Positions 1-64,000 of a stretch of DNA of 64,000 bases are shown in pieces. How positions within the stretch are numbered: the first letter of the stretch is position 1; every line of letters starts with the position of its first letter. This stretch comes from a virus. The notes below the pieces were generated by a model. It was not told the origin of the DNA and did not search any database. It saw nothing but the letters and a program-made list of their open reading frames with translations. The DNA lies in IMG/VR virus record IMGVR_UViG_3300028573_000014, positions 15,954 through 79,953 of that record, one strand, 5' to 3'. The position numbers were made by a program, and so were the translations under genes.

Positions 1-372
1 CGCAGCCTGCTGTTCAGCTTCAGCACGATAAGCATCTGCCAGCGCATTGATCTGGTCGATTTGCTTTTGCGTGGTGTCGATGGATTTGTTCTGCTCATCA
101 TCAAATGTCTGCCATGCATCAGACTGAGCACGAAACGAATCAGCCAGTGAGTTGATCTGCTGCATTTCCTGATCAACCACGGCTTGAAGATCGTTGACCG
201 ATTGAGCAACCTGATTGCTGCTCTGGTCAACGGCATCAGAAAAGGCTTTAGGCGCGGCTGAGGCACGCTGAAAGGCATCTGCAATCTGGTCCAGACTTGC
301 AGCAGCCTGATCATCGCCTGTAACCTGAATCTGGATGCTTTCCAGAATCTGCCGTACAGTCTGATCTGCCAT
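1..372 (-). CDS. Tape measure protein, N-terminal part (runs off window)
   Basis: ATG at 372 reading MADQTVRQILESIQIQVTGDDQAAASLDQIADAF..., Ala/Gln-rich helical, open to the window edge; directly follows the tail chaperones. Confidence 0.75.
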   Translation of the reverse strand, partial: MADQTVRQILESIQIQVTGDDQAAASLDQIADAFQRASAAPKAFSDAVDQSSNQVAQSVNDLQAVVDQEMQQINSLADSFRAQSDAWQTFDDEQNKSIDTTQKQIDQINALADAYRAEAEQQAA

Positions 373-375
373 TAA

Positions 376-714
376 CTAAAACGCTCCCTTATAATCTGCC
401 GCGCGTGGTCCCATCTCCTCAAGATCCTCGTCTTCAATGAGGCCATGAGCTTTCGACCACTTCCGATAGTTCACCTGTCTGTCCATCAGCATGATGTCAT
501 CCATCAATGCCTCGTCCTGATCTTCCAGACCACCTCTCCGAGGCCACATTTGAAAGCGGTCCAGGAAGAAATAGGCTAGCTTAACTTCATTCTCATCACT
601 GTGGAATTTGGCTTCAATGTCCACAGGTTCCGGCGCATCATCGCTCAGTGGCTCTGGGTTGAGGACCCCGCTTCCGACGTACCGCTTGACGATATTGCGG
701 ATACTATTTTTTTT
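376..714 (-). CDS. Tail assembly chaperone, T-frame (gpT-like), expressed by -1 frameshift
   Basis: Frame opens right after a TGA (715-717) at an A9 run and continues into ORF 376..624; lies between gpG-like gene and tape measure. Confidence 0.75.
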   Translation of the reverse strand, partial: KKNSIRNIVKRYVGSGVLNPEPLSDDAPEPVDIEAKFHSDENEVKLAYFFLDRFQMWPRRGGLEDQDEALMDDIMLMDRQVNYRKWSKAHGLIEDEDLEEMGPRAADYKGAF

Positions 715-1049
715 TCAGCGTCCACCGTTGAATAGCCGTTCAATGCTGGGACGCGCATTTCCAGTAGTTCGCACAACTTTTCATCAGTCTGTGCAATGAA
801 TTTCAGGAATATTTCCAGCGTGGCGGCATCACCCGCAAAAGCAGTCATCTTCGCAAAATCGAAGTTTTCACACTTCACGATCTGCGTGATGAAGAAGCCA
901 AAGATAGTGATATAGCGCTTATAGAAGGGGGTTTCATCCCCCGCTGGCTTCAGCGATACCCACACCTGCCGCCTCACCTGCCCGTCCAAAATGGTTGGAC
1001 GGGCAAGTTCGATGCGGATGTCACCGTACTCGATGGTATCCGTTTGCAT
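645..1049 (-). CDS. Tail assembly chaperone (gpG-like)
   Basis: Follows major tail gene; slippery GAA AAA AAA ATA near its 3' end; likely start MQTDT at 1049. Confidence 0.75.
   Translation of the reverse strand: MQTDTIEYGDIRIELARPTILDGQVRRQVWVSLKPAGDETPFYKRYITIFGFFITQIVKCENFDFAKMTAFAGDAATLEIFLKFIAQTDEKLCELLEMRVPALNGYSTVDAEKKIVSAISSSGTSEAGSSTQSH
707..716 (-). other. Programmed -1 ribosomal frameshift slippery site (G AAAAAAAAA)
   Basis: Nine-T run at 707-715 on + strand; -1 slip joins EKK to NSIRNIVKRY...VDIEAKF. Confidence 0.75.
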
Positions 1050-1050
1050 C

Positions 1051-1917
1051 CTACAAAAACTCCACTTGGGCAATCAACCGCAGGCCAGCCGTTGGCACAG
1101 ACCCGAAGTCGAACTGGTAGTTCGTGCTCACCAGTGTCACCGTCGGTGTCACCAACACGCCATCCTTACGAGTGACGTTCGGATAGCCTGGGGCCAGCAA
1201 ACCGCTGCCAGGGATCGCGCTCTGAGGCAGGTTGAACACCGAAGCAATGCCGTCGGCCTTCCAGCCGTAGTACATCGCCTTGTTCGGGCTGCTGAACGGG
1301 AACTCAACACCATTGCTGGTCTTGAAATTCGAGGACGTGATCGCCAGACCGTTCGGCAATATGCTCGACGGGTTGCAGATCACATGGCGCTTCCAGTCGG
1401 TGATCTTCTTTTCCGCCATGCCGTCAGACGACATGGGGACTGCTTTCACCTTCGGGAAGAGAACGCCGTCCCAGTTACCCTGACCCTGGCTTGCCTGGTC
1501 CTTCGAGATTGACAGCCGCTGCATGAGCAGAGCGCCATCAATGTAGGCTGGCAGATAGGGCTGGATAACACCGAACGAAAGGTTGCCCTCAGCGACCACG
1601 GCTGTGGTCTGCGTGAGTGCGTCCAGCGTGAGGTCGGAGACACTACCAACAATGTCGAAACTCGGCAGTGTTTGTTGTGGCTCAACGATCTGACCCTGAA
1701 CCTGATCTTCGCCCGTGCCCAGAAGAACCAATGGTTCTATGGCCTTATAGGCTGCGGTTTTCACGCCGGACATGAAGTAACCGGCCTGCCCATTGTTGGG
1801 TCCAGGCACAAGCGTACCCGTTGCTCCGGCAAAGTATCCGTCCTGGTCGAGCGGAATGAACCATGCGATTCGGAATCCGCCCGACAGGACCTTGATAACG
1901 TTGTCAATTGCTGGCAT
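1051..1917 (-). CDS. Major tail (tube) protein
   Basis: 288 aa beta-rich protein directly upstream of the chaperone pair; synteny. Confidence 0.7.
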   Translation of the reverse strand: MPAIDNVIKVLSGGFRIAWFIPLDQDGYFAGATGTLVPGPNNGQAGYFMSGVKTAAYKAIEPLVLLGTGEDQVQGQIVEPQQTLPSFDIVGSVSDLTLDALTQTTAVVAEGNLSFGVIQPYLPAYIDGALLMQRLSISKDQASQGQGNWDGVLFPKVKAVPMSSDGMAEKKITDWKRHVICNPSSILPNGLAITSSNFKTSNGVEFPFSSPNKAMYYGWKADGIASVFNLPQSAIPGSGLLAPGYPNVTRKDGVLVTPTVTLVSTNYQFDFGSVPTAGLRLIAQVEFL

Positions 1918-2415
1918 TTAGTAGTCCCTCTCCGGGTTTGTCAGATAGAAACCCAGTGTCCATAAAAATTTCGCAGCGATGATGTCACCTGGCATCAGGG
2001 GAGTAGTTAATTCCAGTGACGCACCCAGAAAGTTATTGATCCGACCCGGTTTCGCGTCGGAGGTCAGCAACGGTCTGGACCGACCCATCGCCATTGTGTA
2101 AGGAATCCAGGTATACAGTTGTTCTTCCAGTGCGCCATCAAAGCCCTCGGTTCGCTTTCCGAGCTGTAGTTCAGTCACAATTGCTGTGACCTCAGCATCT
2201 TCCCAGATACCGATGGGCTGTGGCTTGATAGTCGATATCCCGTTCAACCACTTGGGATAGATAGCCTCGGCTTCATAGCGCATAAAAGGCTTTGCTGCTG
2301 TCCCAAAGTTCTGACCGAGTATTTGCCCGACTGCCGTGGATATTTCCTGTTCAATGGCAACAAGATGATCCATCGCGTCCTGGACGTTGATATAGTTGAG
2401 CAGGGTGACGGTCAT
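1918..2415 (-). CDS. Tail terminator/completion protein (putative)
   Basis: Size and position just before major tail gene; ATGA overlap with upstream gene. Confidence 0.5.
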   Translation of the reverse strand: MTVTLLNYINVQDAMDHLVAIEQEISTAVGQILGQNFGTAAKPFMRYEAEAIYPKWLNGISTIKPQPIGIWEDAEVTAIVTELQLGKRTEGFDGALEEQLYTWIPYTMAMGRSRPLLTSDAKPGRINNFLGASLELTTPLMPGDIIAAKFLWTLGFYLTNPERDY

Positions 2416-3344
2416 ACCGCGCTCCATCCCCAGTCACGGGTCTGGTTAGTGATATTCAAGATCTCCGACGGTGCATCACTCGGATAGATCATCGTCTTGC
2501 CCTGCGACAGGTCGGTTTTTACTGCCTCGTAAGCCCCACGCCGTGAGTACCAGTATCCCAGCCATCGGTAGGCTGCCCGGTTGATCTCTGGCTGGACCTG
2601 CCATGTGGATATCTTAGTTCCCGCAGGCCATGCCTGAGCGGTAGATCCGTTCTGCCCACGAAGAGCAGTGATCGTTAGCCCGACAGGATCTGTGGAGAGA
2701 ACCATCATCCATTCAAACACAGCGGGAGTCGCCAGACTATCTCCGACCTGAATCATGTTTCCGGCAGACAGCGCTGGACTGTAGCCCCAGCTATTCATGC
2801 CTGCCGGAGTCGAAACTGCAAACGTGATAATGTGGTTATCGATGTCACTCGTAATGGTTTGCAAGCTGTCTATCCAGCTTTGTGGGTAGTTCTGTCCGTA
2901 GCCCCAGTAGCCCGTGACTCGAATCTTTCGCAGAAACTGACCGGGGGCAATCCAGAAGTACGTGCCAAAACCAAAACCATACGACCAGCCATAGACCTGA
3001 TTGCTGATAAGCTGCAACTGCATGTTTGGCGAGTCTTTCTGCACAAACACATAATCCACATCGAATACCAGCACATTGTCAAAGGCATCAATAACCTGAG
3101 TCGGATACAGGATGGGACGGCCCAGATCTAACTTGCGCTGAACGTCATCGATCCATGTGCCGAAAGCATCATAGCGATATTCCTGATAGTAAGGCAGATA
3201 GCGCTGGCGTGTCATGACATTCAGACGCGATCCCAGATCGACCAGATTGTTGACAATCCAGTTGTCACCGGAATGATCGCTATCAGGCACTTTAGCCTCG
3301 TCACGAACCTGCGCCAGCGTACATAACCTGTCAGGAGGGAACAT
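2412..3344 (-). CDS. Head-tail adaptor (gp6/gp15-like) with inserted beta domain
   Basis: N-terminal LCTLAQVR, ...RVTGYWGY, C-terminal PEINRAAYRWLGYWYSRR typical of head-tail connectors. Confidence 0.6.
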   Translation of the reverse strand: MFPPDRLCTLAQVRDEAKVPDSDHSGDNWIVNNLVDLGSRLNVMTRQRYLPYYQEYRYDAFGTWIDDVQRKLDLGRPILYPTQVIDAFDNVLVFDVDYVFVQKDSPNMQLQLISNQVYGWSYGFGFGTYFWIAPGQFLRKIRVTGYWGYGQNYPQSWIDSLQTITSDIDNHIITFAVSTPAGMNSWGYSPALSAGNMIQVGDSLATPAVFEWMMVLSTDPVGLTITALRGQNGSTAQAWPAGTKISTWQVQPEINRAAYRWLGYWYSRRGAYEAVKTDLSQGKTMIYPSDAPSEILNITNQTRDWGWSAV

Positions 3345-3346
3345 CG

Positions 3347-3670
3347 CTAATCCGTCTCCACAATCACAGTGACCGTCGCATCGGCTGAGCCATCCCGAAT
3401 CATCAGAAGCGCAGCAGTATTTTCCCGACCAACGACCTCGAAGATCGGGAAATTATTCGTCGGCAGTCGCAACCCGGCAGTTGTTGTGGGTGGATTGGTC
3501 GTCACAGGGTGATCCCACGCCACGCGAAGGGCATTGGCTCCGACGCTGATAAAGACTCGGTCTGCTGCCGCAGCCACACCGGGATCAAATCCGAACGCCA
3601 CCAGACTCAATGCCACTGTAGACACGGTGCCTGTGATGTGAACTGACTGCGAACTACCGTTAACTGCCAT
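3347..3670 (-). CDS. Virion structural protein (hypothetical)
   Basis: 107 aa beta-rich ORF in the head operon. Confidence 0.5.
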   Translation of the reverse strand: MAVNGSSQSVHITGTVSTVALSLVAFGFDPGVAAAADRVFISVGANALRVAWDHPVTTNPPTTTAGLRLPTNNFPIFEVVGRENTAALLMIRDGSADATVTVIVETD

Positions 3671-3680
3671 GCTGCACCGC

Positions 3681-4094
3681 CTACTTCAACACGTAGCGAC
3701 AGGCCAGATAGGCCAACCCTACGGTTGGAGATCCGCCCATCGTGACGTACACGGGCTTCTGCGAACTGAACTTGGTGAACCACTTGTTGAGAGTGATCCA
3801 TGCTGTGCTGAACACCGGTCCTGCTGTACCCAGAACAGACTGGGCGTTCAGGAACGAGGTGGGCAGCGCCACGCTCTCACCCACGGACAGAGTTGCGCTA
3901 CCATCGAAGATCGTCTGGACATCCAGATCGAAGCCGATGATCGTTGCGCCCTGTGGAAGGGTGAAGGCCAACTTGTTTGAACCCGTGGTCGGTGTCAATT
4001 GGAAGTACTTGACACCGAGAGTGCCCCCCAACATCGGGGGGGCATAGCCGTCGCCATCACTGGCGTATACTGCGGGGAAAGGTCCATCTACCAT
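3681..4094 (-). CDS. Virion structural/decoration protein (hypothetical)
   Basis: LPQGATII...FDGSATLSVG pattern resembling small capsid-associated proteins; position. Confidence 0.5.
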   Translation of the reverse strand: MVDGPFPAVYASDGDGYAPPMLGGTLGVKYFQLTPTTGSNKLAFTLPQGATIIGFDLDVQTIFDGSATLSVGESVALPTSFLNAQSVLGTAGPVFSTAWITLNKWFTKFSSQKPVYVTMGGSPTVGLAYLACRYVLK

Positions 4095-4106
4095 GAGGTT
4101 CCCCCT

Positions 4107-4520
4107 TTATACGCTCAGTGAGGTGTAGGATTGAAGGTGCAGCTCGATGGCGTTGACCGTGACACTGACCGCACCAACTGGAGCCAGCGTGACGCTGAGA
4201 TAGCGCATCAACTCATCGCGCTTCAGGCCGAACTGAACTTTGCCGCCAGCAGAGCCAACGACATTGGGAATGGTGTAACCGGGCACACCAGTCACAGGAT
4301 TGAGAATGGCATCGGCTGGGACATTCACGAATGTCGTGTTGTCAGTAGCCATCACGGGCTGAATAGACAGCGTGCCAGTGCCGCCGCTTGGGACCTGAAT
4401 GGCCATCAAGACTGGTCCAACTGCGTTCACCAGGTCCACGCCCGCAGGTGTGGTGCTGGACGTAACCGCACCGTTTTGCAGCCAGTTGATGCCAAGAGCA
4501 TTATCTAAATACGTAAACAT
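4107..4520 (-). CDS. Capsid decoration/cement-like protein (putative)
   Basis: Directly downstream of MCP; jelly-roll-like beta pattern (GVDL...RYLSVTL). Confidence 0.5.
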   Translation of the reverse strand: MFTYLDNALGINWLQNGAVTSSTTPAGVDLVNAVGPVLMAIQVPSGGTGTLSIQPVMATDNTTFVNVPADAILNPVTGVPGYTIPNVVGSAGGKVQFGLKRDELMRYLSVTLAPVGAVSVTVNAIELHLQSYTSLSV

Positions 4521-4532
4521 GCTTCATTCTCC

Positions 4533-6047
4533 TTAGTTGGTACCGGTGGTTACGCCGGAGATGGAGACGGGAAGAACGCCCTTCATGACGAAGAACGCCT
4601 GGGGGTACACGATTTTCACATCCGCGTACACATAGATCAGCAGGCCAGCCTGCAAGTTCCCAGCGAAGGTCTGGTCCAGACGCACCTCAACCTGATCGCT
4701 CAGGCCGATGTACATATACTGCCAGTCGCCACCAAAGACATAGGACGAGTTGGTGCTGGTCCCTTCAACGACATTGGTCGGAATCTGGTTGGAGATCGCA
4801 TATGGCATCGCCATGATCTCACGCTCGGCTGCGGCACGCCACGCAGGACGCAGCAGAGGATTGCCCAGAGTGTCAGTCGCCAGCGTAAAGGCGCGGCTGA
4901 TCTGGCTGTGGAGTGCGATACCGCGACGTGACCCGTCATCATAGGGCACGTTGGCATCGTCCAGCAAACCAAACGCCTGACCAATATCCGTGAACTGAGG
5001 AATACGCCCGTTCCCGCCCATGTCATAGGTCTGAGCCGATGGTGTGTTCAGGATACCGACGATTTCCATACCGCCGCCGGACACGAGCGCACCGCCCGTA
5101 CCAAGCAAAGCAGCCTTGTCGATCTTCAAGGCAATCGACTTCGCCATCTGGTTGCGCAACTGCGACTCGGCTTGTGGAGTCATATTTGCTTCAACGTTGA
5201 AGGGGACCTTCACCAGGCTTGAGACACCGTGCGGGTACAACGTAACCGTGCGGTACCCAGGCTGGCTGTCAGAGACGGCCTGATTCTCACCAACCCATTG
5301 CGCATCGGGCGCTGAGTTCATGATAGGAACGGTCAGGACGTTCGTGCCCTGCATGTCGATGTGCTCAGCCCCAAGCTGATAACAAACGACTTTGGCACGC
5401 AGCGGGTCCAACACGACTGGAGAAATCTCCTGGTGCAGGATATAACCACCGTTTGGACCCGAAGCGGAGGACATTGCCTTTTCCGCGCCGATCACAAAAC
5501 GAGGACGTTCCATCCGCGCGATGCGCTTCAGGTCGGCATACACACCAGCCAGAGGCGTTTTGGTGATGCCAGTGTTTTGATTGATGCCCTTCTGGGCGAT
5601 TGAACCAGTCATATATGGCCCCACTGACTTTGAACCACCGCCGCTTGATAAGTGACGGCTAAGGACGGAATAGTTGTACGGTGCTGGATCGCTCATCGTC
5701 GCGGTAGGAACATCGTCCTTTTCGCTTGACATCGCAGCGCTGTACAGGTTGTTGAGGTGGCTGGTCACATCTTCGGCCTTGCTATCTTCGGGCATACCAA
5801 GTGCCTTGATCAGATCCGGGTGAGCTTTGCCTTCGGTATTAATCGCTGCAATGTGGTTGTCCATTGCACCGCGTACCGCAGTAGGCTCCGGTTCACAGCC
5901 ATACATCTGTGCCAGGGCGTGCAGGGTTGATTCGGGCTGCTCGTCGGCATCGAAGTCGTCATTTGCATCATTGACTTCTTCGAGACCGTCCTTTGCAGCG
6001 TCTTCCTTCTGCTCTTCCTGGTCTTCCTTCTCGTCTTCTTTATCCAT
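4533..6047 (-). CDS. Nested in-frame scaffold + major capsid protein (internal start)
   Basis: Purine-rich SD AAGAGAGGG 4-5 nt before in-frame ATG (aa 622, MDKEDEK) just after the protease domain. Confidence 0.55.
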   Translation of the reverse strand: MDKEDEKEDQEEQKEDAAKDGLEEVNDANDDFDADEQPESTLHALAQMYGCEPEPTAVRGAMDNHIAAINTEGKAHPDLIKALGMPEDSKAEDVTSHLNNLYSAAMSSEKDDVPTATMSDPAPYNYSVLSRHLSSGGGSKSVGPYMTGSIAQKGINQNTGITKTPLAGVYADLKRIARMERPRFVIGAEKAMSSASGPNGGYILHQEISPVVLDPLRAKVVCYQLGAEHIDMQGTNVLTVPIMNSAPDAQWVGENQAVSDSQPGYRTVTLYPHGVSSLVKVPFNVEANMTPQAESQLRNQMAKSIALKIDKAALLGTGGALVSGGGMEIVGILNTPSAQTYDMGGNGRIPQFTDIGQAFGLLDDANVPYDDGSRRGIALHSQISRAFTLATDTLGNPLLRPAWRAAAEREIMAMPYAISNQIPTNVVEGTSTNSSYVFGGDWQYMYIGLSDQVEVRLDQTFAGNLQAGLLIYVYADVKIVYPQAFFVMKGVLPVSISGVTTGTN

Positions 6048-7910
6048 TTTTCCCTCTCTTATTTCTGCTTTTGTGGCTTCCTCAAGCGTGTCAGTCGCCT
6101 CCCGCTCCTGCATCACACTCTTCAAAGCCAGTTCCAAACTCTTGGCGGCAAGCACGGGGCCAAGTCCCGGTTCGGCAGGGGTGCGAGTAAGGCTGCATCC
6201 CGCTAACGGCCACAATCCCAGATGTCCGTCAGCGGGGTCATACCCCTGCTGCGCATAATGGGAAAGGCTGTCACTAGAGTAGGCAAACACACCGTTCGCT
6301 GCGTCTTTCGCAGTGCGGACGTAAAGTGGATGGTCGGTGTGGAGAGCGTGCTCTCCCCAGATTCCCCGTGGGTACACCTTTACCAGGGTGCGTTGCCCAA
6401 TAGGGTCCCCGCCGTAATCGGGGTTTTTGCCGTGTTCCATCCACAGAGGCGCGTTCGGGTAGTAATCCGCAAACGTTTTGGTCATGTCATCAAAAAAGGT
6501 ATCCTGCAAATCGAGATTTTCAGGATCCGTGAAAAGCATCATCCAGCCCTCAACCGAGGTCGGTAGACCATCGACTGCCTTCGAGCCAATCATTGAGGCA
6601 CGGTTGCAAGCACCCTGCGCTGCCAGCGTAGCCTTAACGTCATCCCCGGTTTCTTGCATCACCTGATCGTAGACTTTTGCCCACAGGCTAAAGTCTTTCT
6701 CGCTCAGATCGGATGGCATTTTGCCAGACAGATAAGCCGCAACCTTTGCCTTATCCTCTTTGGACAGGCCAAGTTCAGCCGCGCGTGCCCGAATGCGGGA
6801 ACGAACTGTTGGCTTGTCAGCATCGGGAATGTCGGCACGATTACCGTGCGGAGGGTTAGGTCCCATCGCTGCGGCTGCCAGCAACACATGTCGAGCGTCT
6901 GGCATCGGCAGTTTCCACGAAGATGGTGTGTCCTTATCGGGCACATAACCATACGTGTCAGGATTGGCATCCTTGCCTGCTGCTTCTTCCTCTGGCGCTT
7001 CACCGTAGAAGTAGGCATTGAAGTCTTCTGAGCCACGAGGATGATGAGCCTTTTCGCCTGCCACTTCATCGACTGCTGTTTCAGTCTCAGCAGGCGCATC
7101 GGAGATCTCTTCGATCACTTCCTCATCTGGCTCAGACTTGGTAGCAACGGGCACTTCCCCGTGCGCATGGGCAATGGCTTCTTCGCGTGTGGCGTAGCCT
7201 TCTTCAGGAGAACGCACACCGGAAGTCATGTCCAGAACGCGGTATTTACCGTCGGTCTTGCTCTTTACAATTTTCACTGTCAAGGACTTCTTTCCTTTCC
7301 CGCCGGATAGCGGAATGGTGTAATCCCCTGCCTCTCCATAGGATTCCCAGAGACTGTCAAAGGTCACAGGGACAGGTTGGAGTGGGATTGTCGGGGTAGG
7401 CATCTCTTTATCGATATAGGCCAACGTCATATGCGGCGTGTAGCCATGAGTCTCCAGCGGATCGGCATCCGCACCTTTCAGGAAAGCAACCAGTGCCTGC
7501 CGGAAACGTGGAAGGTCAGGGCAATCGAAGTTCAGGTAGATGCAGTCCTTATCAGGCGCATCCATGAACCGACCAATGCCGTTCAGAGTGCCACTGAGCG
7601 CAGGCCAGCCCTGTGCGAACTTAGTCAGTTCGGACTCCAGCGCTTCCTCATCTGGCATCCAACCGGGATCATCAGTGCTGCCCAGATAGGCCAGCGTGAC
7701 ATGCATTTCATCGACTGGCATCAGGCAGTCTTCTGGTAGTCCAGCGCCCTTCGCCAGTGCGATCAGATGTTGGGCAATAACAGGCGGAATCTTGAACGCG
7801 ATCATGATTCCGTCCTGGTGGTCAGCATCCTTTGCCGGGATACCAATGGTAGAACGGAGAACATAACCGCCTGCTGCCCCTGTCGCGCTGCTCATCGCTT
7901 TGGCCGTCAT
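4533..7910 (-). CDS. Polyprotein: 2H phosphoesterase + DUF6582-like + ChaB-like + HK97-type prohead protease + scaffold + major capsid protein
   Basis: HxT motifs HVT (aa 70) and HMT (aa 160); YGYVPDKDTPSSWKLP module; protease motifs PLWMEHG, YSSDS, SLTRTPAEP; HK97 MCP motifs GGYIL, AQWVGE, DKAALLGTG, FGGDWQYMYIG. Confidence 0.85.
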   Translation of the reverse strand: MTAKAMSSATGAAGGYVLRSTIGIPAKDADHQDGIMIAFKIPPVIAQHLIALAKGAGLPEDCLMPVDEMHVTLAYLGSTDDPGWMPDEEALESELTKFAQGWPALSGTLNGIGRFMDAPDKDCIYLNFDCPDLPRFRQALVAFLKGADADPLETHGYTPHMTLAYIDKEMPTPTIPLQPVPVTFDSLWESYGEAGDYTIPLSGGKGKKSLTVKIVKSKTDGKYRVLDMTSGVRSPEEGYATREEAIAHAHGEVPVATKSEPDEEVIEEISDAPAETETAVDEVAGEKAHHPRGSEDFNAYFYGEAPEEEAAGKDANPDTYGYVPDKDTPSSWKLPMPDARHVLLAAAAMGPNPPHGNRADIPDADKPTVRSRIRARAAELGLSKEDKAKVAAYLSGKMPSDLSEKDFSLWAKVYDQVMQETGDDVKATLAAQGACNRASMIGSKAVDGLPTSVEGWMMLFTDPENLDLQDTFFDDMTKTFADYYPNAPLWMEHGKNPDYGGDPIGQRTLVKVYPRGIWGEHALHTDHPLYVRTAKDAANGVFAYSSDSLSHYAQQGYDPADGHLGLWPLAGCSLTRTPAEPGLGPVLAAKSLELALKSVMQEREATDTLEEATKAEIREGKMDKEDEKEDQEEQKEDAAKDGLEEVNDANDDFDADEQPESTLHALAQMYGCEPEPTAVRGAMDNHIAAINTEGKAHPDLIKALGMPEDSKAEDVTSHLNNLYSAAMSSEKDDVPTATMSDPAPYNYSVLSRHLSSGGGSKSVGPYMTGSIAQKGINQNTGITKTPLAGVYADLKRIARMERPRFVIGAEKAMSSASGPNGGYILHQEISPVVLDPLRAKVVCYQLGAEHIDMQGTNVLTVPIMNSAPDAQWVGENQAVSDSQPGYRTVTLYPHGVSSLVKVPFNVEANMTPQAESQLRNQMAKSIALKIDKAALLGTGGALVSGGGMEIVGILNTPSAQTYDMGGNGRIPQFTDIGQAFGLLDDANVPYDDGSRRGIALHSQISRAFTLATDTLGNPLLRPAWRAAAEREIMAMPYAISNQIPTNVVEGTSTNSSYVFGGDWQYMYIGLSDQVEVRLDQTFAGNLQAGLLIYVYADVKIVYPQAFFVMKGVLPVSISGVTTGTN

Positions 7911-8452
7911 GATTGGAAAGCTCCCAACGCTTCGTCCAGCGCTTCAAGTAACATGTCTTCGACCAGATCTGCAATCTCATTCTCAGCGTCCTCGAAGTCG
8001 TTGCCCCAGCCTGTATTCTCATGGCCTGGAACAGCATCTGGACCGTAGACCGCCTGCGCGTAGTTGTCACCCTTCCAGTCCACAGCGTCATTCTCTATGG
8101 TCAGGAAAGTATCATTGGCACTGGTGTTTTCGGAGACGACCCAACTGCTTTCCAGTTTGTCGGTGCGGTCCCACTGTCCACCGTTCGGGTCCCAGTCCTG
8201 TCCAGGGATCTGCCCGGTTCTCTTCATCCAGAAATACCAGTTGCGACTGGGAAGGGTTGCGAAATCAAAGGGATGCACAACATCACCAGGTGGAGGGGCA
8301 AAGCGGTCATTGACCACTTCCACCACTGCCTCATGGATGGGACCATGCACAGCTTCGTAGATTGGTTCGCGGATGGCAGCGACCTTCTGGCGAATGTCAC
8401 GCAGAACATCTACAGCGACTGAGGGGTTGTACTCCACGCTGAAGAAACTCAT
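7907..8452 (-). CDS. Virion morphogenesis protein (HK97 gp10-like neck/tail completion, putative)
   Basis: RTDKLESSW ... NYAQAVYG ... HENTGW pattern; lies between portal and capsid genes. Confidence 0.5.
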   Translation of the reverse strand: MSFFSVEYNPSVAVDVLRDIRQKVAAIREPIYEAVHGPIHEAVVEVVNDRFAPPPGDVVHPFDFATLPSRNWYFWMKRTGQIPGQDWDPNGGQWDRTDKLESSWVVSENTSANDTFLTIENDAVDWKGDNYAQAVYGPDAVPGHENTGWGNDFEDAENEIADLVEDMLLEALDEALGAFQS

Positions 8453-10809
8453 ATCGCCACCGCCTCAGTGTCAATGACCATATTGTGCTCATGGTCATGA
8501 TGGTCATGTGACTTTGTGCCTGCGATGGGTACGCCTGCCAGTGAACCATTGGCCGGTTCAGTTGTGTCATCGAGCGTACACAGACAGTTAATCCCCGTGC
8601 AGATACAACTATCGGAGCGGGGATAGATTCCATATTTGAGCCAGGTACGCGCACGATGCACCTGCCCGTCAGCACCAGAACACGTTTCGCAGTGGTCTTT
8701 CGTGCCGCCAAGCGTAAATTTCTTCATGCCGTTCATCTTGCCGTACATGTTGCCCAGTATCTTCATGCCCTGTAGACCCTTATTGATCCACAGTTCAATT
8801 CGACTAAGCATGGCATTACGGGCTGCTGAAAACTCAGGGGTCTCCCTGAGCGGAATCACATTGCGATACATGTCGTTTGCCAGCGCAGTCCAGTAACTGC
8901 GTTCCTGCTTTGTTTCCAGATCGAGCGCTGACTTTTCTTCATCGGTCATCTCAGCGGGATCTGTACCCGCTTCCTGCATTCCGTTCTTAAACGCATTCAG
9001 GAAAGCCATCTCAATTTCGCTACGCCCTGCTACTCCGAACTGATTGCGATTCAAGTTTCCCTGGAAAGCATCGGTCATGAGTTCATATAGAGCAGTGCGA
9101 TACTGTGCCTCGGTGTCCTCGTAGCCTTTAACCGCCTGCACCCGGATGGCATTCCAGATTGATTCCGACGGTTCTTCACCGGAAAGCAGGAAACGACCAA
9201 ACGCTACTGCATGGGCGGGTAGAGAGTCGCTCTTAAATGCATAATTTCTGCCCTTGCGCTCAATGAGAACACGCCAGTTCTTCAACTCTTTGTGCTGGGC
9301 ATCGGGCAGGAACGGAATAGGATCGACACTTTTGCCTGTTGGTGCGGTAGGTGCAGTCGCTTCGGTAGATGCGCCCACTTCCGCAGCACGTGGAGTGCTT
9401 TCGCCTGTGCGGGATGGCTTATCGGGCTTAGCATTTTCTCCACCGGAAACCATGCCTGGATTACCAGGGGCCACACGCCAGTAGTTCTGCATTTCAGCGG
9501 ATGGCACTGGAATGCCGCCGATAAGGTACAGACCTGTCAGGTTTTCGTCTACATTCAGCCCCAGTGTTTTCTGAGCATTTGCCAGATCCAGAACACCGTC
9601 CTTAAGCTGCTTGCTCACGGTATCCGTGCGGGATGAGATATCCTCGTCCAGGCCACGTACACGCTTGAAGGTGGGGACAATGCGCCATTCAGGATTGAGT
9701 GGCTTGGCAACCTGCTCAGTGAAGATGTCGGCATAGCGTTCTGACTGCGGGACCAGCCAGCTAATGAGCCATTCACGCTTCTGGTCGTAGAACTTTGTGC
9801 CCTGCGCACGCTGCGCCTGACGTGGCTCAATAAGTTCAAGTGGAACGCGCAGGATACGCAGACAGGCATCACGCGCCTGGTCGGTCAGGTTGGGCATTCC
9901 CAGCTTATCGAAGTCTTGCTGGAATTTCAGCATTTCCCAACGTGTGGGTAGAACAACCGTGCGACCTGCATTGGCTGCGCCCTGATACATCCGGCGCAGG
10001 TATTCACTCAGTTCGAGTTTCTGGTCAGGACCAGGGACATAACTCGACCCGTCCGCAGGCTGAATAACAAAGGATGGCATCGCCATGTTGCGAAAGAACA
10101 TCAATTGCGTGGCTGTGATCTCTGTCTCGGTAGCAGCCTGCGCATAAGCGACCATCAGCGGACCCGTGCCGCCAAAGTCTTCAAAGAAGTCAATGTTATG
10201 GAAATAAACAGTGTCTTCCGGCGGCAACCAGTCCAGATCTGGTTCAAGCTCGCTGCCCCAGACCGGACGGATATGGAAACCGCCCAGACCGCGTGAAGTA
10301 TCGGTCTCACGGCGGAAGAAGTTATTGTTAATCCACTGAAACCCGTCGAGAATGCCAGACTGAGTCTTCAACCGACGCAGCAACACTTCGCCATAGCAGC
10401 AGTAGGACGTTTCAGACCGCTCAATAATGCTCTGGAAGTTAGACTGGAATGCCGCCTGAATGCCCTGAGCGCGAGGGGTGAAGAATTTGGGATCTCCCTC
10501 TTCGAGCAGTTCTCCAGCGGCATTGGCGATCTTAAAGTCAACCTGGCGCAGCGACTCAGCGCGGAGTTCAATGGCAGAACGTGCTGTAACTGCTGTCCTG
10601 AACAAATGTGCGATCTCGCTGTAGGAGACCTGCGGACGTAGCAGTGCGACTTCCTGATTCAGGTAAGTCTTGATAGCGCTGCCGCTGTTTTCCATGACGT
10701 TGAAGGGCAGGTCATTCAGGTCCAGTTCAAAGCGATTCTTGCGAATCGTTTGCGTGATCTGCTTTGATCGATTCTTTTTGCCCTGGAAGTGTCGATTACG
10801 GTGACTCAT
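8449..10809 (-). CDS. Portal protein fused to C-terminal MuF-like minor head domain
   Basis: Portal motifs YGEVLL, FFRNMAMP, AANAGRTVVLP, LRVPLELI; C-terminal HCETC...CTGINCLC Cys cluster; ATGA overlap with TerL stop. Confidence 0.85.
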   Translation of the reverse strand: MSHRNRHFQGKKNRSKQITQTIRKNRFELDLNDLPFNVMENSGSAIKTYLNQEVALLRPQVSYSEIAHLFRTAVTARSAIELRAESLRQVDFKIANAAGELLEEGDPKFFTPRAQGIQAAFQSNFQSIIERSETSYCCYGEVLLRRLKTQSGILDGFQWINNNFFRRETDTSRGLGGFHIRPVWGSELEPDLDWLPPEDTVYFHNIDFFEDFGGTGPLMVAYAQAATETEITATQLMFFRNMAMPSFVIQPADGSSYVPGPDQKLELSEYLRRMYQGAANAGRTVVLPTRWEMLKFQQDFDKLGMPNLTDQARDACLRILRVPLELIEPRQAQRAQGTKFYDQKREWLISWLVPQSERYADIFTEQVAKPLNPEWRIVPTFKRVRGLDEDISSRTDTVSKQLKDGVLDLANAQKTLGLNVDENLTGLYLIGGIPVPSAEMQNYWRVAPGNPGMVSGGENAKPDKPSRTGESTPRAAEVGASTEATAPTAPTGKSVDPIPFLPDAQHKELKNWRVLIERKGRNYAFKSDSLPAHAVAFGRFLLSGEEPSESIWNAIRVQAVKGYEDTEAQYRTALYELMTDAFQGNLNRNQFGVAGRSEIEMAFLNAFKNGMQEAGTDPAEMTDEEKSALDLETKQERSYWTALANDMYRNVIPLRETPEFSAARNAMLSRIELWINKGLQGMKILGNMYGKMNGMKKFTLGGTKDHCETCSGADGQVHRARTWLKYGIYPRSDSCICTGINCLCTLDDTTEPANGSLAGVPIAGTKSHDHHDHEHNMVIDTEAVAI

Positions 10810-12179
10810 AAGAATATGTACTCCGCAGTGGGCCATGCAACATCAATGGGCGGAGGAGGCGGAAACTGGACATTTCCATAAAGCACATCAGCGGGGATAA
10901 TGCCCTGCGAGGCGTGCGGGATATCGATAAGTTCCGGTGCCCACTTGGGAACACCGTAGGTTGCGCCATGATAGGCCAGCGCTAGAGACATCACCATATC
11001 GTCATTCGAGTCACGGGGACCGGAATAACGGAATGCGCCAGATGGCAGTCGCTCCATCTGGAATGCATGGAGTTCGTCCAGAAGAAGCTGACCTATCGGC
11101 TGACCGTCAATGGCTTCACCCTTGTGAAGAACCTGTAGCTGACGATTGTCGAAGGCGGCAGCCAGTGCCTCAATGATGAGCGCCTTACTGCTACCACTGG
11201 TAGTGAAGGGCATAATGGGCAAGCCAGTGTCCATGAGACTTTCCATGAACGCCAGGTTGGTATTCTGCTCGACAATGATGCCTGCTGCGTGGAAAAGATT
11301 TGCCAGTGCAACAATGCGACCTTTTTGCAGCTTGTAGTCCACATGGTTGGCCCGGTCAATATAACAAACCGACATCAACGTTACGTCGATGACGGTGAAC
11401 ACGGAAAAGTCATTGGTCTTGGCAAGGTCAACGCCGATGACGTAGGTATGACCGGCCTTTGGCTGAGCCTGAACAAAGCCCTGCGCCATCTCTTCCAGAT
11501 TGCGGAACACAGATCCTGCATCCGAAATGAACTCGGCCAGGTATTCCTGCGAGAAAATGTTGACGGGCGTAGTTTTACGTGCATCTTCAATTTCACTTGC
11601 AGGCAGGAACGGATTGTCGGAAGAAGGCTTGTGCCAGCTCTCCCAGTCGGGAAAAGCGTCGTTTTTGCCCAGTCGATACAGATTCCAGAACCAGTTGTAA
11701 CCCTTTGGCGTTGAGGCAAACAGGGCACGACCCTGCGTGGTCATGAGCATGGGTCGGATAACTTCTTGCCAGGTGTCACCAGAGGGAACAACCGCAGCCT
11801 CGTCAATGAGCACGAGATCGTATTCGCGTCCACGAGGACCATCTGGGTTGTCCAGTGACCACATTTCCACGACTGCACCGTTGATGGTCTCAATACGGTG
11901 TTCGTCTTCCTTCTTTTCCTTCGTGATGGGCGCAAGCATGTTCTTGACAATGCGCCACATGTCTGCCAGCATCTTGTAGGTCGGGCACATGTAGGCAATG
12001 CGCTTGGCCTCGGACACTGCTCGAAGTATTTCAGCACGAAGGGTAACGGTCTTGCCCCATCGTCGACCACAGTCCAGAACACGGAACCGGGCAGGCGACT
12101 CATAGACTTCTATCTGTCCAGGATGAAGGGCGAGACCCAGATAGACATTAATCCTGTTGTCCATCGACCACCTGTGCAT
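10806..12179 (-). CDS. terL: Terminase large subunit
   Basis: Q motif HPGQ, Walker A GRRWGKT, Walker B LIDEAA, motif III ASTP, nuclease GVDLA...VEQN...NDDMVMSLALA. Confidence 0.95.
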   Translation of the reverse strand: MHRWSMDNRINVYLGLALHPGQIEVYESPARFRVLDCGRRWGKTVTLRAEILRAVSEAKRIAYMCPTYKMLADMWRIVKNMLAPITKEKKEDEHRIETINGAVVEMWSLDNPDGPRGREYDLVLIDEAAVVPSGDTWQEVIRPMLMTTQGRALFASTPKGYNWFWNLYRLGKNDAFPDWESWHKPSSDNPFLPASEIEDARKTTPVNIFSQEYLAEFISDAGSVFRNLEEMAQGFVQAQPKAGHTYVIGVDLAKTNDFSVFTVIDVTLMSVCYIDRANHVDYKLQKGRIVALANLFHAAGIIVEQNTNLAFMESLMDTGLPIMPFTTSGSSKALIIEALAAAFDNRQLQVLHKGEAIDGQPIGQLLLDELHAFQMERLPSGAFRYSGPRDSNDDMVMSLALAYHGATYGVPKWAPELIDIPHASQGIIPADVLYGNVQFPPPPPIDVAWPTAEYIFL

Positions 12180-12645
12180 CTATGACTCTGGTGGTCTCTT
12201 CATCCTTCTTTTGCGGAGCGCCCAGAACGAAATTGATAACAATGTCGCCCCGTCCAGATTCCTGCTTCGGGCTGTACTTCTCTGGCCGGTTGCCTTTCAG
12301 GTGAATTTCAATCGCCTTGATTTTGGCTCCGGCAGGCGTATCCGGGGCAAGCGCCATGTCAACCAGCGCATCTTCGACATCATCTACAATGGACTCTTGA
12401 ACATCATCCATAAGCTGGCGGAAGGCTGGATCAGTCTCACGCCAACGATAGACCATAAACTTTTGTAGATCCGCTGCTTTACAGGCTTTACCGAGGTGCG
12501 CCCGAAACTCGGAATAGGTCCGCAGAAAGCGTTCTTTCTGGTCCTGAATCTCAGCAAGCCGTTCTTCTTCCACATTGAATGCAGGAGAAAACGACTTGAT
12601 ATCTCGGTCTGGAGTTTGATCTAAGCGCTGCTGCCCGTCAGTCAC
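12148..12645 (-). CDS. terS: Terminase small subunit
   Basis: HTH (ACKAADL..VYRWRETDPAF), LKGNRPEKY motif; directly upstream of TerL. Confidence 0.8.
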   Translation of the reverse strand: MTDGQQRLDQTPDRDIKSFSPAFNVEEERLAEIQDQKERFLRTYSEFRAHLGKACKAADLQKFMVYRWRETDPAFRQLMDDVQESIVDDVEDALVDMALAPDTPAGAKIKAIEIHLKGNRPEKYSPKQESGRGDIVINFVLGAPQKKDEETTRVIDAQVVDGQQD

Positions 12646-12660
12646 ATGATTTAGCCCATA

Positions 12661-12699
12661 AACAAAGAAGCATCTAATGGCAACAGATTAGATGCTTTT
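12661..12699 (-). terminator. Intrinsic terminator between middle genes and late operon
   Basis: 11-bp stem AAGCATCTAAT/ATTAGATGCTT, 8-nt loop, U-rich tails on both sides. Confidence 0.6.
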
Positions 12700-12741
12700 G
12701 AGGCTATAGACAATTAAGTAGTCTGGGGTAATAAAACTATC

Positions 12742-13095
12742 CTACGAGGTGTGTATTACCTCAGAAAATCTACTCTCTCTTATGACGGGATGGCTATATT
12801 GAGAATTGACCAGAAAGAATTCACCGTTCTTTTTAACGGCACGGCATTCCCAGGGACGGGTCAGTTGCATTGCATAGTTGAACGCATTGCCCGTCGAGAT
12901 GCCCATGATTTTCCCGATCTTCTCGTAGGTCGGTGTATTGCCACCGTGATCTGCGGCATAGAAAGCAATAATGAGTTCGACCCGATCTCGCTGCAATAAA
13001 TCCTTGTTTGCAATGAGTTCAATGAGTTCATCGGGCGGGATCCACTCGTCCAGGTCAGGCTGGAAGGGTTTGCGTTCTGTAGATTTATTTGACAT
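12742..13095 (-). CDS. LexA-N-like winged HTH DNA-binding protein
   Basis: FYAADHGGNTPTYEKIGKIMGIS resembles LexA DNA-binding domain; no peptidase domain. Confidence 0.6.
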   Translation of the reverse strand: MSNKSTERKPFQPDLDEWIPPDELIELIANKDLLQRDRVELIIAFYAADHGGNTPTYEKIGKIMGISTGNAFNYAMQLTRPWECRAVKKNGEFFLVNSQYSHPVIRESRFSEVIHTS

Positions 13096-13324
13096 CGGTC
13101 AATGCCTTTAATCGCTCAGATATATCCCACGAGGACTCACTTAGCCAGTACTTCTTGTCTTTGCAGGATACTTTTCCATATGATACCAGTTCCCTGACAT
13201 ACATGTGGGCGTTCCCTGCGCTTGTGGCAGCCCCTTCCGCTATTTCGCGCATCGTGGGAAACTGTCCACCATGAGAAAGTCCATAGGTTGCAATAAAGAG
13301 TTCTATTTGATCGCGTTTTACCAT
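13085..13324 (-). CDS. LexA-N-like winged HTH DNA-binding protein (paralog)
   Basis: HGGQFPTMREIAEGAATSAGNAH..VRELVSYG. Confidence 0.65.
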   Translation of the reverse strand: MVKRDQIELFIATYGLSHGGQFPTMREIAEGAATSAGNAHMYVRELVSYGKVSCKDKKYWLSESSWDISERLKALTDVK

Positions 13325-13860
13325 GATTTTGACTTTACCATAAAAGGTCCACGGACGTTAGGACTAAAGCGTGCAGCAACAGTCAGCGCCAGTTCGATCC
13401 GATGATCAACATCCCTCATTTTCTCAGTAGACCCAAGCGATCCGAGTGCATAATCTTCGCCAGATCCACAGGCAGCATAGTTCTCTGCGTAATGATTGAC
13501 CTGAAAATCACTACAGACGCAGTAGATAGTTCCATGATAGCCTACCAGAAATTCTCCGCTGCTTTCCAGATTGTTTTCGATCTTGGAGATACCATGTTCT
13601 TTGAACAAACTGCGAACGTTTTCTGCAAAAACTTTGACCATGTAGGCATCGTCAGAAACACCGTCTTTCTGCCTGGGAACAGTCAGATGATGCTGCAAGA
13701 TTTGCCCCATCCTGAATGACCAGGTATAGCCAATGAGGAAGTCTCCGACCTCGAAAACCTTTGGCAGCAGGCTGGTTCGCATTGTATTGCCTACGCTGGA
13801 TGAACTATCAGCGCCTATGTATACCGTGTCGTTTTTAGCGATGCCAACAATGCAGGTCAT
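13318..13860 (-). CDS. Ntn-hydrolase, HslV/proteasome-beta-like peptidase
   Basis: N-terminal MTCIVG (Thr nucleophile), GADS, ACGSGEDYALGSL. Confidence 0.8.
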   Translation of the reverse strand: MTCIVGIAKNDTVYIGADSSSSVGNTMRTSLLPKVFEVGDFLIGYTWSFRMGQILQHHLTVPRQKDGVSDDAYMVKVFAENVRSLFKEHGISKIENNLESSGEFLVGYHGTIYCVCSDFQVNHYAENYAACGSGEDYALGSLGSTEKMRDVDHRIELALTVAARFSPNVRGPFMVKSKSW

Positions 13861-14264
13861 TTGTATCCTTTGCTACTATCGTTTATGCTGCTAATTTCAC
13901 TGGATATTGTGGCAATATAGGCGCGGCCATCCTTAAATTTCACAATTACTTTTGTGCCCGGATATTTACCAGCCGCAACCCCCAATGGATCGTCAATGGA
14001 AATAGAGATAAAGGAGCCTTTTCGCATAAACCGTACAAAGGTTTTCCCTTCGGAATCTGGGTCGTAAATATAGCCTTCCGCAGTCCCTAATATGCCAACC
14101 TCACCTTCCTCAGTGTCTGGCGTATCGGATGGCGGACTCCACCAGGGCAAATAGAGATCAGGCCACATTTCGCGCTGATCGAAGTACCGATCCCGCTTCG
14201 ACTGCCACTTGTGCTGCCGTGCATCTCGCCCCAGTCGGCGGATGGCTTCCAGTAAGGTTGTCAT
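13857..14264 (-). CDS. Hypothetical protein
   Basis: ORF coupled to neighbours by ATGA overlaps. Confidence 0.55.
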   Translation of the reverse strand: MTTLLEAIRRLGRDARQHKWQSKRDRYFDQREMWPDLYLPWWSPPSDTPDTEEGEVGILGTAEGYIYDPDSEGKTFVRFMRKGSFISISIDDPLGVAAGKYPGTKVIVKFKDGRAYIATISSEISSINDSSKGYK

Positions 14265-14869
14265 GATATCCTGTAAGGACTTTCCATGACAGGCGGATCA
14301 TCCCCGGTAAGTTCAACAAACTCTCCGAGCATATCCGCGCGAAACCCGACCTCGGAGGAGGACTCCACCACACTGCGAAGATCCTCGGCATTAAGGAACG
14401 GGTTGGTTTTGATGGGGAACATGAAGAACGCTGCATCGAGAAAGTGCTTCTTGCTCTGGGCGAACTTCTTCAACTCGATAAACAGGTCGGTCTGGTGCTT
14501 ATGGCTTGGAACAGGCGTACCGACTGCCAGCAGTTTCCCGTCTGGGATTAAGCACGGCAAAAGTTCATCGAGCAAATAAGGAGTCATGGTCGCAGGCTCA
14601 TTGATGATGACGAGATCGAACTGATGTCCCCTGTATTTATCCTCGTTTTTCTCCATGTAGACAATTTTTCTGCCGCTGCTTACCACCATTGTTGTTTTGA
14701 AGAATTTGTTCATCCCGTGATTTGGACCAACAAAGAGGATTTCACGAGCATCGGATATCTCTATGCAAAATCTGCATAGTGCATCTTTGCCCCAGCGCCG
14801 ACTGGTAGACACAACACGGTAGCGATCTCTGGAGTCCAGGACTAATTGCTGTCCAGTATGCGGGATCAT
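14261..14869 (-). CDS. Stand-alone degenerate terminase ATPase domain (TerL N-terminal paralog)
   Basis: Aligns by eye with TerL aa ~17-220: PHTGQ, SRRWGKD, RGHQFDLVIINEPA, VGTP, TNPFL, MLGEF; Walker A T->D, Walker B D->N. Confidence 0.85.
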   Translation of the reverse strand: MIPHTGQQLVLDSRDRYRVVSTSRRWGKDALCRFCIEISDAREILFVGPNHGMNKFFKTTMVVSSGRKIVYMEKNEDKYRGHQFDLVIINEPATMTPYLLDELLPCLIPDGKLLAVGTPVPSHKHQTDLFIELKKFAQSKKHFLDAAFFMFPIKTNPFLNAEDLRSVVESSSEVGFRADMLGEFVELTGDDPPVMESPYRIS

Positions 14870-15132
14870 TCTGTTGCCGCCTTGATCTCCTGATCGATCT
14901 GATCTGCCAGTGAACGCAATTCATTGGCGCGACTTTTGACCTGCATCCACGAAGCAATGGAATTAAGCAATGGTTCGTAATTGAAGTCGGGCAAAATCGC
15001 TGGTCCGTTAGGCAAAAAACGGGGAAGTGAATTCCCGCTGGCAACATCATTTAGTAGATGGAAAGCCCGAATTTCCTCCTCGGTGCAGGTTACAATAATC
15101 TCACCCTGAGACGTATAGCCAATTTGTTTCAT
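14866..15132 (-). CDS. Hypothetical protein
   Basis: Translationally coupled ORF. Confidence 0.55.
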   Translation of the reverse strand: MKQIGYTSQGEIIVTCTEEEIRAFHLLNDVASGNSLPRFLPNGPAILPDFNYEPLLNSIASWMQVKSRANELRSLADQIDQEIKAATE

Positions 15133-16256
15133 TTCGTTTTCACTCCTTCAATAGCCTTCCGTAGTTCTTCAGCAACTCTGCCCACCTCTACCGATCTCAT
15201 CTTCAAGTGCATGGGGAGCGACAATAGACGGTTACTGGCCTCGGTTGCTCTGGGCAAGTATCCGTGATACATCGGATACTGCGTGTTATCGACATAATGT
15301 ACACCCGTTCCAATGCCAGCCAACTTCAGCGCATTGACCACTTCATTGCGGTTATCTACCAGTACCTGATACAGATGGCGAGACGGGACGCAATCTGGGG
15401 ACATGGGCACGGTCTCGCAGACACCTGCTAACAGCTTGTCATACAGGGCTGCGATGCTCCGTCGATGCTGATTGTCATCGTCCAGATATTGCAGGGCAAC
15501 CAGTCCCATTGCTGCCATGATACTGTTGCCGTTGTATTTCCAGCCAACATTCTCCACGTCATATTCCCATGAGTATCCGGTGCCGGAAGACCTTGCATAG
15601 GTATCCTTGTCGATGCCCATCCAGGACAATTTGCGCGACTGAGCATCCATTTCAGGATCTGCCCAACAGATCATGCCAGAATCGCCCGTCGGTAGATTTT
15701 TCACTGCCTGAAAGCTGAACACGGAAACATCAGCGGTTGCACCAACATGATCGCCATCTAGCCAGCGCGTTCCTGCCATGTGAGCAGCGTCCAGAATGAG
15801 CTTTAACCCATGAGATTGGCATATCTCCCAGATTTTGGCGTACTGTCCTACATTGCCTCCAAGTCCTACGAAAACTACGGCTCTGGTGCGCGGGGTGATT
15901 TGCTCCTCTACACTGTCGGGGTCCAGACACATGTACTGGTCAACATCTGCGAATACAGGTGTTAATCGTTCATACAAAATAGGATGATTCGTGCTGACGA
16001 AGGTGATCGGCGTGGTGATCACTTCATCACCATCGGACCATCCATAACTGAGTTCGTGCATTGCCAAATGAAGTCCTGCTGTCGCACTATTCAAGAAGCA
16101 CGCATTTGGCAGTCCAGTGTATTTCTTCCACGCTTCTTCAAACTCAACAGTCTTGTAACCGATGCCCGTCCAGCCCTTTTCGAGACACTGGCGAATCTCG
16201 GCAAGCACTTCTTCGGTGCGAAAGACGGGGGTGAAAAGTTGGATGGAATCGCTCAT
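15129..16256 (-). CDS. DegT/DnrJ/EryC1/StrS-family PLP-dependent sugar aminotransferase
   Basis: NSATAGLHLA, DAAHMAG, FSFQAVKNLPTGDSG (PLP Lys), LSLPMH. Confidence 0.95.
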   Translation of the reverse strand: MSDSIQLFTPVFRTEEVLAEIRQCLEKGWTGIGYKTVEFEEAWKKYTGLPNACFLNSATAGLHLAMHELSYGWSDGDEVITTPITFVSTNHPILYERLTPVFADVDQYMCLDPDSVEEQITPRTRAVVFVGLGGNVGQYAKIWEICQSHGLKLILDAAHMAGTRWLDGDHVGATADVSVFSFQAVKNLPTGDSGMICWADPEMDAQSRKLSWMGIDKDTYARSSGTGYSWEYDVENVGWKYNGNSIMAAMGLVALQYLDDDNQHRRSIAALYDKLLAGVCETVPMSPDCVPSRHLYQVLVDNRNEVVNALKLAGIGTGVHYVDNTQYPMYHGYLPRATEASNRLLSLPMHLKMRSVEVGRVAEELRKAIEGVKTK

Positions 16257-16510
16257 TTGATCACCTGCGAATTACCACTGCCACCAACAATATTCTGTGT
16301 CGTACTGATCGGCGGACCATCGTAGCAGTCAATGATGGTCGATTGTCGTCCTGTACCATGCCAGAACGCCCACTTAATGAAGTGTCGATGTTCCATCCAG
16401 AACTCGATCAATTCTTCAGCAGCCTCTTTGCCATCGTTGCCATGCGGATACATTTCACTGGCGTTATCGACCAGTTCCTGAAATTTTTTGCGAAGTTGTG
16501 CAGGAGTCAT
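16253..16510 (-). CDS. Hypothetical protein
   Basis: Coupled ORF with SD. Confidence 0.5.
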   Translation of the reverse strand: MTPAQLRKKFQELVDNASEMYPHGNDGKEAAEELIEFWMEHRHFIKWAFWHGTGRQSTIIDCYDGPPISTTQNIVGGSGNSQVIK

Positions 16511-16532
16511 TTCGTTGTTTTTCCTCTCATTT

Positions 16533-16640
16533 TGCGGTAAAATACGAATTACTGTGGTCTAGGGTAGCTCCCGAAAAGGTGGTTTCGTCACCGCCCTGAC
16601 CCATATACATCTTGACGAACTAGCACAAGACGAGGTGCTA
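16533..16640 (+). promoter_or_regulatory. Promoter (-10 TAAAAT) and structured 5' leader of HNH gene
   Basis: TAAAAT 16538-16543; GGTC-AGGGT...GCCCTGACC stem enclosing GGTG/CACC hairpin; TAGCAC/GTGCTA hairpin over the SD. Confidence 0.5.
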
Positions 16641-16641
16641 A

Positions 16642-17433
16642 GTGATCTACCAGCCGTCTCCAATTGGTCGGATATGCAAAAAGTGCAACGAATGGAAACC
16701 GCGAGCAAGGCTCGTAAAGGAAAAACGCTGTCTCTGGGGCGTACATGCCCTTTGCCTTGACTGTGTTGCTGCGAGAATAAGAGAAGACAGACAGAAAAAT
16801 CCTCTCAAATACCGTATTTATGAGCGGAAATTTAGAAAAGAACATCCAGATCGGTATCGCACATATCAAAGAAGCCATAACGAACAGAGAAACGCAGGAA
16901 ACCGTCGCCGCCGCGCTCTCAATCCACAACATGCTAGAGACTATCACAATAGATGGCGAAAGAAGAATCGTGAACTTGTCAGACGGTATGAACAAGCGAC
17001 TAATAGCCGTCATCCTGATCGCGTAAAGCAAAAATCGCAGGTGAGAAGATCCCGAAAGCATAACCTTCCCTCCGAATTCACTGAAAAACATTGGTTGGAA
17101 TGTCTTCAATACTTCAACAATAGATGCGCATACTGCGGTAGACCACAAGGACTGTGGCATTCTCTTTCGCAAGATCACTTTATCCCAGTTAAAAAAGAGG
17201 GCGGTTATATTCCAGGCAACATCGTACCAGCATGTCATGGTATAGATGGTTGCAATGAGAGCAAACACGACAAGGATGCCGTTGATTGGCTGACTGCAAA
17301 GTACGGAAAGCGAACAAGCAAATTGATCTTGCAAAGAATATTTGCCTATTTTCAATGGGTCGAGCATTCTAGCGCGTTACCCTCAACTGAAAATCCCGCG
17401 CAGGTTCATGCCACACACCAGGGACAATCGTAA
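16642..17433 (+). CDS. HNH homing endonuclease (inverted insertion)
   Basis: CKKC/CLDC Zn finger, basic linker, CAYCG...DHFIP...GNIVPAC...CNESK; only + strand gene in a - strand block. Confidence 0.9.
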   Translation: MIYQPSPIGRICKKCNEWKPRARLVKEKRCLWGVHALCLDCVAARIREDRQKNPLKYRIYERKFRKEHPDRYRTYQRSHNEQRNAGNRRRRALNPQHARDYHNRWRKKNRELVRRYEQATNSRHPDRVKQKSQVRRSRKHNLPSEFTEKHWLECLQYFNNRCAYCGRPQGLWHSLSQDHFIPVKKEGGYIPGNIVPACHGIDGCNESKHDKDAVDWLTAKYGKRTSKLILQRIFAYFQWVEHSSALPSTENPAQVHATHQGQS

Positions 17434-17887
17434 TGTTTTCACGATTGAACCCGGCATCCACTACCATATCTGACAGTGACTGCGGCGTATAACCCCAGCG
17501 GTGTCCCATTAACGGTTCATCGGGCGAACTATTTCCGAAGACTCCCCACCATCCGAACTGCTCAACCGATCTGCCATCTGGTGGTTGAATAACACCTGCG
17601 ATCACTTTGCAGCAGTATGCCAGATCGGGCTGCTCAAGGATCAGAAGACCTTCAGGCAGCAAAACATCATAGCATTGCTTGAGCACAATCAAAGCGTCCT
17701 GTTTGAAGAAATGCTCGATAATGTGCGATGCTACGACTTCTGTGAATTTTTGTGACATCACTTCGTCGGGTAACGGCGGTAGCATAGCGCAAATATCAGG
17801 TTCGTTGGCAGGATTCCCATCAATGGTTACATATTCCTGCCAATGCCATTCTCCGCTGCCTATGAGCAACTTCGTCTTATTTATCAC
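17369..17887 (-). CDS. Class I SAM-dependent methyltransferase
   Basis: LLIGSG, ASHIIEHF, VLLPEGLLILEQPD. Confidence 0.8.
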   Translation of the reverse strand: MINKTKLLIGSGEWHWQEYVTIDGNPANEPDICAMLPPLPDEVMSQKFTEVVASHIIEHFFKQDALIVLKQCYDVLLPEGLLILEQPDLAYCCKVIAGVIQPPDGRSVEQFGWWGVFGNSSPDEPLMGHRWGYTPQSLSDMVVDAGFNRENITIVPGVWHEPARDFQLRVTR

Positions 17888-18131
17888 GGTCTTCCTTTCC
17901 CTTCACTAATTCTTTCCAGATTACAGGTTGTGCTGTCAAATCTTCACAGATATAAAAATGTCCGCTGCCGTCCTGCACCATCACCCTGTTACTGGGAGGT
18001 GATATCTTGAAAATAGCCAACTCTGCAAACGATGGCATTGTCATCGGCAAGATAATCGTTCTCAGTGGCTGATATATCATGCAGCCCCACCGATAGTCTC
18101 CTGCGACATAGTATGGTTTCATTGATCTCAT
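17877..18131 (-). CDS. Hypothetical protein
   Basis: ATGA-coupled start at 18131. Confidence 0.45.
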   Translation of the reverse strand: MRSMKPYYVAGDYRWGCMIYQPLRTIILPMTMPSFAELAIFKISPPSNRVMVQDGSGHFYICEDLTAQPVIWKELVKGKEDRDK

Positions 18132-19027
18132 GGCTTGAAACCCGCAAGCACCTTTATCCACTTGAGCGCCACCTTGTCCGCTGTGAATTGCTGTGCAGCG
18201 ACCCATCCCAACTCAGCATCCGACTCGCGCAGGGTTTTGTCGTTTGCGCTGGACAGAGCTGCGCACCATTGCTCAGTAGTCTCTGCCATCCAGAACAATC
18301 CTATCTCCTGATAAGAAGGGATAGGCGTTCCTACCACTGGTAGACCGAGGCCATAGGCTTTCAGCAGTCGGTTGGCACTCTTGGTCATCACCCAGTTGAC
18401 CGACCATTGGGGACTGCCAAACACGAACGGGAAGATCGCCATATCATGCTCGACCATCAATTGGTCTACTGTATCAGCGGACCACTGCTGCGCATTCCAG
18501 CCTTCTTTAGGCAGTTGATCCGTCTGCTCGGAGAAATGCGGATTGTTGAGATCCGTAATAATGGTCAGATTAATGCCCAGTGTACGGCAAGCACGGGCTG
18601 CATAGCATAGATGATACATGTTCTGAGTATTGCCGACCCAGACAGCGCTATTCAAGTTGTCTGCGTGTACTTTCTTGCGAGGGCTGGTCGGCTCAGTATC
18701 CAGACAATCTGGAATAACGATTGCCCCAGGGAAATGAGCGAGCTTGGACTCAGTGTCCACTGTGATCTGATCCACCTCGGCAGGGATAGGCGTGGAAATA
18801 AGATCGTCAATGTCGAAAATGATACGCTTCCCCGCAGCCTTGAACATCTTCATTGAGCCATCCTGCGGCCAGACCTTCTGATACACCACAACGTCACAAT
18901 CCGATGAATTGTAACTGTTGAAGGTAACGGTATGCCCCATCGCTCGGAGCGCTGTAGCGACCTTCCAGACACGGAGTCGACTACTGGCAAAGTCTGTGCT
19001 GCCTGCGGGGAAATAGTTAATGCGCAT
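18128..19027 (-). CDS. Glycosyltransferase (GT-B, GT4-like)
   Basis: ASSRLR, IFDIDD, VWVG, KSANRL..YGLGLPVVGTPIPSY. Confidence 0.8.
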   Translation of the reverse strand: MRINYFPAGSTDFASSRLRVWKVATALRAMGHTVTFNSYNSSDCDVVVYQKVWPQDGSMKMFKAAGKRIIFDIDDLISTPIPAEVDQITVDTESKLAHFPGAIVIPDCLDTEPTSPRKKVHADNLNSAVWVGNTQNMYHLCYAARACRTLGINLTIITDLNNPHFSEQTDQLPKEGWNAQQWSADTVDQLMVEHDMAIFPFVFGSPQWSVNWVMTKSANRLLKAYGLGLPVVGTPIPSYQEIGLFWMAETTEQWCAALSSANDKTLRESDAELGWVAAQQFTADKVALKWIKVLAGFKP

Positions 19028-19400
19028 TGTTGTCTCTCAATTCACTGAACAACTGGTCAATGGCACCAGCTTCGATATAAACGCTAGCTTTTACTGACTC
19101 TGCCATTCTCCGATAAGCATCCTCGTAAGTATCTGCCCACATACAATCAATGAAGTCTGGCTGCTTACCTTCCTTCCAGATGTCCCATGCGATGCGACGT
19201 TCAATGCCCGATTCTGCTATCTCTAGCGGAGGTGCTGTATATGTATGCAATGTCCACCAGTTAACTTCAAGCGGTTTAATTTGCGCCACATTGTAAGGGA
19301 AAGCGATGCCGCGATAATCGAAGTCGCCGCGGTTGGTTCCCACATGGAATGTCCACTGCTTTGAAATAAGAAGGATGGCAGGAGCCAGTTTGATCTTCAT
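19017..19400 (-). CDS. Hypothetical protein
   Basis: Coupled ORF. Confidence 0.5.
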   Translation of the reverse strand: MKIKLAPAILLISKQWTFHVGTNRGDFDYRGIAFPYNVAQIKPLEVNWWTLHTYTAPPLEIAESGIERRIAWDIWKEGKQPDFIDCMWADTYEDAYRRMAESVKASVYIEAGAIDQLFSELRDNNAH

Positions 19401-19894
19401 CGTCTGCCTACAAACAATCTATCCGACATGGGATCATAAGCGGCAAAAATATCGAGATAGTCATATGGATTAGAGGGGTAGCCATGATAATTACCAACCA
19501 TATAACGTTCAAATCGGATAGTGCGAACACTAACACTGGGACTAACACCGAAGTTGAGATCGATCATGCCAATATGTTCGATGCTCATTGGTCGCCAGTT
19601 GGCGGGCCGGTCCGCCGGATGGTAGCGATTATCGACCAGCCACTTGTGAAACCGCTTGACGCAGCGCAAATAGAACGCCTTCCAGCCTTTTGCGGGATAC
19701 CAGTTATTCCGATAAGGACGCATCATTGAATCGTCCTGTACAGGGATCTGTATCTCACGGGGAGAATTGTACACAAGTTCAATGGTCGTCTTGTCATTCA
19801 ACTGTGGAATTTTGCTGCGCATTTCGCGCCACAGATAAAAGGCAAGCGGACCATCTCCGATAACTGACTGCAAAGGATGAACGGGCGCTCTCAT
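19397..19894 (-). CDS. Hypothetical protein
   Basis: Coupled ORF. Confidence 0.5.
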   Translation of the reverse strand: MRAPVHPLQSVIGDGPLAFYLWREMRSKIPQLNDKTTIELVYNSPREIQIPVQDDSMMRPYRNNWYPAKGWKAFYLRCVKRFHKWLVDNRYHPADRPANWRPMSIEHIGMIDLNFGVSPSVSVRTIRFERYMVGNYHGYPSNPYDYLDIFAAYDPMSDRLFVGRR

Positions 19895-20856
19895 GCCTTT
19901 ACCCCCACATGCTCCAGTATATCCATAACACGCTGACGACTTCGTTCAAAGGTGAATTGTTCAACCATTCGATATTGTTCAGCAACTGCATTCCCATAAT
20001 AACTGTTGCTGCTGAGCAATTCAGCCATCACGCTAGCCTGCGCAGGGTCAAAGGGGTCAATATGTAGTCCTGGCGCATCATTGCACCACTCAGAACTGAT
20101 CACAGGTGTACCGACCATCGCGCACAGAACCTGCTGCCGACCATAGCTATGGCGCGTGTAAATGTCCACGCACATCTGCGCCTTAGCCGTAATCGCCACA
20201 AAATAAGGCCATGCGACGTGCCCCAGAAACTCAGCCTTGAGGCCAGCGATACGCGCATAGTCCGAGGTCCAGTCCCGCTGCGCTGCATACAGCACCCGAC
20301 AGCCTGTTTTGCGCTGGATGGCAGCCACTGCCGCAACGTTATTGGCAGTATTGTTGTCAATGTCGATGCTGTGGTCGAGCGTGAGAATGTAGTCTTCTTT
20401 GGGCAAGTCACGATAAGGCAAGAAGAATTCTGTGTCACCGATAGGGGATGGGAGATAAAACGTTGGTTTGTTCAATAGCTCGCCATACACATTGCAATCT
20501 GCATGTGTACGCCCCCCAATGGCATCTGCCATGCTCATCTGGTGCAGCATAAACATCCAGTCTGGACGAGTCAACACAATATCCACGCAGGCATCCGGGC
20601 AGGCAATACAGTAACAGGTCGGGTTGACCGCTTTTATCTGCTCAATGTGACGCGAGTCTGTGGTGTGGAATAAGTTAACTATAACGATCCTTGCTTTCCG
20701 CACCGCATCTGGCATTGTCCCTGGTTGCCGTGTATCCCAGCGTTGCCACGGCAAATCCAACACGGTAGACCAATTAGAGACGCTTACGGTAGGCGGACCA
20801 CCTGGTCCGCTTGTAACGAACTCGCCCCACACAAGCGCAAGATCACTCAGTTGCAT
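19891..20856 (-). CDS. Glycosyltransferase (GT-B fold, divergent)
   Basis: AEFLGHV, HSYGRQQVLCAMVGTPVISS, C-terminal FTFERSRQRV typical of GT4 donor domain. Confidence 0.7.
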   Translation of the reverse strand: MQLSDLALVWGEFVTSGPGGPPTVSVSNWSTVLDLPWQRWDTRQPGTMPDAVRKARIVIVNLFHTTDSRHIEQIKAVNPTCYCIACPDACVDIVLTRPDWMFMLHQMSMADAIGGRTHADCNVYGELLNKPTFYLPSPIGDTEFFLPYRDLPKEDYILTLDHSIDIDNNTANNVAAVAAIQRKTGCRVLYAAQRDWTSDYARIAGLKAEFLGHVAWPYFVAITAKAQMCVDIYTRHSYGRQQVLCAMVGTPVISSEWCNDAPGLHIDPFDPAQASVMAELLSSNSYYGNAVAEQYRMVEQFTFERSRQRVMDILEHVGVKA

Positions 20857-21139
20857 TGTTAACCACCTTGTTCATTTCTTCCCGCACAATAAGGCGGATC
20901 ATTCTGGTCAAGTCAACCGACTTCTCCAGCGGGACATAATTTGCCGCGTAATCAGTGGAGATGCCCAGTGCCACCACGCCCGGAATGCTTGCCCTCATTC
21001 TTTGCAAAACAGCATTGATAAGTTCCCCGTCTCGGCCTGCAACAATCCAGACATCATCACCCAGATTGAACATTTTCATCTTTCCCAGGTCGAAGATTCC
21101 AGGTTGAGTAGCATCAATTGGCTCAGGTAGATCACTCAT
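20843..21139 (-). CDS. Hypothetical protein
   Basis: Coupled ORF. Confidence 0.5.
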   Translation of the reverse strand: MSDLPEPIDATQPGIFDLGKMKMFNLGDDVWIVAGRDGELINAVLQRMRASIPGVVALGISTDYAANYVPLEKSVDLTRMIRLIVREEMNKVVNNATE

Positions 21140-21389
21140 CCAACATTCCTTTCACAACACCCTCAATGTATTTCTTTAAAACTTCATTGTCATTAAGATT
21201 AAGCACTATTTCCAGCGAGAAGGGCAAGACTACCATTCGCACACCGATAGGAGCCAGCCTTTCCTGGTACACACTCACAACATGATCGAGCTTTTCATGA
21301 TATAGTGGCGATGCACCGAGCGGTAGTCCAAACAGTATCAGCGTCGGGCTAACAACGATAACCGAAAGCAGAATGTCAGGCGTAGCCAT
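21132..21389 (-). CDS. Hypothetical protein (weak portal clip-like pattern)
   Basis: MATP...RMVVLPFSLEI versus portal MAMP...RTVVLPTRWEM. Confidence 0.45.
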   Translation of the reverse strand: MATPDILLSVIVVSPTLILFGLPLGASPLYHEKLDHVVSVYQERLAPIGVRMVVLPFSLEIVLNLNDNEVLKKYIEGVVKGMLDE

Positions 21390-21390
21390 A

Positions 21391-21939
21391 TTATGCAAAC
21401 CTTATCGATAGGCCACCGTGCCGCGTGCCATGCAAAGCCAGTGCGGTAGCCACTACTGTTTCAGTGTTTCTGACGGGCAGAAAATCTCCCTGTCCGCCAG
21501 CGCGGTATTCATAGCCAGATAGCTCATTGATAAGCCCTTCGTCAGGAACAATGCGCAATCGCCCCATATTTAATTCCAGCGCCAGATTATTGAGCATGTC
21601 GGCTCTGCTTGCCCTGGTCATACGTAGTGGGTACACGGGTAATCCCTCCGATCGCAACGCTTCGATGTTAGGACCGCCAATGCTGGCCGCCTCAACATAG
21701 ATAAGCTGCGGTTTCCATATTTTGTGCAACGCGGATACTCGATCTCGCTGCACTGCATAACCCTCACCTATGGTTCGGTCCAGCGCGACCAGTTGATGCG
21801 TTGTAGCATCCATAATGGCTACGCCCATACGGTCCATATGGTTTCCCCAGTCCAGCCCGAAGACTATCCGATGACCAACAACAGGCTTATCCTGCGGCTC
21901 AACTCTGGCATATCGTTCTGGATTGGGGAAGAGCCTCAT
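21391..21939 (-). CDS. Stand-alone terminase RNase H-like nuclease domain (TerL C-terminal paralog), degenerate
   Basis: GLDWG..D, YVEA, GLPV, LINEL; terminal NDDMVMSLALA of TerL becomes NTETVVATALA. Confidence 0.85.
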   Translation of the reverse strand: MRLFPNPERYARVEPQDKPVVGHRIVFGLDWGNHMDRMGVAIMDATTHQLVALDRTIGEGYAVQRDRVSALHKIWKPQLIYVEAASIGGPNIEALRSEGLPVYPLRMTRASRADMLNNLALELNMGRLRIVPDEGLINELSGYEYRAGGQGDFLPVRNTETVVATALALHGTRHGGLSIRFA

Positions 21940-22565
21940 CTCTTTGTTGCCTTTCGTGCTGGCGCTTTGGCCTTTGCCTTTGTGGTAATGGCTCCAGTAC
22001 CTTCGCCTATCGTAGGCGTTCCACCGGACACTTCAAACTCATAGTGGGCAGGAGAAGACTTTGGCTCATCAATCTCACCCCACACTCGTACAGCACTGGC
22101 GCAGACATCGTAGCCAGATTCCACGGTGCGAATATCATCGAGTACGCCCGTGTTCGTCATGAGTTCACGCAGGGCTTCTTCGGACATTCGCCACAGGTCC
22201 GGTCCAGATTTTACGGGCGGTTTGGTGAAGGAGGGGGTAACAATTACCAGTAACCCCTGCGGATGCATTACGCGGACCAATTCTTTCATCCATGACACGA
22301 GATCCAGCACTGCGTAAGCCACGCTGCCTGAGATAACAATGTCATAGTGACCGCTTTCGATGGGATAGTGGTAGGGATTATCTGCCACGATATCCACATT
22401 GGAGTTGGCTTCCAGGTCCAGCCCCGTGTAATGCCAGCCAAGCGACACGATGTACTCCCTGTAGGACCCGTTTACGTTGAAAGCGCCAACGTCCAGCACT
22501 GAAGCGCCAGTCTCAGGGTAGCGTTGCAAAGCGTCAGCCATAAGGTCCAGACTTCCCTGGTGCAT
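21936..22565 (-). CDS. Class I SAM-dependent methyltransferase
   Basis: VLDVGA, YTGLD, NVDIVAD, YDIVIS, ELVRVMHPQG. Confidence 0.85.
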   Translation of the reverse strand: MHQGSLDLMADALQRYPETGASVLDVGAFNVNGSYREYIVSLGWHYTGLDLEANSNVDIVADNPYHYPIESGHYDIVISGSVAYAVLDLVSWMKELVRVMHPQGLLVIVTPSFTKPPVKSGPDLWRMSEEALRELMTNTGVLDDIRTVESGYDVCASAVRVWGEIDEPKSSPAHYEFEVSGGTPTIGEGTGAITTKAKAKAPARKATKR

Positions 22566-22746
22566 AATTCTCCCTATCCTGTAATATGAGCGGTTAAAAT
22601 GACGATCCCGAAGAAAAACAGTGCAGCGGCAAGGCTAGCCCAGTCGGGCAGTTTCATCTTGCCACCAATCCAGCGAACCAATCCGCCTACGAGGGCAGCA
22701 ACAAGGCACAACACAATAACAACCGCGGCGACATGCGTATCGACAG

Positions 22747-24096
22747 TCATAGATTCTCCGTTTTCTTTATTTCCTGTAGCACACGTTTTTTGTCCCAGAT
22801 AGGGGCAACTTTTTCAGGTTCAGTCTTCTTCCTCAACCATTCGGCATGAGGTTCGGCCTTCAACTGTGCATCAATCTCATTGAGCACAGGGATAAAATGA
22901 TCTTTCAGCACTGTCTCTACATCATAGACCAGTGCAGCCTTACGGGTACGCTCACGCAGTTCTGGCATCTCGCCTGCCTTCCAGATGCTATAAGCGTGCG
23001 CCAGACAGTCAGCGGCATCATAAGGGTCTGCCAGCATCTGATAGCTTCGCGGAATGCGTTCTGGCTGAAAACGAATACCGCTGACTTTCCAGCCGGTCAG
23101 GTTAATCTCACTGCTAGCGGCAAAATCGATGGCGATCAGTGGACAACCACACGCCTGCGCCTCAACATCGGTCAGGCCAAAACCTTCGCCATAGGAGAGC
23201 ATCAGTTTCGCGTCCGCTGCGTTGTAAACATCGACCAGATGATCATCCGTGGGAATGCCAGTCACCATCATGTAAGTACCGAGGCTGCGCAGGCTACCAT
23301 TACCATCGCCATCGACCAGAAGATGGTTCCCGCCGGGGAAGATAACCTTGTCGGCAATGCCCAGTTGAGCAGCCATCGCATCGATGGGATGGCCATGGAC
23401 TCCAGAAGGGTCAGCGTGGACGTAAAGAAGCGCATCGGGATGGTCATGCGAAAAGAGTTGGAACGCCTCGAACATTCCCGCGAAATTCTTGCGCCCACCT
23501 TCGCCATTGTTGGCTACGATAACGACCAGGAATGCATCATCGGGGATAACCTGATCGATCAGGTTCTTGGTGAACATGTTCTTCCGCGCCTGACTTCGAT
23601 CAGTGGGTTTAAACACCTCAGTCTCAATGCCGTGTGGCACATAGAGAGGCTTCAATCCAATTTCCTTCATCTGCGCTTCGCCATGTCGTGAAATAGCGAT
23701 GGGCCAGCGGCAAGCATTGAACTGAGCACGCTCGTTTTGCAGAATAGGTTCACAATCTACCGGACACCAGGCTGCCCACGGGAGCGGCATCCACAGGTCT
23801 GGACGCATCGCAAAAATGTCAATGAGCGACCAGATTACACTGGTGCGTTGATGGTTCGGAAAGTATGTCTGGGCGTACAGATAGTGACCGTAGATCACGT
23901 CATTGCCGTGCTGTTCTTTGACACGTGGCAAATGCACAATGCCTGCTGCATCAGCCAGCGGAGATCCTTCCAGGCCACGATAAGCGCTGACGACTACACC
24001 ATAGCCTGCTTCTTTAAGACGGTGAGTCCAGATGCGCGATTGTGTGCCGTACCCGCTGGGCATCCAGGTTGCGTTAGAGTGCCAGAGTATATTCAC
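22747..24096 (-). CDS. GT4-family glycosyltransferase
   Basis: SGYGTQ, YVPHGIETEVF, RKNF, YNAAD, GEGFGLTDVEAQACGCP; GTG start coupled to upstream stop. Confidence 0.92.
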   Translation of the reverse strand: MNILWHSNATWMPSGYGTQSRIWTHRLKEAGYGVVVSAYRGLEGSPLADAAGIVHLPRVKEQHGNDVIYGHYLYAQTYFPNHQRTSVIWSLIDIFAMRPDLWMPLPWAAWCPVDCEPILQNERAQFNACRWPIAISRHGEAQMKEIGLKPLYVPHGIETEVFKPTDRSQARKNMFTKNLIDQVIPDDAFLVVIVANNGEGGRKNFAGMFEAFQLFSHDHPDALLYVHADPSGVHGHPIDAMAAQLGIADKVIFPGGNHLLVDGDGNGSLRSLGTYMMVTGIPTDDHLVDVYNAADAKLMLSYGEGFGLTDVEAQACGCPLIAIDFAASSEINLTGWKVSGIRFQPERIPRSYQMLADPYDAADCLAHAYSIWKAGEMPELRERTRKAALVYDVETVLKDHFIPVLNEIDAQLKAEPHAEWLRKKTEPEKVAPIWDKKRVLQEIKKTENL

Positions 24097-24548
24097 GATT
24101 CGTCCTTTACTACATAAATAGTCCGCTGATCTTCCCAGACCACGCGGCAACTGAACGGACCTATAGTCATAAATCCACCGAACTTGTGGGTTTCAAACGA
24201 GTCTGCCAAAAGCTCTTTAGCAACCCCCACAATTTCTTTATTCCCCCACATATACTGATAAGTGATCATGTTGTTCGTCATGTCTTTCTCACGAACGACT
24301 GTAATAACGCCTGTATCTGTCGGTCTCGGATACGACCTTATCAGTTCATCGATCTTCTTATAACCAGCGTCGGATAAGCCGCGCAGGAATTTCTGCGTTC
24401 CGATGGATCTTGTCCATACATAGGGACTATCTAGCAATTCAGTATATTCGGCATCAGTGATGACCTGAACGAAATTATCATTCGGGTGTTTCCCAGCCCT
24501 CTCTAGCCAGGGCAGTATTCTGAGCAGGTCGAGATCACTTAGGGGCAT
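24093..24548 (-). CDS. Hypothetical protein
   Basis: Coupled ORF. Confidence 0.5.
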   Translation of the reverse strand: MPLSDLDLLRILPWLERAGKHPNDNFVQVITDAEYTELLDSPYVWTRSIGTQKFLRGLSDAGYKKIDELIRSYPRPTDTGVITVVREKDMTNNMITYQYMWGNKEIVGVAKELLADSFETHKFGGFMTIGPFSCRVVWEDQRTIYVVKDES

Positions 24549-25066
24549 TATTTTCTCTTCTTTCTGGACTTCCGTTCAAAATCGCCAGTTTCAATGAGAG
24601 CAAGCACTTCGCTGCGTCTGACATAAGTCGAGTGATAAATGCGACCAGTCTGTTTGTATCTGGCAGCGATAACATTTGGATTGAAATAACTATGCAAATA
24701 TTCATATTCTATAAGTCGAGCGACTTTGCGCAGTTGCAAATTCCCTGCCGATCCCCAGAACAACCGGGCAGCCTGACTGGGCGTGAGCGCTTCTTCGCTG
24801 TACAACTTCCACTGCGCCCAAGCAACCTTACGTCCACCTTTTGTCTCCCATAACCACGGGGAGATTTTGAGCGCAGGGAATGGACACAGCGCTTTGACCA
24901 CATGCTTGACTGCATCCTCCAGAACCGATGGTTCTGCCGTGCATTCTTCTACAATGTCGATGTATTTTTGCTTGCAATGCTTCTGGCAAAGTTCAGTGAG
25001 CGATGCAGTCCAGACATTCTTAGCCTGCTTGCGAACCCTTTTAAGGACTACGGGATCAACGTTCAT
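24548..25066 (-). CDS. HTH (MerR/excisionase-like) DNA-binding protein
   Basis: LTPSQAARL...YVRRSEVLAL; paralog of 38862..39188. Confidence 0.55.
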   Translation of the reverse strand: MNVDPVVLKRVRKQAKNVWTASLTELCQKHCKQKYIDIVEECTAEPSVLEDAVKHVVKALCPFPALKISPWLWETKGGRKVAWAQWKLYSEEALTPSQAARLFWGSAGNLQLRKVARLIEYEYLHSYFNPNVIAARYKQTGRIYHSTYVRRSEVLALIETGDFERKSRKKRK

Positions 25067-25370
25067 AGGATTCCAGCCTTTTGATAAGCGCTGACAGGTC
25101 TCGGCCTTCTATTTCCCAGTAACGGAAGAAGTCGGCATGGAAGAAAATCTCTTTCGTCATTTCTGCTATCAGGAGAAAGCCACCAGCGCCAGCATCATTC
25201 GCAAAAAACTGTTTCATCCGCGCCTGCACGTCTGCGGCAATGTCTGTTGCTGAGGATGCGTTTATAGTGACAGTGAGTTTCGACTCGCGCATTTCACGCG
25301 GAGTGATTGTGCCTTCAGGCCAGCTTTCAGAATGTCCGTTTACATTGATCATTTTACGGCTCATTGTCAT
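25056..25370 (-). CDS. Hypothetical protein with portal-like FFxNxA motif
   Basis: KQFFANDAGAGGFLLIAEMTKE. Confidence 0.5.
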   Translation of the reverse strand: MTMSRKMINVNGHSESWPEGTITPREMRESKLTVTINASSATDIAADVQARMKQFFANDAGAGGFLLIAEMTKEIFFHADFFRYWEIEGRDLSALIKRLESYER

Positions 25371-25496
25371 CCCAATCTTCTGGTTTCTCCGCAGTCCACA
25401 ACGGCGTTTTCTCCTTCGGTGGCGCTGAGGGATAAGGGACCGTGCGAAAGTGATTGCGCAGCTCTGGATAGTTGCGTCGGTGCGCCATCTTCTTTC

Positions 25497-25799
25497 TCAT
25501 CTTTTTGGTTTTGTAGTGTCGTTTGACCATATCTTCAGCCCTTCGTACATAGCTCTGGCCTGCGCAATGCCCGCCTCTGGCAATACACCTGCTTCAAATG
25601 CTCTGAATGAACCGACTGGAATGCGAAGCGTACCAACGATGAGTTCCACATGATTCCACCAGAGACTGTGTGTAGCAGTATCCATTTTCTCAGTGATCTG
25701 TATCTGGGCATCTTCGAGATTGATCACCGTGATTAGAGGATGCTCATTGTTCTCCCATGCCGTTTTTGTCCATAACTGCCAGATGTCACTCAGGTTCAT
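25497..25799 (-). CDS. Hypothetical protein with TerL lid-like peptide
   Basis: WQLWTKTAWEN..PLITVINLEDA versus TerL WESWHKPSSDNPFLPASEIEDA. Confidence 0.5.
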   Translation of the reverse strand: MNLSDIWQLWTKTAWENNEHPLITVINLEDAQIQITEKMDTATHSLWWNHVELIVGTLRIPVGSFRAFEAGVLPEAGIAQARAMYEGLKIWSNDTTKPKR

Positions 25800-25929
25800 T
25801 GTGGTTTAATCCGACTGATCACTGCACGAATAGCAGACTTCCCGCCCTCAAACGCTCCGATGAGCCACACGCGATAGCCAATTATTACAACCGCAGCGAT
25901 AATTAGCGGGATGTAAATGCATAGGTCGC

Positions 25930-26385
25930 TCATTGAGTAGCCTTCCATTTACCGAAACGCATCATCAATGCATCGACCAGTTGGTACAGATCGAAGAAAA
26001 CATACTGAAGATATCTCTCTGCTGAGATTTCCAGATTGCGCCGTCGGTAGAACTGGCTACCGGCACCAACAATTAACTTCCCAGACTTCCAGTACAAACC
26101 CGCCTCAAAAAAGCTGATCGGCGCTTTCGATGAGGATGGCAACCACATAAAGATAAGGTCAGCCTTCTCCAGTGCGTCCAGTTCCCAGTGAATTTGCCCG
26201 TCTAGCGTATCTGGCGTGAATGCTGCTCGACGGGGATTGATCAGCACCAGATCGTCGTAGTCCTTCAATGTCTCAATAACTTTTGCCTGCCAGTCTTCGG
26301 CAGCACCCATATCAATTGCGCCTGCCAGAAAGACGCGATAACCAGGAACATCGACAGACTCAGGGGCAGTAATTACAGTGGTCAC
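25930..26385 (-). CDS. Nucleoside 2-deoxyribosyltransferase-like protein
   Basis: VFLAGAI..DWQ, NPRR, QIHWELDALEKAD, APISFFEAG. Confidence 0.85.
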   Translation of the reverse strand: MTTVITAPESVDVPGYRVFLAGAIDMGAAEDWQAKVIETLKDYDDLVLINPRRAAFTPDTLDGQIHWELDALEKADLIFMWLPSSSKAPISFFEAGLYWKSGKLIVGAGSQFYRRRNLEISAERYLQYVFFDLYQLVDALMMRFGKWKATQ

Positions 26386-26819
26386 AGGTCAATCTTTCTG
26401 GCATTCACAATCGCTCTGAAGAAACGCTGTCGCATCTCTTCTTCGGAAAGTTCTTCAATCTTCTCAATCTCCGGCGGACCAACGGTCACTGCCCCGTCTT
26501 TCAGGGTAACAGTATTGACAACCGTCTTGTCCTCATACTCGCCACCGCAATGCACTTTGAGTGAGAGAGAAGGGCACGCTGCGCCCAATTTGAGCAACGT
26601 TTTAGCCACACTCTCTACGGTATAATTGCGCTCAGCCAGATTGCCACGCGCATTGATCTTCGCAGCAGGCCAGTCGCCCAGACCGCCAAGCCCATCGGTT
26701 ACAGACAGACAGTGGAAATGCTTGTAGTCTTCGCCTGGATCGCACTCATGGCGAAGATCGCGCACCTCGGATTCGGCACAATCCCCGATAATTTGAACAG
26801 ACATCCAATCGCCCATCAT
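26382..26819 (-). CDS. Hypothetical protein
   Basis: Coupled ORF. Confidence 0.55.
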   Translation of the reverse strand: MMGDWMSVQIIGDCAESEVRDLRHECDPGEDYKHFHCLSVTDGLGGLGDWPAAKINARGNLAERNYTVESVAKTLLKLGAACPSLSLKVHCGGEYEDKTVVNTVTLKDGAVTVGPPEIEKIEELSEEEMRQRFFRAIVNARKIDL

Positions 26820-27452
26820 CTACTCCTTCACCGGCCACGGCAAACCAAAGTCTCGGCGCTTGATCTTCGCCATTCTGCCATCGGGATGATGCCAGACAAT
26901 GCCTTCGATGGCATGGGGAATTTCGAGGTCCCTATCCCACAGCGCATCATGCGCCACAAAGCTACCTCTTGAAAGATAGGCGATCAGCCCGATGTAATCA
27001 CGCGGAGCATCGAGCAATTGAGTCTCGCCATGCCGATAGAGACCATGCGTGTGAAGCCGATAGATGTTCCCCTGCACCTTTGGTCCCACCAGTTCGTAAG
27101 TGCCATCGAGAATTGGACGATCCGTCATTTTCGTCCAGCCCTCATAGTTCTCCATTGCTTCCCGATGCCACTTATCTTCAGGACCATCAGTAACTCGCAC
27201 CCAACCGGGAACATCCCCCGTTACAGGATCGGGACCCTGCGCAGGAATAAAGTCTTTCGGGACAGGTCTGCCATTTTTGAGTTCATAACGCTTGAACATA
27301 ACGCCGTTCTGGATGAGGCAGCATGTGCCATCCGTTTTCTCTGTGGCAACGCCTTCGCCTGCTAGCACCCACTCGCAGCCTGCTGCAACCTCGTCACGAA
27401 CCTGACGATCAGTCTCGTAATTCCGCTCAAAGAGCGTTGGAATTTTCTTCAT
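26820..27452 (-). CDS. RNA ligase-like nucleotidyltransferase (DUF5565-type)
   Basis: Motif I TEKTDGT, GTYELVGPKVQGN, IEGIVW, AKIK. Confidence 0.8.
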   Translation of the reverse strand: MKKIPTLFERNYETDRQVRDEVAAGCEWVLAGEGVATEKTDGTCCLIQNGVMFKRYELKNGRPVPKDFIPAQGPDPVTGDVPGWVRVTDGPEDKWHREAMENYEGWTKMTDRPILDGTYELVGPKVQGNIYRLHTHGLYRHGETQLLDAPRDYIGLIAYLSRGSFVAHDALWDRDLEIPHAIEGIVWHHPDGRMAKIKRRDFGLPWPVKE

Positions 27453-28156
27453 TTCGCATACCTACCATACCCAGTATCTCCACCAGGCCACGCGCTGGGC
27501 AACTGCGGATTAACAATGCCGTTCTCCAGCAGCCACGCCATCGACCTGTACTGAATCTCGACCATTGCGGCAGGAAACACATTGGCCCGCTCGAATACAG
27601 TGTGCCCCACGGAATCATGTCGCGTTTCGCCCATGCCAGTGCCAAGATCGGCAGTCCGACTCATGTCACCAGTCAGACTTTTCACAGTCATTTCAGACCG
27701 AAAGGCGCTGTCCATAACAGATTGACCAGATGCCCTTGAGTACGAGGCTGAAGCACGGTAAACAGGCGCTTTCTCAGTGAAGATCGCCACGCCGATCACG
27801 CCAACATTTTCTGCACTGCCCGTGGCCTGCGCAGCAATGGAAGACGCTGGGTCGGAGAACACAAAATCACGGGTTGTATTGTCATCGATGCGCCAGCCGT
27901 GATTTGTCCATTCTCCGGTGATGATCATGCCCTTATTACTGAGCAAAGCTAACTGGTCCCGCAGCACATCCCGACCATCCACGCTTTCCAACACTTCGAT
28001 GCGTCCACTTACCCGATGGCGCACCACAATGGCGTAGGCTTTGCCCGGTTCTCCAGCAATCCAGTTCCGCCCGTTCTTCTCGTAGATGGGCAGCGGCAGA
28101 CCATCTACTGCAATGGCAATATCGACACCGCCTGGTAACACAATCAAGTTTCTCAA
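27449..28156 (-). CDS. Conserved hypothetical protein
   Basis: SVDGRDV, GWR, F.FS, NVGVIGVAIF, LGTGMGE motifs of a widespread uncharacterised family. Confidence 0.6.
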   Translation of the reverse strand: MRNLIVLPGGVDIAIAVDGLPLPIYEKNGRNWIAGEPGKAYAIVVRHRVSGRIEVLESVDGRDVLRDQLALLSNKGMIITGEWTNHGWRIDDNTTRDFVFSDPASSIAAQATGSAENVGVIGVAIFTEKAPVYRASASYSRASGQSVMDSAFRSEMTVKSLTGDMSRTADLGTGMGETRHDSVGHTVFERANVFPAAMVEIQYRSMAWLLENGIVNPQLPSAWPGGDTGYGRYAK

Positions 28157-28165
28157 TTCAGCCTC

Positions 28166-28930
28166 CTATTCGTTATCGTACCGATGATGTTTGTTGTGTA
28201 GTTCAGCGAGCTTGTCCATCCAGACTTTGGCTGGAACACTCTCGTAACACACCTTGCATAGAAAATCAGGCGGATCGCCTTCCTGCACTTGAATGAGATC
28301 CACCGTGCGCTTTTCATGACACAGATTGCAGGTGAAGGTGTCCAACCCCTGCTCCGCGCATACATCGCAGATATAGCCATCCTTCGAGACTGACCATGCG
28401 CCAACCTTGTGGATGCCAGCACGCGCCATCTGCGCTTTCTGGTCAAGTTTATTCCACACAGGCCAATGTCCATGCCATTCGCTCAGCATCGGCATCATCG
28501 GATTGCCACAGATGGGACATTTCTTTATCTCTAGCGCAAAATCCATGTAGATTTTGCTGCCAGACTCGTTAGGCTTCAGGTTATGTGGCGTGAACTCTGC
28601 AATGTCGATCTTCAAGTCTTCTCGATGGCGCACTCCTTCATAGATCAAATTCTTCAACTGTCCCTTCAGGTCGCCAAGTTCAGGCTCAGTCGAGAAGCCC
28701 GTAAAGTGCGACAGATACAGGACAACTCTCGATGGATAACTAACCGTGTTGGCTATCACTTCTGAGATTTTTCGAGTAAGTTCTATATCCACATCGCTTT
28801 TGAAGGCCAGGATAGTCTCCTTATCGCTCAGAGAGATAATCGTCAACTCATCGGAGTTCACAATGCTGGGCGACTCTAGCGCCGTCACTGGCAGTTGCAC
28901 ATTGATAGATTTAACGGTCATGAGGATCAC
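28166..28930 (-). CDS. Zn-finger hypothetical protein
   Basis: Four CxxC pairs in the C-terminal half. Confidence 0.55.
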   Translation of the reverse strand: MILMTVKSINVQLPVTALESPSIVNSDELTIISLSDKETILAFKSDVDIELTRKISEVIANTVSYPSRVVLYLSHFTGFSTEPELGDLKGQLKNLIYEGVRHREDLKIDIAEFTPHNLKPNESGSKIYMDFALEIKKCPICGNPMMPMLSEWHGHWPVWNKLDQKAQMARAGIHKVGAWSVSKDGYICDVCAEQGLDTFTCNLCHEKRTVDLIQVQEGDPPDFLCKVCYESVPAKVWMDKLAELHNKHHRYDNE

Positions 28931-29141
28931 GCTTCATTTCTACCAGTCCACCTGGCGCATCCTTGCCGTCCCACGTCTTTGTGTGATCTACCCTGTCGCG
29001 CATGATATAACTGCCATCGGGCAGGAGCGTCACCGTATAATGTTTGTGGCATTCTGAGCAGAACACATCGAAACTGTCAGCATTGTCACCAAAAACCCAT
29101 CGACCCCTGTGACCTGCTGGACACTTAAGATTAATTTCCAT
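28911..29141 (-). CDS. Small Zn-ribbon protein
   Basis: CPAGH ... CSEC. Confidence 0.5.
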   Translation of the reverse strand: MEINLKCPAGHRGRWVFGDNADSFDVFCSECHKHYTVTLLPDGSYIMRDRVDHTKTWDGKDAPGGLVEMKRDPHDR

Positions 29142-29319
29142 TTTTCACCTCGGCCTGTGGGGGCAGCGCTGCGATCAACGTTGTGCGTATCCAGTCGGCA
29201 GCCGTGCCCTTCTCGGTCAGCTTCTGGTAATAGGTCCACAGCAATTTTTGCTGGGCATTATCCATGTCCAGCGTTACTGGCTGAAGGCGCTGCACATTGA
29301 CCAGTTTTTTACGTGACAT
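29131..29319 (-). CDS. Ribbon-helix-helix (ParR-like) protein, paralog of 37793..38095
   Basis: MSRKK...QQKLLWTY...GTAADWIRTTLIAALP. Confidence 0.5.
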   Translation of the reverse strand: MSRKKLVNVQRLQPVTLDMDNAQQKLLWTYYQKLTEKGTAADWIRTTLIAALPPQAEVKNGN

Positions 29320-29320
29320 G

Positions 29321-29527
29321 TTACTCAGATTCTGGAGTAATTTGATACCAGGCGATTGAATTGCTCCGCACAACTAGAACCCCCAGCGCTCCTGTTACAC
29401 GCAGAATATCCGCGTCCTCGGAGAATTCACCCTCAAACTCTTCTCGCCCCTCGTCACTAACCGAGTGCATTTCCAATAGCTGCCCATCGTGCAGCTTAAT
29501 CTTTATTGTAAATGTCGGGTTTTCCAT
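29321..29527 (-). CDS. Hypothetical protein
   Basis: ORF with SD. Confidence 0.5.
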   Translation of the reverse strand: MENPTFTIKIKLHDGQLLEMHSVSDEGREEFEGEFSEDADILRVTGALGVLVVRSNSIAWYQITPESE

Positions 29528-29528
29528 G

Positions 29529-29816
29529 TTATTCCCCTTTTCTCATTTTATCTGCCACGTCTTTTGAAGATGTGACCACGCGGGCTGTAGATCCACGCTG
29601 AATAAGCGCACCAATGGCAGCATCGAAAGCTGAAGCAAAAGAAGTGTGATGCTCAATATCCCGTCCAGCCTCCAGAATGTGCCAGAGGCCATCCTTGCCT
29701 TCCAGCATCACCAGCGCATGGGCGTGCAATCGTCTGTTGAGAATCTTTACCGCCTCGCGCATATGAGTGCCGTCGGCAAGCATTCCACGAATAATTTCTT
29801 CAGTTGATTCGTTCAT
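29529..29816 (-). CDS. Hypothetical protein
   Basis: Coupled ORF. Confidence 0.5.
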   Translation of the reverse strand: MNESTEEIIRGMLADGTHMREAVKILNRRLHAHALVMLEGKDGLWHILEAGRDIEHHTSFASAFDAAIGALIQRGSTARVVTSSKDVADKMRKGE

Positions 29817-30580
29817 TTTATTTCCTCAAATGCTTCGGCAGTCCAGGGGAGGACCACTTTGAAAAAGTTATCGTAAATCACCTGAGCATAGACGCGAATT
29901 TCATACTGGGCATCGCTGGCCATGCGCAAGCGCAGGAAGTTCATCAGATTGTGAGCATCGATCTTAATCACGCCCGTGTAGTAGACTGCAAATCCGGGCA
30001 GGAACAACCGTGCAATCTCCCGTGCCACGCCCTTCTTCAGCGCTGCCTCATACAACTCATACGAGTGCGCGTAGTGGGCAATAAGGGCTGCTGTGGTCTC
30101 ATTGCCCACAGCCTCGTCCAGTTCGCCTTCACTGGCCTGTTTGTTGTTCTTAGCCTGCTGCCGCCAGACATCCGGCACATAGAAGTCGTTTTCCTCAAAG
30201 GGGGTATAGCGGCCCGATTGCAGGTTAATATTAAAAGTCCGGTGTCGGACCAGTTGCCACCATGTTACCAGTGGGGCACGCAGCCTGAACTTGAACTCGA
30301 CCATCTCAAAGGGACTGGTGTGATGATTGCGCAGCAGGTAGAAGAGTAACTTCTTGTCGGACTCTGCGCCCTTGCTCTGTCCGAGGAAGGAAACGCGAGC
30401 TGCATTGACAATGGCGAGATCATTGCCCATGACAGATTGCAGTTCCACGAAGCCTTTGTCGAGCACAGGAATAGTATTGCCGATAGGAGCCTGCGCTTTG
30501 GGATGTCGTTCACGCAATTCTTCCCATAAATTGTTATCTATCAACTCGTCATCAGTTAATTTGTCGTTACCCTTTTGCAT
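29813..30580 (-). CDS. thyX: FAD-dependent thymidylate synthase
   Basis: AARVS, HTSPFE, RHRTFNINLQSGRY signature, ARLFLP, AQYEIR. Confidence 0.95.
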   Translation of the reverse strand: MQKGNDKLTDDELIDNNLWEELRERHPKAQAPIGNTIPVLDKGFVELQSVMGNDLAIVNAARVSFLGQSKGAESDKKLLFYLLRNHHTSPFEMVEFKFRLRAPLVTWWQLVRHRTFNINLQSGRYTPFEENDFYVPDVWRQQAKNNKQASEGELDEAVGNETTAALIAHYAHSYELYEAALKKGVAREIARLFLPGFAVYYTGVIKIDAHNLMNFLRLRMASDAQYEIRVYAQVIYDNFFKVVLPWTAEAFEEIK

Positions 30581-30770
30581 CCCACACCTTTGCTCTCAAG
30601 TCTTTGATATAAGCCTGCGCCCACAACGGCAATTCCGACATTTTGCCTATAAGCGCTCCGTCCACAAACAGTATATTTTCGTCTTCAATGTAGGCTGTAC
30701 GTTCATGCTTTAGTCGATCATACTCGGATAGAGCACGCACTTCGTCTATCAAGTCCTGCATTTTACTCAT
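30567..30770 (-). CDS. Hypothetical protein (paralog of 30990..31196)
   Basis: Shared QD.IDE...DRL..ER.AYI...LPLWAQAYIKD.RAK.WDA. Confidence 0.6.
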   Translation of the reverse strand: MSKMQDLIDEVRALSEYDRLKHERTAYIEDENILFVDGALIGKMSELPLWAQAYIKDLRAKVWDAKG

Positions 30771-31000
30771 CGATCTCCGCCATTCTTTTTCTTCTCCTTA
30801 TCCTCATCTCCTGGACCTGGACCAGCGCCCGCGATAATCCCAAATCCCACAATAGCAATGAAAACAGCCAAGACAGCGATAAGCACTTTCTCTGGATCTA
30901 AAAACAAAGAAAAGAACAGGAAAGCGGCAAAGTGCATTGCGATTAGTCCTACGAGTACTTGTTTGTCCTCGGCATCCATTTTTATAAACTTATCTATCAT
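30767..31000 (-). CDS. Small membrane protein
   Basis: Two hydrophobic helices, charged tail. Confidence 0.55.
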   Translation of the reverse strand: MIDKFIKMDAEDKQVLVGLIAMHFAAFLFFSLFLDPEKVLIAVLAVFIAIVGFGIIAGAGPGPGDEDKEKKKNGGDR

Positions 31001-31196
31001 TTCTTGCGTCCCATAATTTGGCTCTCATGTCCTTGATGTAAGCCTGCGCCCATAGTGGCAAGTCCGCCAATTTACCGACAATAGCGCCTGTGAGGCATAT
31101 AAAATCATCGTTAATATAGGCTTCGCGTTCACGCGCCAGCCGATCCCTTTCGGCAAGGTCCTTTATCTCATCGATGGCATCCTGTAGGGTGCTCAT
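30990..31196 (-). CDS. Hypothetical protein (paralog of 30567..30770)
   Basis: See paralog. Confidence 0.6.
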   Translation of the reverse strand: MSTLQDAIDEIKDLAERDRLAREREAYINDDFICLTGAIVGKLADLPLWAQAYIKDMRAKLWDARNDR

Positions 31197-31636
31197 TACT
31201 GATCTTCGCCCATATAGTTGTCCATCAATCGTTCGACTTTTCCCTTTAATTTCACATTATCGGCTTCTAGGGCTTCAATCCGTCGGAGCGCAGCCACCAG
31301 ATTGGCGACCAGAAACACACCCCAGTGATTATTGGTATCCAACGTCGCAGGAAGATCAGGCAACTTGTAGCCATAATCGGTAGAGAGCACGTATAGGGGC
31401 GATGAGGTGAGGCGATTCAGATTGTCGAGTGCTTTCGCTACCAGTTGGTCATCAGCCTTACGGGATAGGTCGGAGAGGATTACGCGCGCTTTCACTGTTT
31501 GTTGCACGCGAAACTCGAACTCTTCCATCGATGCTGACATTTCCCATAGCTGGTTGATGGTAGACAGATACAGGATGGCACTCATATCGTGCGCGGAGGC
31601 ATAATTCATTGCTTCGATTGGAGCAGGAGATTGCAT
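31196..31636 (-). CDS. Hypothetical protein
   Basis: SD GAGGT upstream; coiled-coil C-terminus. Confidence 0.55.
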   Translation of the reverse strand: MQSPAPIEAMNYASAHDMSAILYLSTINQLWEMSASMEEFEFRVQQTVKARVILSDLSRKADDQLVAKALDNLNRLTSSPLYVLSTDYGYKLPDLPATLDTNNHWGVFLVANLVAALRRIEALEADNVKLKGKVERLMDNYMGEDQ

Positions 31637-31813
31637 TTGTTACCTCGTAATAGCGCAGGTCATGGTAAATCCGGCTTTTGTCTGCTAAGTTAAAAGGGGC
31701 ATGACCTACGCCACGATCTATCCTATCAGAACTCCTGTTCGGAGTGCATTGAGGTTACGTTAAGGTTTCATGCGTTGCGCATGTATTATTCATGCATTGG
31801 ATACATAGCGAAG

Positions 31814-32008
31814 CTATTTCAAAAAACGCGCAAGCATATTGGCGACTTGCCCCAGCAGCCCGACCACAACAAGATCGATTCCGATAATAGCCAATAACAT
31901 AGCTGGGAAGGGTAGCGGATGAAATATAATCAAAACAAACACACAGCCTGCATCGAACAGTGAGAGCGAAAGTAGAAAGTGCCCAGTTAAGCGTGTGTCG
32001 TCATCCAT
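31814..32008 (-). CDS. Small membrane protein
   Basis: Two hydrophobic segments. Confidence 0.4.
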   Translation of the reverse strand: MDDDTRLTGHFLLSLSLFDAGCVFVLIIFHPLPFPAMLLAIIGIDLVVVGLLGQVANMLARFLK

Positions 32009-32276
32009 TTTGAATTCCATGTAATATTCGTGCAAGACGTTCCCGAAACTCATTAAAATTCTCAGGGCTGGCATCGATGCCCAGATTTTGCAGTGCAAGG
32101 TCGATGATTTTCTGCTGCCGCTCGATCTCATCGGCAGCCTCCACCATAAACCGCGCAGTGAGAGGCAGGCGTTGATCAGCGTTTTTCTCTGCCATCAATC
32201 GCAGGTTGTTGAGCAGGATATCCTGACTCACCTGAAGGTCTTTCATGGTCTGGGCATCTGCGTTACTTATTGTCAT
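32001..32276 (-). CDS. Hypothetical protein
   Basis: EAADEIER phage motif. Confidence 0.55.
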   Translation of the reverse strand: MTISNADAQTMKDLQVSQDILLNNLRLMAEKNADQRLPLTARFMVEAADEIERQQKIIDLALQNLGIDASPENFNEFRERLARILHGIQNG

Positions 32277-32625
32277 TGTTGCCTCGACAATCTACTGAGT
32301 GCGCCATCTGGTTATCCTTCACAGCGAAGATGCAGGTATCCCCTACATTGACCAATCCGATCTGTTCAGCGTACAGGCCAACCACGGCGGGTTTGCCGTT
32401 GCTGTCGAGCACTACATAGGTCGTTGACGTGCCTGAGAAAAGAGTCGCGTAGGTGCGCACAACCTTGCCTGAAACAGAGGTGGTAGGCGGGTTGCTGATA
32501 TAATTGGACAGCACAGAGAAAAAGACTAAAATAAGACCAACTATCATCAGACCAATAAAGATCGGCAACAGCCATTTCAGCCATTCGATGGTATCAATCC
32601 ATATGGTCGATCTTTGTTCATTCAT
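32263..32625 (-). CDS. Membrane-anchored OB-fold-like protein
   Basis: N-terminal TM helix then beta-rich domain. Confidence 0.5.
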   Translation of the reverse strand: MNEQRSTIWIDTIEWLKWLLPIFIGLMIVGLILVFFSVLSNYISNPPTTSVSGKVVRTYATLFSGTSTTYVVLDSNGKPAVVGLYAEQIGLVNVGDTCIFAVKDNQMAHSVDCRGNNDNK

Positions 32626-33059
32626 GATACGCGCATATCCTCATACTTCCATCTATTCCAGTTTAAGGCCAATCCTTCGCCGCACTCCATGACCAGATAC
32701 TGCATAAGGTCATAGCCATTACTAAGTGCCTGCGCCAGCTCCGATAACCGCTGATTATCTTTCTCCAGCATAATTCTCTTTTCCAGCACTTCGCAATCTG
32801 CGTGGACCCGATGCCATGTCTGACATATCTTCATATAGGGACACCATTCGCGCAGTAGCCTCCCTGAAATCCACCATTGAACGCCAGACGGGGAGACTTT
32901 GACGTGGCACAATCTCATCTCGACCATCTCTCTCAGGTCATCGTACAGGTCATTGCTGGAAATATGATGACTGTTGATGCAGTGGGCAATCATGAGCAAA
33001 CCCAGAACTTCGACCTGGCCTCTGGATGGGGACAGTTTGATAGCAGGTTCAGGGATCAT
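32622..33059 (-). CDS. Hypothetical protein
   Basis: Coupled ORF. Confidence 0.5.
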   Translation of the reverse strand: MIPEPAIKLSPSRGQVEVLGLLMIAHCINSHHISSNDLYDDLREMVEMRLCHVKVSPSGVQWWISGRLLREWCPYMKICQTWHRVHADCEVLEKRIMLEKDNQRLSELAQALSNGYDLMQYLVMECGEGLALNWNRWKYEDMRVS

Positions 33060-33074
33060 TCTGGCCTCGGCAGT

Positions 33075-33284
33075 CTAGGGATGGACGGGTAAAGGTCTGG
33101 CAATGTTACCTCCCATTGCGCTGCGGATCAGTGCTTGCACTTCATCAATGGTCTCAGTGCAGCGAATCGAGTCGCCGCTAACGGTCTTTATCAGGGTATC
33201 TCCATCGTCACGATAAACGTACTGTATCTGTCCGACCAGAATCAACACAGGTCCAACATCCCTTATGCCAGTAACTCTAATCAT
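33075..33284 (-). CDS. FlbD/SwrD-like small protein
   Basis: MIRVT...I..V....DTLI...SG..I...ETIDEV pattern; ATGA-coupled start. Confidence 0.5.
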   Translation of the reverse strand: MIRVTGIRDVGPVLILVGQIQYVYRDDGDTLIKTVSGDSIRCTETIDEVQALIRSAMGGNIARPLPVHP

Positions 33285-33925
33285 CCCATCCACCTGAAGC
33301 CTTTCCGTATGAGTAGTTCTTTCATTTCCCGCTTGAAGGCCCATGCGCCCTGAAACTTCACCCGCTTGGAGAGCGTGTGGATCATTCTGGCGTGCCACAG
33401 GTCCAGATGGGATGGGTCTTCGTCATGATTGACCCACAGATCATGCCACGCACATGTAAACGGCTGCGTGTTCTGGACAGTCCACTCCAGTGCATCGGCC
33501 TCAATAATCCTCAACCGATCAGTCTGTGGCATATAAGGCTGGACCAGCTTAAGCACATCGGGCGAGTTCTCAATAACAGTAATATGCTCGACCTTCGGAT
33601 TGAGCAGCAGTCCCCTGACGACGCAGCCCAGACCCAGCCCTGTTACCAGCACATGCCCGTAGGCTTTCATGGCGAAGCCCAGATGGGTGCTGAGTTCAAA
33701 GGGTGTATCTTCCATGACCAGATCGCCAGGAGGGTTGTTGTAGAGCGTGGCATCAGTGATGCAGCGCAGATAAGTATAAGTTCCGGCGGGAAGGGTGATC
33801 ATCTTCCAGTTGCGGTAGGTCGTGTGATCCTTTTTGATACGGTACTTGCTAATATGCCACAGACCGGAGTATCCGGCAGGGATAGCCTTAGCGCTCATGG
33901 CAGCCAGATAATCTTTAGCGTTCAT
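33281..33925 (-). CDS. Spermidine-synthase-like SAM-dependent methyltransferase
   Basis: VMEDTPFE, GHVLVTGLGLG, VIENSPDV, ADA, WHDLW. Confidence 0.8.
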   Translation of the reverse strand: MNAKDYLAAMSAKAIPAGYSGLWHISKYRIKKDHTTYRNWKMITLPAGTYTYLRCITDATLYNNPPGDLVMEDTPFELSTHLGFAMKAYGHVLVTGLGLGCVVRGLLLNPKVEHITVIENSPDVLKLVQPYMPQTDRLRIIEADALEWTVQNTQPFTCAWHDLWVNHDEDPSHLDLWHARMIHTLSKRVKFQGAWAFKREMKELLIRKGFRWMG

Positions 33926-34167
33926 TCTATTTCCGAATCTGCCTGCGCGGCATCCATTGCGTCCTGTCGGGTCGGGAATCTGTTTTTCCCACCAGCAACG
34001 ATGAATCCCTTGTACGCATCGTACCGCACCCAGCACCATTTGCCGTCGCCGTTTTCTTGCCCAACCACGTAGGTGAGACCTTCTTTCACCTTTGCCTCCC
34101 ACGAAATAACAGGCTCTCGTTTATCCTGGGGGACGTGGCTAGTTTCTCGCCATTCCAGTGTTGTCAT
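33922..34167 (-). CDS. Hypothetical protein
   Basis: LEW...W.W...T..DA..AA module. Confidence 0.5.
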   Translation of the reverse strand: MTTLEWRETSHVPQDKREPVISWEAKVKEGLTYVVGQENGDGKWCWVRYDAYKGFIVAGGKNRFPTRQDAMDAAQADSEIE

Positions 34168-34427
34168 GCTCGTCCTGTCTCCTGGTCGATCTTGCGGATA
34201 ATCTTACCATCATCACTGATCTCATTGACCCAGAAATCCCACGGCCCCACATTGTCCACCGTGTCCCAGCCAATATTATTGGCACGGATCAGGTCAGTGA
34301 TCACACTCTCATCGTAGGGATCACGATCAATGGTCTCTGTTCCACCGTCAAAGCAGCCATCATAATCTTCACCGGTGCAATCGTGGCAGAATATAACGAC
34401 TTCGTAATGCATCAGTTGCTCTCCCAA
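34164..34427 (-). CDS. Hypothetical protein
   Basis: Acidic ORF with CHDC. Confidence 0.5.
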   Translation of the reverse strand: MGEQLMHYEVVIFCHDCTGEDYDGCFDGGTETIDRDPYDESVITDLIRANNIGWDTVDNVGPWDFWVNEISDDGKIIRKIDQETGRA

Positions 34428-34669
34428 CTGCGATAAACGGCATCGACAATGATCGAATCGATGGCCTGTTTTTCTTCTTCGGTTGCCCTGTCGTCACATT
34501 CCCGATGAACACGGTAGAAGTAGCTGCGGCTGTCACCTGGGACCATCAGTGACGGGGAACGCATCGGCTCACTCAACTTCTTATGGCAGAAGGGGCACTC
34601 CATATCAAAGCCAGGGTCATAGGCTGGAGTGTTGCTATCATCATCAAAGTACCCGAACATTTTGTTCAT
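34412..34669 (-). CDS. Hypothetical Zn-binding protein
   Basis: CPFC ... HREC. Confidence 0.5.
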   Translation of the reverse strand: MNKMFGYFDDDSNTPAYDPGFDMECPFCHKKLSEPMRSPSLMVPGDSRSYFYRVHRECDDRATEEEKQAIDSIIVDAVYRSWESN

Positions 34670-35199
34670 CCCCAGTAACTCGATAGCCACCACTTGGGCT
34701 GCTCATTCCCGATTTCAATGTTGTAGGTCTTGCAGAACTCAATGAGCGCTGCCACTTTATCAGGACTGACTACCAATTCTGCCGGGTCGAATGCTTCTGG
34801 CGATCCCCGATAAGCCACCTTAATGCTGGTCGGTACAGCCAGAATGATCATCGGATACTCACCGCTGCAATAGTTAATCTCTGCCACGGGGAGAGGATGA
34901 GCAGCCTCGAAGGCATTCTTTTCATTGAAGTAAGGTGCGTATTCTTCTTTTGTAGGCCGTTTCCCATGAAGATAGATGGCGTTCTCTCTATCTACGTGCG
35001 TTTTAGCCACTGCCATCCTCTGGGCGTAAATCTCGTCATCAGCATAGATAGGATGTTCAGGCTTGAACTGGCAGATGCCATTAATCCACCAGCCATCCAT
35101 ATCGTTATCGTCCTCATATTCGCCGGAATTCCAGGGCAATTCAGTGCCCTCTTCCAGCATTATCCCGAAGCATATCTGACCATCGGCTGATGTTGACAT
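34666..35199 (-). CDS. Hypothetical protein
   Basis: C-terminal PKWWLSSYWG phage motif. Confidence 0.55.
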   Translation of the reverse strand: MSTSADGQICFGIMLEEGTELPWNSGEYEDDNDMDGWWINGICQFKPEHPIYADDEIYAQRMAVAKTHVDRENAIYLHGKRPTKEEYAPYFNEKNAFEAAHPLPVAEINYCSGEYPMIILAVPTSIKVAYRGSPEAFDPAELVVSPDKVAALIEFCKTYNIEIGNEQPKWWLSSYWG

Positions 35200-35444
35200 T
35201 AGTACACCGCCCAGACTTCGATGGTGCTAGCTTTTCTCAGCACCTGGATCAACTCCTCGTAAGGATTTACCGAATCGCCTTCGTTCAAGGCCGCCAGAAC
35301 TTCCAATCTGGGGATATCGTCTGTGTCCAGCACTGTCGGGAAAGCACCGAAGACCTTTTCCATTTCCGAAATGAAGGTCGATGGTCCATTCACGTCCAGA
35401 CTCGTGCCTTCATCGAGCGGTTTCCATAGAATTGATGCGGTCAT
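35199..35444 (-). CDS. Hypothetical protein
   Basis: Coupled ORF with SD. Confidence 0.5.
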   Translation of the reverse strand: MTASILWKPLDEGTSLDVNGPSTFISEMEKVFGAFPTVLDTDDIPRLEVLAALNEGDSVNPYEELIQVLRKASTIEVWAVY

Positions 35445-35528
35445 GCCAGATTCCTCTCTATCTTGAGGGCGAAGATGTTTGCCCAGTTCGATGGGAGAAG
35501 GATGCCAGTTGGTTTAATGCGTTATTGG

Positions 35529-35780
35529 TCACTTCTTCTCCACTTCCGCCAGTATCGCCCCAGCAATCACTTCTTCGTCATCTCCATATGGATTATCAGG
35601 GGAAGAGCGTATTACCGATATGGCCTCATCACACCACGCAAGTGCATCTCGCATCCGTGGGGCAATGTTTTTCAACGACTCCATGGCCGCTGCCATCGGA
35701 TTGCTACCCTGAGCGGCATCACGCGCCATCTTGAGGATCATCAACTTTTTCAGGTTGGGACCAATCTTACGATCTGCCAT
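35529..35780 (-). CDS. Hypothetical protein
   Basis: PDNPYGDDEE.IAG.IL. Confidence 0.5.
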   Translation of the reverse strand: MADRKIGPNLKKLMILKMARDAAQGSNPMAAAMESLKNIAPRMRDALAWCDEAISVIRSSPDNPYGDDEEVIAGAILAEVEKK

Positions 35781-37140
35781 TTTGCCAGCGCTCCAATGAT
35801 GCCTGCGCAGCTTGCCGTGCTTCCTGAGCAGTAGTGCCTTCCCCGAAATCATGATAGGCCGCAAAGACAGCCCCGCTGCGCTTCGTTGTTGTAGTCCACA
35901 CCCATTTGTCGTTATATAAATTGTGACTCACCACCATCATGCAGTTGTAGTCGGGAATCGCAGTCTGGCAGGAGTAGAGGCTGCTATTATCCTTCCATTT
36001 ATAGACGGAGGGTTGCCACGTCTCTGGCTTTTCGTAACCCTTATCGGTCAGCCACTCCTCGAACATCTTGCGCTGCTCAGCGTAAGCGCCCTTCGCTATC
36101 TCCACCTCGTGGCGCATGAACTCCTCGGCAGTTATTGCCATCCGCCACTCGTCCAGCAGGCTACAAATAACATGAGCGTCACCGTCGGAACGATGGGCAT
36201 ACTGCTGTTCAAGAGCATCAGCACGCCATTTGGTCAGTGGCAGCCAGACACCATCTTCCGCCGGAGCAGGGACTGCCACAATCCGTCCTTCTACCCCATC
36301 GTAGATATGGTACTTTGCGTCGGGCGTTTCGGGAGTATCTTGAAGCCACTTGAGCCACATCAGTGCCAGATCGAGATTGTCAGTGCTATGACCTTCGACC
36401 ATATTCTTGCCATTCCAGATCGAGTATCGGAGTTTCTGCACCTTGTTTGCCTCAATGATCTCCAGCAGTCCTCTTATATATTTCGCTGCCGCCCGTGCCA
36501 CGCCAGCAGCCTCACGAGGCATCCAGCCCAGTTGTCTTTCATCACTCCAGACTGCCAGCGCTGTACGCGCCCCGGCAAGCGATAGCTGTTGAAGACCAGG
36601 CAAATCTGGCAGTGGCTGTCGGTCTATCAGATCGAATTGCGCCAGTCCGCCTGCCTGTCTGTCTCGGAGAAATTGCTGGGCTTCAGCCAGATCGTCGGTT
36701 TCAAAGGCATCCCACCTGAAATCGAACTTTATGCCCTGGATTAGATACCGTTTTGAAGTAATCACCTCCACCGTACTTGCGCTCACGCTGAACTTCTTAT
36801 CGGGTATATCGAGATACACCACCACAACTTGATATTCGCCCACCTGTACAACCTGCGCCTCGGATGGGACCCGCACAACTCCACCCTGGGCATTCACTGT
36901 AGCCTTATGGACGAACACGCGCTGTCCAACTTTTATCTCCACGCCATTGCGGTCATGCAGTGGCGCTGGTCTCTCGACATCAATCCTTATTTTCGATGCA
37001 GTGTCCAGTATCTGGTACTTCACCTGCGGATTGCGCGACTGGAGTTCCCTGACCTCCTGCACAGCGAGTTGCAGATCATCCGTGTCATAGAAGTTGACCG
37101 CACCACCATCGTTCTTTATCTGCACGACAAATCGTTTCAT
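35767..37140 (-). CDS. Modular repeat protein (3 TDDL modules, SH3/KOW-like segment)
   Basis: YDTDDLQLA, FETDDLAEA, HSTDNLDLA repeats; DRNGVEIKVGQRV. Confidence 0.6.
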   Translation of the reverse strand: MKRFVVQIKNDGGAVNFYDTDDLQLAVQEVRELQSRNPQVKYQILDTASKIRIDVERPAPLHDRNGVEIKVGQRVFVHKATVNAQGGVVRVPSEAQVVQVGEYQVVVVYLDIPDKKFSVSASTVEVITSKRYLIQGIKFDFRWDAFETDDLAEAQQFLRDRQAGGLAQFDLIDRQPLPDLPGLQQLSLAGARTALAVWSDERQLGWMPREAAGVARAAAKYIRGLLEIIEANKVQKLRYSIWNGKNMVEGHSTDNLDLALMWLKWLQDTPETPDAKYHIYDGVEGRIVAVPAPAEDGVWLPLTKWRADALEQQYAHRSDGDAHVICSLLDEWRMAITAEEFMRHEVEIAKGAYAEQRKMFEEWLTDKGYEKPETWQPSVYKWKDNSSLYSCQTAIPDYNCMMVVSHNLYNDKWVWTTTTKRSGAVFAAYHDFGEGTTAQEARQAAQASLERWQNGRS

Positions 37141-37604
37141 TCTATGTCATCCTCATTGAACTTCTTCGCCCACGTCACTGCCAGCATCTTGGCTTCTTCG
37201 GGCGTATAGCATTTACCCCAGCCATCTTTCCGCCGGATGTTAAGATCCTTGCCATACTGTACATCCCAGTACCAGTGGGCTTCACTCGGAAAGCCTGCCA
37301 TCCGATTGAGATCGTACTGGACCCGAATCTTTACCCCGTTGACCACTGCCTCGTAGCGAGGGTTGATCTTCTCGTCCACTGTCCAGTCCACATCTCTCAC
37401 CATGTTGGTTCTGGCAAGGTACGTCAACTCTTCCACACCTGCGGCATCCTCATCTATCAGAAACTGATACTTCTCACCCATCTCGGCAAGGCGGATCAAG
37501 TCCGGCAGAATATCCGCCAGCTCTTCTTCGCTCAATCCGAGAAAATTCCAGTTGACCAGCCTATTGTACAGAGACTTCGCCCGTTGGATTACATTCTCAG
37601 CCAT
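37137..37604 (-). CDS. Hypothetical protein
   Basis: Coupled ORF. Confidence 0.55.
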   Translation of the reverse strand: MAENVIQRAKSLYNRLVNWNFLGLSEEELADILPDLIRLAEMGEKYQFLIDEDAAGVEELTYLARTNMVRDVDWTVDEKINPRYEAVVNGVKIRVQYDLNRMAGFPSEAHWYWDVQYGKDLNIRRKDGWGKCYTPEEAKMLAVTWAKKFNEDDIE

Positions 37605-37613
37605 CTATTCCCC

Positions 37614-37796
37614 TTACCACATCAACAGCATCACGGCTGCCCCGCCCAACAACACCGCACAGTGAATGCCTGCCAGCCAGTAGTCATCGAACGTCAGGCT
37701 GCGCTGACTGGCTATATATCTCAATGTCCTGATCACATACACGAAGACCATCATGGCGAATATATCTACTGCGATGATGATGGCGTGGATGATCAA
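37614..37796 (-). CDS. Small membrane protein
   Basis: Two TM helices. Confidence 0.5.
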   Translation of the reverse strand: MIIHAIIIAVDIFAMMVFVYVIRTLRYIASQRSLTFDDYWLAGIHCAVLLGGAAVMLLMW

Positions 37797-38095
37797 TCGA
37801 CATCCTCATAGGTTATCTCATCATCGGATGGCGGGAGTTCTTCGTCTGGCACCGGATAACCATATTCAATCTTCCCGTCTGGCGATTGGAACTCTGGGGA
37901 GAGGATGCCAGCTTTGCGAAGATGCTCGACAGGCTGGGCAGGCAGCGCTGCGATCAGTGTCTCTATCATCCACTGCGATGCCTTACCGCTCAATGCCAGC
38001 ATACCCAGATATTCGTGTAACCGCTTCTGCTCACTGTCATCGGAGGACAGGTTGAAGCCATGTCGCCAGATGTCTACGTTCTTTTTGTGGGACAT
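37793..38095 (-). CDS. Ribbon-helix-helix (ParR-like) DNA-binding protein
   Basis: GFNLSSDD..QKRLHEYL..L...GKASQWMIETL; directly downstream of an 11-bp array. Confidence 0.55.
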   Translation of the reverse strand: MSHKKNVDIWRHGFNLSSDDSEQKRLHEYLGMLALSGKASQWMIETLIAALPAQPVEHLRKAGILSPEFQSPDGKIEYGYPVPDEELPPSDDEITYEDVD

Positions 38096-38104
38096 ATGTC
38101 ACCT

Positions 38105-38170
38105 TTGTGTAACCGTTACATCACTGTTGAGTAAGGGTTACTCAACCCTTGTGTGACTGTTGTGCGTCAC
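38105..38170. repeat. Six tandem degenerate 11-bp repeats (consensus TTGTGTAACYG)
   Basis: TTGTGTAACCG TTACATCACTG TTGAGTAAGGG TTACTCAACCC TTGTGTGACTG TTGTGCGTCAC. Confidence 0.75.
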
Positions 38171-38451
38171 GCGCCTTGCCATCTTTCGTGGGTCAGTTCG
38201 TAGAACCGATCATATACATGATCGTCATCCTCTGGGACGAAGGCAGGATCAAGTATCTTCAGCACTACCTGCTCGACGGTCAGATCATCCTTCGTGACCA
38301 GTCCATAGTCATATCCACCGCTGTCGATGTCAGGGTAGTAGTAGAACGTCTCGCCTACCAGATCGAGCGACTTTATGTCCAGCTTATCCAGATCGTATAG
38401 CCCGATCACCATTTGTTGGAAGTCTCGTCCAGCCTGGTTGTTGCCCATCAA
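38167..38451 (-). CDS. Acidic hypothetical protein
   Basis: First gene after leftward promoter; SD GAGGT. Confidence 0.55.
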   Translation of the reverse strand: MMGNNQAGRDFQQMVIGLYDLDKLDIKSLDLVGETFYYYPDIDSGGYDYGLVTKDDLTVEQVVLKILDPAFVPEDDDHVYDRFYELTHERWQGA

Positions 38452-38474
38452 TACCTCGTTGTTATTTACTGTCT

Positions 38475-38503
38475 ATGATATGACCTCATATATCGTCTGT
38501 CAA
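38475..38503 (-). promoter_or_regulatory. Leftward sigma70 promoter
   Basis: TTGACA-17 nt-TATCAT on - strand. Confidence 0.75.
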
Positions 38504-38508
38504 CACTC

Positions 38509-38574
38509 TTGTGTAACCGTTGAGTAAGTGTTGTGCTACCGTTGTGTAACTGTCACCCAACTGTTGTGTGATGG
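38509..38574. repeat. Second array of six tandem 11-bp repeats
   Basis: TTGTGTAACCG TTGAGTAAGTG TTGTGCTACCG TTGTGTAACTG TCACCCAACTG TTGTGTGATGG, abutting the -35 box. Confidence 0.8.
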
Positions 38575-38639
38575 TCTATTTGAGAGTTGTCGTTTCATTG
38601 CGGAAGTGTTGATGCTCATCAATGATCCAGTTCGATTTT

Positions 38640-38760
38640 TTGATCTGGCCTTAGATCAGCTAACGCGACTGGGGCATCGCGGCTCGGCTATTAGTACCCC
38701 TCCGGGGATGGTATTATTGCAATGTTTACTGATTATTTCCGATAATAACTATTATCGCGT
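38640..38760. other. Putative genome terminus / packaging site
   Basis: Non-coding divergence point, composition shift, CCCC-TCC-GGGG and CGATAAT-AACT-ATTATCG palindromes. Confidence 0.35.
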
Positions 38761-38861
38761 AAGGTCGGCAAATTATGCGATAGCTAGGCGCTGGATTGCG
38801 ATTGTGAACGATGGCACAAGCGCGGTTAAGTTCATTAACGAAGCATTGCCTAAAAATTGAT

Positions 38862-39188
38862 TTAAAATTGTTTAGTTCGTTCACTAAAGAATAGTTTCAT
38901 GTCTCTAAGCAAAACGTAGTATTTAGCTTGCAATCCATAGGATCGGTTAAGCATGTTGATTGCACTATCTGGAATAGGATAGATTGGTACACTATGCGAG
39001 ATCATAACGTACACATGAGGATTAGGTCGACGACCATAAATCAGGCGATAAGCCTTATTGATCGTCATAGCATCATGACAGTTTTGAGTCCACAATTTTT
39101 CTGCGAAGCATTTACCGCGCTTCGTGGTCCAGAATGCCGGGTCTATCCCTTCGCACCATAACGGTATTAAATCACTTAGTTCTATCAT
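38862..39188 (-). CDS. HTH-like protein, paralog of 24548..25066
   Basis: IDPAFWTTKRGKCFAEKLW...AMTINKAYRLIYG versus ISPWLWETKGGRKVAWAQW...ALTPSQAARLFWG; TG-C-TACAAT extended -10 at 39198-39206. Confidence 0.55.
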   Translation of the reverse strand: MIELSDLIPLWCEGIDPAFWTTKRGKCFAEKLWTQNCHDAMTINKAYRLIYGRRPNPHVYVMISHSVPIYPIPDSAINMLNRSYGLQAKYYVLLRDMKLFFSERTKQF

Positions 39189-39444
39189 AGTTAAGCGATT
39201 GTAGCACGTAGCAGGCGCAAGGCGCAACGATGCATCGTAACAGTACTGAATTACAGGGCCGCAATCGATAGCGAAGCATAGCACGAAGGATTGCGCAATC
39301 GATGCAAGGCGAAGCATAGGCCAGGTCGTAGCAGGCGCGATCATAGTCCAGTGTTATCGCCTGCTCAATTTGCTGGCAAGGTAGAACAGAATAGAACATA
39401 AACCTACGCTTTGAAAATTGGTGAAAATTGGTTGTCTAAACCTA

Positions 39445-39473
39445 TTGACAGTGTACTGCAATAAGAGTATAAT
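39445..39473 (+). promoter_or_regulatory. Early sigma70 promoter P1 with overlapping operator
   Basis: TTGACA-17-TATAAT. Confidence 0.9.
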
Positions 39474-39513
39474 TCTCTCATAAGACGCGAGCACACACGA
39501 AGGATTAAACAAC

Positions 39514-39735
39514 ATGTTTTCACTAAAAGCCACAATCGCCGAAAGAAACAACGAAACAATAGTGATGTTTTCCGACGAAGGTGCGAAGTTTCAGGAAGAT
39601 TGCTTAAACACTGTCGGGTTAGTCAAGTTCTCACCCGCTCACAAAATGATCGGTTCACTAGTAACGGCTATCAACAATAACCAGATTTCAGTAAGCGAAG
39701 CAACCAAAAAGTTTAACGCCGCATTAAGCAACTAA
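39514..39735 (+). CDS. Early hypothetical protein
   Basis: First ORF after P1 with SD. Confidence 0.6.
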   Translation: MFSLKATIAERNNETIVMFSDEGAKFQEDCLNTVGLVKFSPAHKMIGSLVTAINNNQISVSEATKKFNAALSN

Positions 39736-39765
39736 GTCAATCGACACAATAAGGGATAAGCTACC

Positions 39766-40233
39766 ATGATCACAAATTGCCCTAAGTGCGGCGGACTCGG
39801 TCACATTGCCTGCTATGGTCACATAGCGCAAGGTGCGTGCTTTAAATGTAATGGGACGGGCAAAATTAATGCACCGGTGGCACGCAAGGATCGCAAGGTG
39901 CAATCCCCTGAGCGCAAAGCAGAATTAGCGGCATTAAAAGCAGATAAGCTAATTATTGGTACAGTCGATGACGCGATCAAACGTGCCATTGATGCTATTG
40001 CAGATAAGCCATCGTATAAGGCAGAAATAAGCTTGCTTATCAATTGCTTCGTGCGTGAGGTAAGCATAGCAGGCTTGACACTCTACCAGGCAAGGATCGC
40101 AGATGAGAAGTTAAGCAAGGCGATCTACCGCTTGCCATCTAGCAGCGATCTATCCTGGTTGACTATCAACAAGCCTTACACGCTTAACGATGGCATTATA
40201 AAGCAGGCAATCCATAATCACATAGGACGGTAA
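39766..40233 (+). CDS. Early protein with CxxCxGxG Zn finger
   Basis: CPKCGGLG...CFKCNGTG. Confidence 0.65.
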   Translation: MITNCPKCGGLGHIACYGHIAQGACFKCNGTGKINAPVARKDRKVQSPERKAELAALKADKLIIGTVDDAIKRAIDAIADKPSYKAEISLLINCFVREVSIAGLTLYQARIADEKLSKAIYRLPSSSDLSWLTINKPYTLNDGIIKQAIHNHIGR

Positions 40234-40236
40234 AAA

Positions 40237-40431
40237 ATGATCGAACGAATAAGCATTGTACGCAAACTCATAGAACTAAACCAGAAACAACTTGAACACG
40301 ATCAATTGATTCTAGAGTCCTCGTCTTACAATAGCGCTCAATGGTTAGTTTATCGGCAAGCGGTAGAGTCAGATAAACGGACAATTGAGCGTTATGAGAA
40401 CGAATTAAAACAATTGGAGAATCAATCATGA
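40237..40431 (+). CDS. Early hypothetical protein
   Basis: Helical hairpin ORF with SD. Confidence 0.55.
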   Translation: MIERISIVRKLIELNQKQLEHDQLILESSSYNSAQWLVYRQAVESDKRTIERYENELKQLENQS

Positions 40432-40652
40432 TCGCATTAACCATAGTCTCACTTCGCACCGGTGATCTTGTATTGCAAGACACGTTTAACGATAGCTTCG
40501 TGTGGGAAATTATCGCCACATACACAGAATGCACCGATCTTCCCTACGATTGTACTAGCTTCGTAGCAGGCGCGTTTTATGTGGCCCTGGATGATATCGA
40601 TAACTGAGAATTTTCGTTATGTGTCTGTTATGCTAATTCAGTAAATTGGTTA

Positions 40653-40681
40653 TTGACAGTACACTGCAAAAAGCATATAAT
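40653..40681 (+). promoter_or_regulatory. Early sigma70 promoter P2 with overlapping operator
   Basis: TTGACA-17-TATAAT. Confidence 0.9.
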
Positions 40682-40719
40682 GGTATTCATAGACACGCGA
40701 GCACATGAGGGTAACGAAA

Positions 40720-40959
40720 ATGAACGGGTTTAACTTCACTTCACAGAATTGGCAAGTCGACGAACACGAAGTAACGCCTACATTCGATAATGATGTTTTT
40801 AGCGCCATCGCCGCCGGCCAGGCTTGTGCAATTGCCCGTAAAGATAAGAGCGGTATTGAGTTTTTCAAGAGCATTGCAAAGAAAGGCAACATCGCATCGT
40901 TAACCAGCAAGGAGCAATCCCTAATCCGTATCTGGTATATGCGCTCATTGGAGAGCTAA
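40720..40959 (+). CDS. Early hypothetical protein
   Basis: SD GAGGG before ATG 40720. Confidence 0.55.
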   Translation: MNGFNFTSQNWQVDEHEVTPTFDNDVFSAIAAGQACAIARKDKSGIEFFKSIAKKGNIASLTSKEQSLIRIWYMRSLES

Positions 40960-40965
40960 GTCAAC

Positions 40966-41184
40966 ATGAACACGGTAAACGATAAGCGCCTGCTCTTAAT
41001 CTCAGTACTGGAAGATCGCCGCACCAATGCCATTATGCGGGGAAACTTCAAAACCGCGAAAAACTTAACACGTTGGATCTGCTTCTTGCGTGGTCCTGCT
41101 ACCAGATACGATATCGCGGCCCTGTATACAGAATATCGATGCAATCATGAAACTATCGCGCCTGCTCAGTTAACTCTATTTTAA
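40966..41184 (+). CDS. Early protein ending in clamp-binding-like QLTLF
   Basis: C-terminal QLTLF*. Confidence 0.55.
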   Translation: MNTVNDKRLLLISVLEDRRTNAIMRGNFKTAKNLTRWICFLRGPATRYDIAALYTEYRCNHETIAPAQLTLF

Positions 41185-41303
41185 AAGGGGTGATCACCAT
41201 GAAACAAGCGAAGCATATGAAACGCGCCACGCGTAACAATCGGCAATTTGTCAAGGCTTATCTCAAGTCTAAGACTCGCAAGTTCTAAAAGGATATACCA
41301 ATC

Positions 41304-41603
41304 ATGATCAAGTCAATGTTTTCTATCGATGATGAACCGGGCGTTATCTATCCTGGTTATACAGATGAACTAACCGCTTACATGGGGTTTGAGGATCCTT
41401 CGTTTGAACTTGCGATAGTACTGGAAATTTTAAAGGATCGGAGCGTCGAATATACATTCGATAACGATACTTTCAGCATACCAGAATTCGCGGATTTTAC
41501 GCCAGAAAACGTATACAGCGGATTCGATATCGCCATCGATGGCGAAGTGAAGCACGTGTATAACGTGGGACAATGGTTGTTTATCTGGAATAGGGCGGTT
41601 TAG
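41304..41603 (+). CDS. Acidic early hypothetical protein
   Basis: FSIDD...YPGYT...P.F...Y.VG..W.W phage family pattern. Confidence 0.6.
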   Translation: MIKSMFSIDDEPGVIYPGYTDELTAYMGFEDPSFELAIVLEILKDRSVEYTFDNDTFSIPEFADFTPENVYSGFDIAIDGEVKHVYNVGQWLFIWNRAV

Positions 41604-41612
41604 TAACACATA

Positions 41613-41640
41613 GCGCCTGCTAATTGGAGTTAGCAGGCGC
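41613..41640. other. Perfect hairpin formed by two inverted AGCAGGCG motifs
   Basis: GCGCCTGCTAA-TTGGAG-TTAGCAGGCGC. Confidence 0.7.
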
Positions 41641-41677
41641 AATTGTGAGACTAAGCATATTACAGGGGATATCATCG

Positions 41678-42427
41678 ATGTTAACCAATGGTTGTAGAGT
41701 AGCAGGCATATACGATGGCAAGTCATTTACTGGCAACTTGTATGAGTTAAATCATATTAGCAGTATTGAGTTAGACAATGGGATCATAGGGTTTGACGGG
41801 CGATATACTGAGCGCTTGCATATGTACACTGATAACCATAAGGCAAGCCAGCAATTTTGGGAAATCCCAGAATCCCCGGTTAATAGTGAATATGCCATTG
41901 GTGATCTCTCCGAGATTGCACGCGAATCCCTTGCCAAACAATTTAAGCCTGTAAAGTTAAGTGAATATCGCGCTATGGTGCAAAATAGGTTAATGACCTA
42001 TAAGACGGTAAAGCAGGCAGTAACTTGTGAATATGGTCATAAGCATATGATTGATCGTCGTGTCCCGGTTGCGCCTGCTATCGATGAGAAGCTTCTCAAT
42101 ATTGAATTCTTTTTCTACTGTTTAGCAGAATACGCGCGTTATCTGGAGGAACGTGAGTATGTGGCACGTAACGAAACGTGGAATCGCCTGGCTCGCAAGT
42201 TGTCATTGTCGGCAATTGCCTATGATGGCACGTTTGAGGGACTAGATACAGAGACAATTAAGCATATACGTGCGGAATTGTCGAAGCAATACGACGATCT
42301 ATGCTTCGATTATCAGGTCAAAATCTATGGTGCGAAGTATATGCCGCGTCATATCCGATCTTGTGAGCTATGCTACAAAAACGATCTAGGCAAGCGTTAT
42401 AGTGCTTACCTCGAAGGGATTAAATAA
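41678..42427 (+). CDS. Early hypothetical protein
   Basis: SD GGGGA; long ORF. Confidence 0.6.
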   Translation: MLTNGCRVAGIYDGKSFTGNLYELNHISSIELDNGIIGFDGRYTERLHMYTDNHKASQQFWEIPESPVNSEYAIGDLSEIARESLAKQFKPVKLSEYRAMVQNRLMTYKTVKQAVTCEYGHKHMIDRRVPVAPAIDEKLLNIEFFFYCLAEYARYLEEREYVARNETWNRLARKLSLSAIAYDGTFEGLDTETIKHIRAELSKQYDDLCFDYQVKIYGAKYMPRHIRSCELCYKNDLGKRYSAYLEGIK

Positions 42428-42429
42428 CT

Positions 42430-42948
42430 ATGTGTAACGCGAAGCATGCCTATAAATCAGCATACCGTAAAGAGCGCCAGTACTTTAACAACCTGATAAA
42501 TCCCCTGGATTATCATGATCGCTATGTCGATACTCTACAGGAAAAACAGACTCGTGAGACCTATATGTTTTGGGACGGTATGCAGAATCCGTGGAGTAAT
42601 GATCGTTACTTCGATGCAATGATCGCCTGCTATGCATCGAAGTCAATCTATACGCTTAAAGTACGATCTATGATGCTATGTCAATCATGTGGTGCGGTAA
42701 GTGATGAGTTAGACCATGATACTTGTCCTCATTGCCTGCTTATGGCGAGTCAGGCACTACTTAACGCTGCCAATGATACTTATGAGGATATCGCCAAAAT
42801 ATGGATCAATACCTTCGTGTGGCGTGATGATAATTACTTCGAGATTCAGCGCTTATACGATGATGCAAGCCAGCACGTGCAAGCAATGATCAATCTACAG
42901 GATGAGTATCATGTGGCATATTACAATGCCACCGGTAAGGAATCCTAA
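42430..42948 (+). CDS. Early hypothetical protein with Zn ribbon
   Basis: CQSC...CPHC. Confidence 0.6.
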   Translation: MCNAKHAYKSAYRKERQYFNNLINPLDYHDRYVDTLQEKQTRETYMFWDGMQNPWSNDRYFDAMIACYASKSIYTLKVRSMMLCQSCGAVSDELDHDTCPHCLLMASQALLNAANDTYEDIAKIWINTFVWRDDNYFEIQRLYDDASQHVQAMINLQDEYHVAYYNATGKES

Positions 42949-42949
42949 C

Positions 42950-43183
42950 ATGATCCTGCTACTATGTGCAAAGAATCCACGCACGAAGCAGGAACGAAAC
43001 TACATTCTAAAAATGTGCTATAAGGCTGCCCGCGCGGTAAATGGCGATAAGACTGGGAATAATAATGGATCGAGAGTCTTAGATGGCAAGGTGATCATTG
43101 TAGACTTAGCTGGCAATGCCAGAATTGAAACACAGACAACATATACTCATCGCCCGCTCTTCACATGGATAGACCAGGACTAA
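42950..43183 (+). CDS. Early hypothetical protein
   Basis: SD TAAGGA. Confidence 0.5.
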   Translation: MILLLCAKNPRTKQERNYILKMCYKAARAVNGDKTGNNNGSRVLDGKVIIVDLAGNARIETQTTYTHRPLFTWIDQD

Positions 43184-43189
43184 AACAAC

Positions 43190-43786
43190 ATGAAAACTAA
43201 ACGACAAGTTGCGCCAATGCTCACAAAAAACCAGTTGATTGATCTACTCATTACAGGAATCGCGCATGAACTTGTGAGCGATTATAAAAGCAACTATCCC
43301 TCGATTCAAACGCCTGCTAAGAATTACAAGACAATTGAGAAGTTAGTAAAAACAGGCGTTTTTAAATGGTCTCGCATATACCAATCGGGTGATCATGGTG
43401 CTGGCGTATACTTTACTGAGCAGGCGCTAAAACGATATGAGAAAATGATCCGAGATCGCGCTTATGGGATCGTGCTCCGAGAGTCAATCTTTGATCTTAA
43501 ATACGCTCCGAGATTGCGTGAACAGTTTGCAAACGAATCATGGTTAAAGTACTGCAATACCGAGCCAACTATCTGGCGCTGGTGGAATCACGGTAAGGGA
43601 AGTGCTTTTGAGTTTTTAGAGATAACGTTTACTAATGGGCTGGATCAACGTGTCGAGATTAACTGCAATTATGACACCGATTGTATGGTCTCTTATGAGG
43701 AACGTTTACAACATGCTGATCTGCAATACTCACGCGCTGAAATTGCACGTCTACCAATGGTAGAGCTATATCCCTTCTCACTATAG
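43190..43786 (+). CDS. Early hypothetical protein (wHTH-like N-terminus)
   Basis: LTKNQ...TIEKLVKTG...YFTEQAL. Confidence 0.55.
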   Translation: MKTKRQVAPMLTKNQLIDLLITGIAHELVSDYKSNYPSIQTPAKNYKTIEKLVKTGVFKWSRIYQSGDHGAGVYFTEQALKRYEKMIRDRAYGIVLRESIFDLKYAPRLREQFANESWLKYCNTEPTIWRWWNHGKGSAFEFLEITFTNGLDQRVEINCNYDTDCMVSYEERLQHADLQYSRAEIARLPMVELYPFSL

Positions 43787-43798
43787 AGGATTCTAACT

Positions 43799-44209
43799 AT
43801 GAACACTAAACAAGCCTATGTCGAAGCCTACCGCGTATACCGTCAATTTGATGGATCTTGCACCAATTTACAACTATATAGAACGTCTATACTTTGCAAG
43901 TATGGCACTATAGGCGCGAAGGCAATTGAATCGAGGGATAACCGATCCTATGCTTCGCCAATGCCAACAAAAAAGCATGCTTATCCTGCTATTTATCGGG
44001 CAACCTATCGGTTAGGGCAAATGTACGAACGTTCGATCTTGCTGGCAAGGTTTACACGCAATCCAGGAGACTACGACAAGGCGATAGAAGCGGAAAAGAT
44101 CTTAGATGGCCTGGTGCGAAGCAATCCAGAACACTGGTTATATACTGATTTTGTCAATGGGCGCAATTCCATCCGCGCGGCCCGACAATTGGAGTTGATC
44201 AATTTATAA
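43799..44209 (+). CDS. Early hypothetical protein
   Basis: SD GAGGA. Confidence 0.55.
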   Translation: MNTKQAYVEAYRVYRQFDGSCTNLQLYRTSILCKYGTIGAKAIESRDNRSYASPMPTKKHAYPAIYRATYRLGQMYERSILLARFTRNPGDYDKAIEAEKILDGLVRSNPEHWLYTDFVNGRNSIRAARQLELINL

Positions 44210-44220
44210 CACTTTCGTTA

Positions 44221-44249
44221 TTGACAGTACACTGTAAACCTGCTACAAT
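44221..44249 (+). promoter_or_regulatory. Early sigma70 promoter P3 with overlapping operator
   Basis: TTGACA-17-TACAAT (TG extended). Confidence 0.85.
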
Positions 44250-44279
44250 TCGATACATAAGCAAATGAGGGACTAAACC

Positions 44280-45899
44280 ATGACAGTAACAAACAACATG
44301 CGCCAGAATTGGCAACAATTGAGCGTAAAAAGCAATAATCCTGATTTCAAGCCTTTCTATGTGCCAATGGCGACAAGCTACCAGGGACGGCGCGCCAATT
44401 ATGATTATGCAAGGGTTGAGTATACTTTCGAGTACTGGGCAAAGTCATTGCAAGGCGAAGCGTCGAATGATCCTTACCTGAGCAATCATGATACAGCATA
44501 CTTCGCCGACGAATACCGGCAGGCTTATGAAAAGTTTTTAGATAAGTTTGCCAGCATCGAAGCAGACAAGCGCCAAAAGGATGAGCACGCGGTAAGGATC
44601 GCGCTATATCATGCCAACGTGGCAAACGAAACAACATTCGACATTGCCAGCTATGCCAACGATATGATCTCGGATTATGAGCATAGCGCCGGGTCAATTG
44701 TGTCAAGTGTCCTCCAGGAGAATTTAGAGCAGGCGCTTAAACTGCTAGAAAAAGGATACGGTAAAACGCCAGATCAACATATGGTGCAGATTAAATCTGG
44801 CAAGTATGAATTGCAATTAACTGCTACCAATGGTTCTATGTGGTTACAAACTGGCGTTACTTATGCGCCAGGGCTGCCGGTTAATATCTTCCTTCCCGCG
44901 AAGCGCTTGCAAGACCTGGTTAAGGCATTGCCAGCATTTAGAATCGATATGAATACCACGACGCGCGAAGTTGACAGTATTAAGCACTTATACGCGCCTG
45001 CTTTGCACCTTGTGTCTGGTTGCGCTAGTGCCAATGTGATCGGCACTAGAACGCCTAAAAAGGTGCGGGAAATGCCAGCGCTACCAATTGGTGACTATAT
45101 CCTGATTAATGATGTTATTGGCTTTCGTAGCAAGTTGGAGCAGGCGCTTGCAATAACGGCAAAAAATGATCGTCGCCCTATACTCGAATGTGTAAACCTC
45201 AAGATTGAGAATAACACGCTATCGATTGTCGCCGCGGATGGCTGGCGCTTGTCGGTAGATAAGATCGAAGTTGAATCGGGCGATATCGCTGGCAATTGGA
45301 ATTTACACAATACTGATATCCGCGCTTTACTGGCAATACTGCCAGCCAAAAACGCTCAATCTACATTGACTCTAAGCACGGCGGGCGAGTGTATGTTTTT
45401 TGTGTATGATCGCGTGATTGCCTGCTTTACCGCTGTTAAGGGAAAGTTTCCAGATTATGATCAGATTATTCCTCGTCAACCTGCTATGAACGTAGCGTTA
45501 AACCTTAACGATACTATCCGCCAGATAAAGAGTCTCAAACCCTTCTATAAGGAAAGCGCTAATACTGTCAAAATTGAGATTGTCCAGGGGACAAGCGGCA
45601 ATATATATCATGATCCTGCTACCGTAACACTGAGCGCCACAAGCCAGGAAAAAGGATCTAGAACGGTAGAGCTTAGAGCAGGCGAGTCAACCGGTAATAT
45701 CAAGGCTTCGGTCAATGGTGCTTACTTGCTGGAGATACTCGAAAAAATGGCGAAGGCGCTACCCAAAACAAAAAGCACCATTGAGCCTTCCTTCCTGCTC
45801 AGTTTGAGCGATCAAGCACCCTGGAAGATCGACTCGTGGGACGCGCAAGGCTGCCCGGGTACGACTTATGTTATTATGCCAATGAGTGAACCACGCTAG
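44280..45899 (+). CDS. dnaN: DNA polymerase III beta sliding clamp homologue with N-terminal extension
   Basis: RRPILECV, VAADGWRL, GKFPDYDQIIP, VNGAYLLEIL, YVIMPM; ~135 aa extra N-terminal domain. Confidence 0.85.
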   Translation: MTVTNNMRQNWQQLSVKSNNPDFKPFYVPMATSYQGRRANYDYARVEYTFEYWAKSLQGEASNDPYLSNHDTAYFADEYRQAYEKFLDKFASIEADKRQKDEHAVRIALYHANVANETTFDIASYANDMISDYEHSAGSIVSSVLQENLEQALKLLEKGYGKTPDQHMVQIKSGKYELQLTATNGSMWLQTGVTYAPGLPVNIFLPAKRLQDLVKALPAFRIDMNTTTREVDSIKHLYAPALHLVSGCASANVIGTRTPKKVREMPALPIGDYILINDVIGFRSKLEQALAITAKNDRRPILECVNLKIENNTLSIVAADGWRLSVDKIEVESGDIAGNWNLHNTDIRALLAILPAKNAQSTLTLSTAGECMFFVYDRVIACFTAVKGKFPDYDQIIPRQPAMNVALNLNDTIRQIKSLKPFYKESANTVKIEIVQGTSGNIYHDPATVTLSATSQEKGSRTVELRAGESTGNIKASVNGAYLLEILEKMAKALPKTKSTIEPSFLLSLSDQAPWKIDSWDAQGCPGTTYVIMPMSEPR

Positions 45900-45920
45900 A
45901 AAGTTGCTATACTTTGGTGA

Positions 45921-45949
45921 TTGACAGATAATTGTCAATCACCTATACT
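45921..45949 (+). promoter_or_regulatory. Early sigma70 promoter P4 inside a perfect 11-bp inverted repeat
   Basis: TTGACA-17-TATACT; GGTGATTGACA-GATAAT-TGTCAATCACC. Confidence 0.85.
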
Positions 45950-45985
45950 AAACCTACACGACGCGAACAATTGGAGAAAACAACT

Positions 45986-46648
45986 ATGTATAAATCAAAC
46001 GACACAACCAGCAAAGTTAAGACCCTCGCCGACGAACTTTACAGCGCCTTCCAGAACGACAAGCGCAACGATGGGACAGAGTTTGTACATTTGAAGGATG
46101 GATCGCCAGAATGGATGACTCAGGTTATCCACACGGCACACGGTGACAAGTTCCCCGATGATACCGTTTACGAATTTGTATATCGCGCGGCGATGGCGCT
46201 GGCAGACGCTGGCGATTATTTACAGGATGCCATCTCGGAGATTGAGCCAGATATCTATACTCATGATTTAACCGCGTGGCTTCATGCACGGGTGGATCAC
46301 ATTGAGTATATTGATCAGGCTATCTCGGAATTCGGGCAATTTGACAGCGGTTTCAACCTGCTCTCAGCGGCCCAGAAAATGCAGATCGATGAGATTAGTT
46401 ACAGTGTACTGTCAAGCCTGGAAAGCCTCGCAGATGACGCAATAGAGGAAGAATACCAGGCAGACGAAGAAGAAGAATCACACGGCTTTGACTGGGATAA
46501 TTATCCGCCGATTCAGTCTCGATTTTACTTCGATCAATTGTGGAAGGGACGCGATTATTTGCTGGCGGATGTTCACAATAACGATCTAGTCCTGGCTGAT
46601 CTCGATTATTGGTTCTGGCTTGATACCAATACCTACAGCGCCGAATAA
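45986..46648 (+). CDS. Ocr-like acidic DNA-mimic anti-restriction protein
   Basis: Very acidic; LQDAISEIEPDIYTHDLTAWL motif and DDAIEEEYQADEEEE tail resemble T7 Ocr homologues; early promoter. Confidence 0.6.
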   Translation: MYKSNDTTSKVKTLADELYSAFQNDKRNDGTEFVHLKDGSPEWMTQVIHTAHGDKFPDDTVYEFVYRAAMALADAGDYLQDAISEIEPDIYTHDLTAWLHARVDHIEYIDQAISEFGQFDSGFNLLSAAQKMQIDEISYSVLSSLESLADDAIEEEYQADEEEESHGFDWDNYPPIQSRFYFDQLWKGRDYLLADVHNNDLVLADLDYWFWLDTNTYSAE

Positions 46649-46722
46649 GCCAGCGTAAACCGCGCGGACCTGGCAACAGGTCCGCTATACCTCATCAAAG
46701 CATAAGAGAAGGCTAAAACACT

Positions 46723-47364
46723 ATGAAAACAGACAATATACACGGCTTCACAGTAGGACCAGCAAAGATCGGCACAAACAAGATCGCTATCACACGAATC
46801 TCAACCGGTAGGGTTGTTCGCTCCTTCAATGCTAGCGATGCTTATACCAATTGCCAGCAGGCGCTTGAATGGCTCAAGGAAAACAAAAAAGGCGCTCCGA
46901 TCTATGTCTCCGACTCTGAGCCGAAATTCTCGCAGTATGTGATCGATCATCCTGGCAATGGATACTATGATAAAGCGACCAGCAAGCGCATTAACGCGGC
47001 AGCCCAAAAGATCGAGGCGATCAAGTATCTGCAAACCATCGTTAAACCAGGCCAAACCGTCTCGGTCTCGCTGGTTAGCGTGGCACGCTCCGGCCTGAGC
47101 AGGCGAGTCAAGTTGTTCTATACCGTGAAGGGTCAAAACCTGAATATTACAGCCTGCGCGGCGACTATTCTGGGCTGGCATTATGACGGGGACTCGGTGC
47201 GTGTCGATGGCTGCGGCACAGATGCGGCGTTCCAGGTTGTGTATCACCTTTCCAGCGCTCTATACCCGAAAGGCGCAAAAGTGCCCGCCAGCTATCGCGG
47301 GAAGAAGGATGCAAGCGGTTTTGTTCGTGATGGCGGTTATGTTCTGCTGAATCGCTGGCTATAA
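46723..47364 (+). CDS. Early hypothetical protein
   Basis: SVARSGLSRR...RVDGCGTDAAFQVVYHLS phage family pattern. Confidence 0.6.
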   Translation: MKTDNIHGFTVGPAKIGTNKIAITRISTGRVVRSFNASDAYTNCQQALEWLKENKKGAPIYVSDSEPKFSQYVIDHPGNGYYDKATSKRINAAAQKIEAIKYLQTIVKPGQTVSVSLVSVARSGLSRRVKLFYTVKGQNLNITACAATILGWHYDGDSVRVDGCGTDAAFQVVYHLSSALYPKGAKVPASYRGKKDASGFVRDGGYVLLNRWL

Positions 47365-47424
47365 ACTGACAGATCGCACGTAAGCACGCTATACCCGAAA
47401 AGCAATAGAGAAAGACAGCGCAAC

Positions 47425-48306
47425 ATGAAAACACAATTGACTCCACGGACAAGTATCAAGACTATTCAGCAAATGATCGCAGATGATTTCCAGGTCTTTA
47501 TCGACAATGATCTGGCTGAAAACATCCGCAAGCACGCAGGCCGCGATCTGATCGTGTGGACTCCTGATCATTTAAAGTGTGTAGCCAATGATCTGCAACT
47601 TGAGATTATGACTAACAGCATTGTGTGGTTTGGCACTGGCTATACCAATAAGGAATGGAACATTGAAGCGCCAAACCAGATAGATGATTGGAATACTGTT
47701 ATCAACCATCTCACAACGCCAGAGTTTGATCCCTTCGTGGATGAGTGGCACGCCGATCAACTTCGCGGTGCATCGTTTGAGTTTGTGCGCACCTTCCTGG
47801 ATCAGTCTAATAATGATTATTGGTACTGGGAAGACTACAACGTATACCCGTTTGAGCATCAGGCGCAGCCCGTTGTCAAGTTGACCGCGTATCGGCTCGG
47901 CCTGCTGCGAGATTGTAACCGCGAAAATGGGATCGATGCGCAGACATTGACGCGCTTTAAACCACAGGCAAAAAGCGCTGTAAACTGGCTCATCCGACAG
48001 GGACTCATGATCAAGCATAAGAATGGCGACATGTTTGTAGCCCTTCTGGGTGAACAATACCTTATCCTGTACGCCACCAACGCGCAGGCAGCCAACGATG
48101 ATGAGATCATGGAAGTTGGCGAAGCTCGCCATATACTCGCAAAAGCTATCATTAACCAGACCGAAAGCGATACCGATGGAGATAGCTTCGGGGACTGGGC
48201 TTTCGGTGGCGGCATCTGGGACTCCTGCCAGACGGTTGATCAGGCATGGGATCAGGTTGTCCTTTTTGCTCAGCAGTGGGACGATCTGAGCCAGCAGGAT
48301 TATTAA
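47425..48306 (+). CDS. Hypothetical protein with wHTH-like segment
   Basis: Long ORF; KLTAYRL...LIRQGL. Confidence 0.6.
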   Translation: MKTQLTPRTSIKTIQQMIADDFQVFIDNDLAENIRKHAGRDLIVWTPDHLKCVANDLQLEIMTNSIVWFGTGYTNKEWNIEAPNQIDDWNTVINHLTTPEFDPFVDEWHADQLRGASFEFVRTFLDQSNNDYWYWEDYNVYPFEHQAQPVVKLTAYRLGLLRDCNRENGIDAQTLTRFKPQAKSAVNWLIRQGLMIKHKNGDMFVALLGEQYLILYATNAQAANDDEIMEVGEARHILAKAIINQTESDTDGDSFGDWAFGGGIWDSCQTVDQAWDQVVLFAQQWDDLSQQDY

Positions 48307-48307
48307 A

Positions 48308-48685
48308 ATGAAGCCATCCGAGATCATCCAGATGTTAAAGCAGGTCCGCAGCGAAGGCGATACATTTATCATCGTCTCAAAGAGTGGCTATACCCAGGTG
48401 GGATTAAAGCCACAGATAGGGCGTACCATTAACATCACCGGTGCGGTGCGCTTCGCCTTCGATTTGCCTTATCAGGGTAAGTGCATCCACGCCACAGGCG
48501 AAGCGGTGCAGGCGCTCTTGGATGGTCTCGAACCGAAGCGGCTACCAGTGGCAGCCAGGCCAGCGCCAAAGAAGGCTGCGCCAGTCGTGGAGGCTATACC
48601 CGATTTTGATACGATGAGCAGTGAAGAAGTGATCGCATGGATCGAGGCTCATCCCGATGCAATATCCGCTGCAAAGGTTATATAA
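48308..48685 (+). CDS. Hypothetical protein
   Basis: Coupled ORF. Confidence 0.55.
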   Translation: MKPSEIIQMLKQVRSEGDTFIIVSKSGYTQVGLKPQIGRTINITGAVRFAFDLPYQGKCIHATGEAVQALLDGLEPKRLPVAARPAPKKAAPVVEAIPDFDTMSSEEVIAWIEAHPDAISAAKVI

Positions 48686-48694
48686 GGAATCACT

Positions 48695-48970
48695 ATGGAA
48701 ATTAAAAAAATGAAACTCAAGAATCTGCTTATCATGAGGCTGATCCAGGAGCATTCCAGGGACGTTGATATACCTTTCTTCGTTAGTCGAGTCGTCAGCG
48801 GGGAAAATGTTGAAGTTGTAGCCGCCGATCTCGCTAAACTAATGGATTATCACTTCAGCGAAATCACTCGCTACCCATATAGCAAATGGGGCAATTATGA
48901 AACACTGATGATCCACTATACCGCTGAATACCCTGAAGTGTTGTCTGGACTGGTGGCAACATGCAACTAG
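48695..48970 (+). CDS. Hypothetical protein
   Basis: SD TAAGGA. Confidence 0.5.
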   Translation: MEIKKMKLKNLLIMRLIQEHSRDVDIPFFVSRVVSGENVEVVAADLAKLMDYHFSEITRYPYSKWGNYETLMIHYTAEYPEVLSGLVATCN

Positions 48971-49251
48971 AACCGCTCCCCTGGGAAACCGCCACTGTAA
49001 TTCGCTCTGTCTCCGATGATGGCGCTGTATACGCTGTCCAGGTCGTGAGCAGTAACAAAGATCGTGAGTTTATCCTTGATATACCGCTTCCGATGGCCCG
49101 TGATCTGGGCTGGGATGTAAAAGAAGTGAGCGGCGTACCCTGGATTATTCTCGAAACGATGATGGGAATCTATTTTACCTGTGATATACCCCTTCCAATG
49201 GTTCGCCCATTGGGATGGGATGCAATGCTCGATTTATATAAGGGAGTCTAA
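48961..49251 (+). CDS. Hypothetical protein with internal DIPLPM..LGWD repeat
   Basis: DIPLPMARDLGWD / DIPLPMVRPLGWD. Confidence 0.5.
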   Translation: MQLEPLPWETATVIRSVSDDGAVYAVQVVSSNKDREFILDIPLPMARDLGWDVKEVSGVPWIILETMMGIYFTCDIPLPMVRPLGWDAMLDLYKGV

Positions 49252-49253
49252 CC

Positions 49254-49496
49254 GTGGACGAAATGCTAACCGTGAAGGAAGTCTCAGAATTGTCGGGTAT
49301 CCACAGCGATACCATCTCGAAATATATCAGCGGCGCACGGGAGCCTCGTCTCAAGGCTGAACTGGGACACGGTGATGATGGTCGTGTGCGCAATTACTTC
49401 AAGCGCGAAGTCGTAGAAGCCTGGGTCAATGAACTGAAAAGACGGAAGTTGACCGAGAAGCGCGGACGCAAAAACAAAGTGATGCCCACCTACTAA
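49254..49496 (+). CDS. Excisionase/MerR-like HTH DNA-binding protein
   Basis: MLTVKEVSELSGIHSDTISKYI...FKREVVEAW. Confidence 0.75.
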   Translation: MDEMLTVKEVSELSGIHSDTISKYISGAREPRLKAELGHGDDGRVRNYFKREVVEAWVNELKRRKLTEKRGRKNKVMPTY

Positions 49497-49525
49497 AATC
49501 GTTCGGTAACTATGAGGATTAGACT

Positions 49526-49834
49526 ATGATCACAAACAAAGAGGTAAAACTCGCCATTGGCGATTGTCCCGATGATCGCACTACCGAGGCACTTGAGGCG
49601 CTGGCCAGCTATACCTTTGAGCTTGAGGCTCGTGTGGCTGCGCTCGAAATGAAGCTGGCCCGCCTGCTGGATGCTGTGCCCAGCGCTGGCTTTACCGAGA
49701 GTCAACCCATCATCATCCCTGCTCAGCCTTCGATGGGGAAGTCTACCACTGTACGCGATCTGGCTATTGAGGCGGGAATTCTACCTGAGCGTGGCTTTGA
49801 GGATGAGAAGGGCAGTCCGAACCGTAAGGACTAA
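49526..49834 (+). CDS. Small coiled-coil protein carrying a DnaB-like Walker A peptide
   Basis: LDAVPSAGFTESQPIIIPAQPSMGKST. Confidence 0.55.
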   Translation: MITNKEVKLAIGDCPDDRTTEALEALASYTFELEARVAALEMKLARLLDAVPSAGFTESQPIIIPAQPSMGKSTTVRDLAIEAGILPERGFEDEKGSPNRKD

Positions 49835-49840
49835 TTAAAC

Positions 49841-49875
49841 ACAAATGCCCCGATAAGTTGATCGGGGCATTTGTT
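49841..49875 (+). terminator. Intrinsic terminator-like hairpin
   Basis: 14-bp stem ACAAATGCCCCGAT/ATCGGGGCATTTGT. Confidence 0.6.
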
Positions 49876-49913
49876 GCGGCAAAAGAGAAACATATCGCGA
49901 AGGGGAGTATAAC

Positions 49914-50804
49914 ATGGATATTGAAATTGCACTGGATATTATCAACAAACAGCAGGATGCCTGGATGAATACCAGCAATGATCCGGTTCGCTTCGATATA
50001 TGGGATGGTCTCGAAGCTGCGAAACGTCGCATTCAGGCTGCGATCATTGTCGCGGTGCTATGCCATTGGGGCGAAGCTACCGTACAGGCGCTAACGGCAT
50101 CACCGTTTGCGGTAGGAGACCGGGTAAAGCATCGGGACGGCACGATTGGAACAGTCATTGAGAGTCGCGGCGGGGATGCATGGATTCGCGTCAGATGGGA
50201 CAATCCCGATATATGTATGTATTGGAATCCAGACGTAACATCGCACTACTACGATCCGTTCGGATGGCTCACTGCTTTGCTGAGGGATGTCTATACCGCA
50301 AGCCTCTATCACGTCAACTCAACTTATGTAAATGGCTGGGGACACGATGATCCAGACTTTGAAACATGGTTGGAGACTGTGGATTACATTACATATGACA
50401 GCGATGGCGATTCCTATGTCCACTATAACTCTGAACGTTTCCCAGACGGCTATTGCTGGCATTATCTGCGTCCCAATGACCTGCGCGGCAGCAATCCAGC
50501 AGGTCCAGTGGATGGGTATCCTGAACCTGCGCAACCTGCGCCGAAGCTAAGCAACGCAGGCTGGAAGTTGCTCAAGTTTGCAGCAGAAGTCAAAGAGAAT
50601 CCACGTGCGCAATATGAAGGCTTGCCTCCCAGCGCTGCCAATCGGGCTTTTGTAAAATTCGATGGTTCTCTGGTGCTCGGCTGCTATGACACTAGCTATA
50701 ACATTGCCAAACCGCTCATCCGCGCTGGCCTGCTGGAGAAGTTCGATATTTACTATATACGCATTACATCCGCTGGCATCGAGGCGCTGAAAGCACATGA
50801 CTGA
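49914..50804 (+). CDS. Multi-module hypothetical protein (SH3/KOW-like + wHTH)
   Basis: FAVGDRVKHRDG.IGTV; LIRAGLLE...ITSAGIEAL. Confidence 0.6.
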   Translation: MDIEIALDIINKQQDAWMNTSNDPVRFDIWDGLEAAKRRIQAAIIVAVLCHWGEATVQALTASPFAVGDRVKHRDGTIGTVIESRGGDAWIRVRWDNPDICMYWNPDVTSHYYDPFGWLTALLRDVYTASLYHVNSTYVNGWGHDDPDFETWLETVDYITYDSDGDSYVHYNSERFPDGYCWHYLRPNDLRGSNPAGPVDGYPEPAQPAPKLSNAGWKLLKFAAEVKENPRAQYEGLPPSAANRAFVKFDGSLVLGCYDTSYNIAKPLIRAGLLEKFDIYYIRITSAGIEALKAHD

Positions 50805-50917
50805 CCTGCAAATCATCGGTGCAATTATCGTCCTGGCAATCTGCCTCCACCTGATTGTAGAATACAATCGGCGTGATACAATGTAACTGTTTTCTCCAGT
50901 AGCATCGCTACCGGAAT

Positions 50918-50951
50918 AAAGAGAGTGGAGTCGTGTCCGCTCTCTTTTTTT
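50918..50951 (+). terminator. Intrinsic terminator
   Basis: GAGAGTGGA/TCCGCTCTC stem followed by T7. Confidence 0.7.
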
Positions 50952-50971
50952 GTGCTATACTCCTTTTATTC

Positions 50972-51046
50972 CCCCACTTAGCTCAACGGTAGAGCGCCCG
51001 TCGGAACAACGGGAGGTTGGTAGTTCAAATCTATCGGTGGGGACCA
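50972..51046 (+). tRNA. tRNA-like gene, nominal anticodon GAA (Phe) with non-canonical anticodon loop
   Basis: Full cloverleaf: CCCCACT/GGTGGGG acceptor, GCTC/GAGC D arm, CCCGT/ACGGG anticodon stem, GGTAG-TTCAAAT-CTATC T arm, encoded CCA; loop CGGAACA (G33, C37); TG-C-TATACT extended -10 upstream. Confidence 0.75.
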
Positions 51047-51081
51047 AAAAGCACCGTGCAAAAAATGCACGGTGCTTTTTT
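51046..51081. terminator. Bidirectional terminator at convergence of early and replication blocks
   Basis: AAAAAGCACCGTGCA-AAAAA-TGCACGGTGCTTTTT. Confidence 0.85.
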
Positions 51082-51140
51082 AGGTGGGGGCTAGCAGACC
51101 TCACTCTATATACAGGACAACGCTCGACCATCATAGCACC

Positions 51141-51377
51141 TCAAGGCGTTTTGTGCCACTCTCCATTGATCAGATAACCGATATATCTGGCTGCCGGATC
51201 TACAATGCTCGGAGACACTGATATACTGCCATCATCTGAATTCTCAGTCACCACATGCAGAACCAATGGTAGAATGTTACCGCTCGGACAGCACACCCAC
51301 CATTTACCGTTTATATCCTGCCCGTAATCGCCAGGGTCCAGAGTCAGGATATTCTCGTCATCTGGATATACTCGCAT
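51141..51377 (-). CDS. DUF6527-like protein
   Basis: DGSISVSPSI...GYLINGEW. Confidence 0.5.
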   Translation of the reverse strand: MRVYPDDENILTLDPGDYGQDINGKWWVCCPSGNILPLVLHVVTENSDDGSISVSPSIVDPAARYIGYLINGEWHKTP

Positions 51378-51379
51378 TG

Positions 51380-51637
51380 TCAAACCTCGCGCCATATACC
51401 TTTGGTCAGATAGCCATGCCATTGCTTGCCATCATGGCCGGTCATCAGAATGCTGGGCGTAACGGTGATCGTTCCGTCCTCATGCTCGATTACGTCATGC
51501 TTCGCCAGACTGCCAACGCCGAAGCCCTCCGCAGGGACACGCGCGTACCACTTCTCATCTATCGGAGACCGACCATATTCACCCTGATTTACGGGGAGTT
51601 CGTCATCTGCCAGATAGACTCGCTTGCCTGGGATCAT
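51380..51637 (-). CDS. DUF6527-like protein (tandem paralog)
   Basis: EDGTITVTPSIL...WHGYLTKGIW. Confidence 0.55.
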   Translation of the reverse strand: MIPGKRVYLADDELPVNQGEYGRSPIDEKWYARVPAEGFGVGSLAKHDVIEHEDGTITVTPSILMTGHDGKQWHGYLTKGIWREV

Positions 51638-52626
51638 GCTGTTTTTCGTGCCCCACCTGATACGGGATCGATGGCATTGGTCGGTGGAGTCGGTGTCTCA
51701 TCCGTTGGTCGCCAGCGATCATGCGCGACTTTCAGCACATGGTCAACCGTAGCCTGATCGACTCCGCGTTCAGCCAGCAGGGTGATCAGCGCTTTGGTTT
51801 CCGTTGCGCGGAAGTCATTCATTGACCGAAGCTGCTGGATACGCTCATCCACGTCCGGCGGTTCGCTTTCTCCACCAGACATAACCAGCTCGGCATAAGA
51901 TATGTCTTTGGTGGCCAGCGTGTGTTCAAGCGCTGTTTTCTGCTCATCGTTCAACAGTTTGCCTGTTTCGCGGAGCGTATACCGGATTCGGGCGAGAAGC
52001 TGTTGACGGGGCAATTCGGCAGCCTGCCATGCCTCGCGCTGCTGGTGGTGCTCGGTCTTGATAAGCTCAATATCCTGTTTGAGTTTAACAACATCAGCGG
52101 TCAGGTTATCGATCTGCTCGATAAACTTTTTGCGTTCTTCCAACAGACGCGCATTCTCCTCACTGGTTTCTTTGTTGTCCTGGCTGCGATGATACAGGTC
52201 CTGCTTGAGATTTGAGATTTCAGTATCAGCAGCGTTCTTGGCATCCCGCAGGCGCAGCATTTCAGAATCCAGCGTGGTGTTGGCCTGCTTAAGTTCGCCA
52301 ATGGTCCGATCTTGCCCGTTACTGCGCTGGGTTTCGGCCTGAAGCTGGTCTCTGGTCGCATTAAGTTGCGTCTGGAGTTCGGTAGTTCGCTTGGCCTGCT
52401 CTAGCACAAACTGTTCCTGGTCTGCTTTCAGTTTGGCAGTAGCGACATCGGCATCCTGCTTGATTTTCTGGGCTGCTTTGACGGCCTCAGCTTTGATGTT
52501 ATCCTGCTGCGCCTGACTGTCTACCTTAGCCTGCTTACTTCTCGCCCATGAGCGCAATTCAACCGCTAATGCAGTGGCAAGAGCGATAAGCAGAGAAATG
52601 ATTGCGCTGGCTACTTCAGGCGACAT
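51634..52626 (-). CDS. Membrane-anchored long coiled-coil protein
   Basis: N-terminal TM helix followed by ~200 aa heptad-rich region. Confidence 0.65.
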   Translation of the reverse strand: MSPEVASAIISLLIALATALAVELRSWARSKQAKVDSQAQQDNIKAEAVKAAQKIKQDADVATAKLKADQEQFVLEQAKRTTELQTQLNATRDQLQAETQRSNGQDRTIGELKQANTTLDSEMLRLRDAKNAADTEISNLKQDLYHRSQDNKETSEENARLLEERKKFIEQIDNLTADVVKLKQDIELIKTEHHQQREAWQAAELPRQQLLARIRYTLRETGKLLNDEQKTALEHTLATKDISYAELVMSGGESEPPDVDERIQQLRSMNDFRATETKALITLLAERGVDQATVDHVLKVAHDRWRPTDETPTPPTNAIDPVSGGARKTA

Positions 52627-52634
52627 AATTTATC

Positions 52635-53126
52635 CTAATAGAAAAACTGGACCTTCAAGCGGCCCAGCGTCACTTCGTTACCGTCTCGCAGCATGGATCT
52701 CTCCCCTTTGGCAATTCTGGTCCCATTCACATAGGTGCCATTGGCGCTGCCCGTATCTTCGATATACAACTTGCCATCTGCCACAATAAGTTTGCCATGA
52801 GAACGCGAAACGCCCAGCGAGATAGCATCGAAGGGCGAAAGGTCTATATCAGCTATGAAGTCCGGCGTACTGCGTCCGATGATAAGTTCGGTACGCTTGA
52901 GAAGGTTTACCCGCAATGGTTTGCGGTCATCCCCTATACGCAGTGTAAGATGGGAGCCTGCCACAAAGCTGTGGGTCCCCCACTCGACACGGACAGATTG
53001 TTCTGGATTCTCTATACGATGGGTAGTGATACGATTGTCCACCAGCATAAATCCGCATTCATTGCAGATGATGGTGTTCGCAAGATATGGCGCTTTACAG
53101 CGTGGACATAGTAGTTGTGTGCTCAT
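52635..53126 (-). CDS. Zn-ribbon + FHA domain protein
   Basis: CPRC...CNECG; FHA motifs IGR, GVSRSH, DTGSANGTYVNG, LRDG.EVTLG. Confidence 0.9.
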   Translation of the reverse strand: MSTQLLCPRCKAPYLANTIICNECGFMLVDNRITTHRIENPEQSVRVEWGTHSFVAGSHLTLRIGDDRKPLRVNLLKRTELIIGRSTPDFIADIDLSPFDAISLGVSRSHGKLIVADGKLYIEDTGSANGTYVNGTRIAKGERSMLRDGNEVTLGRLKVQFFY

Positions 53127-53266
53127 ATAGAAAAAGTGCTGGGCCACCGGGAGGACATTTTTATCCAGGCCATTTCGGCATTCGCGGTGTTTCTAACCCA
53201 TGAGGTATAAGTAAACCACACTTAAATCAGACACACAATTGCGATATTCGTGGTAATACAGGCGTT

Positions 53267-53476
53267 TTACCCCGAAAGATTGTCTTCTGTCGGGGGATCG
53301 TACTGATGCGGTTTGTACACATCCCAGTTCCAGAGCCATGAAGGGATGCACATGGCCTCAATGATGAGTCGTCTGGCTATTTCGAGGTCTGCCAGAATAG
53401 CGGGGTCGAGTCCAGGTGGGGGAAGCTGCGGTAGCGGGAATATTTTGGGCTTTATCTCTTCTGGCTGGTCGTCCAT
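53267..53476 (-). CDS. Small protein with portal-like peptide
   Basis: LEIARRLIIEAMCIPSWL. Confidence 0.45.
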   Translation of the reverse strand: MDDQPEEIKPKIFPLPQLPPPGLDPAILADLEIARRLIIEAMCIPSWLWNWDVYKPHQYDPPTEDNLSG

Positions 53477-53698
53477 CTAACACTCCTTGAGCGCATTCTC
53501 AATCCCGTAAAGTTCACTGAGCAACAATACCTCTTCCATCGGAGTCAGGGCGAAGTCCTCAAATTCACCGTCCAGCGATACAAAACGATGGGTGCGGCAG
53601 ATAATAGGACCGCTGTCGATGTCATCAATGAAATCGTTCAGGAAATCGCTTTGCTCCTGATAGTCCTGAAACATGGTGAAGTGGAGGATGGGCAGCAT
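53477..53698 (-). CDS. Small acidic protein (weak TerL N-terminal-like peptide)
   Basis: DFALTPMEEVLLLSELYG. Confidence 0.45.
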   Translation of the reverse strand: MLPILHFTMFQDYQEQSDFLNDFIDDIDSGPIICRTHRFVSLDGEFEDFALTPMEEVLLLSELYGIENALKEC

Positions 53699-53943
53699 CA
53701 GTGTCTCCAGCGGCTGATAGTAATATTCATCGGGTGAGACTGGTAATAATCATAGGTATGTCCCTGCGACCAGTCGGCGTAACCCTTCGGAGCATCAGCC
53801 ATAAACAGGGGGTTGGTGGGACGAGCATTCTCCCAATCCAGGAAGGTGTCTACCAGGTCGGGAGGCCAGTCTCTATACTGCGCCAGCCGCTCAGCAGTGC
53901 GTTTGGCCTTCTGCTTCTCTTTGTGTTGGCGAAGGAAGTTCAT
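53698..53943 (-). CDS. Hypothetical protein
   Basis: Coupled ORF. Confidence 0.45.
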   Translation of the reverse strand: MNFLRQHKEKQKAKRTAERLAQYRDWPPDLVDTFLDWENARPTNPLFMADAPKGYADWSQGHTYDYYQSHPMNITISRWRH

Positions 53944-54353
53944 GAGTTCTGTCGCCAGTGCTCATCTGCCCACTTGTCCTGCTGAAGACGCAATTCGGCC
54001 TCGGCTGCTTTGTTTATTGCTGTGATCCTGTCGGCCTCGGCATTCTGGGCTTCTACCCAGAGTCGGAATGCCTCGTCATCATCATCATACCCTCGAAGAA
54101 TACTGGCTGGTCTTGAATAATCCCCGTCTTTTATCTGGAATGTCCATACGCCATCTGGCGCTACGAAAGACAGTTCGCATCGGTCTTCTATTGGAGGAGT
54201 CTTCCGTCCCTGACGATGAGGCATACCAAGCATCGTAACGTTAACAATGCCCTTCCTGCTAACTCTCAGTGCCAATTCTGAGAATTCAGCATAGGGGACA
54301 TAAGGTTCATCCCCTGTAAACTGCTCAAAGTATGCTTCGATGGCTCTAATCAT
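53940..54353 (-). CDS. Hypothetical protein with TerL Walker A-like peptide
   Basis: FTGDEPY...VTMLGMPHRQGRKT. Confidence 0.5.
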   Translation of the reverse strand: MIRAIEAYFEQFTGDEPYVPYAEFSELALRVSRKGIVNVTMLGMPHRQGRKTPPIEDRCELSFVAPDGVWTFQIKDGDYSRPASILRGYDDDDEAFRLWVEAQNAEADRITAINKAAEAELRLQQDKWADEHWRQNS

Positions 54354-54606
54354 TGCGCTTCGACTCCTCTCGTATCAGGTATTCGTTGTAGGCATTAAGC
54401 GCCGCAGCCATCTCCTGGTTATACCGATCCTGTGCTTTGCGCATGTCCTGGTCGTACATCGTGTCTTCAAACTGCTCATCTATCGGGCGATTGATCATAT
54501 GATCATGCCAGCACTGAATCTGGCGATGCTTCTTCCAGCGATCCATCAGCCAGATAAGGATGGCAGCGATAATAATTCCAGCGGCAATCTGATAAAGGTC
54601 ATTCAT
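54346..54606 (-). CDS. Small membrane-anchored protein
   Basis: N-terminal TM helix. Confidence 0.45.
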   Translation of the reverse strand: MNDLYQIAAGIIIAAILIWLMDRWKKHRQIQCWHDHMINRPIDEQFEDTMYDQDMRKAQDRYNQEMAAALNAYNEYLIREESKRND

Positions 54607-54886
54607 CCGAGTCGTCTCCTGAGTTGGGATCATCCGGCACCACCTCGGCAGTCACATCAATGACCAGTGGCGGATCGCGATCTATTCCCATCATCATTGC
54701 TTCGAGAGGACCAACCGTTCGATAACTGCCCTTTTTAATCTTGCGGTTGATAGGTTCGGGCGGTTTTTCCAGTGTGCGATCTACCATCACCCATTTGCCA
54801 TCGATCAGCGCCACAATTACAGTTGCGGCGTAATCGCTACCAGCCGCAGGGTCTATACCCAGATAATAAGTCCAGTGTTCAGGCAT
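54599..54886 (-). CDS. Small protein with TerL nuclease first-strand motif
   Basis: TYYLGIDPAAGSDYAATVIV...MVDR. Confidence 0.55.
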   Translation of the reverse strand: MPEHWTYYLGIDPAAGSDYAATVIVALIDGKWVMVDRTLEKPPEPINRKIKKGSYRTVGPLEAMMMGIDRDPPLVIDVTAEVVPDDPNSGDDSDE

Positions 54887-55154
54887 CCTGCACCTTCCTG
54901 TCATTCCAGCCACATTCACAGATAAAATATGCGCCTGCCGGGTCTGACTCGTTGGTCAGACCCTTCCCGTAAGTATTGCCGCAGACGGGGCATACCATCT
55001 CATACATTTTGTGAACCGCGTCGGCAATATTGGCGATGGCATCCAATGTTTCCTGACTCATCCCGTCTCGGCCTGCTGCCAGGGCATGAAAGGTGTTACC
55101 CTTCCGAGAAGTATACCAGCCCGATGGATGTCCCTTACTTTTTCGCTTGCTCAT
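54879..55154 (-). CDS. Zn-ribbon hypothetical protein
   Basis: CPVCG...CECG. Confidence 0.5.
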   Translation of the reverse strand: MSKRKSKGHPSGWYTSRKGNTFHALAAGRDGMSQETLDAIANIADAVHKMYEMVCPVCGNTYGKGLTNESDPAGAYFICECGWNDRKVQDA

Positions 55155-55362
55155 TCACCTTCTCCAACGCAGCCTTTAAGGCATCGAGAGGATCATAGGC
55201 TGTTGCAGTTATATCATAATGCACTTTTCCTACATTACGCCAGAGTCGACATGTCCAGCGTGGATAATTATCATGGTGGATAGTGATAGAGAGTCCTAAC
55301 TGCCAGACTTCGTGCATCGCCAGTCCCCAGACCGTCATGCGCTCGACATCGAATTCGTTCAT
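55135..55362 (-). CDS. Hypothetical protein
   Basis: Coupled ORF. Confidence 0.5.
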   Translation of the reverse strand: MNEFDVERMTVWGLAMHEVWQLGLSITIHHDNYPRWTCRLWRNVGKVHYDITATAYDPLDALKAALEKVNEQAKK

Positions 55363-55808
55363 ATACGATCTTTCACCTCAGCCAGCAGCCGCACCTTGAT
55401 ATTGTCCAGTGAGCGGCGGTACGCACCGAGTCTGTTGTCCAGCGAAGAGAGGTTCCCGATCAATCGACTGGCAGCATCAACATGGTTGGCAGCCAGATTG
55501 AGGCGACTCTGCTCATCATCGGCAGTAATCCAGCCCTGACCGAGAAGCGCTCTGACTTCCTCAATGAGCGCCTTCTGGTCTTCAATCATCTGCACGAAGC
55601 GCTGGGCATCCTCATGATCATCAAACCAGCCTGCTGTGACAAACCCGGATTCTTCGGGATCGGGCTTGTCATCCACGAAGGTGATATTGCCAGTCAATTC
55701 CATTGTGCCATCTTCATCAGTCTGTTCCTGGTCGGCAATGAACTGTCCGCCATTGAGAAAACGATTGAGACGTTCCTCAATGGCTGCGAGGTCGAATTGT
55801 TGGTTCAT
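55359..55808 (-). CDS. Hypothetical protein (Ead/Ea22-like pattern)
   Basis: DLAAIEERL...DAQRF...ALIEEVRAL. Confidence 0.5.
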   Translation of the reverse strand: MNQQFDLAAIEERLNRFLNGGQFIADQEQTDEDGTMELTGNITFVDDKPDPEESGFVTAGWFDDHEDAQRFVQMIEDQKALIEEVRALLGQGWITADDEQSRLNLAANHVDAASRLIGNLSSLDNRLGAYRRSLDNIKVRLLAEVKDRI

Positions 55809-56168
55809 CTAAGACTCCTTCATCTGGAATAGAGGCAAGTCATCGATCCGCGTTTCCTTCACAATATGATGATCTTCAAATGGCTGGCGCAGCCGTTCAC
55901 GACATATAGCCACATATTCGGGGTTAAGTTCGCTCCCGATGTAGGATCGACCATTAGCCCTTGCCACAAGTCCGCTGGTCCCACTTCCCATGAAGGGATC
56001 AAGCACAATGCCAGGGCGCACACCTGCATTGCAATCGCAGTTGATGCTCTGGTCGGGCAGTCTGCGCAGCATGGTCAATGCGTCCATGCAGTGAATAACG
56101 TCCACCTGTAATGAGGATGGCACAAAAGGCTGCGCAGGCCAGTCCTGATCTACGATGTCGATGGTCAT
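55809..56168 (-). pseudogene. Internally deleted N4/N6 DNA methyltransferase remnant
   Basis: N-terminal IHCMDAL..LPDQSINC joined directly to C-terminal VLDPFMGSGT...IGSELNPEY; catalytic SPPY/DPPY and TRD absent. Confidence 0.7.
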
Positions 56169-57598
56169 GATTGCACCTCAAATAGTGATGGCTGCTTAAT
56201 CTCAGGCTCGGTAACTGCCAGACGCATGGACCGCATGGGATCGTCATAGTAATCCAGCCGCGCCCGTGCAATGCTGGCATATTCGTGGCTGAGTTCTACG
56301 CCATAGATAGTTTCCCAGCCTGCCAGCGATGCCCCAATAATTTCGCTTCCACTTCCACAAAATGGGATAAAGAGTCTGCGGGGTCCGAATTCCGCAGGCG
56401 GCAAAAGCAGTTTCGCAAGCCAGATCGCCAAATTAATGGGCTTGATCGTGGGGTGCGTGTTCAGTCGCTGTGTCTCACCCCGCTGATAAGCATTATCGAT
56501 AGCCTTCTTGCGACCATCATTCACCTGCTGATAATCAAAGTGGTCAAGTCCCCGGTTGCGCTCATCCTTGCCAGCTTTTGGCATATACAGGAAAGGGCTG
56601 GCAACTTCCAACTGCTCGGCCACTTCCTGCGACCAGTCAGCAGTATGGAAGAATCGGGCAGCCGATCCATCATCACCGTAACCTTCATAGTTGCGCTGGC
56701 GATTGAACCGACCTGAGTAGATATTCGCCATCGGTTCGCTCTGGGCATCCACGATATTGCCGCCAGCAGATCGTTCGCCTGCCTGGTCGCCCAACATCTG
56801 GACAGGGCACATAGGTACACACTGATCATCCGTGCAATCTGGACTATGGATCAGTGCCAGATTGGAAGGCCAGCGACCACCGCGATCCATCTCTTGTGGC
56901 TCAAACTCTATGATCCCCTGACTATGGATAAAATTTCCGCCTCTGATGTCGTTTTTCCAGGGCGTGCTTCTATTCCATGCTGGACCTTCGATGCGACCAC
57001 CATCAATGTTGATCGTACCGGCACCGGACCCTGTAATGCAATCTCGCGTCCGACCAATATATGGCTTCTGGAAGACGCAGATAGGTTCAAGGGAAGGCTT
57101 CATAGCTTGTCCGCCATAACGATGCCCCTCAAAGCGGGGATCGCCTTTGACGCGAGTCGCTTTGGGGAAGCCCTGACCCTGTATCCAGACGATCATAGGA
57201 TGCAGGATAAAACCTGCATCCTCAATGGCGCAGGCCATTCGTGCGAAGCCGCGAGTACTAGCAAAGGCCATTCCAAATGCACCAGGCAACAGAACCTTAC
57301 TGAAAGTTGCCCATGTCTCAGGTCGGAATACCAGGTCTCCACCATCCCAATCCTTTCCCATGAATCCTTTTGAGGCTCTGGCGAAAGCACCGTCTTTACC
57401 AAACTTGGCAGGAGCGGCATCTGCGCTGCCAAATCGATCAGTGATACTGGTCAAATGATAGGGAGGATCACAGAACATGCTGTGAAAGAGTTCGCCCCGA
57501 TAATCGTGCGTGAAATCCAGTGCATCCCCCTGGATAACCCGATGCTTCGTTCTGGCTACCATTGGTAGCGCACTGCTCTCTGCGGTCAGGAGTTTCAT
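56165..57598 (-). CDS. Beta-class N4/N6 DNA methyltransferase
   Basis: CDPPY, GFPK, HPTIKP, PFCGSGS, GVEL. Confidence 0.9.
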   Translation of the reverse strand: MKLLTAESSALPMVARTKHRVIQGDALDFTHDYRGELFHSMFCDPPYHLTSITDRFGSADAAPAKFGKDGAFARASKGFMGKDWDGGDLVFRPETWATFSKVLLPGAFGMAFASTRGFARMACAIEDAGFILHPMIVWIQGQGFPKATRVKGDPRFEGHRYGGQAMKPSLEPICVFQKPYIGRTRDCITGSGAGTINIDGGRIEGPAWNRSTPWKNDIRGGNFIHSQGIIEFEPQEMDRGGRWPSNLALIHSPDCTDDQCVPMCPVQMLGDQAGERSAGGNIVDAQSEPMANIYSGRFNRQRNYEGYGDDGSAARFFHTADWSQEVAEQLEVASPFLYMPKAGKDERNRGLDHFDYQQVNDGRKKAIDNAYQRGETQRLNTHPTIKPINLAIWLAKLLLPPAEFGPRRLFIPFCGSGSEIIGASLAGWETIYGVELSHEYASIARARLDYYDDPMRSMRLAVTEPEIKQPSLFEVQS

Positions 57599-57957
57599 TG
57601 AGCCTTCTCCTTAAACAAGTTCGTTTCCATGAAGTGAAATACCGACTTGCCGTGAGTCAGGTGATAGGTGCTTCGGTTGTGTTTGCTGGTAAACATCGCT
57701 ACTCGGAACTGCGTGATGGCATCATTAGCTGCCTGCCAATCGTCAAGTGACAGATCAGCGGCTTCATTCTCCGCTGCATTTATCTGATACCGGACCATGT
57801 TCTTTAAGCCCTCAAAACTGGCTGGCGAGTCAACTCTGGAGTTCCTGACGAGCAAGGCCGCATCGATCAGCGGTCTGGTGACTGCTTCGGTAATGCCTGA
57901 GCTTTGCAGCCACATCATAATACGGTTGATCTTCCCGTCGAGGTCGTACAGGTTCAT
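57595..57957 (-). CDS. Hypothetical protein
   Basis: ATGA-coupled. Confidence 0.5.
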   Translation of the reverse strand: MNLYDLDGKINRIMMWLQSSGITEAVTRPLIDAALLVRNSRVDSPASFEGLKNMVRYQINAAENEAADLSLDDWQAANDAITQFRVAMFTSKHNRSTYHLTHGKSVFHFMETNLFKEKAQ

Positions 57958-58427
57958 TTTGCAATCTCCGTGTTGACCCATGATCCGCACGAAGTGCAGT
58001 GCAGCATGTTGGGATAGCCAGCACGCTCTTTATCGTAGGCTTCTACGCGATGGCACACGGGACATTCAACCGGGTCAACGAGAGACAATACCTGGATACC
58101 GAAGCCCATCGTTTCGCCCAGGACAACTGCGTGCGGTAACTGGATGAGTGTAGAGTCAAGCATCGGGAGCGGTAGTTGACCTGCGTTGAGTGCCAGCGCT
58201 GCCATCCCTTTGGACGTGAGATAGAACCACATCTCATCACCAACTTCCTGCCAGTCGATGTAATCATATTCCCACAGATTCTTGAAGGCCAGCCCAAAGG
58301 CTTCGCCCATGCTGGACAGGTCGGTGTCTTGCAGGGGATCTCCCTCGTCATTGCATTTGCGCACGAAGGCCAGGATGTCAAGATCGTCATTGGTGAGTGA
58401 AAGTGATTCGAGTTTGTTGTTTTCCAT
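57954..58427 (-). CDS. wHTH + Zn-ribbon protein
   Basis: YLTSKGMAAL; CPVC...CTSC. Confidence 0.55.
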   Translation of the reverse strand: MENNKLESLSLTNDDLDILAFVRKCNDEGDPLQDTDLSSMGEAFGLAFKNLWEYDYIDWQEVGDEMWFYLTSKGMAALALNAGQLPLPMLDSTLIQLPHAVVLGETMGFGIQVLSLVDPVECPVCHRVEAYDKERAGYPNMLHCTSCGSWVNTEIAK

Positions 58428-58428
58428 T

Positions 58429-60846
58429 TTAGAAGCCCTCCAGGTTGATGTTGTTGGACACGTAATCGATAAAGCTGGTTGTGTTGCCGACCCAGCGAGT
58501 TGTGACACGCGCACCGCTCTTGTGATTGCGCTGCTTGGCGATATGCAGTTCAGCTATTCCGGGCACATTGCTGTTTTCGTCATAGAAGTCATCCCGGTAA
58601 ATGAAGATGATGGTATCTGCCACCTGCTCAAGCGTACCAGAGTCGCGCAGGTCAGACATGATAGGACGTTTATCCGCACGTTTTTCCAGATCGCGGTTGA
58701 GCTGGCTCAGGGCGATCACGGGAATGCGGAAGGTCTGCGCCAGTTCTTTGAGCGCTCGACCAATAACATCGATCTCGTTATTGCGGTTCTGAATAGCCCG
58801 TCCGACATTGCTTTCCAGCAACTGCACAAAGTCTATAACCAGCAGGTCGATGCCCCATTCACGGTGCAGACGCTTGATCCGATGGACCAGAGTCTTGACA
58901 TCCGTGTTGGGTGTGTCATCGATGGCAATGGGAAGTTCCGAGGCAATGCCTGTAGCATCTGTGAAGCGCGTCCACTCTGGACCGGTCAGGTTGCCCTGCT
59001 TCATCTGTTCGCCAGTCAGGCCAGATCCACTGGCGGTAACGCGGAAGGTCAGTTCATTGCCCGTCATTTCCTTAGTGACAATAAGCGTATGTTTACCTTG
59101 ACTGGCAGCCGCTACTGCACTACCCATCGCCAGCGCAGTGTTGTGAGTAACGGTCATATCTGCCAGTAAAAACAGACCATCTCCGTCCAACTCGAACCCA
59201 AAGTATTCGCCTTCACCAGCGGACTCAATGCGAATTCCAGTTACATGCGAATCTTTCTGATAAACTGGGTTTCGTGGCTTTTTTCGCTCAATAAGCACAG
59301 GAATATCTGTCATGTCTCCCGAAAAGCGCACGCGATAAGCCATTCCAGAGAAGCCCGTTTGACATGTCACAGGCTTCTCAATAAGCGAAGTCCGATAACC
59401 AAGCGTATCAGCAAGAAACTTGATCTGTTTCGCCAGATCAGGTAAGGCAAGCGTGATCTCATAGGTGTTATATTCGGCCTGATAGCAGCCATCAGAGTCG
59501 ATTAGTCCTGCAAGGAGACTGAGACGAATATCACGACTATTTGCAAGATACGATTTAGGTATGTGCTTGTTTCCCAGAATACCGAGTTCGCGCAGTTGTA
59601 CCTGCAAACTCTGGTAGCGATTCTTCATAGTCGCCTTTATTCGATACGTGTTGCAATGTCTCCCACGATTATTGTAAACAGTCAGAACTTCGCCCCGATC
59701 TAAAGCCAATTGCGCCAAATATTCCCCGATTTCAGGATCGGCATTGTGGATACTAGATGATGCCGTAGTGCCATCGCCTAGCCATAGGCCCAAAAAATAA
59801 GCGGGGATCGGGACATTGCTCTCAGGAAAATCTACAGCAACCTTGTAGCCCTTGTATCTCGCAAAGAAGCCTGGTCCGCGCGGCTTCATTCCCGTGTTGC
59901 CAAGAATTTCATCCACACTGATGTTCAAGATGTCCCCGTGAGAATGCTTTCCTTCATTCTTGGATCGTTTGAGCGAAAGAATATGAGGACCATTGACTTT
60001 GTAGGAAATGCCCTTCTGCTGATGTACCCAGTACAACGGTTCTACCCCATGCGCTAACGACAAAACTGAACGAGGGCTTGAGTCGGGTCCCATCAAAAGA
60101 TTGCTTGTCTTCACATCTTCGACCTTGATGAGATCGCCGTTATAGAGCATGACCTCAGTTCCCTTAGCGAGGCATTTCCCCATGCCAGGTCTTGCAGCAA
60201 TGAGAATGACTTCGCCATCATTCCAGCCGTGTGCCACCAGTTCTTTGTCGAGATCGACCAGTCCAGTGGAGATACCTGCGGGGACACCGTTGTTGTTATA
60301 CGCTGTCTGTACCTTATCGTAGTTTTCGCTGGCGAATTCACTGATGAATTTGAAATCGCCATCCTGCCGAATTTTGGTGGCATCGGTCAAAATGTCGTGG
60401 GCCTGCTGAATTAATTCAGGAAGGGGCCTATTTGCTTCGATAAAGAGTTGAGCCATATCTCCGCAAGCCTTAAGCCCTTTGCGCCTTACAGACATGTGTT
60501 CTACGATGCGTGCGTAGGTTTCTGCATGAAGATGCGTCGGTGTGCCGTTGATAAGTTTTGTGATGGCTGCGGATCCGCCAACTTCTTCCAGTTTGCCTTT
60601 GGTAATGAGTTCTTCAACAACAGTGATGTTGTCAATGTCATCTCCGCGATCATCCAGTGCCAGCATGGCCTCAAAAATCCAGCCGTGCTTGACAAGGAAA
60701 AAATCATCGGGGGTGAGAAAGCCAGAAACAACCGCAATTGATTCTGGATTGATCATGATGCTGCCCAGTACCGCTTCTTCAGCTTCGACGGAGTTGGGCG
60801 CAAGGTCGGGATTAACCAACAAATTTGCGACCATATTTTGCCTCAT
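58429..60846 (-). CDS. dnaB: Replicative DNA helicase with intein
   Basis: EAEEAVLG, AARPGMGK|T, IDFVQL, LSQLNR, DLRDSGTLEQVAD, IAKQRN. Confidence 0.95.
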   Translation of the reverse strand: MRQNMVANLLVNPDLAPNSVEAEEAVLGSIMINPESIAVVSGFLTPDDFFLVKHGWIFEAMLALDDRGDDIDNITVVEELITKGKLEEVGGSAAITKLINGTPTHLHAETYARIVEHMSVRRKGLKACGDMAQLFIEANRPLPELIQQAHDILTDATKIRQDGDFKFISEFASENYDKVQTAYNNNGVPAGISTGLVDLDKELVAHGWNDGEVILIAARPGMGKCLAKGTEVMLYNGDLIKVEDVKTSNLLMGPDSSPRSVLSLAHGVEPLYWVHQQKGISYKVNGPHILSLKRSKNEGKHSHGDILNISVDEILGNTGMKPRGPGFFARYKGYKVAVDFPESNVPIPAYFLGLWLGDGTTASSSIHNADPEIGEYLAQLALDRGEVLTVYNNRGRHCNTYRIKATMKNRYQSLQVQLRELGILGNKHIPKSYLANSRDIRLSLLAGLIDSDGCYQAEYNTYEITLALPDLAKQIKFLADTLGYRTSLIEKPVTCQTGFSGMAYRVRFSGDMTDIPVLIERKKPRNPVYQKDSHVTGIRIESAGEGEYFGFELDGDGLFLLADMTVTHNTALAMGSAVAAASQGKHTLIVTKEMTGNELTFRVTASGSGLTGEQMKQGNLTGPEWTRFTDATGIASELPIAIDDTPNTDVKTLVHRIKRLHREWGIDLLVIDFVQLLESNVGRAIQNRNNEIDVIGRALKELAQTFRIPVIALSQLNRDLEKRADKRPIMSDLRDSGTLEQVADTIIFIYRDDFYDENSNVPGIAELHIAKQRNHKSGARVTTRWVGNTTSFIDYVSNNINLEGF
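59140..60174 (-). mobile_element. LAGLIDADG endonuclease-containing intein in DnaB P-loop (345 aa)
   Basis: GK|CLAKGT ... VTHN|T; LGLWLGDG and LAGLIDSDG motifs. Confidence 0.95.
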
Positions 60847-62194
60847 AGTTTGCTTCTTCAGCTTCGCGTTTGCGGAGTTCGCCAGGAGTCATCATGCGCT
60901 TGGGATCTCTGGGGTCGGGAATGAGATTTGATTTTCTGTCGGGTACGCGCTCAACTTTCCAGGTGGTAATGTTCTTAGCAACGTAATCGAAAGATACAGT
61001 TTGTCCCTTCCAATAATCTTCCCCCTTCTTTCCCTTCACGTAGACCATCATCTCAGCAGGGGTAATGCCTTCATGGTGCAGGACCAATGCCGCATTGATC
61101 ACGCCGCGCATGATCTGGATTTGCCAATTCACCACTGGAATTGCTGGGTGGGCTTCAAGCCACGCTTTGAACAGTAAGCCTGCGCTGCGCATCTCATCCG
61201 AAGTGATACCAGCCTGAAACAATTCCTTCGAGAATCGTGAGAACGCGCCAACGCTAAATGTCTTGGGGACATATTTCTCCAGCGCTAGCCTCCACGCTTC
61301 GATAGGACGCATGTGATCCTGGGTTCGGTCCATCGCCTTTTCGAGACAGATGGGGCACGGCTGCTGTGGATTGGCCTCGGACTGCATACCGCCATAGGAT
61401 GGCAATGGTCGGATGCCGCAGAATGTCACAGTCGGCTGGTTGGCCTCGCGCACCAGATGGGCGCGCTCGCCATCCAGCGGATAAATCCAGCGCGTCTTTT
61501 CAGGCGCAGGCGGAAACTCCACCAGGGGGGTCGCCGCAACTGGGGGGTTCTTAGATTCCAATTCTCCAGTAAGGTCAGGAACGATCACTGGAATATCTGG
61601 AACGATCACTTCTGGAATGTTCGGAATTTCCGAAGACTTCACATCCGGGGTTGGAACAACTCCGAAAGAATCTTCTTCTATTGTTGAATCATTCTTGTTA
61701 TTGATTCTTGTTATATTATTCTTGTTTGGGTAAACCTGGTTTAGTACCCCTACTAAACCAGGTTTAGTACCCTCCTCAACCCCATTTACCCCCCCTACTA
61801 AACCAGGTTTAGTACGTAAACCAGGTTTAGTACCCTCGGATCGTCTGTTTATCTCAGAAAGGGTAAAGGTATAGTTGTCCTGAACCACCTTTCCAGCCTT
61901 TGTTGTTTTGTAATTCGGTGACGCAACAATGAGTTTTGCTTCAGAGAGTTCATTTAACCCTTTTCGGACAGTCGGCATTGATACTTTAAGCTGCTTGGCA
62001 ATAGTCTTGATAGACGGATGGGACCTGCCCGTTTTAGACCTTGAATAGTAGCAAAGCAGCATATAGATCGAGAATGCATAGATGCTCAGATCGGGCAGAT
62101 AAACTTCAACGATTTCTCTGTCAGCCCAAAAGTGTCCAGGGTGGCGTTCAGTTCTGGCTTTCATGGGCTGACCATCTTGTATGATAGTCAACAT
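60812..62194 (-). CDS. Replication initiator (HTH_36, lambda O-like)
   Basis: IYMLLC...PSIKTIAKQLKVS..TVRKGLNEL; contains iterons; precedes DnaB. Confidence 0.8.
   Translation of the reverse strand: MLTIIQDGQPMKARTERHPGHFWADREIVEVYLPDLSIYAFSIYMLLCYYSRSKTGRSHPSIKTIAKQLKVSMPTVRKGLNELSEAKLIVASPNYKTTKAGKVVQDNYTFTLSEINRRSEGTKPGLRTKPGLVGGVNGVEEGTKPGLVGVLNQVYPNKNNITRINNKNDSTIEEDSFGVVPTPDVKSSEIPNIPEVIVPDIPVIVPDLTGELESKNPPVAATPLVEFPPAPEKTRWIYPLDGERAHLVREANQPTVTFCGIRPLPSYGGMQSEANPQQPCPICLEKAMDRTQDHMRPIEAWRLALEKYVPKTFSVGAFSRFSKELFQAGITSDEMRSAGLLFKAWLEAHPAIPVVNWQIQIMRGVINAALVLHHEGITPAEMMVYVKGKKGEDYWKGQTVSFDYVAKNITTWKVERVPDRKSNLIPDPRDPKRMMTPGELRKREAEEANYEAKYGRKFVG
61670..61833. repeat. Replication origin: four TAAACCWGGTTTAGTAC iterons plus adjacent AT-rich tract
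   Basis: Copies at 61731, 61754, 61799, 61817; TTCTTGTT-rich tract 61670-61730. Confidence 0.8.
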
Positions 62195-62285
62195 GGGTGT
62201 ATACTCCTTAATTGTAGCTTGTTACCCTTCTATGTTTTCCTTTTGCTTTAGCCCGACATACTCCAGTGTCGGGCTTTTGCTTTTG

Positions 62286-62477
62286 TCAGTCAGTCGGCTT
62301 TGTCAGCCACGCCTCGGCAGCCCTCATTGCCTCAACGGGCGTGTGGCATTTCCCGATGGGTCGCCAGCCGCTGAACCGAAACCACCATCCCCTTTCACGC
62401 AGGAATACGCAGACTGTTCCGCCCTCAAAATTTCCACGCCAGTGAGAGCCTTCTTCTTTCCAGACGATCTCATTCAT
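62286..62477 (-). CDS. Hypothetical protein
   Basis: W...GKCHTPVEAMRAAEAW module. Confidence 0.5.
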   Translation of the reverse strand: MNEIVWKEEGSHWRGNFEGGTVCVFLRERGWWFRFSGWRPIGKCHTPVEAMRAAEAWLTKPTD

Positions 62478-62905
62478 GATTTAAATCCTATCTTTAGTGG
62501 CACCGGAAGAAGCCACAGATGGCGAATGTTTTGCACATTTTGCAAATCTTCTGGCAGCGGATAAACCTCAATCCCGTACCAGTTGCCGTATCCCACCTCG
62601 GCTTTGATGGCATACAGTTCGTCCCAGGTCAGACCATCCTCAAAGCGACCATCGGGACGCACCTTGCACCTTGAGATAGACAGGCGTAGCAACCCCGGAT
62701 AGTCATCGTTTTTGCAGACGTACAACTGCACCAGATAATTCCGACTGCGCCAGACTGCATCTGGACGCTGCCAGTCGGGGAAACCTTCGGGCGTTGGGAT
62801 GGCTTCAAGTTCCTCCAGCGGGACCAACGTCAGTCTGGCTGACAGTTTGCCGATGATGGCACGGTTCTCACGAAGCATCTCATTGCGGATATCACGTTTG
62901 CTCAT
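62474..62905 (-). CDS. DUF7694-like conserved phage protein
   Basis: TWDEL.AIK...IEVYP...NIRHLW. Confidence 0.65.
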   Translation of the reverse strand: MSKRDIRNEMLRENRAIIGKLSARLTLVPLEELEAIPTPEGFPDWQRPDAVWRSRNYLVQLYVCKNDDYPGLLRLSISRCKVRPDGRFEDGLTWDELYAIKAEVGYGNWYGIEVYPLPEDLQNVQNIRHLWLLPVPLKIGFKS

Positions 62906-63207
62906 TTGGACTCACTTTCGTCAGGCCATAACTCGTCACGATGAGAGATAAGGGCATCAATGAGACTGTCCACCACTGCCCGACTCTTGAGGCGGATTGC
63001 TACTATTGGTATCCCGTGATGAAGATTGTAGGCAGCAATAAGCTGCTCCATCGGTGGGGTAAACAGGATATGGATCTGAGTAGGCTTGTCACCCTGCTCA
63101 ACGTCGCCTGGTGCCCAGTTCGCTACCTGGAGATCATCCACAGTAGCGACGGCTTGCAGATGGTATTTGCCATCCCGATCCTGTTTCTTGGAAATTGGTA
63201 CGCTCAT
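62902..63207 (-). CDS. Hypothetical protein
   Basis: ATGA-coupled. Confidence 0.5.
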   Translation of the reverse strand: MSVPISKKQDRDGKYHLQAVATVDDLQVANWAPGDVEQGDKPTQIHILFTPPMEQLIAAYNLHHGIPIVAIRLKSRAVVDSLIDALISHRDELWPDESESK

Positions 63208-63725
63208 ATCAGATCCTTTTCCTCTCTGCCGAAAAATGCCCATGCAGGCACGAAATCACAACCTGTTGCCTCTGCCGCTCCCTGATCCGCCTTGCCGTCC
63301 CCGACCATGAGAGTCTGGGCGGACGTAGCCTGCGCAATCTCCATTGCCCGTAGCAGCATTCCAGGGGCAGGCTTGCGCCAGTCTTCGCGCCACTCGTTAG
63401 TGCCCTCGCACTCTACCGGCACCGGACACCACAGGCCAGATGTTTTGCTCTGATAGCGATAGCATTTCAGGACAACGGTCATATACGGTTCTGGAAACAA
63501 CTTCGATATCCGTGCCTCGAAGCGTTCTGGTGTGGACCATCTGGAAGGATCTCCGAAGCCGTCCTTCTCCATCCAGTGACGCAAGCCAATGCTGCCCTGG
63601 TTGGTGCAGATATAGATGATGCCAGGGTTGTCTTCCAGCCACGCAGCGGCATCTGGATAAAGCGTATCCTGGTCGGTGGGGGCCAGTGTGCCGTCGAGAT
63701 CGAAGATGGTGAGTTTATAGGTCAT
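63204..63725 (-). CDS. HAD-IIIA phosphatase (GmhB/PNKP 3'-phosphatase-like)
   Basis: FDLDGTL, TNQG, RKPAPGML, MVGD..AD. Confidence 0.85.
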   Translation of the reverse strand: MTYKLTIFDLDGTLAPTDQDTLYPDAAAWLEDNPGIIYICTNQGSIGLRHWMEKDGFGDPSRWSTPERFEARISKLFPEPYMTVVLKCYRYQSKTSGLWCPVPVECEGTNEWREDWRKPAPGMLLRAMEIAQATSAQTLMVGDGKADQGAAEATGCDFVPAWAFFGREEKDLI

Positions 63726-63735
63726 AGAGTCTCCT

Positions 63736-63987
63736 TTATCGCGGTCCCGATTTATTGGATGCGCCTGTCTCGGTATTAGTGTTGAGATTTTGCTCTGTGC
63801 CCCAATCTTTGGGATTGCTCTGGATGATGCGATACGTCTTCACTGCTACAAAGTCAGTGACAAGAAATTGCACCGTTCCCAACCCATAGCGATTGAAGTT
63901 AAGATTGGCATTGACATAATCCTGCACACTGGCTGGCGTAACCTCTGCCATGTAATGAGTAGCAATGAACTCGGCAACACGTCCCAT
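63736..63987 (-). CDS. Hypothetical protein
   Basis: ORF in minus-strand block. Confidence 0.4.
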   Translation of the reverse strand: MGRVAEFIATHYMAEVTPASVQDYVNANLNFNRYGLGTVQFLVTDFVAVKTYRIIQSNPKDWGTEQNLNTNTETGASNKSGPR

Positions 63988-64000
63988 TGTCTCAACTTGA

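Follow-up and report, generated by a model that had tools for sequence, protein, structure and literature searches.

Genes at the locus

The window, that is, the whole stretch of 64,000 nucleotides analyzed here, corresponds to bases 15954-79953 of a 79,953-bp IMG/VR viral record, which CheckV estimates to be about half complete. The genes relevant to the analysis of mini-TerL, a short relative of the terminase large subunit (TerL), are the following:

4533-7910, minus strand: major-capsid fusion protein of 1125 aa, in the head and packaging module
8449-10836, minus strand: portal protein (phrog_12, E=3.5e-15)
10806-12179, minus strand: canonical TerL of 457 aa, with the motifs GRRWGKT and LIDEAA and a nuclease domain (Terminase_6N, E=1.3e-14; phrog_2, E=4.4e-43)
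12148-12645, minus strand: small terminase subunit, terS (phrog_4044, E=1.3e-13)
13857-14264, minus strand: ORF of 135 aa downstream of mini-TerL, its start overlapping the mini-TerL stop (ATGA)
14261-14869, minus strand: mini-TerL, 202 aa, TerL ATPase domain only, starting with MIPHTGQQ
14866-15132, minus strand: ORF of 88 aa upstream of mini-TerL, its stop overlapping the mini-TerL start (ATGA)
21391-21939, minus strand: nuclease-only TerL paralog of 182 aa, starting at the ATPase/nuclease hinge

The mini-TerL ORF is located about 1.6 kb upstream of terS and has the same direction as the terS-terL-portal genes. Its reading frame is intact, and both the ATG and the stop codon overlap the adjacent ORFs by 4 nt; searches of Pfam and PHROG with these two neighbors (88 and 135 aa) identify no family match. 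The DNA of the window has been assembled repeatedly in rhizosphere metagenome runs from 2019, and comparison of contigs from four rhizosphere runs with positions 13300-15200 reveals zero differences inside the mini-TerL ORF; the sequencing runs listed for the locus include no RNA run. Among isolated phages, a megablast search with 12.6 kb yields no match, i.e., no near relative, and tblastn retrieves distant TerLs only.

A BLASTP comparison aligns mini-TerL residues 4-189 with residues 19-222 of the TerL encoded in the same window (25% identity, E=5e-14), in agreement with the first-pass annotation, made from the sequence alone, which described an intact, translationally coupled and highly diverged ORF collinear with TerL from the Q motif to the EF end of the ATPase domain. 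The same annotation suggested a check against the Terminase_6N profile, and here the outcome is mixed: the Pfam match is partial and falls below the gathering cut-off (12.8 bits, E=0.091, compared to 22 bits), whereas a PHROG search assigns the protein to phrog_2 (terminase large subunit) with E=3.4e-11. An exhaustive phmmer search started with mini-TerL identifies 68 TerL-type matches outside its own family. Mini-TerL is a real, intact gene that encodes a paralog of the TerL ATPase domain. Its description as stand-alone holds in the sense that the ATPase domain is encoded by a separate gene, but has to be qualified because the genome also contains the nuclease-only TerL paralog at 21391-21939.

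Sequence motifs and predicted fold

The motifs of mini-TerL map to the DNA as follows:

14849-14860, minus strand: Q/adenine motif H4-x-G-Q7 at the extreme N-terminus; Q7 does not vary across the family alignments
14783-14803, minus strand: Walker A, residues 23-29, SRRWGKD (AGT CGG CGC TGG GGC AAA GAT); Lys28 is kept and Asp29 replaces Ser/Thr
14630-14632, minus strand: Arg80, which a profile alignment to 4ZNI and 4ZNJ places at the arginine of the P74-26 TerL that is Ala in 4ZNJ ("mutant R139A")
14597-14614, minus strand: Walker B strand, residues 86-91, LVIINE (reading on as VIINEPA); Asn90 replaces Asp and the catalytic Glu91 is kept

Both departures from the TerL motifs, SRRWGKD in place of GRRWGKT and NEPA in place of DEAA, were correctly recognized at the outset and are read directly from the DNA; they are referred to below as the swapped pair. 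The canonical motifs GxxxxGK[ST] and hhhhDE are accordingly absent from mini-TerL, with the lysine and the catalytic glutamate kept. The Gly to Ser change at the first position of Walker A is found in mini-TerL and in its homolog P0003, which has the canonical pair, alike; the Walker A motif of T4 gp17 is SRQLGKT. Residue R139 of the P74-26 TerL is the trans-acting arginine finger, and P0001-3 as well as the TerL of the window all have the RG pair that includes the aligned Arg80. The C-motif (T118-P119) is conserved as well, and the Q motif and the aligned arginine are also kept.

The N- and C-termini of mini-TerL coincide with domain boundaries, the protein ending about 15 residues past LGEF, the motif at the end of the ATPase domain. 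The polypeptide has no C-terminal RNase H-like nuclease domain and so is not a complete TerL. The AlphaFold2 model, built from eight family sequences, has a pLDDT of 82 and a pTM of 0.81. A Foldseek search started with this model identifies 4ZNK (P74-26), 5OEA (D6E) and 2O0J (T4 gp17) as the best PDB matches, with TM scores of about 0.7.

Homologs and genomic context

The identical mini-TerL protein is encoded on 11 contigs. A word-indexed search identifies P0002 (206 aa, 70% identity), which has the swapped pair, and a HMMER search, exhaustive over 1.8 billion representatives, identifies P0003 (201 aa, 41% identity, E=2e-40), which keeps the canonical pair (SRRWGKS and LIDEPA). Below P0003, the HMMER search retrieves ordinary TerLs and a few other short proteins only. 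Conserved homologs thus do exist, and the long retention of the gene surmised in the first-pass annotation is borne out by the two proteins of the same length and by a related gene adjacent to terL in the otherwise unrelated, complete phage genome G001. The search of other phages for ATPase-only paralogs with the same substitutions, which that annotation recommended, is productive too: P0002 is swapped, the G001 protein has GKE and NE, and the corresponding protein of phage vB_YenM_56.17 has GAD and LGE.

The homologs at 70%, 41% and about 28% identity share the termini of mini-TerL and the conserved catalytic columns. In an alignment of ten short members, the invariant or nearly invariant columns are Q7, R24, R25, G27, K28, E91, G117 and T118. 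The short proteins cluster apart from the full-length TerLs (SH-aLRT 80 with 11 rows and 91 with 12 rows of 173-254 aa); support for the mini-TerL clade is moderate. In the family alignment, P0015, P0025, P0016, P0021 and P0029 do not have the arginine-finger residue, and P0044 has no Walker A lysine (GAT). As several members have no finger, the classical mode of a ring ATPase may not apply to the family. Only about 12 clusters make up this rare family, with genomic context from two genomes. When the family alignment is used as a search profile, no further short members are detected, and a search for related loci in viral, metagenome and genome collections, started with the mini-TerL ORF, A4, P0003 and P0074, yields no match.

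The second informative genome is that of phage G001, which is complete, 70.5 kb in length and terminally repeated. The mini-TerL protein encoded there consists of 227 aa and has GKE and NE; 0.7 kb downstream of its gene is a canonical terL (GKS and DE), after which come portal and capsid genes. The best match of the G001 mini-TerL in the window is the mini-TerL ORF (29% identity, E=4e-14), not the TerL; the TerLs of G001 and of the window share 38% identity and belong to one well-supported clade. Beyond mini-TerL and TerL, a 20-kb stretch of G001 has no gene in common with the window. Thus, given the match between the mini-TerL proteins, the relationship of the TerLs and the otherwise different gene content, mini-TerL and terL appear to travel as a pair. 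This co-occurrence is the sole functional lead.

Coupled exchange of the two catalytic residues

[quoted passage not shown] In eight of the first 70 ATPase domains aligned here, Asp or Glu follows the Walker A lysine, and precisely these eight do not have the Walker B aspartate. Two of these eight swapped domains belong to full-length TerLs, P0057 (460 aa) and P0068 (439 aa). The DNA of IMG/VR was then scanned with the pattern H-x2-Q-x15-G-R-R-[W/F]-G-K-[D/E], in which the downstream sequence is unconstrained. The scan detects at least 120 GRR[WF]GK[DE] loci; the matches listed contain 114 ORFs of at least 150 aa, nearly all of them full-length TerLs of 398-470 aa, and all these ORFs have Asn or, less often, Thr at the position of the Walker B aspartate. 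In a comparison set of 79 TerLs chosen solely for the xRRWGKx motif, 79 of 79 combine GK[TS] with DE.

The pooled count, in which the listed matches of the pattern scan are included, covers 262 TerL-type ATPase domains and distributes as follows:

Asp/Glu after the Walker A Lys, 122 domains: Walker B Asp 0, Glu 0, Asn 114, Thr 8
Ser/Thr after the Walker A Lys, 138 domains: Walker B Asp 135, Glu 3, Asn 0, Thr 0

The two changes are never found apart in the 262 domains. In a tree of 106 representatives with less than 60% identity, each trait changes nine times, always jointly with the other, and 9 of 9 independent pairs change in the same direction; when only well-supported branches are considered, five pairs are left, for which the sign test gives p=0.06, the lowest value attainable with five. 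The paired swap is thereby estimated to have arisen about five to nine times. The sister protein P0003 is canonical, so that the clade of the mini-TerL ORF acquired the swap separately from the full-length swapped TerLs.

A similar pattern is detectable in another TerL lineage. In phage 186, the ATPase-only ORF and the TerL alike have KSRQIGAT and LDE, and the counterpart of this ORF in vB_YenM_56.17, an isolated Yersinia phage, has KSRQIGAD and LGE. Judging from these motifs, the same coupling is present in a TerL family that is unrelated to that of the window. An apparent combination of GKP with NE in P0063 was rejected: in this TerL, an intein follows GK, and a normal DE is present downstream. 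Literature searches retrieved no description of a GKD/NE terminase or of a compensated Walker A/Walker B swap.

The swapped pair in complete terminases

Among the matches listed, more than 100 full-length TerLs carry the swapped pair. These proteins keep the nuclease motifs, e.g., GVDLG and HDDCV in P0057, and in contig G002 the swapped TerL is encoded within a TerS-methyltransferase-TerL module. In four contigs of 59.6, 59.8, 59.9 and 74.8 kb, which are 100% complete according to the CheckV estimate, the GKD/NE TerL is the only phrog_2 match. Searches of these four genomes for TerL_ATPase (PF03354), Terminase_3 and GpA_ATPase reveal no other terminase gene, the lone weak Terminase_3 match lying inside the same swapped TerL gene. 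No full-length swapped TerL was found in an isolated phage; the TerLs of Hardycor1, Tunturi_4 and the Shewanella phage QDWS are canonical, and no closer isolates were found.

To our knowledge, the packaging ATPase is indispensable to any tailed phage. Given that the swapped TerL is the sole terminase found in these genomes, we infer that the swapped arrangement must support ATP-driven packaging. An acid in Walker A together with an amide in Walker B is thus likely to be compatible with a working packaging ATPase, and hydrolysis by the swapped site is suggested by its use in sole TerLs.

These findings bear on the central proposal of the first-pass annotation, namely that mini-TerL is catalytically dead. 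This proposal is not upheld, as neither change is seen without the other and both are present in full-length TerLs, including those that are the only terminase found in their genome. The further deduction of a non-enzymatic binder from the two substitutions is not supported, for the same reason and also because conservation within the family is highest at the catalytic columns. Neither an uncompensated loss nor a relaxed constraint on catalytic residues, the features by which a dead ATPase would be recognized, is apparent in mini-TerL as far as the alignments indicate.

Predicted function and alternative interpretations

On balance, and with somewhat better than even confidence, we favor the interpretation of mini-TerL as a conserved ATPase-only gene with a rewired site, encoding an accessory or regulatory terminase subunit that probably binds and hydrolyzes Mg-ATP. 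Under this scenario, the gene, located about 1.6 kb upstream of the terS-terL-portal genes, would be expressed as part of the late operon; its product belongs to a small ATPase-only clade whose genes adjoin canonical terL. The nucleotide site would be rewired rather than degraded: the acid would have moved from the Walker B Asp to the position after the lysine (Thr to Asp), with Walker B then carrying Asn in place of Asp. A carboxylate at the K+1 position could assume both Mg ligation and proton acceptance. Because many sole full-length TerLs use the swapped arrangement, mini-TerL is likely to be Mg-ATP competent; it would most likely bind Mg-ATP and probably hydrolyze it, partnering the packaging motor (the TerL ring, TerS or the portal) as an accessory or regulatory ATPase. 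A possible variant is an ATP-bound, slowly hydrolyzing regulator.

The best of the alternatives, although an unlikely one, is a pseudo-ATPase or decoy, i.e., a TerL ATPase fold, perhaps ATP-bound, that does not turn over and that binds TerL, the portal or a host sensor (Avs, Upx). Replacement of the Walker B Asp by Asn alone yields, in many P-loop NTPases, single mutants that bind NTP without hydrolysis (PMC9599734), and the relatives of mini-TerL without the arginine finger, as well as P0044 with its missing lysine, are compatible with a loss of activity. In mini-TerL, however, the Asn does not come alone: the two changes never separate, they occur in sole full-length TerLs, and catalytic residues, which a pure binder would not need, are the best-conserved positions of the family. 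As for the decoy version, ATPase-only TerL paralogs are visible to host immunity, but in the one tested case, that of T4 vs.8, the paralog is toxic together with the sensor and not protective (PMC13601566), which disfavors a simple decoy.

Another interpretation involves the nuclease-only paralog, which aligns with residues 224-409 of the TerL of the window (26% identity, E=9e-13, BLASTP) and has 50% identity to the nuclease-only protein P0074. Conceivably, mini-TerL and the 21391-21939 product together constitute a second terminase in two pieces, a split TerL. The two halves make up one full TerL without overlap, the hinge sequence ..LFPN.. aligning with ..VFRN..; both ORFs belong to one late region and have the same orientation; and the nuclease half retains the first Asp and the Glu, with Glu at the second Asp of the ordinary HDD. 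Nevertheless, this scenario appears improbable. The order is inverted, with the nuclease ORF 6.5 kb upstream of the ATPase ORF, and the divergence is unequal, the nuclease ORF showing 51% identity to the C-terminal domain of P0073, an ordinary TerL fragment, compared to 24% for mini-TerL. Furthermore, G001 has mini-TerL and no nuclease-only gene, and the nuclease-only homolog P0074 does not have the first catalytic Asp. A single terL split by an insertion (the glycan cluster) was also considered and rejected: the inverted order of the domains on the strand excludes a simple split gene.

Finally, the view that mini-TerL is what is left of a duplicated or displaced terL, decaying in the absence of selection, which would fit the low identity to the TerL of the same genome, the score below the Pfam gathering threshold and the rarity of the family, is highly implausible in view of the intact frame with coupled start and stop, the homologs at three levels of identity with the same ends and conserved catalytic columns, the match of the termini to domain boundaries and the confident AlphaFold2 model.

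Implications

ATPase-only copies of TerL beside terL recur across phages, including 186, T4 (vs.8) and the Rak2-like jumbo phages. Such paralogs are already known; the surprising part is the coupled, recurrent swap. The shortcut by which a protein with both Mg/ATP residues mutated is taken to be a dead binder is unsafe because both changes represent one coupled event that is found also in complete, sole terminases. If the swapped site is active, it would be a natural exception to two residues that are held invariant across P-loop NTPases. It would also offer a genetic test of whether both residues act as one hydrogen-bonded module.

In addition, the swap bears on the reading of the ATP site by terminase-sensing immune proteins. 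Host sensors such as Avs2 recognize this Mg-ATP face by way of a bridging ATP (PMC13601566). Tentatively, and with slightly less than even confidence, it can be proposed that the pair of Ser/Thr and Walker B Asp has been inverted (to Asp/Glu and Asn/Thr) repeatedly and reversibly in a sizeable set of terminases of uncultured phages and in mini-TerL, that terminases with the inverted pair still package, and that the inversion may be favored via a changed Mg-ATP face read by Avs2-like sensors.

Comparison with known systems

In its predicted fold, mini-TerL resembles the ATPase domains of the P74-26 TerL (4ZNI/4ZNK), the D6E TerL (5OEA) and T4 gp17 (2O0H), with TM scores of about 0.7, and the order of the motifs is the same (Q motif, P-loop, the arginine aligned with R139, Walker B with the Glu, and the C-motif TP). 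Unlike these TerLs, mini-TerL consists of only 202 aa without a nuclease domain and has Asp after the Walker A lysine and Asn in Walker B. Phi29 gp16 is an ASCE packaging ATPase that functions without a TerL-type nuclease domain, which mini-TerL does not have either; unlike mini-TerL, it is the sole packaging ATPase of its phage and has a C-terminal domain of its own.

Truncated TerLs adjoining terL have been described in Rak2-like jumbo phages (CBB_274) and in phiM12 and phiN3 (PMC5259590), and T4 vs.8 is a TerL paralog that consists of the ATPase domain only (PMC13601566). The phage 186 record includes an ATPase-only ORF, NP_052250.1, annotated between Orf12 and W, and in the record of Yersinia phage vB_YenM_56.17, the ATPase-only TerL copy is gp020. 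Like mini-TerL, the proteins of the CBB_274, phage 186, vB_YenM_56.17 and T4 vs.8 type are ATPase-only copies in genomes that encode a full-length TerL in addition, for the most part within or close to the packaging module. Mini-TerL belongs with these paralogs, with a full TerL in the same genome and the packaging module nearby, and the same applies to G001. However, CBB_274, the phage 186 ORF and vs.8 come from T4-type or P2-type TerL lineages, and their likeness to mini-TerL is of a general kind only; moreover, mini-TerL is located about 1.6 kb from terS, upstream of it and not adjacent, and is accompanied by a nuclease-only paralog. In gp020 of vB_YenM_56.17, KSRQIGAD is combined with LGE, a coupled change like that of mini-TerL. 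The full-length TerLs with GRR[WF]GKD and hhhNE or TE (e.g., P0057, P0068, L106 and L112) share the swapped pair and its motif surroundings with mini-TerL; they differ from mini-TerL in the presence of nuclease domains and in their position on other branches of the tree.

Coupled Walker motif changes in TerLs of other viruses

TerLs with the Walker A sequence GRR[WF]GKD are present at no fewer than 120 IMG/VR loci (L096-L215, identified by a DNA-pattern scan), as well as in the proteins P0057 and P0068, and in all of these, among the matches listed, the Walker B aspartate is replaced by asparagine or threonine. Such swapped TerLs are spread over several branches of the tree of TerLs. Four genomes rated complete have a swapped TerL as the only terminase found. 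The homologs P0016 (GKN with DE) and P0029 (GKD with NE) are sisters in the tree; asparagine following the Walker A lysine may be an intermediate between Ser/Thr and Asp, whose codons lie two steps apart. Intein-like insertions are located directly after the Walker A GK in TerL P0063 and directly after GKD in the TerL of locus L201.

A nuclease-only TerL paralog and its neighborhood

The window also encodes a second TerL-derived protein, separated from the ATPase-only paralog (mini-TerL) by a gene cluster:
21391-21939, minus strand: nuclease-domain-only TerL paralog, 182 aa
15129-24150, minus strand: sugar and methylation cluster, between mini-TerL and the nuclease-only paralog
16642-17433, plus strand: HNH endonuclease ORF (HNH, E=1.2e-5)

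The nuclease-only protein begins at the hinge between the ATPase and nuclease domains, and its last residues are SIRFA, as in ordinary TerLs. It shows 51% identity to the C-terminal domain of P0073, an ordinary TerL fragment, and 50% identity to P0074 (188 aa), which likewise consists of the nuclease domain only; P0074 has lost the first catalytic aspartate, and in the window protein NTE replaces the HDD motif.

The cluster includes a DegT/DnrJ aminotransferase (E=5e-84), two methyltransferases, one GT1-family glycosyltransferase and several ORFs without assignment. The HNH ORF, the sole plus-strand gene inside a minus-strand block, is antisense to a 259-aa ORF without a family match, so one member of this pair is probably spurious.

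Genes around terS and the capsid gene

13318-13860, minus strand: HslV-family peptidase homologue, between mini-TerL and terS (phrog_1040, E=1.4e-24)
12742-13095 and 13085-13324, minus strand: two adjacent small ORFs, directly upstream of terS
4533-7910, minus strand: 1125-aa protein carrying an HK97-type major head domain at its C-terminus (phrog_10, E=4e-29)

The two small ORFs are paralogous to each other, sharing 40% identity in an alignment of 47 residues (E=7e-12), and neither has a family match. The N-terminal part of the 1125-aa protein resembles PHROGs that carry an RNA ligase annotation (E=2e-12), an unusual fusion with a head domain.

Comparison with P2-family phages

In P2-family phages, an ATPase-only TerL paralog is located between the terminase and the portal, and about 23 of 490 P2-like records contain a second ATPase-only TerL copy. 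Two representatives are:
L217:1215-1961: phage 186 ATPase-only paralog, KSRQIGAT/LDE kept
L218:1654-2418: Yersinia phage vB_YenM_56.17 ATPase-only paralog, KSRQIGAD/LGE

The Yersinia phage copy displays, within an unrelated TerL lineage, the same coupled change as the swapped TerLs.

Follow-up and report, generated by a model that had tools for sequence, protein, structure and literature searches.

The closest well-studied relatives of the protein analyzed here are the nuclease domains of the large terminase subunits (TerL) of G20c and P74-26 (HK97-like, Terminase_6N/6C; PDB 5M1F, 5TGE). In G20c, D294, D347, and D429 are indispensable metal ligands, the D428N/A and H427A mutants have strongly reduced nuclease activity, and D300 is not required (PMC5389553). 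On its own, the P74-26 nuclease domain shows neither DNA binding nor cleavage, since the ATPase domain is what grips the DNA, and the C-terminal tails of TerLs mediate protein contacts (PMC5389665); in the D6E TerL, a conserved C-terminal arm locks both domains together. T4 encodes vs.8, an extra single-domain TerL copy that is accessory and fast-evolving, comprises the ATPase only, and keeps Walker A and B (bioRxiv 10.64898/2026.04.30.721860). In phi29 gp16, as reported (PMC7672431), a C-terminal ‘vestigial nuclease’ has lost its catalytic constraint and is kept for binding; there, the nuclease fold is fused to a working ATPase in the only motor. A phage-encoded accessory protein acting on the packaging complex is known from the TERi system of Listeria prophages (bioRxiv 10.1101/2025.02.27.640495), in which TerI, a small protein with no claimed homology to TerL halves, senses the small terminase subunit. 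On the side of host immunity, Avs3 is reported to read TerL active-site residues together with bound ATP.

Here we describe NUCp, a nuclease-only TerL homolog of an uncultured soil phage, and ATPp, an ATPase-only protein encoded in the same genome. NUCp shares with the G20c and P74-26 enzymes the fold and the terminase-specific hairpin region; unlike them, it is not fused to an ATPase, its hairpin is shortened, the equivalents of H427 and D428 are gone, and D429 is replaced by Glu. It is, moreover, encoded away from terS and the portal gene in a phage where a normal TerL does the packaging, and the active site is unconstrained in its cluster. ATPp is the element resembling vs.8, whereas NUCp is nuclease-only and paired with an ATPase half in reversed order; in contrast to the phi29 domain, it is a separate protein beside an intact TerL. 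Neither a nuclease-only TerL family nor a conserved nuclease-plus-ATPase pair was found described in the literature searched. Stand-alone TerL ATPase paralogs are already known from vs.8; what appears to be new is the nuclease-only counterpart.

A second set of terminase domains in a soil phage

The window, that is, the whole stretch of 64,000 nucleotides that was analyzed, comprises bases 15954-79953 of a 79,953-base IMG/VR viral contig from rhizosphere metagenomes (CheckV completeness about 51%); we refer to this phage as G000. Nearly all genes between about 4.5 and 37 kb of the window lie on the minus strand, and those relevant here are, in transcription order:

24150-22747, minus strand: glycosyltransferase, first in transcription order, with a small membrane ORF next
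21936..22565, minus strand: SAM-dependent methyltransferase
21391..21939, minus strand: NUCp, stand-alone TerL nuclease-domain (RNase H-like) protein of 182 aa, recognized by homology and AF2 fold
15129..16256, minus strand: DegT-type sugar aminotransferase, among the sugar-modification genes between both halves
14261..14869, minus strand: ATPp, stand-alone TerL ATPase-domain protein of 202 aa
13857..14264, minus strand: 135-aa ORF with 4-nt overlaps with ATPp and with the HslV-like gene
13318..13860, minus strand: HslV/proteasome-like Ntn peptidase (phrog_1040), two genes downstream of ATPp through 4-nt overlaps
12148..12645, minus strand: small terminase subunit TerS (phrog_4044, E 1e-13; Sf6_terminase)
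10806..12179, minus strand: resident full-length TerL (457 aa); Walker A/B intact, nuclease motif SNDD
8449-10836, minus strand: 795-aa ORF after TerL, putative portal

In G000, a full TerL, a nuclease half, and an ATPase half each occur exactly once. The resident TerL occupies the packaging slot beside TerS; NUCp is encoded 9 kb from there, surrounded by genes for sugar modification. The ATG of NUCp overlaps the stop codon of the upstream methyltransferase as ATGA, with GAAAGG ten bases upstream, and the gene that follows starts one base past the NUCp stop. NUCp and ATPp share one strand, on which NUCp is the upstream gene and 6.5 kb separate the two; this interval holds about ten genes, including a further methyltransferase, the DegT aminotransferase, and a reverse-oriented HNH endonuclease. 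Two small ORFs separate the HslV-like gene from TerS.

Several further features of the region were recorded. The HNH endonuclease (263 aa; 16642-17433, plus strand; HNH E 1e-5) is encoded on the opposite strand between both terminase halves, looks like a homing-endonuclease-type insertion in the minus-strand operon, and is overlapped by a 259-aa antisense ORF. Reads of four rhizosphere runs mapped to the window revealed strain variants. In rhizosphere run X9, a contig joins position 21139 to 21391, with 251 bases skipped or replaced, the shorter side of the joint being only 36 bases; these bases correspond to the 88-aa ORF directly downstream of NUCp (21132-21398, minus strand), so that small gene may vary between strains. 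The 88-aa ORF was considered as a portal fragment and rejected, there being no similarity to the 795-aa putative portal in BLASTP (E 2.5). Elsewhere, at 58429-62194 on the minus strand, a gene pair encodes proteins whose sizes, 460 and 805 aa, would suit a TerL and a portal; the smaller product (60812-62194) has no similarity to TerL or to either half and was discarded as a second TerL.

NUCp and ATPp tile a whole TerL in reversed order

A preliminary description of this locus, made from the letters alone, held that NUCp is a stand-alone TerL nuclease-domain homolog that begins at the ATPase/nuclease boundary, and both statements were borne out. BLASTP against the resident TerL matches residues 3-175 of NUCp to its residues 224-409 (26% identity, E 9e-13), with LFPNPE of NUCp facing VFRNLE of TerL at the interdomain linker, and NUCp begins two residues before this LF. 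A phmmer search of the PDB retrieved the nuclease domains of the G20c and P74-26 TerLs (E 7e-10 to 1.5e-9), and an exhaustive profile-free search retrieved 1094 proteins at E <= 1e-3, nearly all of them TerLs, and 340 at E <= 1e-10. The AF2 model (pLDDT 93.4, pTM 0.90) has the G20c and P74-26 nucleases as its top Foldseek matches (E 2e-13; TM about 0.8, ranging over 0.74-0.81), accompanied by the other TerL nucleases of T4, D6E, and SPP1. The stop-to-stop frame measures only 213 aa and has no ATPase domain in the same polypeptide: NUCp is a complete TerL nuclease domain and nothing more. It received no family assignment in PADLOC, NCBIfam, or PHROGs. The search with the Pfam Terminase_6C model, which the preliminary description had recommended, gave NUCp 13.3 bits against a cutoff of 22.6 and missed the resident TerL too.

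That NUCp might instead be a resolvase-like nuclease of independent origin did not withstand comparison. RuvC of T. thermophilus (PDB 4LD0) has the RNase H-like fold and the two-metal chemistry of the class to which NUCp belongs, but its structural match is much weaker (TM 0.45-0.50; RuvC chains rank 34 or lower), and NUCp falls inside the TerL radiation. RuvC families in Pfam or NCBIfam gave no match for NUCp.

ATPp covers the remainder of the enzyme: it matches residues 19-222 of the resident TerL (25% identity, E 5e-14) and phrog_2 (E 3e-11), and its AF2 model is a TerL ATPase domain (pLDDT 89; TM 0.72 to P74-26). The two proteins accordingly tile a whole second TerL (224-409 plus 19-222 in resident TerL numbering), as had been proposed. 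ATPp ends with ...GEFVELTGD and 12 further residues, and NUCp starts with MRLFPNPE; these positions place the break in the DxGxVF linker, with zero gap and zero overlap. The preliminary description was also right that the halves stand in reversed order, 6.5 kb apart, and because the order is reversed they are not one gene interrupted by an insertion. We tried a split-intein ‘fractured gene’ (PMC2677866) and rejected it: ATPp ends 17 aa after GEFV and NUCp begins 2 aa before LF, which leaves no room, and neither protein matched any intein family. Intein, intron, and simple-insertion origins of both halves are ruled out by the order and the boundaries together. As a matter of speculation, the reversed order could have arisen by tandem duplication followed by reciprocal domain loss or, equally speculatively, by integration of a circular TerL-bearing element through recombination within the linker. 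A TerL split in normal order was seen on another IMG/VR contig (L148), as two consecutive ORFs at 1322-1720 (a 132-aa ATPase start) and 1730-2581 (283 aa); unlike the reversed pair, this is probably a frameshift or an assembly error.

The active site of NUCp

At the positions of G20c D294, D300, D347, H427, D428, and D429, NUCp has D30, D36, E83, N158, T159, and E160, respectively. The first Asp and the Glu that had been noted as kept are thus D30, in the motif GLDWG, and E83, in YVEAAS. The final metal-binding NDD had been said to become NTE, and this is correct, the SNDD of the resident TerL (HDD in most relatives) corresponding to NTE in NUCp. E160 of NTE, however, aligns with the metal-A ligand D429 of G20c, and this ligand is therefore conservatively replaced rather than lost. 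Such a D-to-E exchange occurs in 0/99 full-length relatives. The auxiliary H427 and D428 equivalents are absent, their places being taken by N158 and T159. At further sites that are invariant in full-length TerLs, NUCp has A85 for N, N124 for E, and R112 for K; it also retains D36 and Q64. With an acidic residue still present in NTE where the metal ligand belongs, NUCp is not to be called nuclease-dead from its sequence alone.

A stand-alone nuclease family with relaxed catalytic positions

The closest matches to NUCp are not TerLs but proteins of 150-196 aa (P0003 at 51% identity, P0016 at 46%, and a dozen more), which have a Met near the same linker motif at the start and IxF[A/V] at the end. 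NUCp bears all the marks of this family: the x-F start, the PNIEALQxEGLP core, the IxF[A/V] end (...SIRFA), and a relaxed active site. In a tree of 119 nuclease domains, the 17 stand-alone rows form one side of a branch whose base is weak (SH-aLRT 33), with 15 rows held together at 83; NUCp groups with P0003, P0016, and P0030 at SH-aLRT 93. The terminal branches of the stand-alone proteins have about double the length seen in TerLs. The resident TerLs of G000 and of a second phage with both halves, G001 (see below), lie elsewhere. The comparison with the resident TerL called for in the preliminary description thereby puts the two proteins in separate parts of the tree, and NUCp is not a paralog made from the resident TerL: it sits in an old stand-alone cluster whose nearest full-length kin is another TerL lineage. 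Those nearest full-length TerLs carry the same IxF end (e.g., L004, ...SIRFA). Three candidates (P0013, P0117, and P0124) were rejected as stand-alone members: with HDD intact and a position nested among TerLs, they are taken as truncated gene calls.

A GTDB scan for the nearest full-length TerLs (L036-L081) yielded 46 loci, all full length and almost only from Chloroflexota MAGs (Anaerolineae, Thermoflexus, and Aggregatilineales), together with two from Pleurocapsa. This distribution hints that the lineage ancestral to the stand-alone family may have had Chloroflexota hosts. The resident TerL of G000 (10806-12179) has a C-terminal extension of 45 residues past the last nuclease helix (…NVQFPPPPPIDVAWPTAEYIFL), different from the short IxF[A/V] end common to NUCp and its sister TerLs.

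Column statistics contrasted 99 full-length TerLs with 16 stand-alone proteins at the positions of the G20c catalytic residues:

D294: full-length 99/99; stand-alone 12 D, 2 E, 2 lost
D300: full-length 99/99; stand-alone 7 D and 4 E
D347: full-length 99/99 (as Glu); stand-alone 10 E, 4 D, 2 lost
H427: full-length 92/99; stand-alone 0 His
D428: full-length 98/99; stand-alone 5 D and 1 E
D429: full-length 99/99; stand-alone 8 D, 3 E, 5 lost

The acidic triad is kept in only 9/16 stand-alone proteins, and the nearest kin of NUCp are each without an essential ligand, P0003 with Leu replacing D294 and P0016 with His replacing D429. Further columns invariant in full-length TerLs are relaxed in the stand-alone set (T38, Q64, N85, F105, K112, E124, and E139), whereas others are tighter there than in TerLs (R24, R65, A94, Q96, E98, I179, and F181). 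Helix 89-98 and strand 100-105 (PNIEALQxEGLP), as well as the C-terminal IxF[A/V], exceed TerLs in conservation. Relaxed catalytic and DNA-contacting columns combined with a tightened 89-105 element and C-terminus indicate that selection keeps the fold, this element, and the tail rather than catalysis. The dimer interface of RuvC is formed by helix B, the helix conserved in the NUCp family.

As to the distribution of the family, the ESM Atlas has several clusters of viral proteins of 175-195 aa near NUCp, and uncultured phages may thus harbor a large family of this kind. GenBank phage isolates searched with NUCp gave only Thermus and Tunturiibacter TerLs and no stand-alone homolog; scans of IMG/VR, JGI metagenomes, and GTDB recovered, G001 apart, nothing but TerLs that were either full length or cut off by a contig end.

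Degenerate ATPase halves and a second genome with the pair

A profile search assembled five ATPase halves: ATPp, P0163 (70% identity), P0165 (41%), P0166 (27%), and the G001 copy (24%). ATPp has SRRWGKD for the canonical Walker A GRRWGKT, IINE for the canonical Walker B LIDE, and GTP for STP, and is without a loop matching the basic patch with which P74-26 grips DNA. All five have GK[D/N] instead of GKT/S in Walker A, an Asp or Asn replacing the Mg-binding Ser/Thr; all five have the STP coupling motif turned into GTP with an insert after TP; and all five end about 15-20 residues past GEFV. The Walker B Asp is changed to Asn in 3/5, and the catalytic Glu is invariant. GK[D/N], GTP, and the insert are shared derived states, which argues against random decay. 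Three of the copies, placed in a tree, form one group at SH-aLRT 91, a value to be read with the caveat of long branches.

The second genome encoding both halves, G001 (IMGVR_UViG_3300012956_000002), is a complete phage of 75,929 bp with direct terminal repeats. Its relevant genes are:

1455-2717: TerL, with the portal next
6747-7337: nuclease half
10793-11503: ATPase half
12021-12662: HslV-like peptidase
12900-14039: DegT, just after the HslV-like gene

As in G000, TerL and both halves are each present in a single copy. Between the halves lie a formyltransferase and a GT4 glycosyltransferase, and the slot between the ATPase half and the HslV-like gene is filled by a DNA methyltransferase, to which the 135-aa ORF in the same slot of the window proved not to be homologous. 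All-against-all BLASTP of G000 and G001 found only about eight related protein pairs, among them TerL (39% identity), the nuclease half (37%), the ATPase half (24%), HslV (31%), and DegT (25%). In both genomes, the nuclease half is followed by sugar genes, the ATPase half, a variable gene, and HslV; with so few shared proteins, this order has been conserved across a very deep divergence. A dN/dS comparison of NUCp with the G001 nuclease half would be saturated at 37% amino-acid identity.

The earlier suggestion that the ATPase half is the partner of NUCp is plausible in view of G001, where a single TerL and both halves recur in the same order. The co-occurrence of both halves is seen in two genomes only; the nuclease half P0016 and the ATPase half P0165 are each on Logan contigs of roughly 100 kb, and the proteins of the window itself recur on 11 near-identical contigs. 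The presence of the pair in a very distant second phage marks it as a selected accessory device. The HslV-like gene also occurs in a phage fragment (L019; 3178-3798) about 2 kb from TerL with no visible halves, and HslV is consequently not counted as a proven member of the unit.

Discussion

We favor, with about even confidence, the reading that NUCp and ATPp form an ancient split second terminase that is catalytically degenerate and would act by binding rather than by cutting. The two halves may reassemble non-covalently as a TerL-shaped heterodimer, with the conserved C-terminal arm of NUCp perhaps clamping the ATPase half in the manner of the D6E TerL arm. Such a crippled mimic could then take a site meant for the real TerL, be it on the motor ring, on the TerS or portal of its own phage or of a competitor, or on a host terminase sensor (Avs1-3, Upx), so that packaging would be modulated or the sensor blunted. 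No relationship is detectable between the portals of G000 and G001, which speaks against a conserved role of the C-terminal end in portal docking. The TERi precedent supports this class of mechanism for NUCp and ATPp. What speaks against the binding reading is that NUCp keeps the triad, D36, Q64, and a conservative K112R, and is possibly an active nuclease; the residual D30/E83/E160 triad may still permit weak cleavage in NUCp, even if the family would not be selected for it.

The chief rival, possible though on the unlikely side, is that NUCp is an active accessory nuclease with a D30/E83/E160 two-metal site, with or without ATPp holding the DNA. Its tasks might then include debranching or trimming of replicating DNA ahead of packaging, or destruction of DNA from the host or a competitor. 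The intact triad makes this a serious contender for the NUCp copy: the three indispensable G20c ligands are all acidic, the D300 equivalent is kept, an acidic triad is found in 9/16 family members, and the predicted structure is a complete RuvC-like RNase H nuclease fold. On the other hand, the equivalents of H427 and D428, whose mutation strongly reduced activity in G20c, are gone, as are the N85 and E124 that are invariant in full-length TerLs, and the inactivity of the isolated P74-26 nuclease domain, in both DNA binding and cutting, together with the missing basic-patch loop of ATPp for gripping DNA, speaks against cleavage. Furthermore, the two nearest relatives without an essential ligand imply that catalysis is not under selection in the subclade of NUCp.

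Within the binding-type reading, a more specific and rather doubtful proposal is a conserved phage module in which both halves, perhaps together with the HslV-like peptidase, would build a catalytically crippled terminase look-alike in two pieces that serves either attack or protection. In attack, it would poison the motor with which competing or resident phages package their DNA; NUCp resembles, in its sequence and C-terminal end, the TerLs of Chloroflexota prophages and not the TerL of its own phage. In protection, it would blind host sensors of TerL.

Less probable still is that the halves are a decoy for, or an inhibitor of, the sensors that read TerL (Avs1-3, Upx), binding them without productive oligomerization. 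Consistent with such a role, the TerL fold is kept and yet exactly the ligand-binding positions that Avs3 is reported to read are altered in both halves, both halves evolve fast, and both lie among accessory genes outside the core packaging block. However, PADLOC gave no match for NUCp, ATPp, the HslV-like protein, or seven neighbors, and the stand-alone TerL-ATPase-like proteins Ksap1/2 and vs.8, as well as isolated ATPase domains, trigger Avs2 instead (bioRxiv 10.64898/2026.04.30.721860); because isolated TerL ATPase domains and vs.8 activate this sensor, a decoy role is not the default expectation.

That both ORFs are decaying, functionless remnants of a second terminase gene is very improbable, for although the catalytic motifs are degenerate in both halves and NUCp falls under the Terminase_6C cutoff, about 16 nuclease-half proteins, down to about 30% identity, have intact frames that share one N-terminal boundary and one C-terminal motif, G000 and G001 resemble each other about as closely in the nuclease half as in TerL, the ATPase halves share conserved derived substitutions (GK[D/N], GTP), the NUCp gene is tightly coupled translationally, and the AF2 predictions for both proteins are confident.

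No protein of tailed phages is more conserved than TerL, which is also a target of several host immune sensors and of phage-phage interference. ATPase-only TerL copies are just coming to notice, and the nuclease-only family represented by NUCp is their missing counterpart. With D30/E83/E160, the IxF tail, and the Walker A GKD as mutational handles, NUCp and ATPp offer a concrete two-protein system for asking what terminase look-alikes do.

Follow-up and report, generated by a model that had tools for sequence, protein, structure and literature searches.

The window, a stretch of 64,000 nucleotides, belongs to the 79,953-bp genome of an uncultured phage from rhizosphere samples. It contains a low-GC block at 38.5-47.0 kb with a GC content of 0.42-0.47 (45% vs 51%), which is served by four consensus sigma-70 promoters sharing one dyad operator, see Table 1. 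The operon extends over 39.5-50.9 kb, and every early gene is found on the + strand. For most early proteins no fold or family was recognised. Within the rightward block, only the basic HTH_17 protein could be recognised as a DNA binder, and neither a repressor nor a lysogeny module was found.

Table 1. Promoters, genes and sites of the early operon, in positions of the window.
Feature	Position	Strand	Remark
Whole array, 18 AGCAGGCG and 6 AGCAGGCA	39210..47105	.	about one site per 330 bp
AGCAGGCG(C)	39210..39217	+	upstream of promoter P1, probably non-coding stretch
AGCAGGCG(C)	39330..39337	+	inverted pair with 39358
AGCAGGCG(A)	39358..39365	-	80 bp upstream of P1 -35 box
Promoter P1, TTGACA-17-TATAAT	39445..39473	+	dyad across -35 box
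Variant AGCAGGCA-AT	39807..39814	-	
Variant AGCAGGCA-AT	40202..40209	+	
AGCAGGCG(C)	40565..40572	+	frame 2 (VAGA); 81 bp upstream of P2 -35 box
Promoter P2, TTGACA-17-TATAAT	40653..40681	+	
AGCAGGCG(C)	40987..40994	-	read as RLL
AGCAGGCG(C)	41159..41166	-	read as APA
AGCAGGCG(C)	41614..41621	-	left arm of intergenic 12-bp hairpin
AGCAGGCG(C)	41632..41639	+	right arm of hairpin
Variant AGCAGGCA	41701..41708	+	a relative's contig has G at 41708, giving AGCAGGCG
Variant AGCAGGCA	42012..42019	+	
AGCAGGCG(C)	42072..42079	-	read as APA
AGCAGGCG(A)	42624..42631	-	read as IACY; kept in relative L001
Variant AGCAGGCA-AT	42733..42740	-	kept in relative L001
AGCAGGCG(T)	43311..43318	-	read as TPA; kept in relative L001
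AACAGGCG	43351..43358	+	AGCAGGCG in relative L001, via non-synonymous A/G difference
AGCAGGCG(C)	43419..43426	+	read as EQAL; kept in relative L001
Promoter P3, TTGACA-17-TACAAT	44221..44249	+	
Beta-clamp homologue, N-terminal extension	44280..45899	+	4 sites and 1 variant inside
AGCAGGCG(C), clamp gene	44728..44735	+	read as EQAL; kept in relative L001
AGCAGGCG(C), clamp gene	44995..45002	-	read as APA
AGCAGGCG(C), clamp gene	45139..45146	+	read as EQAL
Variant AGCAGGCA-AT, clamp gene	45419..45426	-	
AGCAGGCG(A), clamp gene	45677..45684	+	GAGCAGGCGAGTCAA
Promoter P4, TTGACA-17-TATACT	45921..45949	+	
AGCAGGCG(C)	46856..46863	+	read as QQAL
AGCAGGCG(A), last array site	47098..47105	+	read as SRR; GAGCAGGCGAGTCAA
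Basic HTH_17 protein, 80 aa (excisionase/MerR-type)	49254..49496	+	far end of operon
Terminator	50918..50947	+	only strong intrinsic one of the rightward block

Within the operon, an array of the octamer AGCAGGCG is confined to the first 8 kb; it coincides with the low-GC block although the word itself is GC-rich. All 18 copies listed for this region in the preliminary description are exact and correctly placed, 10 on the + and 8 on the - strand. In total there are 22 copies in the window and 24 in the genome, i.e., the remaining 72 kb contain six. The density is 2.28 per kb in the region vs 0.083 outside (27-fold, Fisher p 6e-14), and the enrichment is thus regional and not genome-wide. The earlier count of about three copies outside the region was right in that the word is rare there, but it missed one at 27356(-). 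The AGCAGGC heptamer is found 25 times in the region, and no other word of the genome is as spatially clustered as AGCAGGCG. Under a first-order Markov model of the region 0.29 copies are expected, and window-wide dinucleotide shuffles give 2.5, with a maximum of seven.

The copies occur in unrelated genes, in each of the three frames and in either orientation, and 19 of the 24 sites are within coding sequence. Codon-preserving shuffles and Markov models had been named beforehand as the checks for such a word, and the enrichment survives them. In the 15 early genes, 14 copies are observed, while synonymous-codon shuffling gives a mean of 1.07 (maximum 4) and codon-order shuffling a mean of 0.32. 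The enrichment disappears only under Markov models of orders 4 to 6 that were trained on this very region, which is expected because such models learn AGCAGGCG itself. Where the protein sequence allows the word, it is used at 13/22 positions in the early genes (about 58%) and at 6/112 positions outside them. This shows that selection acts on the DNA and not on the proteins, as had been proposed from the different reading frames.

The site is longer than the octamer. The extended word is an asymmetric 10-mer, AGCAGGC-R-(C/A)-(T/G/A), in which the purine at position 8 is G 18 times and A six times, while positions 9 and 10 are limited to C or A (p 0.0005) and to T, G or A (p 0.002), respectively; the variant AGCAGGCA occurs six times in the array. 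One-mismatch core variants of AGCAGGCG show no enrichment and almost none are present, and such a sharp definition fits a site that a protein recognises. Outside positions -2 to +10 the copies share no flanking similarity, and self-BLAST of the region found no repeats. A dispersed repeat or mobile element is rejected, as the similarity does not extend past the word.

The array is also non-polar, as noted before: besides the overall ratio of 10:8, the best split for a positional switch of orientation is non-significant (p 0.39). This excludes RNA signals and polar translocase signals and fits recognition of duplex DNA. A second word reported to recur, CGAAGCA, is indeed enriched, but only mildly (13 copies in the region vs 19 in the rest), and unlike AGCAGGCG it is orientation-biased, 11 + to 3 -. 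The weaker words ATCTCGGA and ATTGCCAGC are likewise clustered in the array block.

Close metagenomic relatives keep the sites and have two or three extra ones. The A/G difference between the phage and relative L001 at 43351 means that a site has been gained or lost. A near-identical relative has a swapped-in 2-kb module without any copy of the word; therefore, continuous site coverage is not essential. Nowhere are the metagenome assemblies as mosaic and as fragmented as in the early block. In the probably non-coding stretch upstream of P1, relatives show indels at 39319 and 39424.

The array might be a historical or compositional by-product without present function, left by an imported low-GC block or by codon, dipeptide or restriction-avoidance constraints. 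It does coincide with a compositionally distinct block where ATCTCGGA and ATTGCCAGC cluster too, and C is missing at position 10 because GGCGCC is banned genome-wide. However, the shuffle tests contradict this explanation, and so do the use of more than half of the permissive positions, a GC-rich word within an AT-rich block, the unrelated flanks, and relatives that keep and gain sites, one of them through a non-synonymous change. Further, among 401 Pseudomonadota and 91 Acidobacteriota sampled, no genome stands out for the word or comes near this density. The by-product explanation is thus largely refuted, and we regard it as very improbable.

The preliminary description also suggested that the array marks DNA that enters the cell first. 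This finds no support: no terminal repeat is present in the contig, which is probably incomplete, contig depths are not doubled, and TerS and TerL are located at 10.8-12.6 kb, 27 kb from the array. The small terminase weakly resembles that of Sf6, and the closest match of the large terminase is the Thermus P23-45 group. These families suggest that packaging is headful and starts at a pac site near 12 kb, not at a fixed end near 39 kb.

The main rival explanation is that AGCAGGCG is a Chi-like word of a host helicase-nuclease of RecBCD or AddAB type. Both orientations would then serve enzymes arriving from either side, and double-strand ends in or near the early block would become RecA-loading, recombining ends instead of being degraded, which would protect the first-needed genes and help mosaic early modules to be exchanged. 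An exact octamer without enriched core variants, an apparently dose-dependent selection with ongoing site gains, and the mosaic and fragmented state of the block are in line with this. So are the rhizosphere origin and the 7/8 identity of GCAGGCGC to GCTGGCGC, the validated Chi of Pseudomonas (bioRxiv 10.1101/266460; PMC12315714). By our own rough estimate, such a match occurs by chance about once in a hundred. In addition, neither PHROGs nor Pfam identified a recombination module, recombinase or RecBCD inhibitor among the roughly 60, mostly unannotatable, proteins scanned beyond the genome's first 16 kb. On the other hand, AGCAGGCG is not a known Chi word (5/8 to the Chi of E. coli), exact GCTGGCGC has one copy in the region, and the invariant 5' A (18/18 GCAGGCG in the region are preceded by A) and the optional 3' C clash with GCAGGCGC as the octamer.

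Some phages are known to have many Chi sites in regional clusters, namely lambdoid LLS, Pseudomonas MD8 and P1. Similar to the array here, they carry an exact octamer far above chance in coding sequence, concentrated regionally, and apparently the more the better. However, Chi orientation is 20:3 in LLS and 32:0 in MD8 (Zheng et al. 2025, PMC12315714), unlike the unbiased array here. The earlier argument that lack of polarity speaks against Chi was too strong, as P1 has 31 of its 50 Chi sites on the top strand and 19 on the opposite one, densely clustered by region (Subramaniam & Smith, bioRxiv 10.1101/2021.07.08.451572). The density here, one per 440 bp, is several times higher than one per 1.9 kb, the whole-genome average of LLS and P1. 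We also saw no sign that the region lies at a DNA end or is linked to a packaging end, and no host stands out among the sampled bacteria. We consider a Chi function possible but rather unlikely.

Alternatively, a DNA-modifying or nicking enzyme of phage or host could recognise the word, for example the phage N6/N4 methyltransferase with a large insert at 56165-57598, whose marks or nicks would be regulatory or self-marking. Several methyltransferase-like proteins are encoded by the phage, and sites in both orientations would place marks on both strands. Asymmetric type IIG/III recognition sequences have an exact core, such as 7 bp, plus a purine, which AGCAGGCR resembles. Still, a 27-fold enrichment in a single region is not normal for enzyme targets, which are as a rule neutral or avoided. 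Restriction sites have been removed to an extreme degree by this phage, which suggests that its DNA is not broadly protected by modification, and nicking at the opposed sites 41614/41632, which are only 18 bp apart, would result in double-strand breaks. We find this explanation improbable.

Several known systems share part of the pattern. Stoperators of cluster A mycobacteriophages (the L5 gp71 sites) are 13 bp long and lie in short intergenic gaps of both genome arms, one-way relative to transcription. Like these and the P1 C1 operators, where a phage DNA-binding protein has many asymmetric sites over kilobases and blocks transcription within operons, the sites here are numerous and asymmetric. 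However, they are mostly intragenic and limited to 8 kb of a phage lacking a recognisable repressor or lysogeny module. Stoperator-type sites do not fit, as 10 + and 8 - copies face early genes that are all on +, and the sites are not confined to intergenic gaps or gene ends. The iteron word TGTTCACC of phage P4, present in ori and crr, is likewise an exact octamer that occurs in either orientation, and a single phage protein reads it. While P4 iterons form compact origin clusters of a few hundred bp, the sites here are spread over 7.9 kb of mostly coding DNA and the initiator-like gene is at 60812-62194, and origin iterons are therefore rejected. The DNA uptake sequences DUS/USS and the cyanobacterial HIP1 are also exact words without orientation preference, which occur in every reading frame and at times form inverted pairs behind genes; these are genome-wide in cells, unlike a word confined to one phage operon.

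The reading we tentatively favour, although we would not call it probable, is that of orientation-free sites for a sequence-specific DNA-binding protein acting on the whole early operon. The protein would read double-stranded DNA at asymmetric sites of about 10 bp that have AGCAGGCG as their core, with AGCAGGCGCT as the putative target form. About 24 such sites would lie over the first 8 kb of the only rightward operon transcribed by the host polymerase, so that the protein would occupy the entire early block and not a single operator. Binding would be independent of direction, with more sites seemingly better. The likeliest uses would be to block or insulate early transcription after the early phase, through roadblocks inside genes, or to cover or organise the AT-rich DNA. 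The candidate reader is a phage protein from the same operon, and the HTH_17 protein is plausible in this role but unproven. We infer the DNA-binding protein, its identity and the effect of its binding alike.

Several observations argue for a DNA-binding protein: selection acts on the DNA, the core is sharp and non-polar, the footprint extends beyond the octamer with constrained positions 8-10, the array has the extent of the low-GC block with its four promoters and is the tightest word cluster of the genome, relatives keep sites while new ones arise, and a candidate reader is encoded in the operon. The inverted pairs at 39330/39358, just upstream of P1, and at 41614/41632, both apparently outside genes, look like dimer-type operators; the latter forms a hairpin with a dG of -33.6 kcal/mol (z -8.3) and no U tract. 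Against it, the intragenic location is unusual for regulatory sites, and the 2-kb module of the relative carries no site. So exact a core is also typical of enzymes (restriction/methylation domains, RecBCD-Chi) more than of transcription factors.

It can further be speculated, with some doubt, that a phage protein, possibly HTH_17, on some two dozen direction-free sites within coding sequence forms an undescribed regulatory architecture, an intragenic site carpet. This would switch off, insulate or shield the first 8 kb as one unit, and it would differ from promoter operators, polar stoperators and Chi alike. The combination of a sharp word, use of more than half of the permissive positions, restriction to one transcription unit and non-polarity is absent from the known classes.

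When selection keeps short exact words within phage genes, this shows that something reads the DNA itself. Chi arrays and stoperators are known examples, and each revealed how host enzymes are handled or a whole operon is controlled by a phage. The reader of AGCAGGCG, once found, would reveal either a new mode of early-gene control or protection, or the Chi of an uncultured soil host. With about two dozen sites that can be recoded and one candidate binder, the array also offers a simple, testable handle on an otherwise unannotatable early region.

When all 7- to 9-mers of the genome were scanned without bias, none came close to the octamer AGCAGGCG in spatial clustering. All 18 positions given for it in a preliminary description carry an exact copy, 10 on the plus and 8 on the minus strand, within 39210-47105, the first 8 kb of the rightward early operon. 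Outside this region there are four copies in the rest of the window, including one at 27356 that had been overlooked, and two more in the preceding 16 kb. The word is therefore not spread uniformly over the genome, its density being 2.28 copies per kb in the region and 27-fold lower outside, at 0.083 per kb (p 6e-14 in a Fisher test). Unlike this operon-confined word, the octamers CCCGGATG, CAGGACTC and TGTGGGCA of other phages are found genome-wide.

The enrichment exceeds the effects of composition and coding, and it survives a low-order Markov model as well as codon shuffles. Under a first-order Markov model fitted to the region, 0.29 copies would be expected. Synonymous-codon shuffles of the 15 early genes, which keep the proteins and the codon pool, yield 1.07 copies on average and never more than 4, vs 14 observed, while shuffles of the codon order in the early genes give 0.32. 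The signal is absorbed only by Markov models of order 4 and above trained on the region itself, which is circular. In the early genes, 13 of 22 synonymously permissive positions carry the word, and AGCAGGCA, the variant with A at position 8, stands at 5 of the remaining 9. With an automatic gene set, 11 of 19 permissive positions are used in the early genes vs 6 of 112 in all others. The early genes also offer more permissive positions per kb (3.0 vs 1.8 elsewhere), therefore even the proteins lean towards the word. The shuffles and the use of permissive positions bear out the earlier claim that selection acts on the DNA. That the array is a by-product of composition or history is very improbable, as the shuffles largely exclude it.

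The window comes from one contig of 79,953 bp (bases 15,954-79,953), and every sequencing run in which the region occurs comes from a rhizosphere metagenome; none of them is listed as RNA. The contig codes for a portal, a large terminase (TerL), a weakly Sf6-like small terminase and a fused capsid polyprotein, as well as for a DnaB-type helicase, an initiator-like HTH protein, a thymidylate-synthase homologue and several methyltransferases. TerL shares ~30% identity with the Thermus P23-45 group and likewise with an acidobacterial phage. There is no close relative among the isolated phages, and megablast of the region against them gave no match. The contig is probably incomplete, since other assemblies contain longer ones, of 87-96 kb. 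No terminal repeat was found in it and contig depths are not doubled, which speaks against a location of the region in such a repeat. According to the gene calls made in this analysis, the minus strand carries all genes except a single rightward block at 39.5-50.9 kb, which begins at a divergence point and contains four promoters.

Positions of promoters, terminator and inverted site pairs in the rightward block and its upstream region
Feature	Position	Strand	Remarks
Early promoters (P1-P4)	39445, 40653, 44221, 45921	+	near-consensus sigma-70; common dyad over the -35 box
Strong terminator	50918-50947	+	end of the rightward block; sole strong one there
Inverted pair of sites	39330/39358	+/- pair	upstream of early promoter P1, probably non-coding stretch
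Inverted pair of sites	41614/41632	-/+ pair	intergenic 12-bp hairpin without U tract; dG -33.6 kcal/mol, z -8.3

Between a leftward promoter (38503) and early promoter P1, the stretch 38860-39445 is a patchwork of short repeats (GCGAAGCATAG, GCAATCGAT and GTAGCAGGCGC, each twice, and the palindrome CGATGCATCG) and could be an origin or control region. A 160-aa ORF at 38862-39344 is unlikely to be a gene, because relatives have 1-bp indels at 39319 and 39424 within this stretch. Further downstream, a basic early protein of 213 aa (46723-47364) has homologues of its C-terminal domain in Ralstonia, Achromobacter, Sphingobium and Gordonia phages, and also in phiCbK-like Caulobacter phages, there within the terminal repeats.

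At the level of the single site, AGCAGGC forms a core that never varies. It is followed at position 8 by G (18 sites) or A (6 sites), at position 9 by C or A (p 0.0005), and at position 10 by T, G or A (p 0.002), never by C because GGCGCC is banned genome-wide. C is only weakly depleted at both positions that flank the core on its 5' side. Variants with a single mismatch in the core show no enrichment, with one in the region, and a core this sharp supports the protein-type recognition proposed earlier. The 9-mer form AGCAGGCGC has 13 copies in the region vs a single one in the remaining 71 kb. The flanks are otherwise unrelated, thus the site is not a repeat element, and a mobile repeat was rejected; so was a compact iteron cluster. 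Copies fall in all three frames and both orientations, read as EQAL, APA, AGA, RLL, SRR and others, at a spacing that appears irregular, from 18 to ~1,300 bp. Orientation does not switch along the region (permutation p 0.39), which speaks against a polarity switch at an origin and agrees with the lack of polarity noted before. The array coincides with a low-GC block at 38.5-47.0 kb (GC 0.42-0.47 vs 0.51 elsewhere) and ends 4 kb short of the operon end.

An RNA signal, a polar translocase signal and a promoter element or MotA-box were all rejected. The sites stand in both orientations, no partner box lies at a fixed spacing (by eye, the listed flanks contain no -10 element), and the distant pair 43311/43419, the one compared by hand for long-range RNA pairing, is complementary in the octamer only. 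Complementarity past the octamer is seen only in the local pair 41614/41632.

The main rival explanation is a Chi-like word, which we consider possible but unlikely. GCAGGCGC is one base off GCTGGCGC, the experimentally validated Chi of Pseudomonas (bioRxiv 10.1101/266460; PMC12315714). Regional accumulation of Chi is documented in the phages LLS, MD8 and P1. However, Chi is oriented 20:3 in LLS and 32:0 in MD8 (PMC12315714), while the orientation bias is completely absent here; further, the sites always have the 5' A but may lack the 3' C, and nothing locates the region at a DNA end. The preliminary description took the missing polarity as an argument against Chi. The polarity is indeed missing, but the argument is weakened by phage P1, whose 50 Chi sites lie on both strands, dense near the packaging ends (bioRxiv 10.1101/2021.07.08.451572). 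Its points on DNA-level selection, non-polarity and protein-type recognition are supported. For its proposal that the array marks first-injected DNA there is no evidence, and the terminase type makes this slightly less likely. As a whole, the earlier interpretation is borne out in part.

A target of modification or nicking is a still less probable explanation. A site of the style "exact core plus R" would fit and methyltransferases are present, but the enrichment would be left unexplained. Restriction sites are extremely depleted genome-wide (window 1-64000 and the preceding 16 kb). Eleven hexamer palindromes (CTGCAG, GGCGCC, AGGCCT, TTCGAA, CAGCTG, GTGCAC, CTCGAG, TCCGGA, CGTACG, GACGTC and CGGCCG) have zero copies vs a one-strand expectation of 5 to 28 each, CGATCG has one copy vs ~35 expected, and several further hexamers are below 0.2 of expectation. 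Three zero-copy non-palindromic hexamers complete the degenerate sites GRCGYC, CYCGRG and CGRYCG. From this extreme loss, the phage DNA is probably not globally modified, and many type II enzymes are probably evaded by loss of their sites. The thymidylate-synthase homologue (29813-30580), a sugar aminotransferase (15129-16256), a glycosyltransferase (22747-24150) and a methyltransferase (33281-34102) can be grouped into a set that could be a base-modification or sugar pathway; the restriction-site loss argues against full DNA modification.

Homologues of the aminotransferase are scattered across many phyla. None of 401 Pseudomonadota and 91 Acidobacteriota genomes has an outstanding density of the word; the sample includes three unpublished genomes (G386, G427 and G452), none of which is used individually to support a claim. 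The literature searched does not describe the word as a motif, and full text yielded just two incidental occurrences, both in papers on unrelated subjects.

The relatives reached are very close ones only. A metagenome scan gave just two near-identical contigs of 2.3 kb, and the beta-clamp homologue of the operon is present on eight contigs. Neither the clamp nor TerL gave a match in protein-guided IMG/VR scans, and a word-indexed protein collection holds no clamp homologue but itself. One relative's contig, L001 (about 2.4 kb, 94-95% identical), keeps 5 of 5 covered sites and has one extra, created by a non-synonymous A/G difference at 43352. In another, the AGCAGGCA at 41701 is replaced by AGCAGGCG. 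In a diverged variant from run X15, the loose-end consensus at 39293 ends in CATAGCAG, which together with the following window sequence gives an additional AGCAGGCGC (junction derived by hand). No window site is lost in the relatives seen. At so little divergence, this is only suggestive of site retention and gain.

In a further contig, L002:177-2224, window positions 45988-47389 are substituted by a 2-kb module of 51% GC, where a single 685-aa ORF replaces an acidic Ocr-like gene and the 213-aa gene. The module has zero copies of the word, thus the array can be interrupted and is part of the resident low-GC DNA. The early block is split into small contigs in several assemblies, vs contigs of 39-92 kb in the same runs, which would fit high mosaicism there. 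In IMG/VR, a 26-bp island common to variant contigs gave 0 matches and the promoter dyad 16, unrelated and due to chance. The inverted 9-mer pairs in IMG/VR (at least 119) are high-GC in-frame EQA codons, terminator hairpins and tandem repeats, and were rejected as arrays.

The early block also contains other words. All seven genome copies of the octamer ATCTCGGA lie within 41909-48324, 4 on the minus and 3 on the plus strand (6 observed vs 0.41 expected in synonymous shuffles, borderline after correction for the octamers tested). Within 39372-46858 there are 7-8 copies of (A)TTGCCAGC(A) on both strands (synonymous shuffle mean 0.74) and 8 of GCGAAGCA(T), 7 of them on the plus strand; both share AGCA with the main word. 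Four islands of 32-36 bp (39382-39413, 44115-44150, 46444-46477 and 48286-48318) recur in otherwise unrelated metagenome contigs, one beginning one base ahead of a GCGAAGCA word. They may be common regulatory elements or recombination joints among related phages.

Functionally, the array operates most like the dispersed-site phage systems, i.e. Chi arrays, stoperators and P1 C1 operators. However, it differs from Chi arrays in having neither polarity nor a shown link to a DNA end, and from stoperators in being neither intergenic nor in a single orientation. As it lacks defining features of each, it is a member of none of these families.

We tentatively suggest that the array consists of recognition sites for a sequence-specific protein on the duplex DNA of the whole early block, because the footprint of ~10 bp is sharp and asymmetric, has no direction, and recurs ~every 330 bp in exactly one transcription unit. 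The block has only one recognisable DNA binder, a basic HTH_17 protein (excisionase/MerR-type, 80 aa, 49254-49496 on the plus strand) encoded near its far end, and it can be speculated that this is the reader. Look-alikes of two early proteins in an atlas were uninformative in this respect. Bound to its sites, the reader protein would most likely either serve as roadblocks or insulators, through which the early operon is shut down or organised, or cover the AT-rich DNA of the early block.
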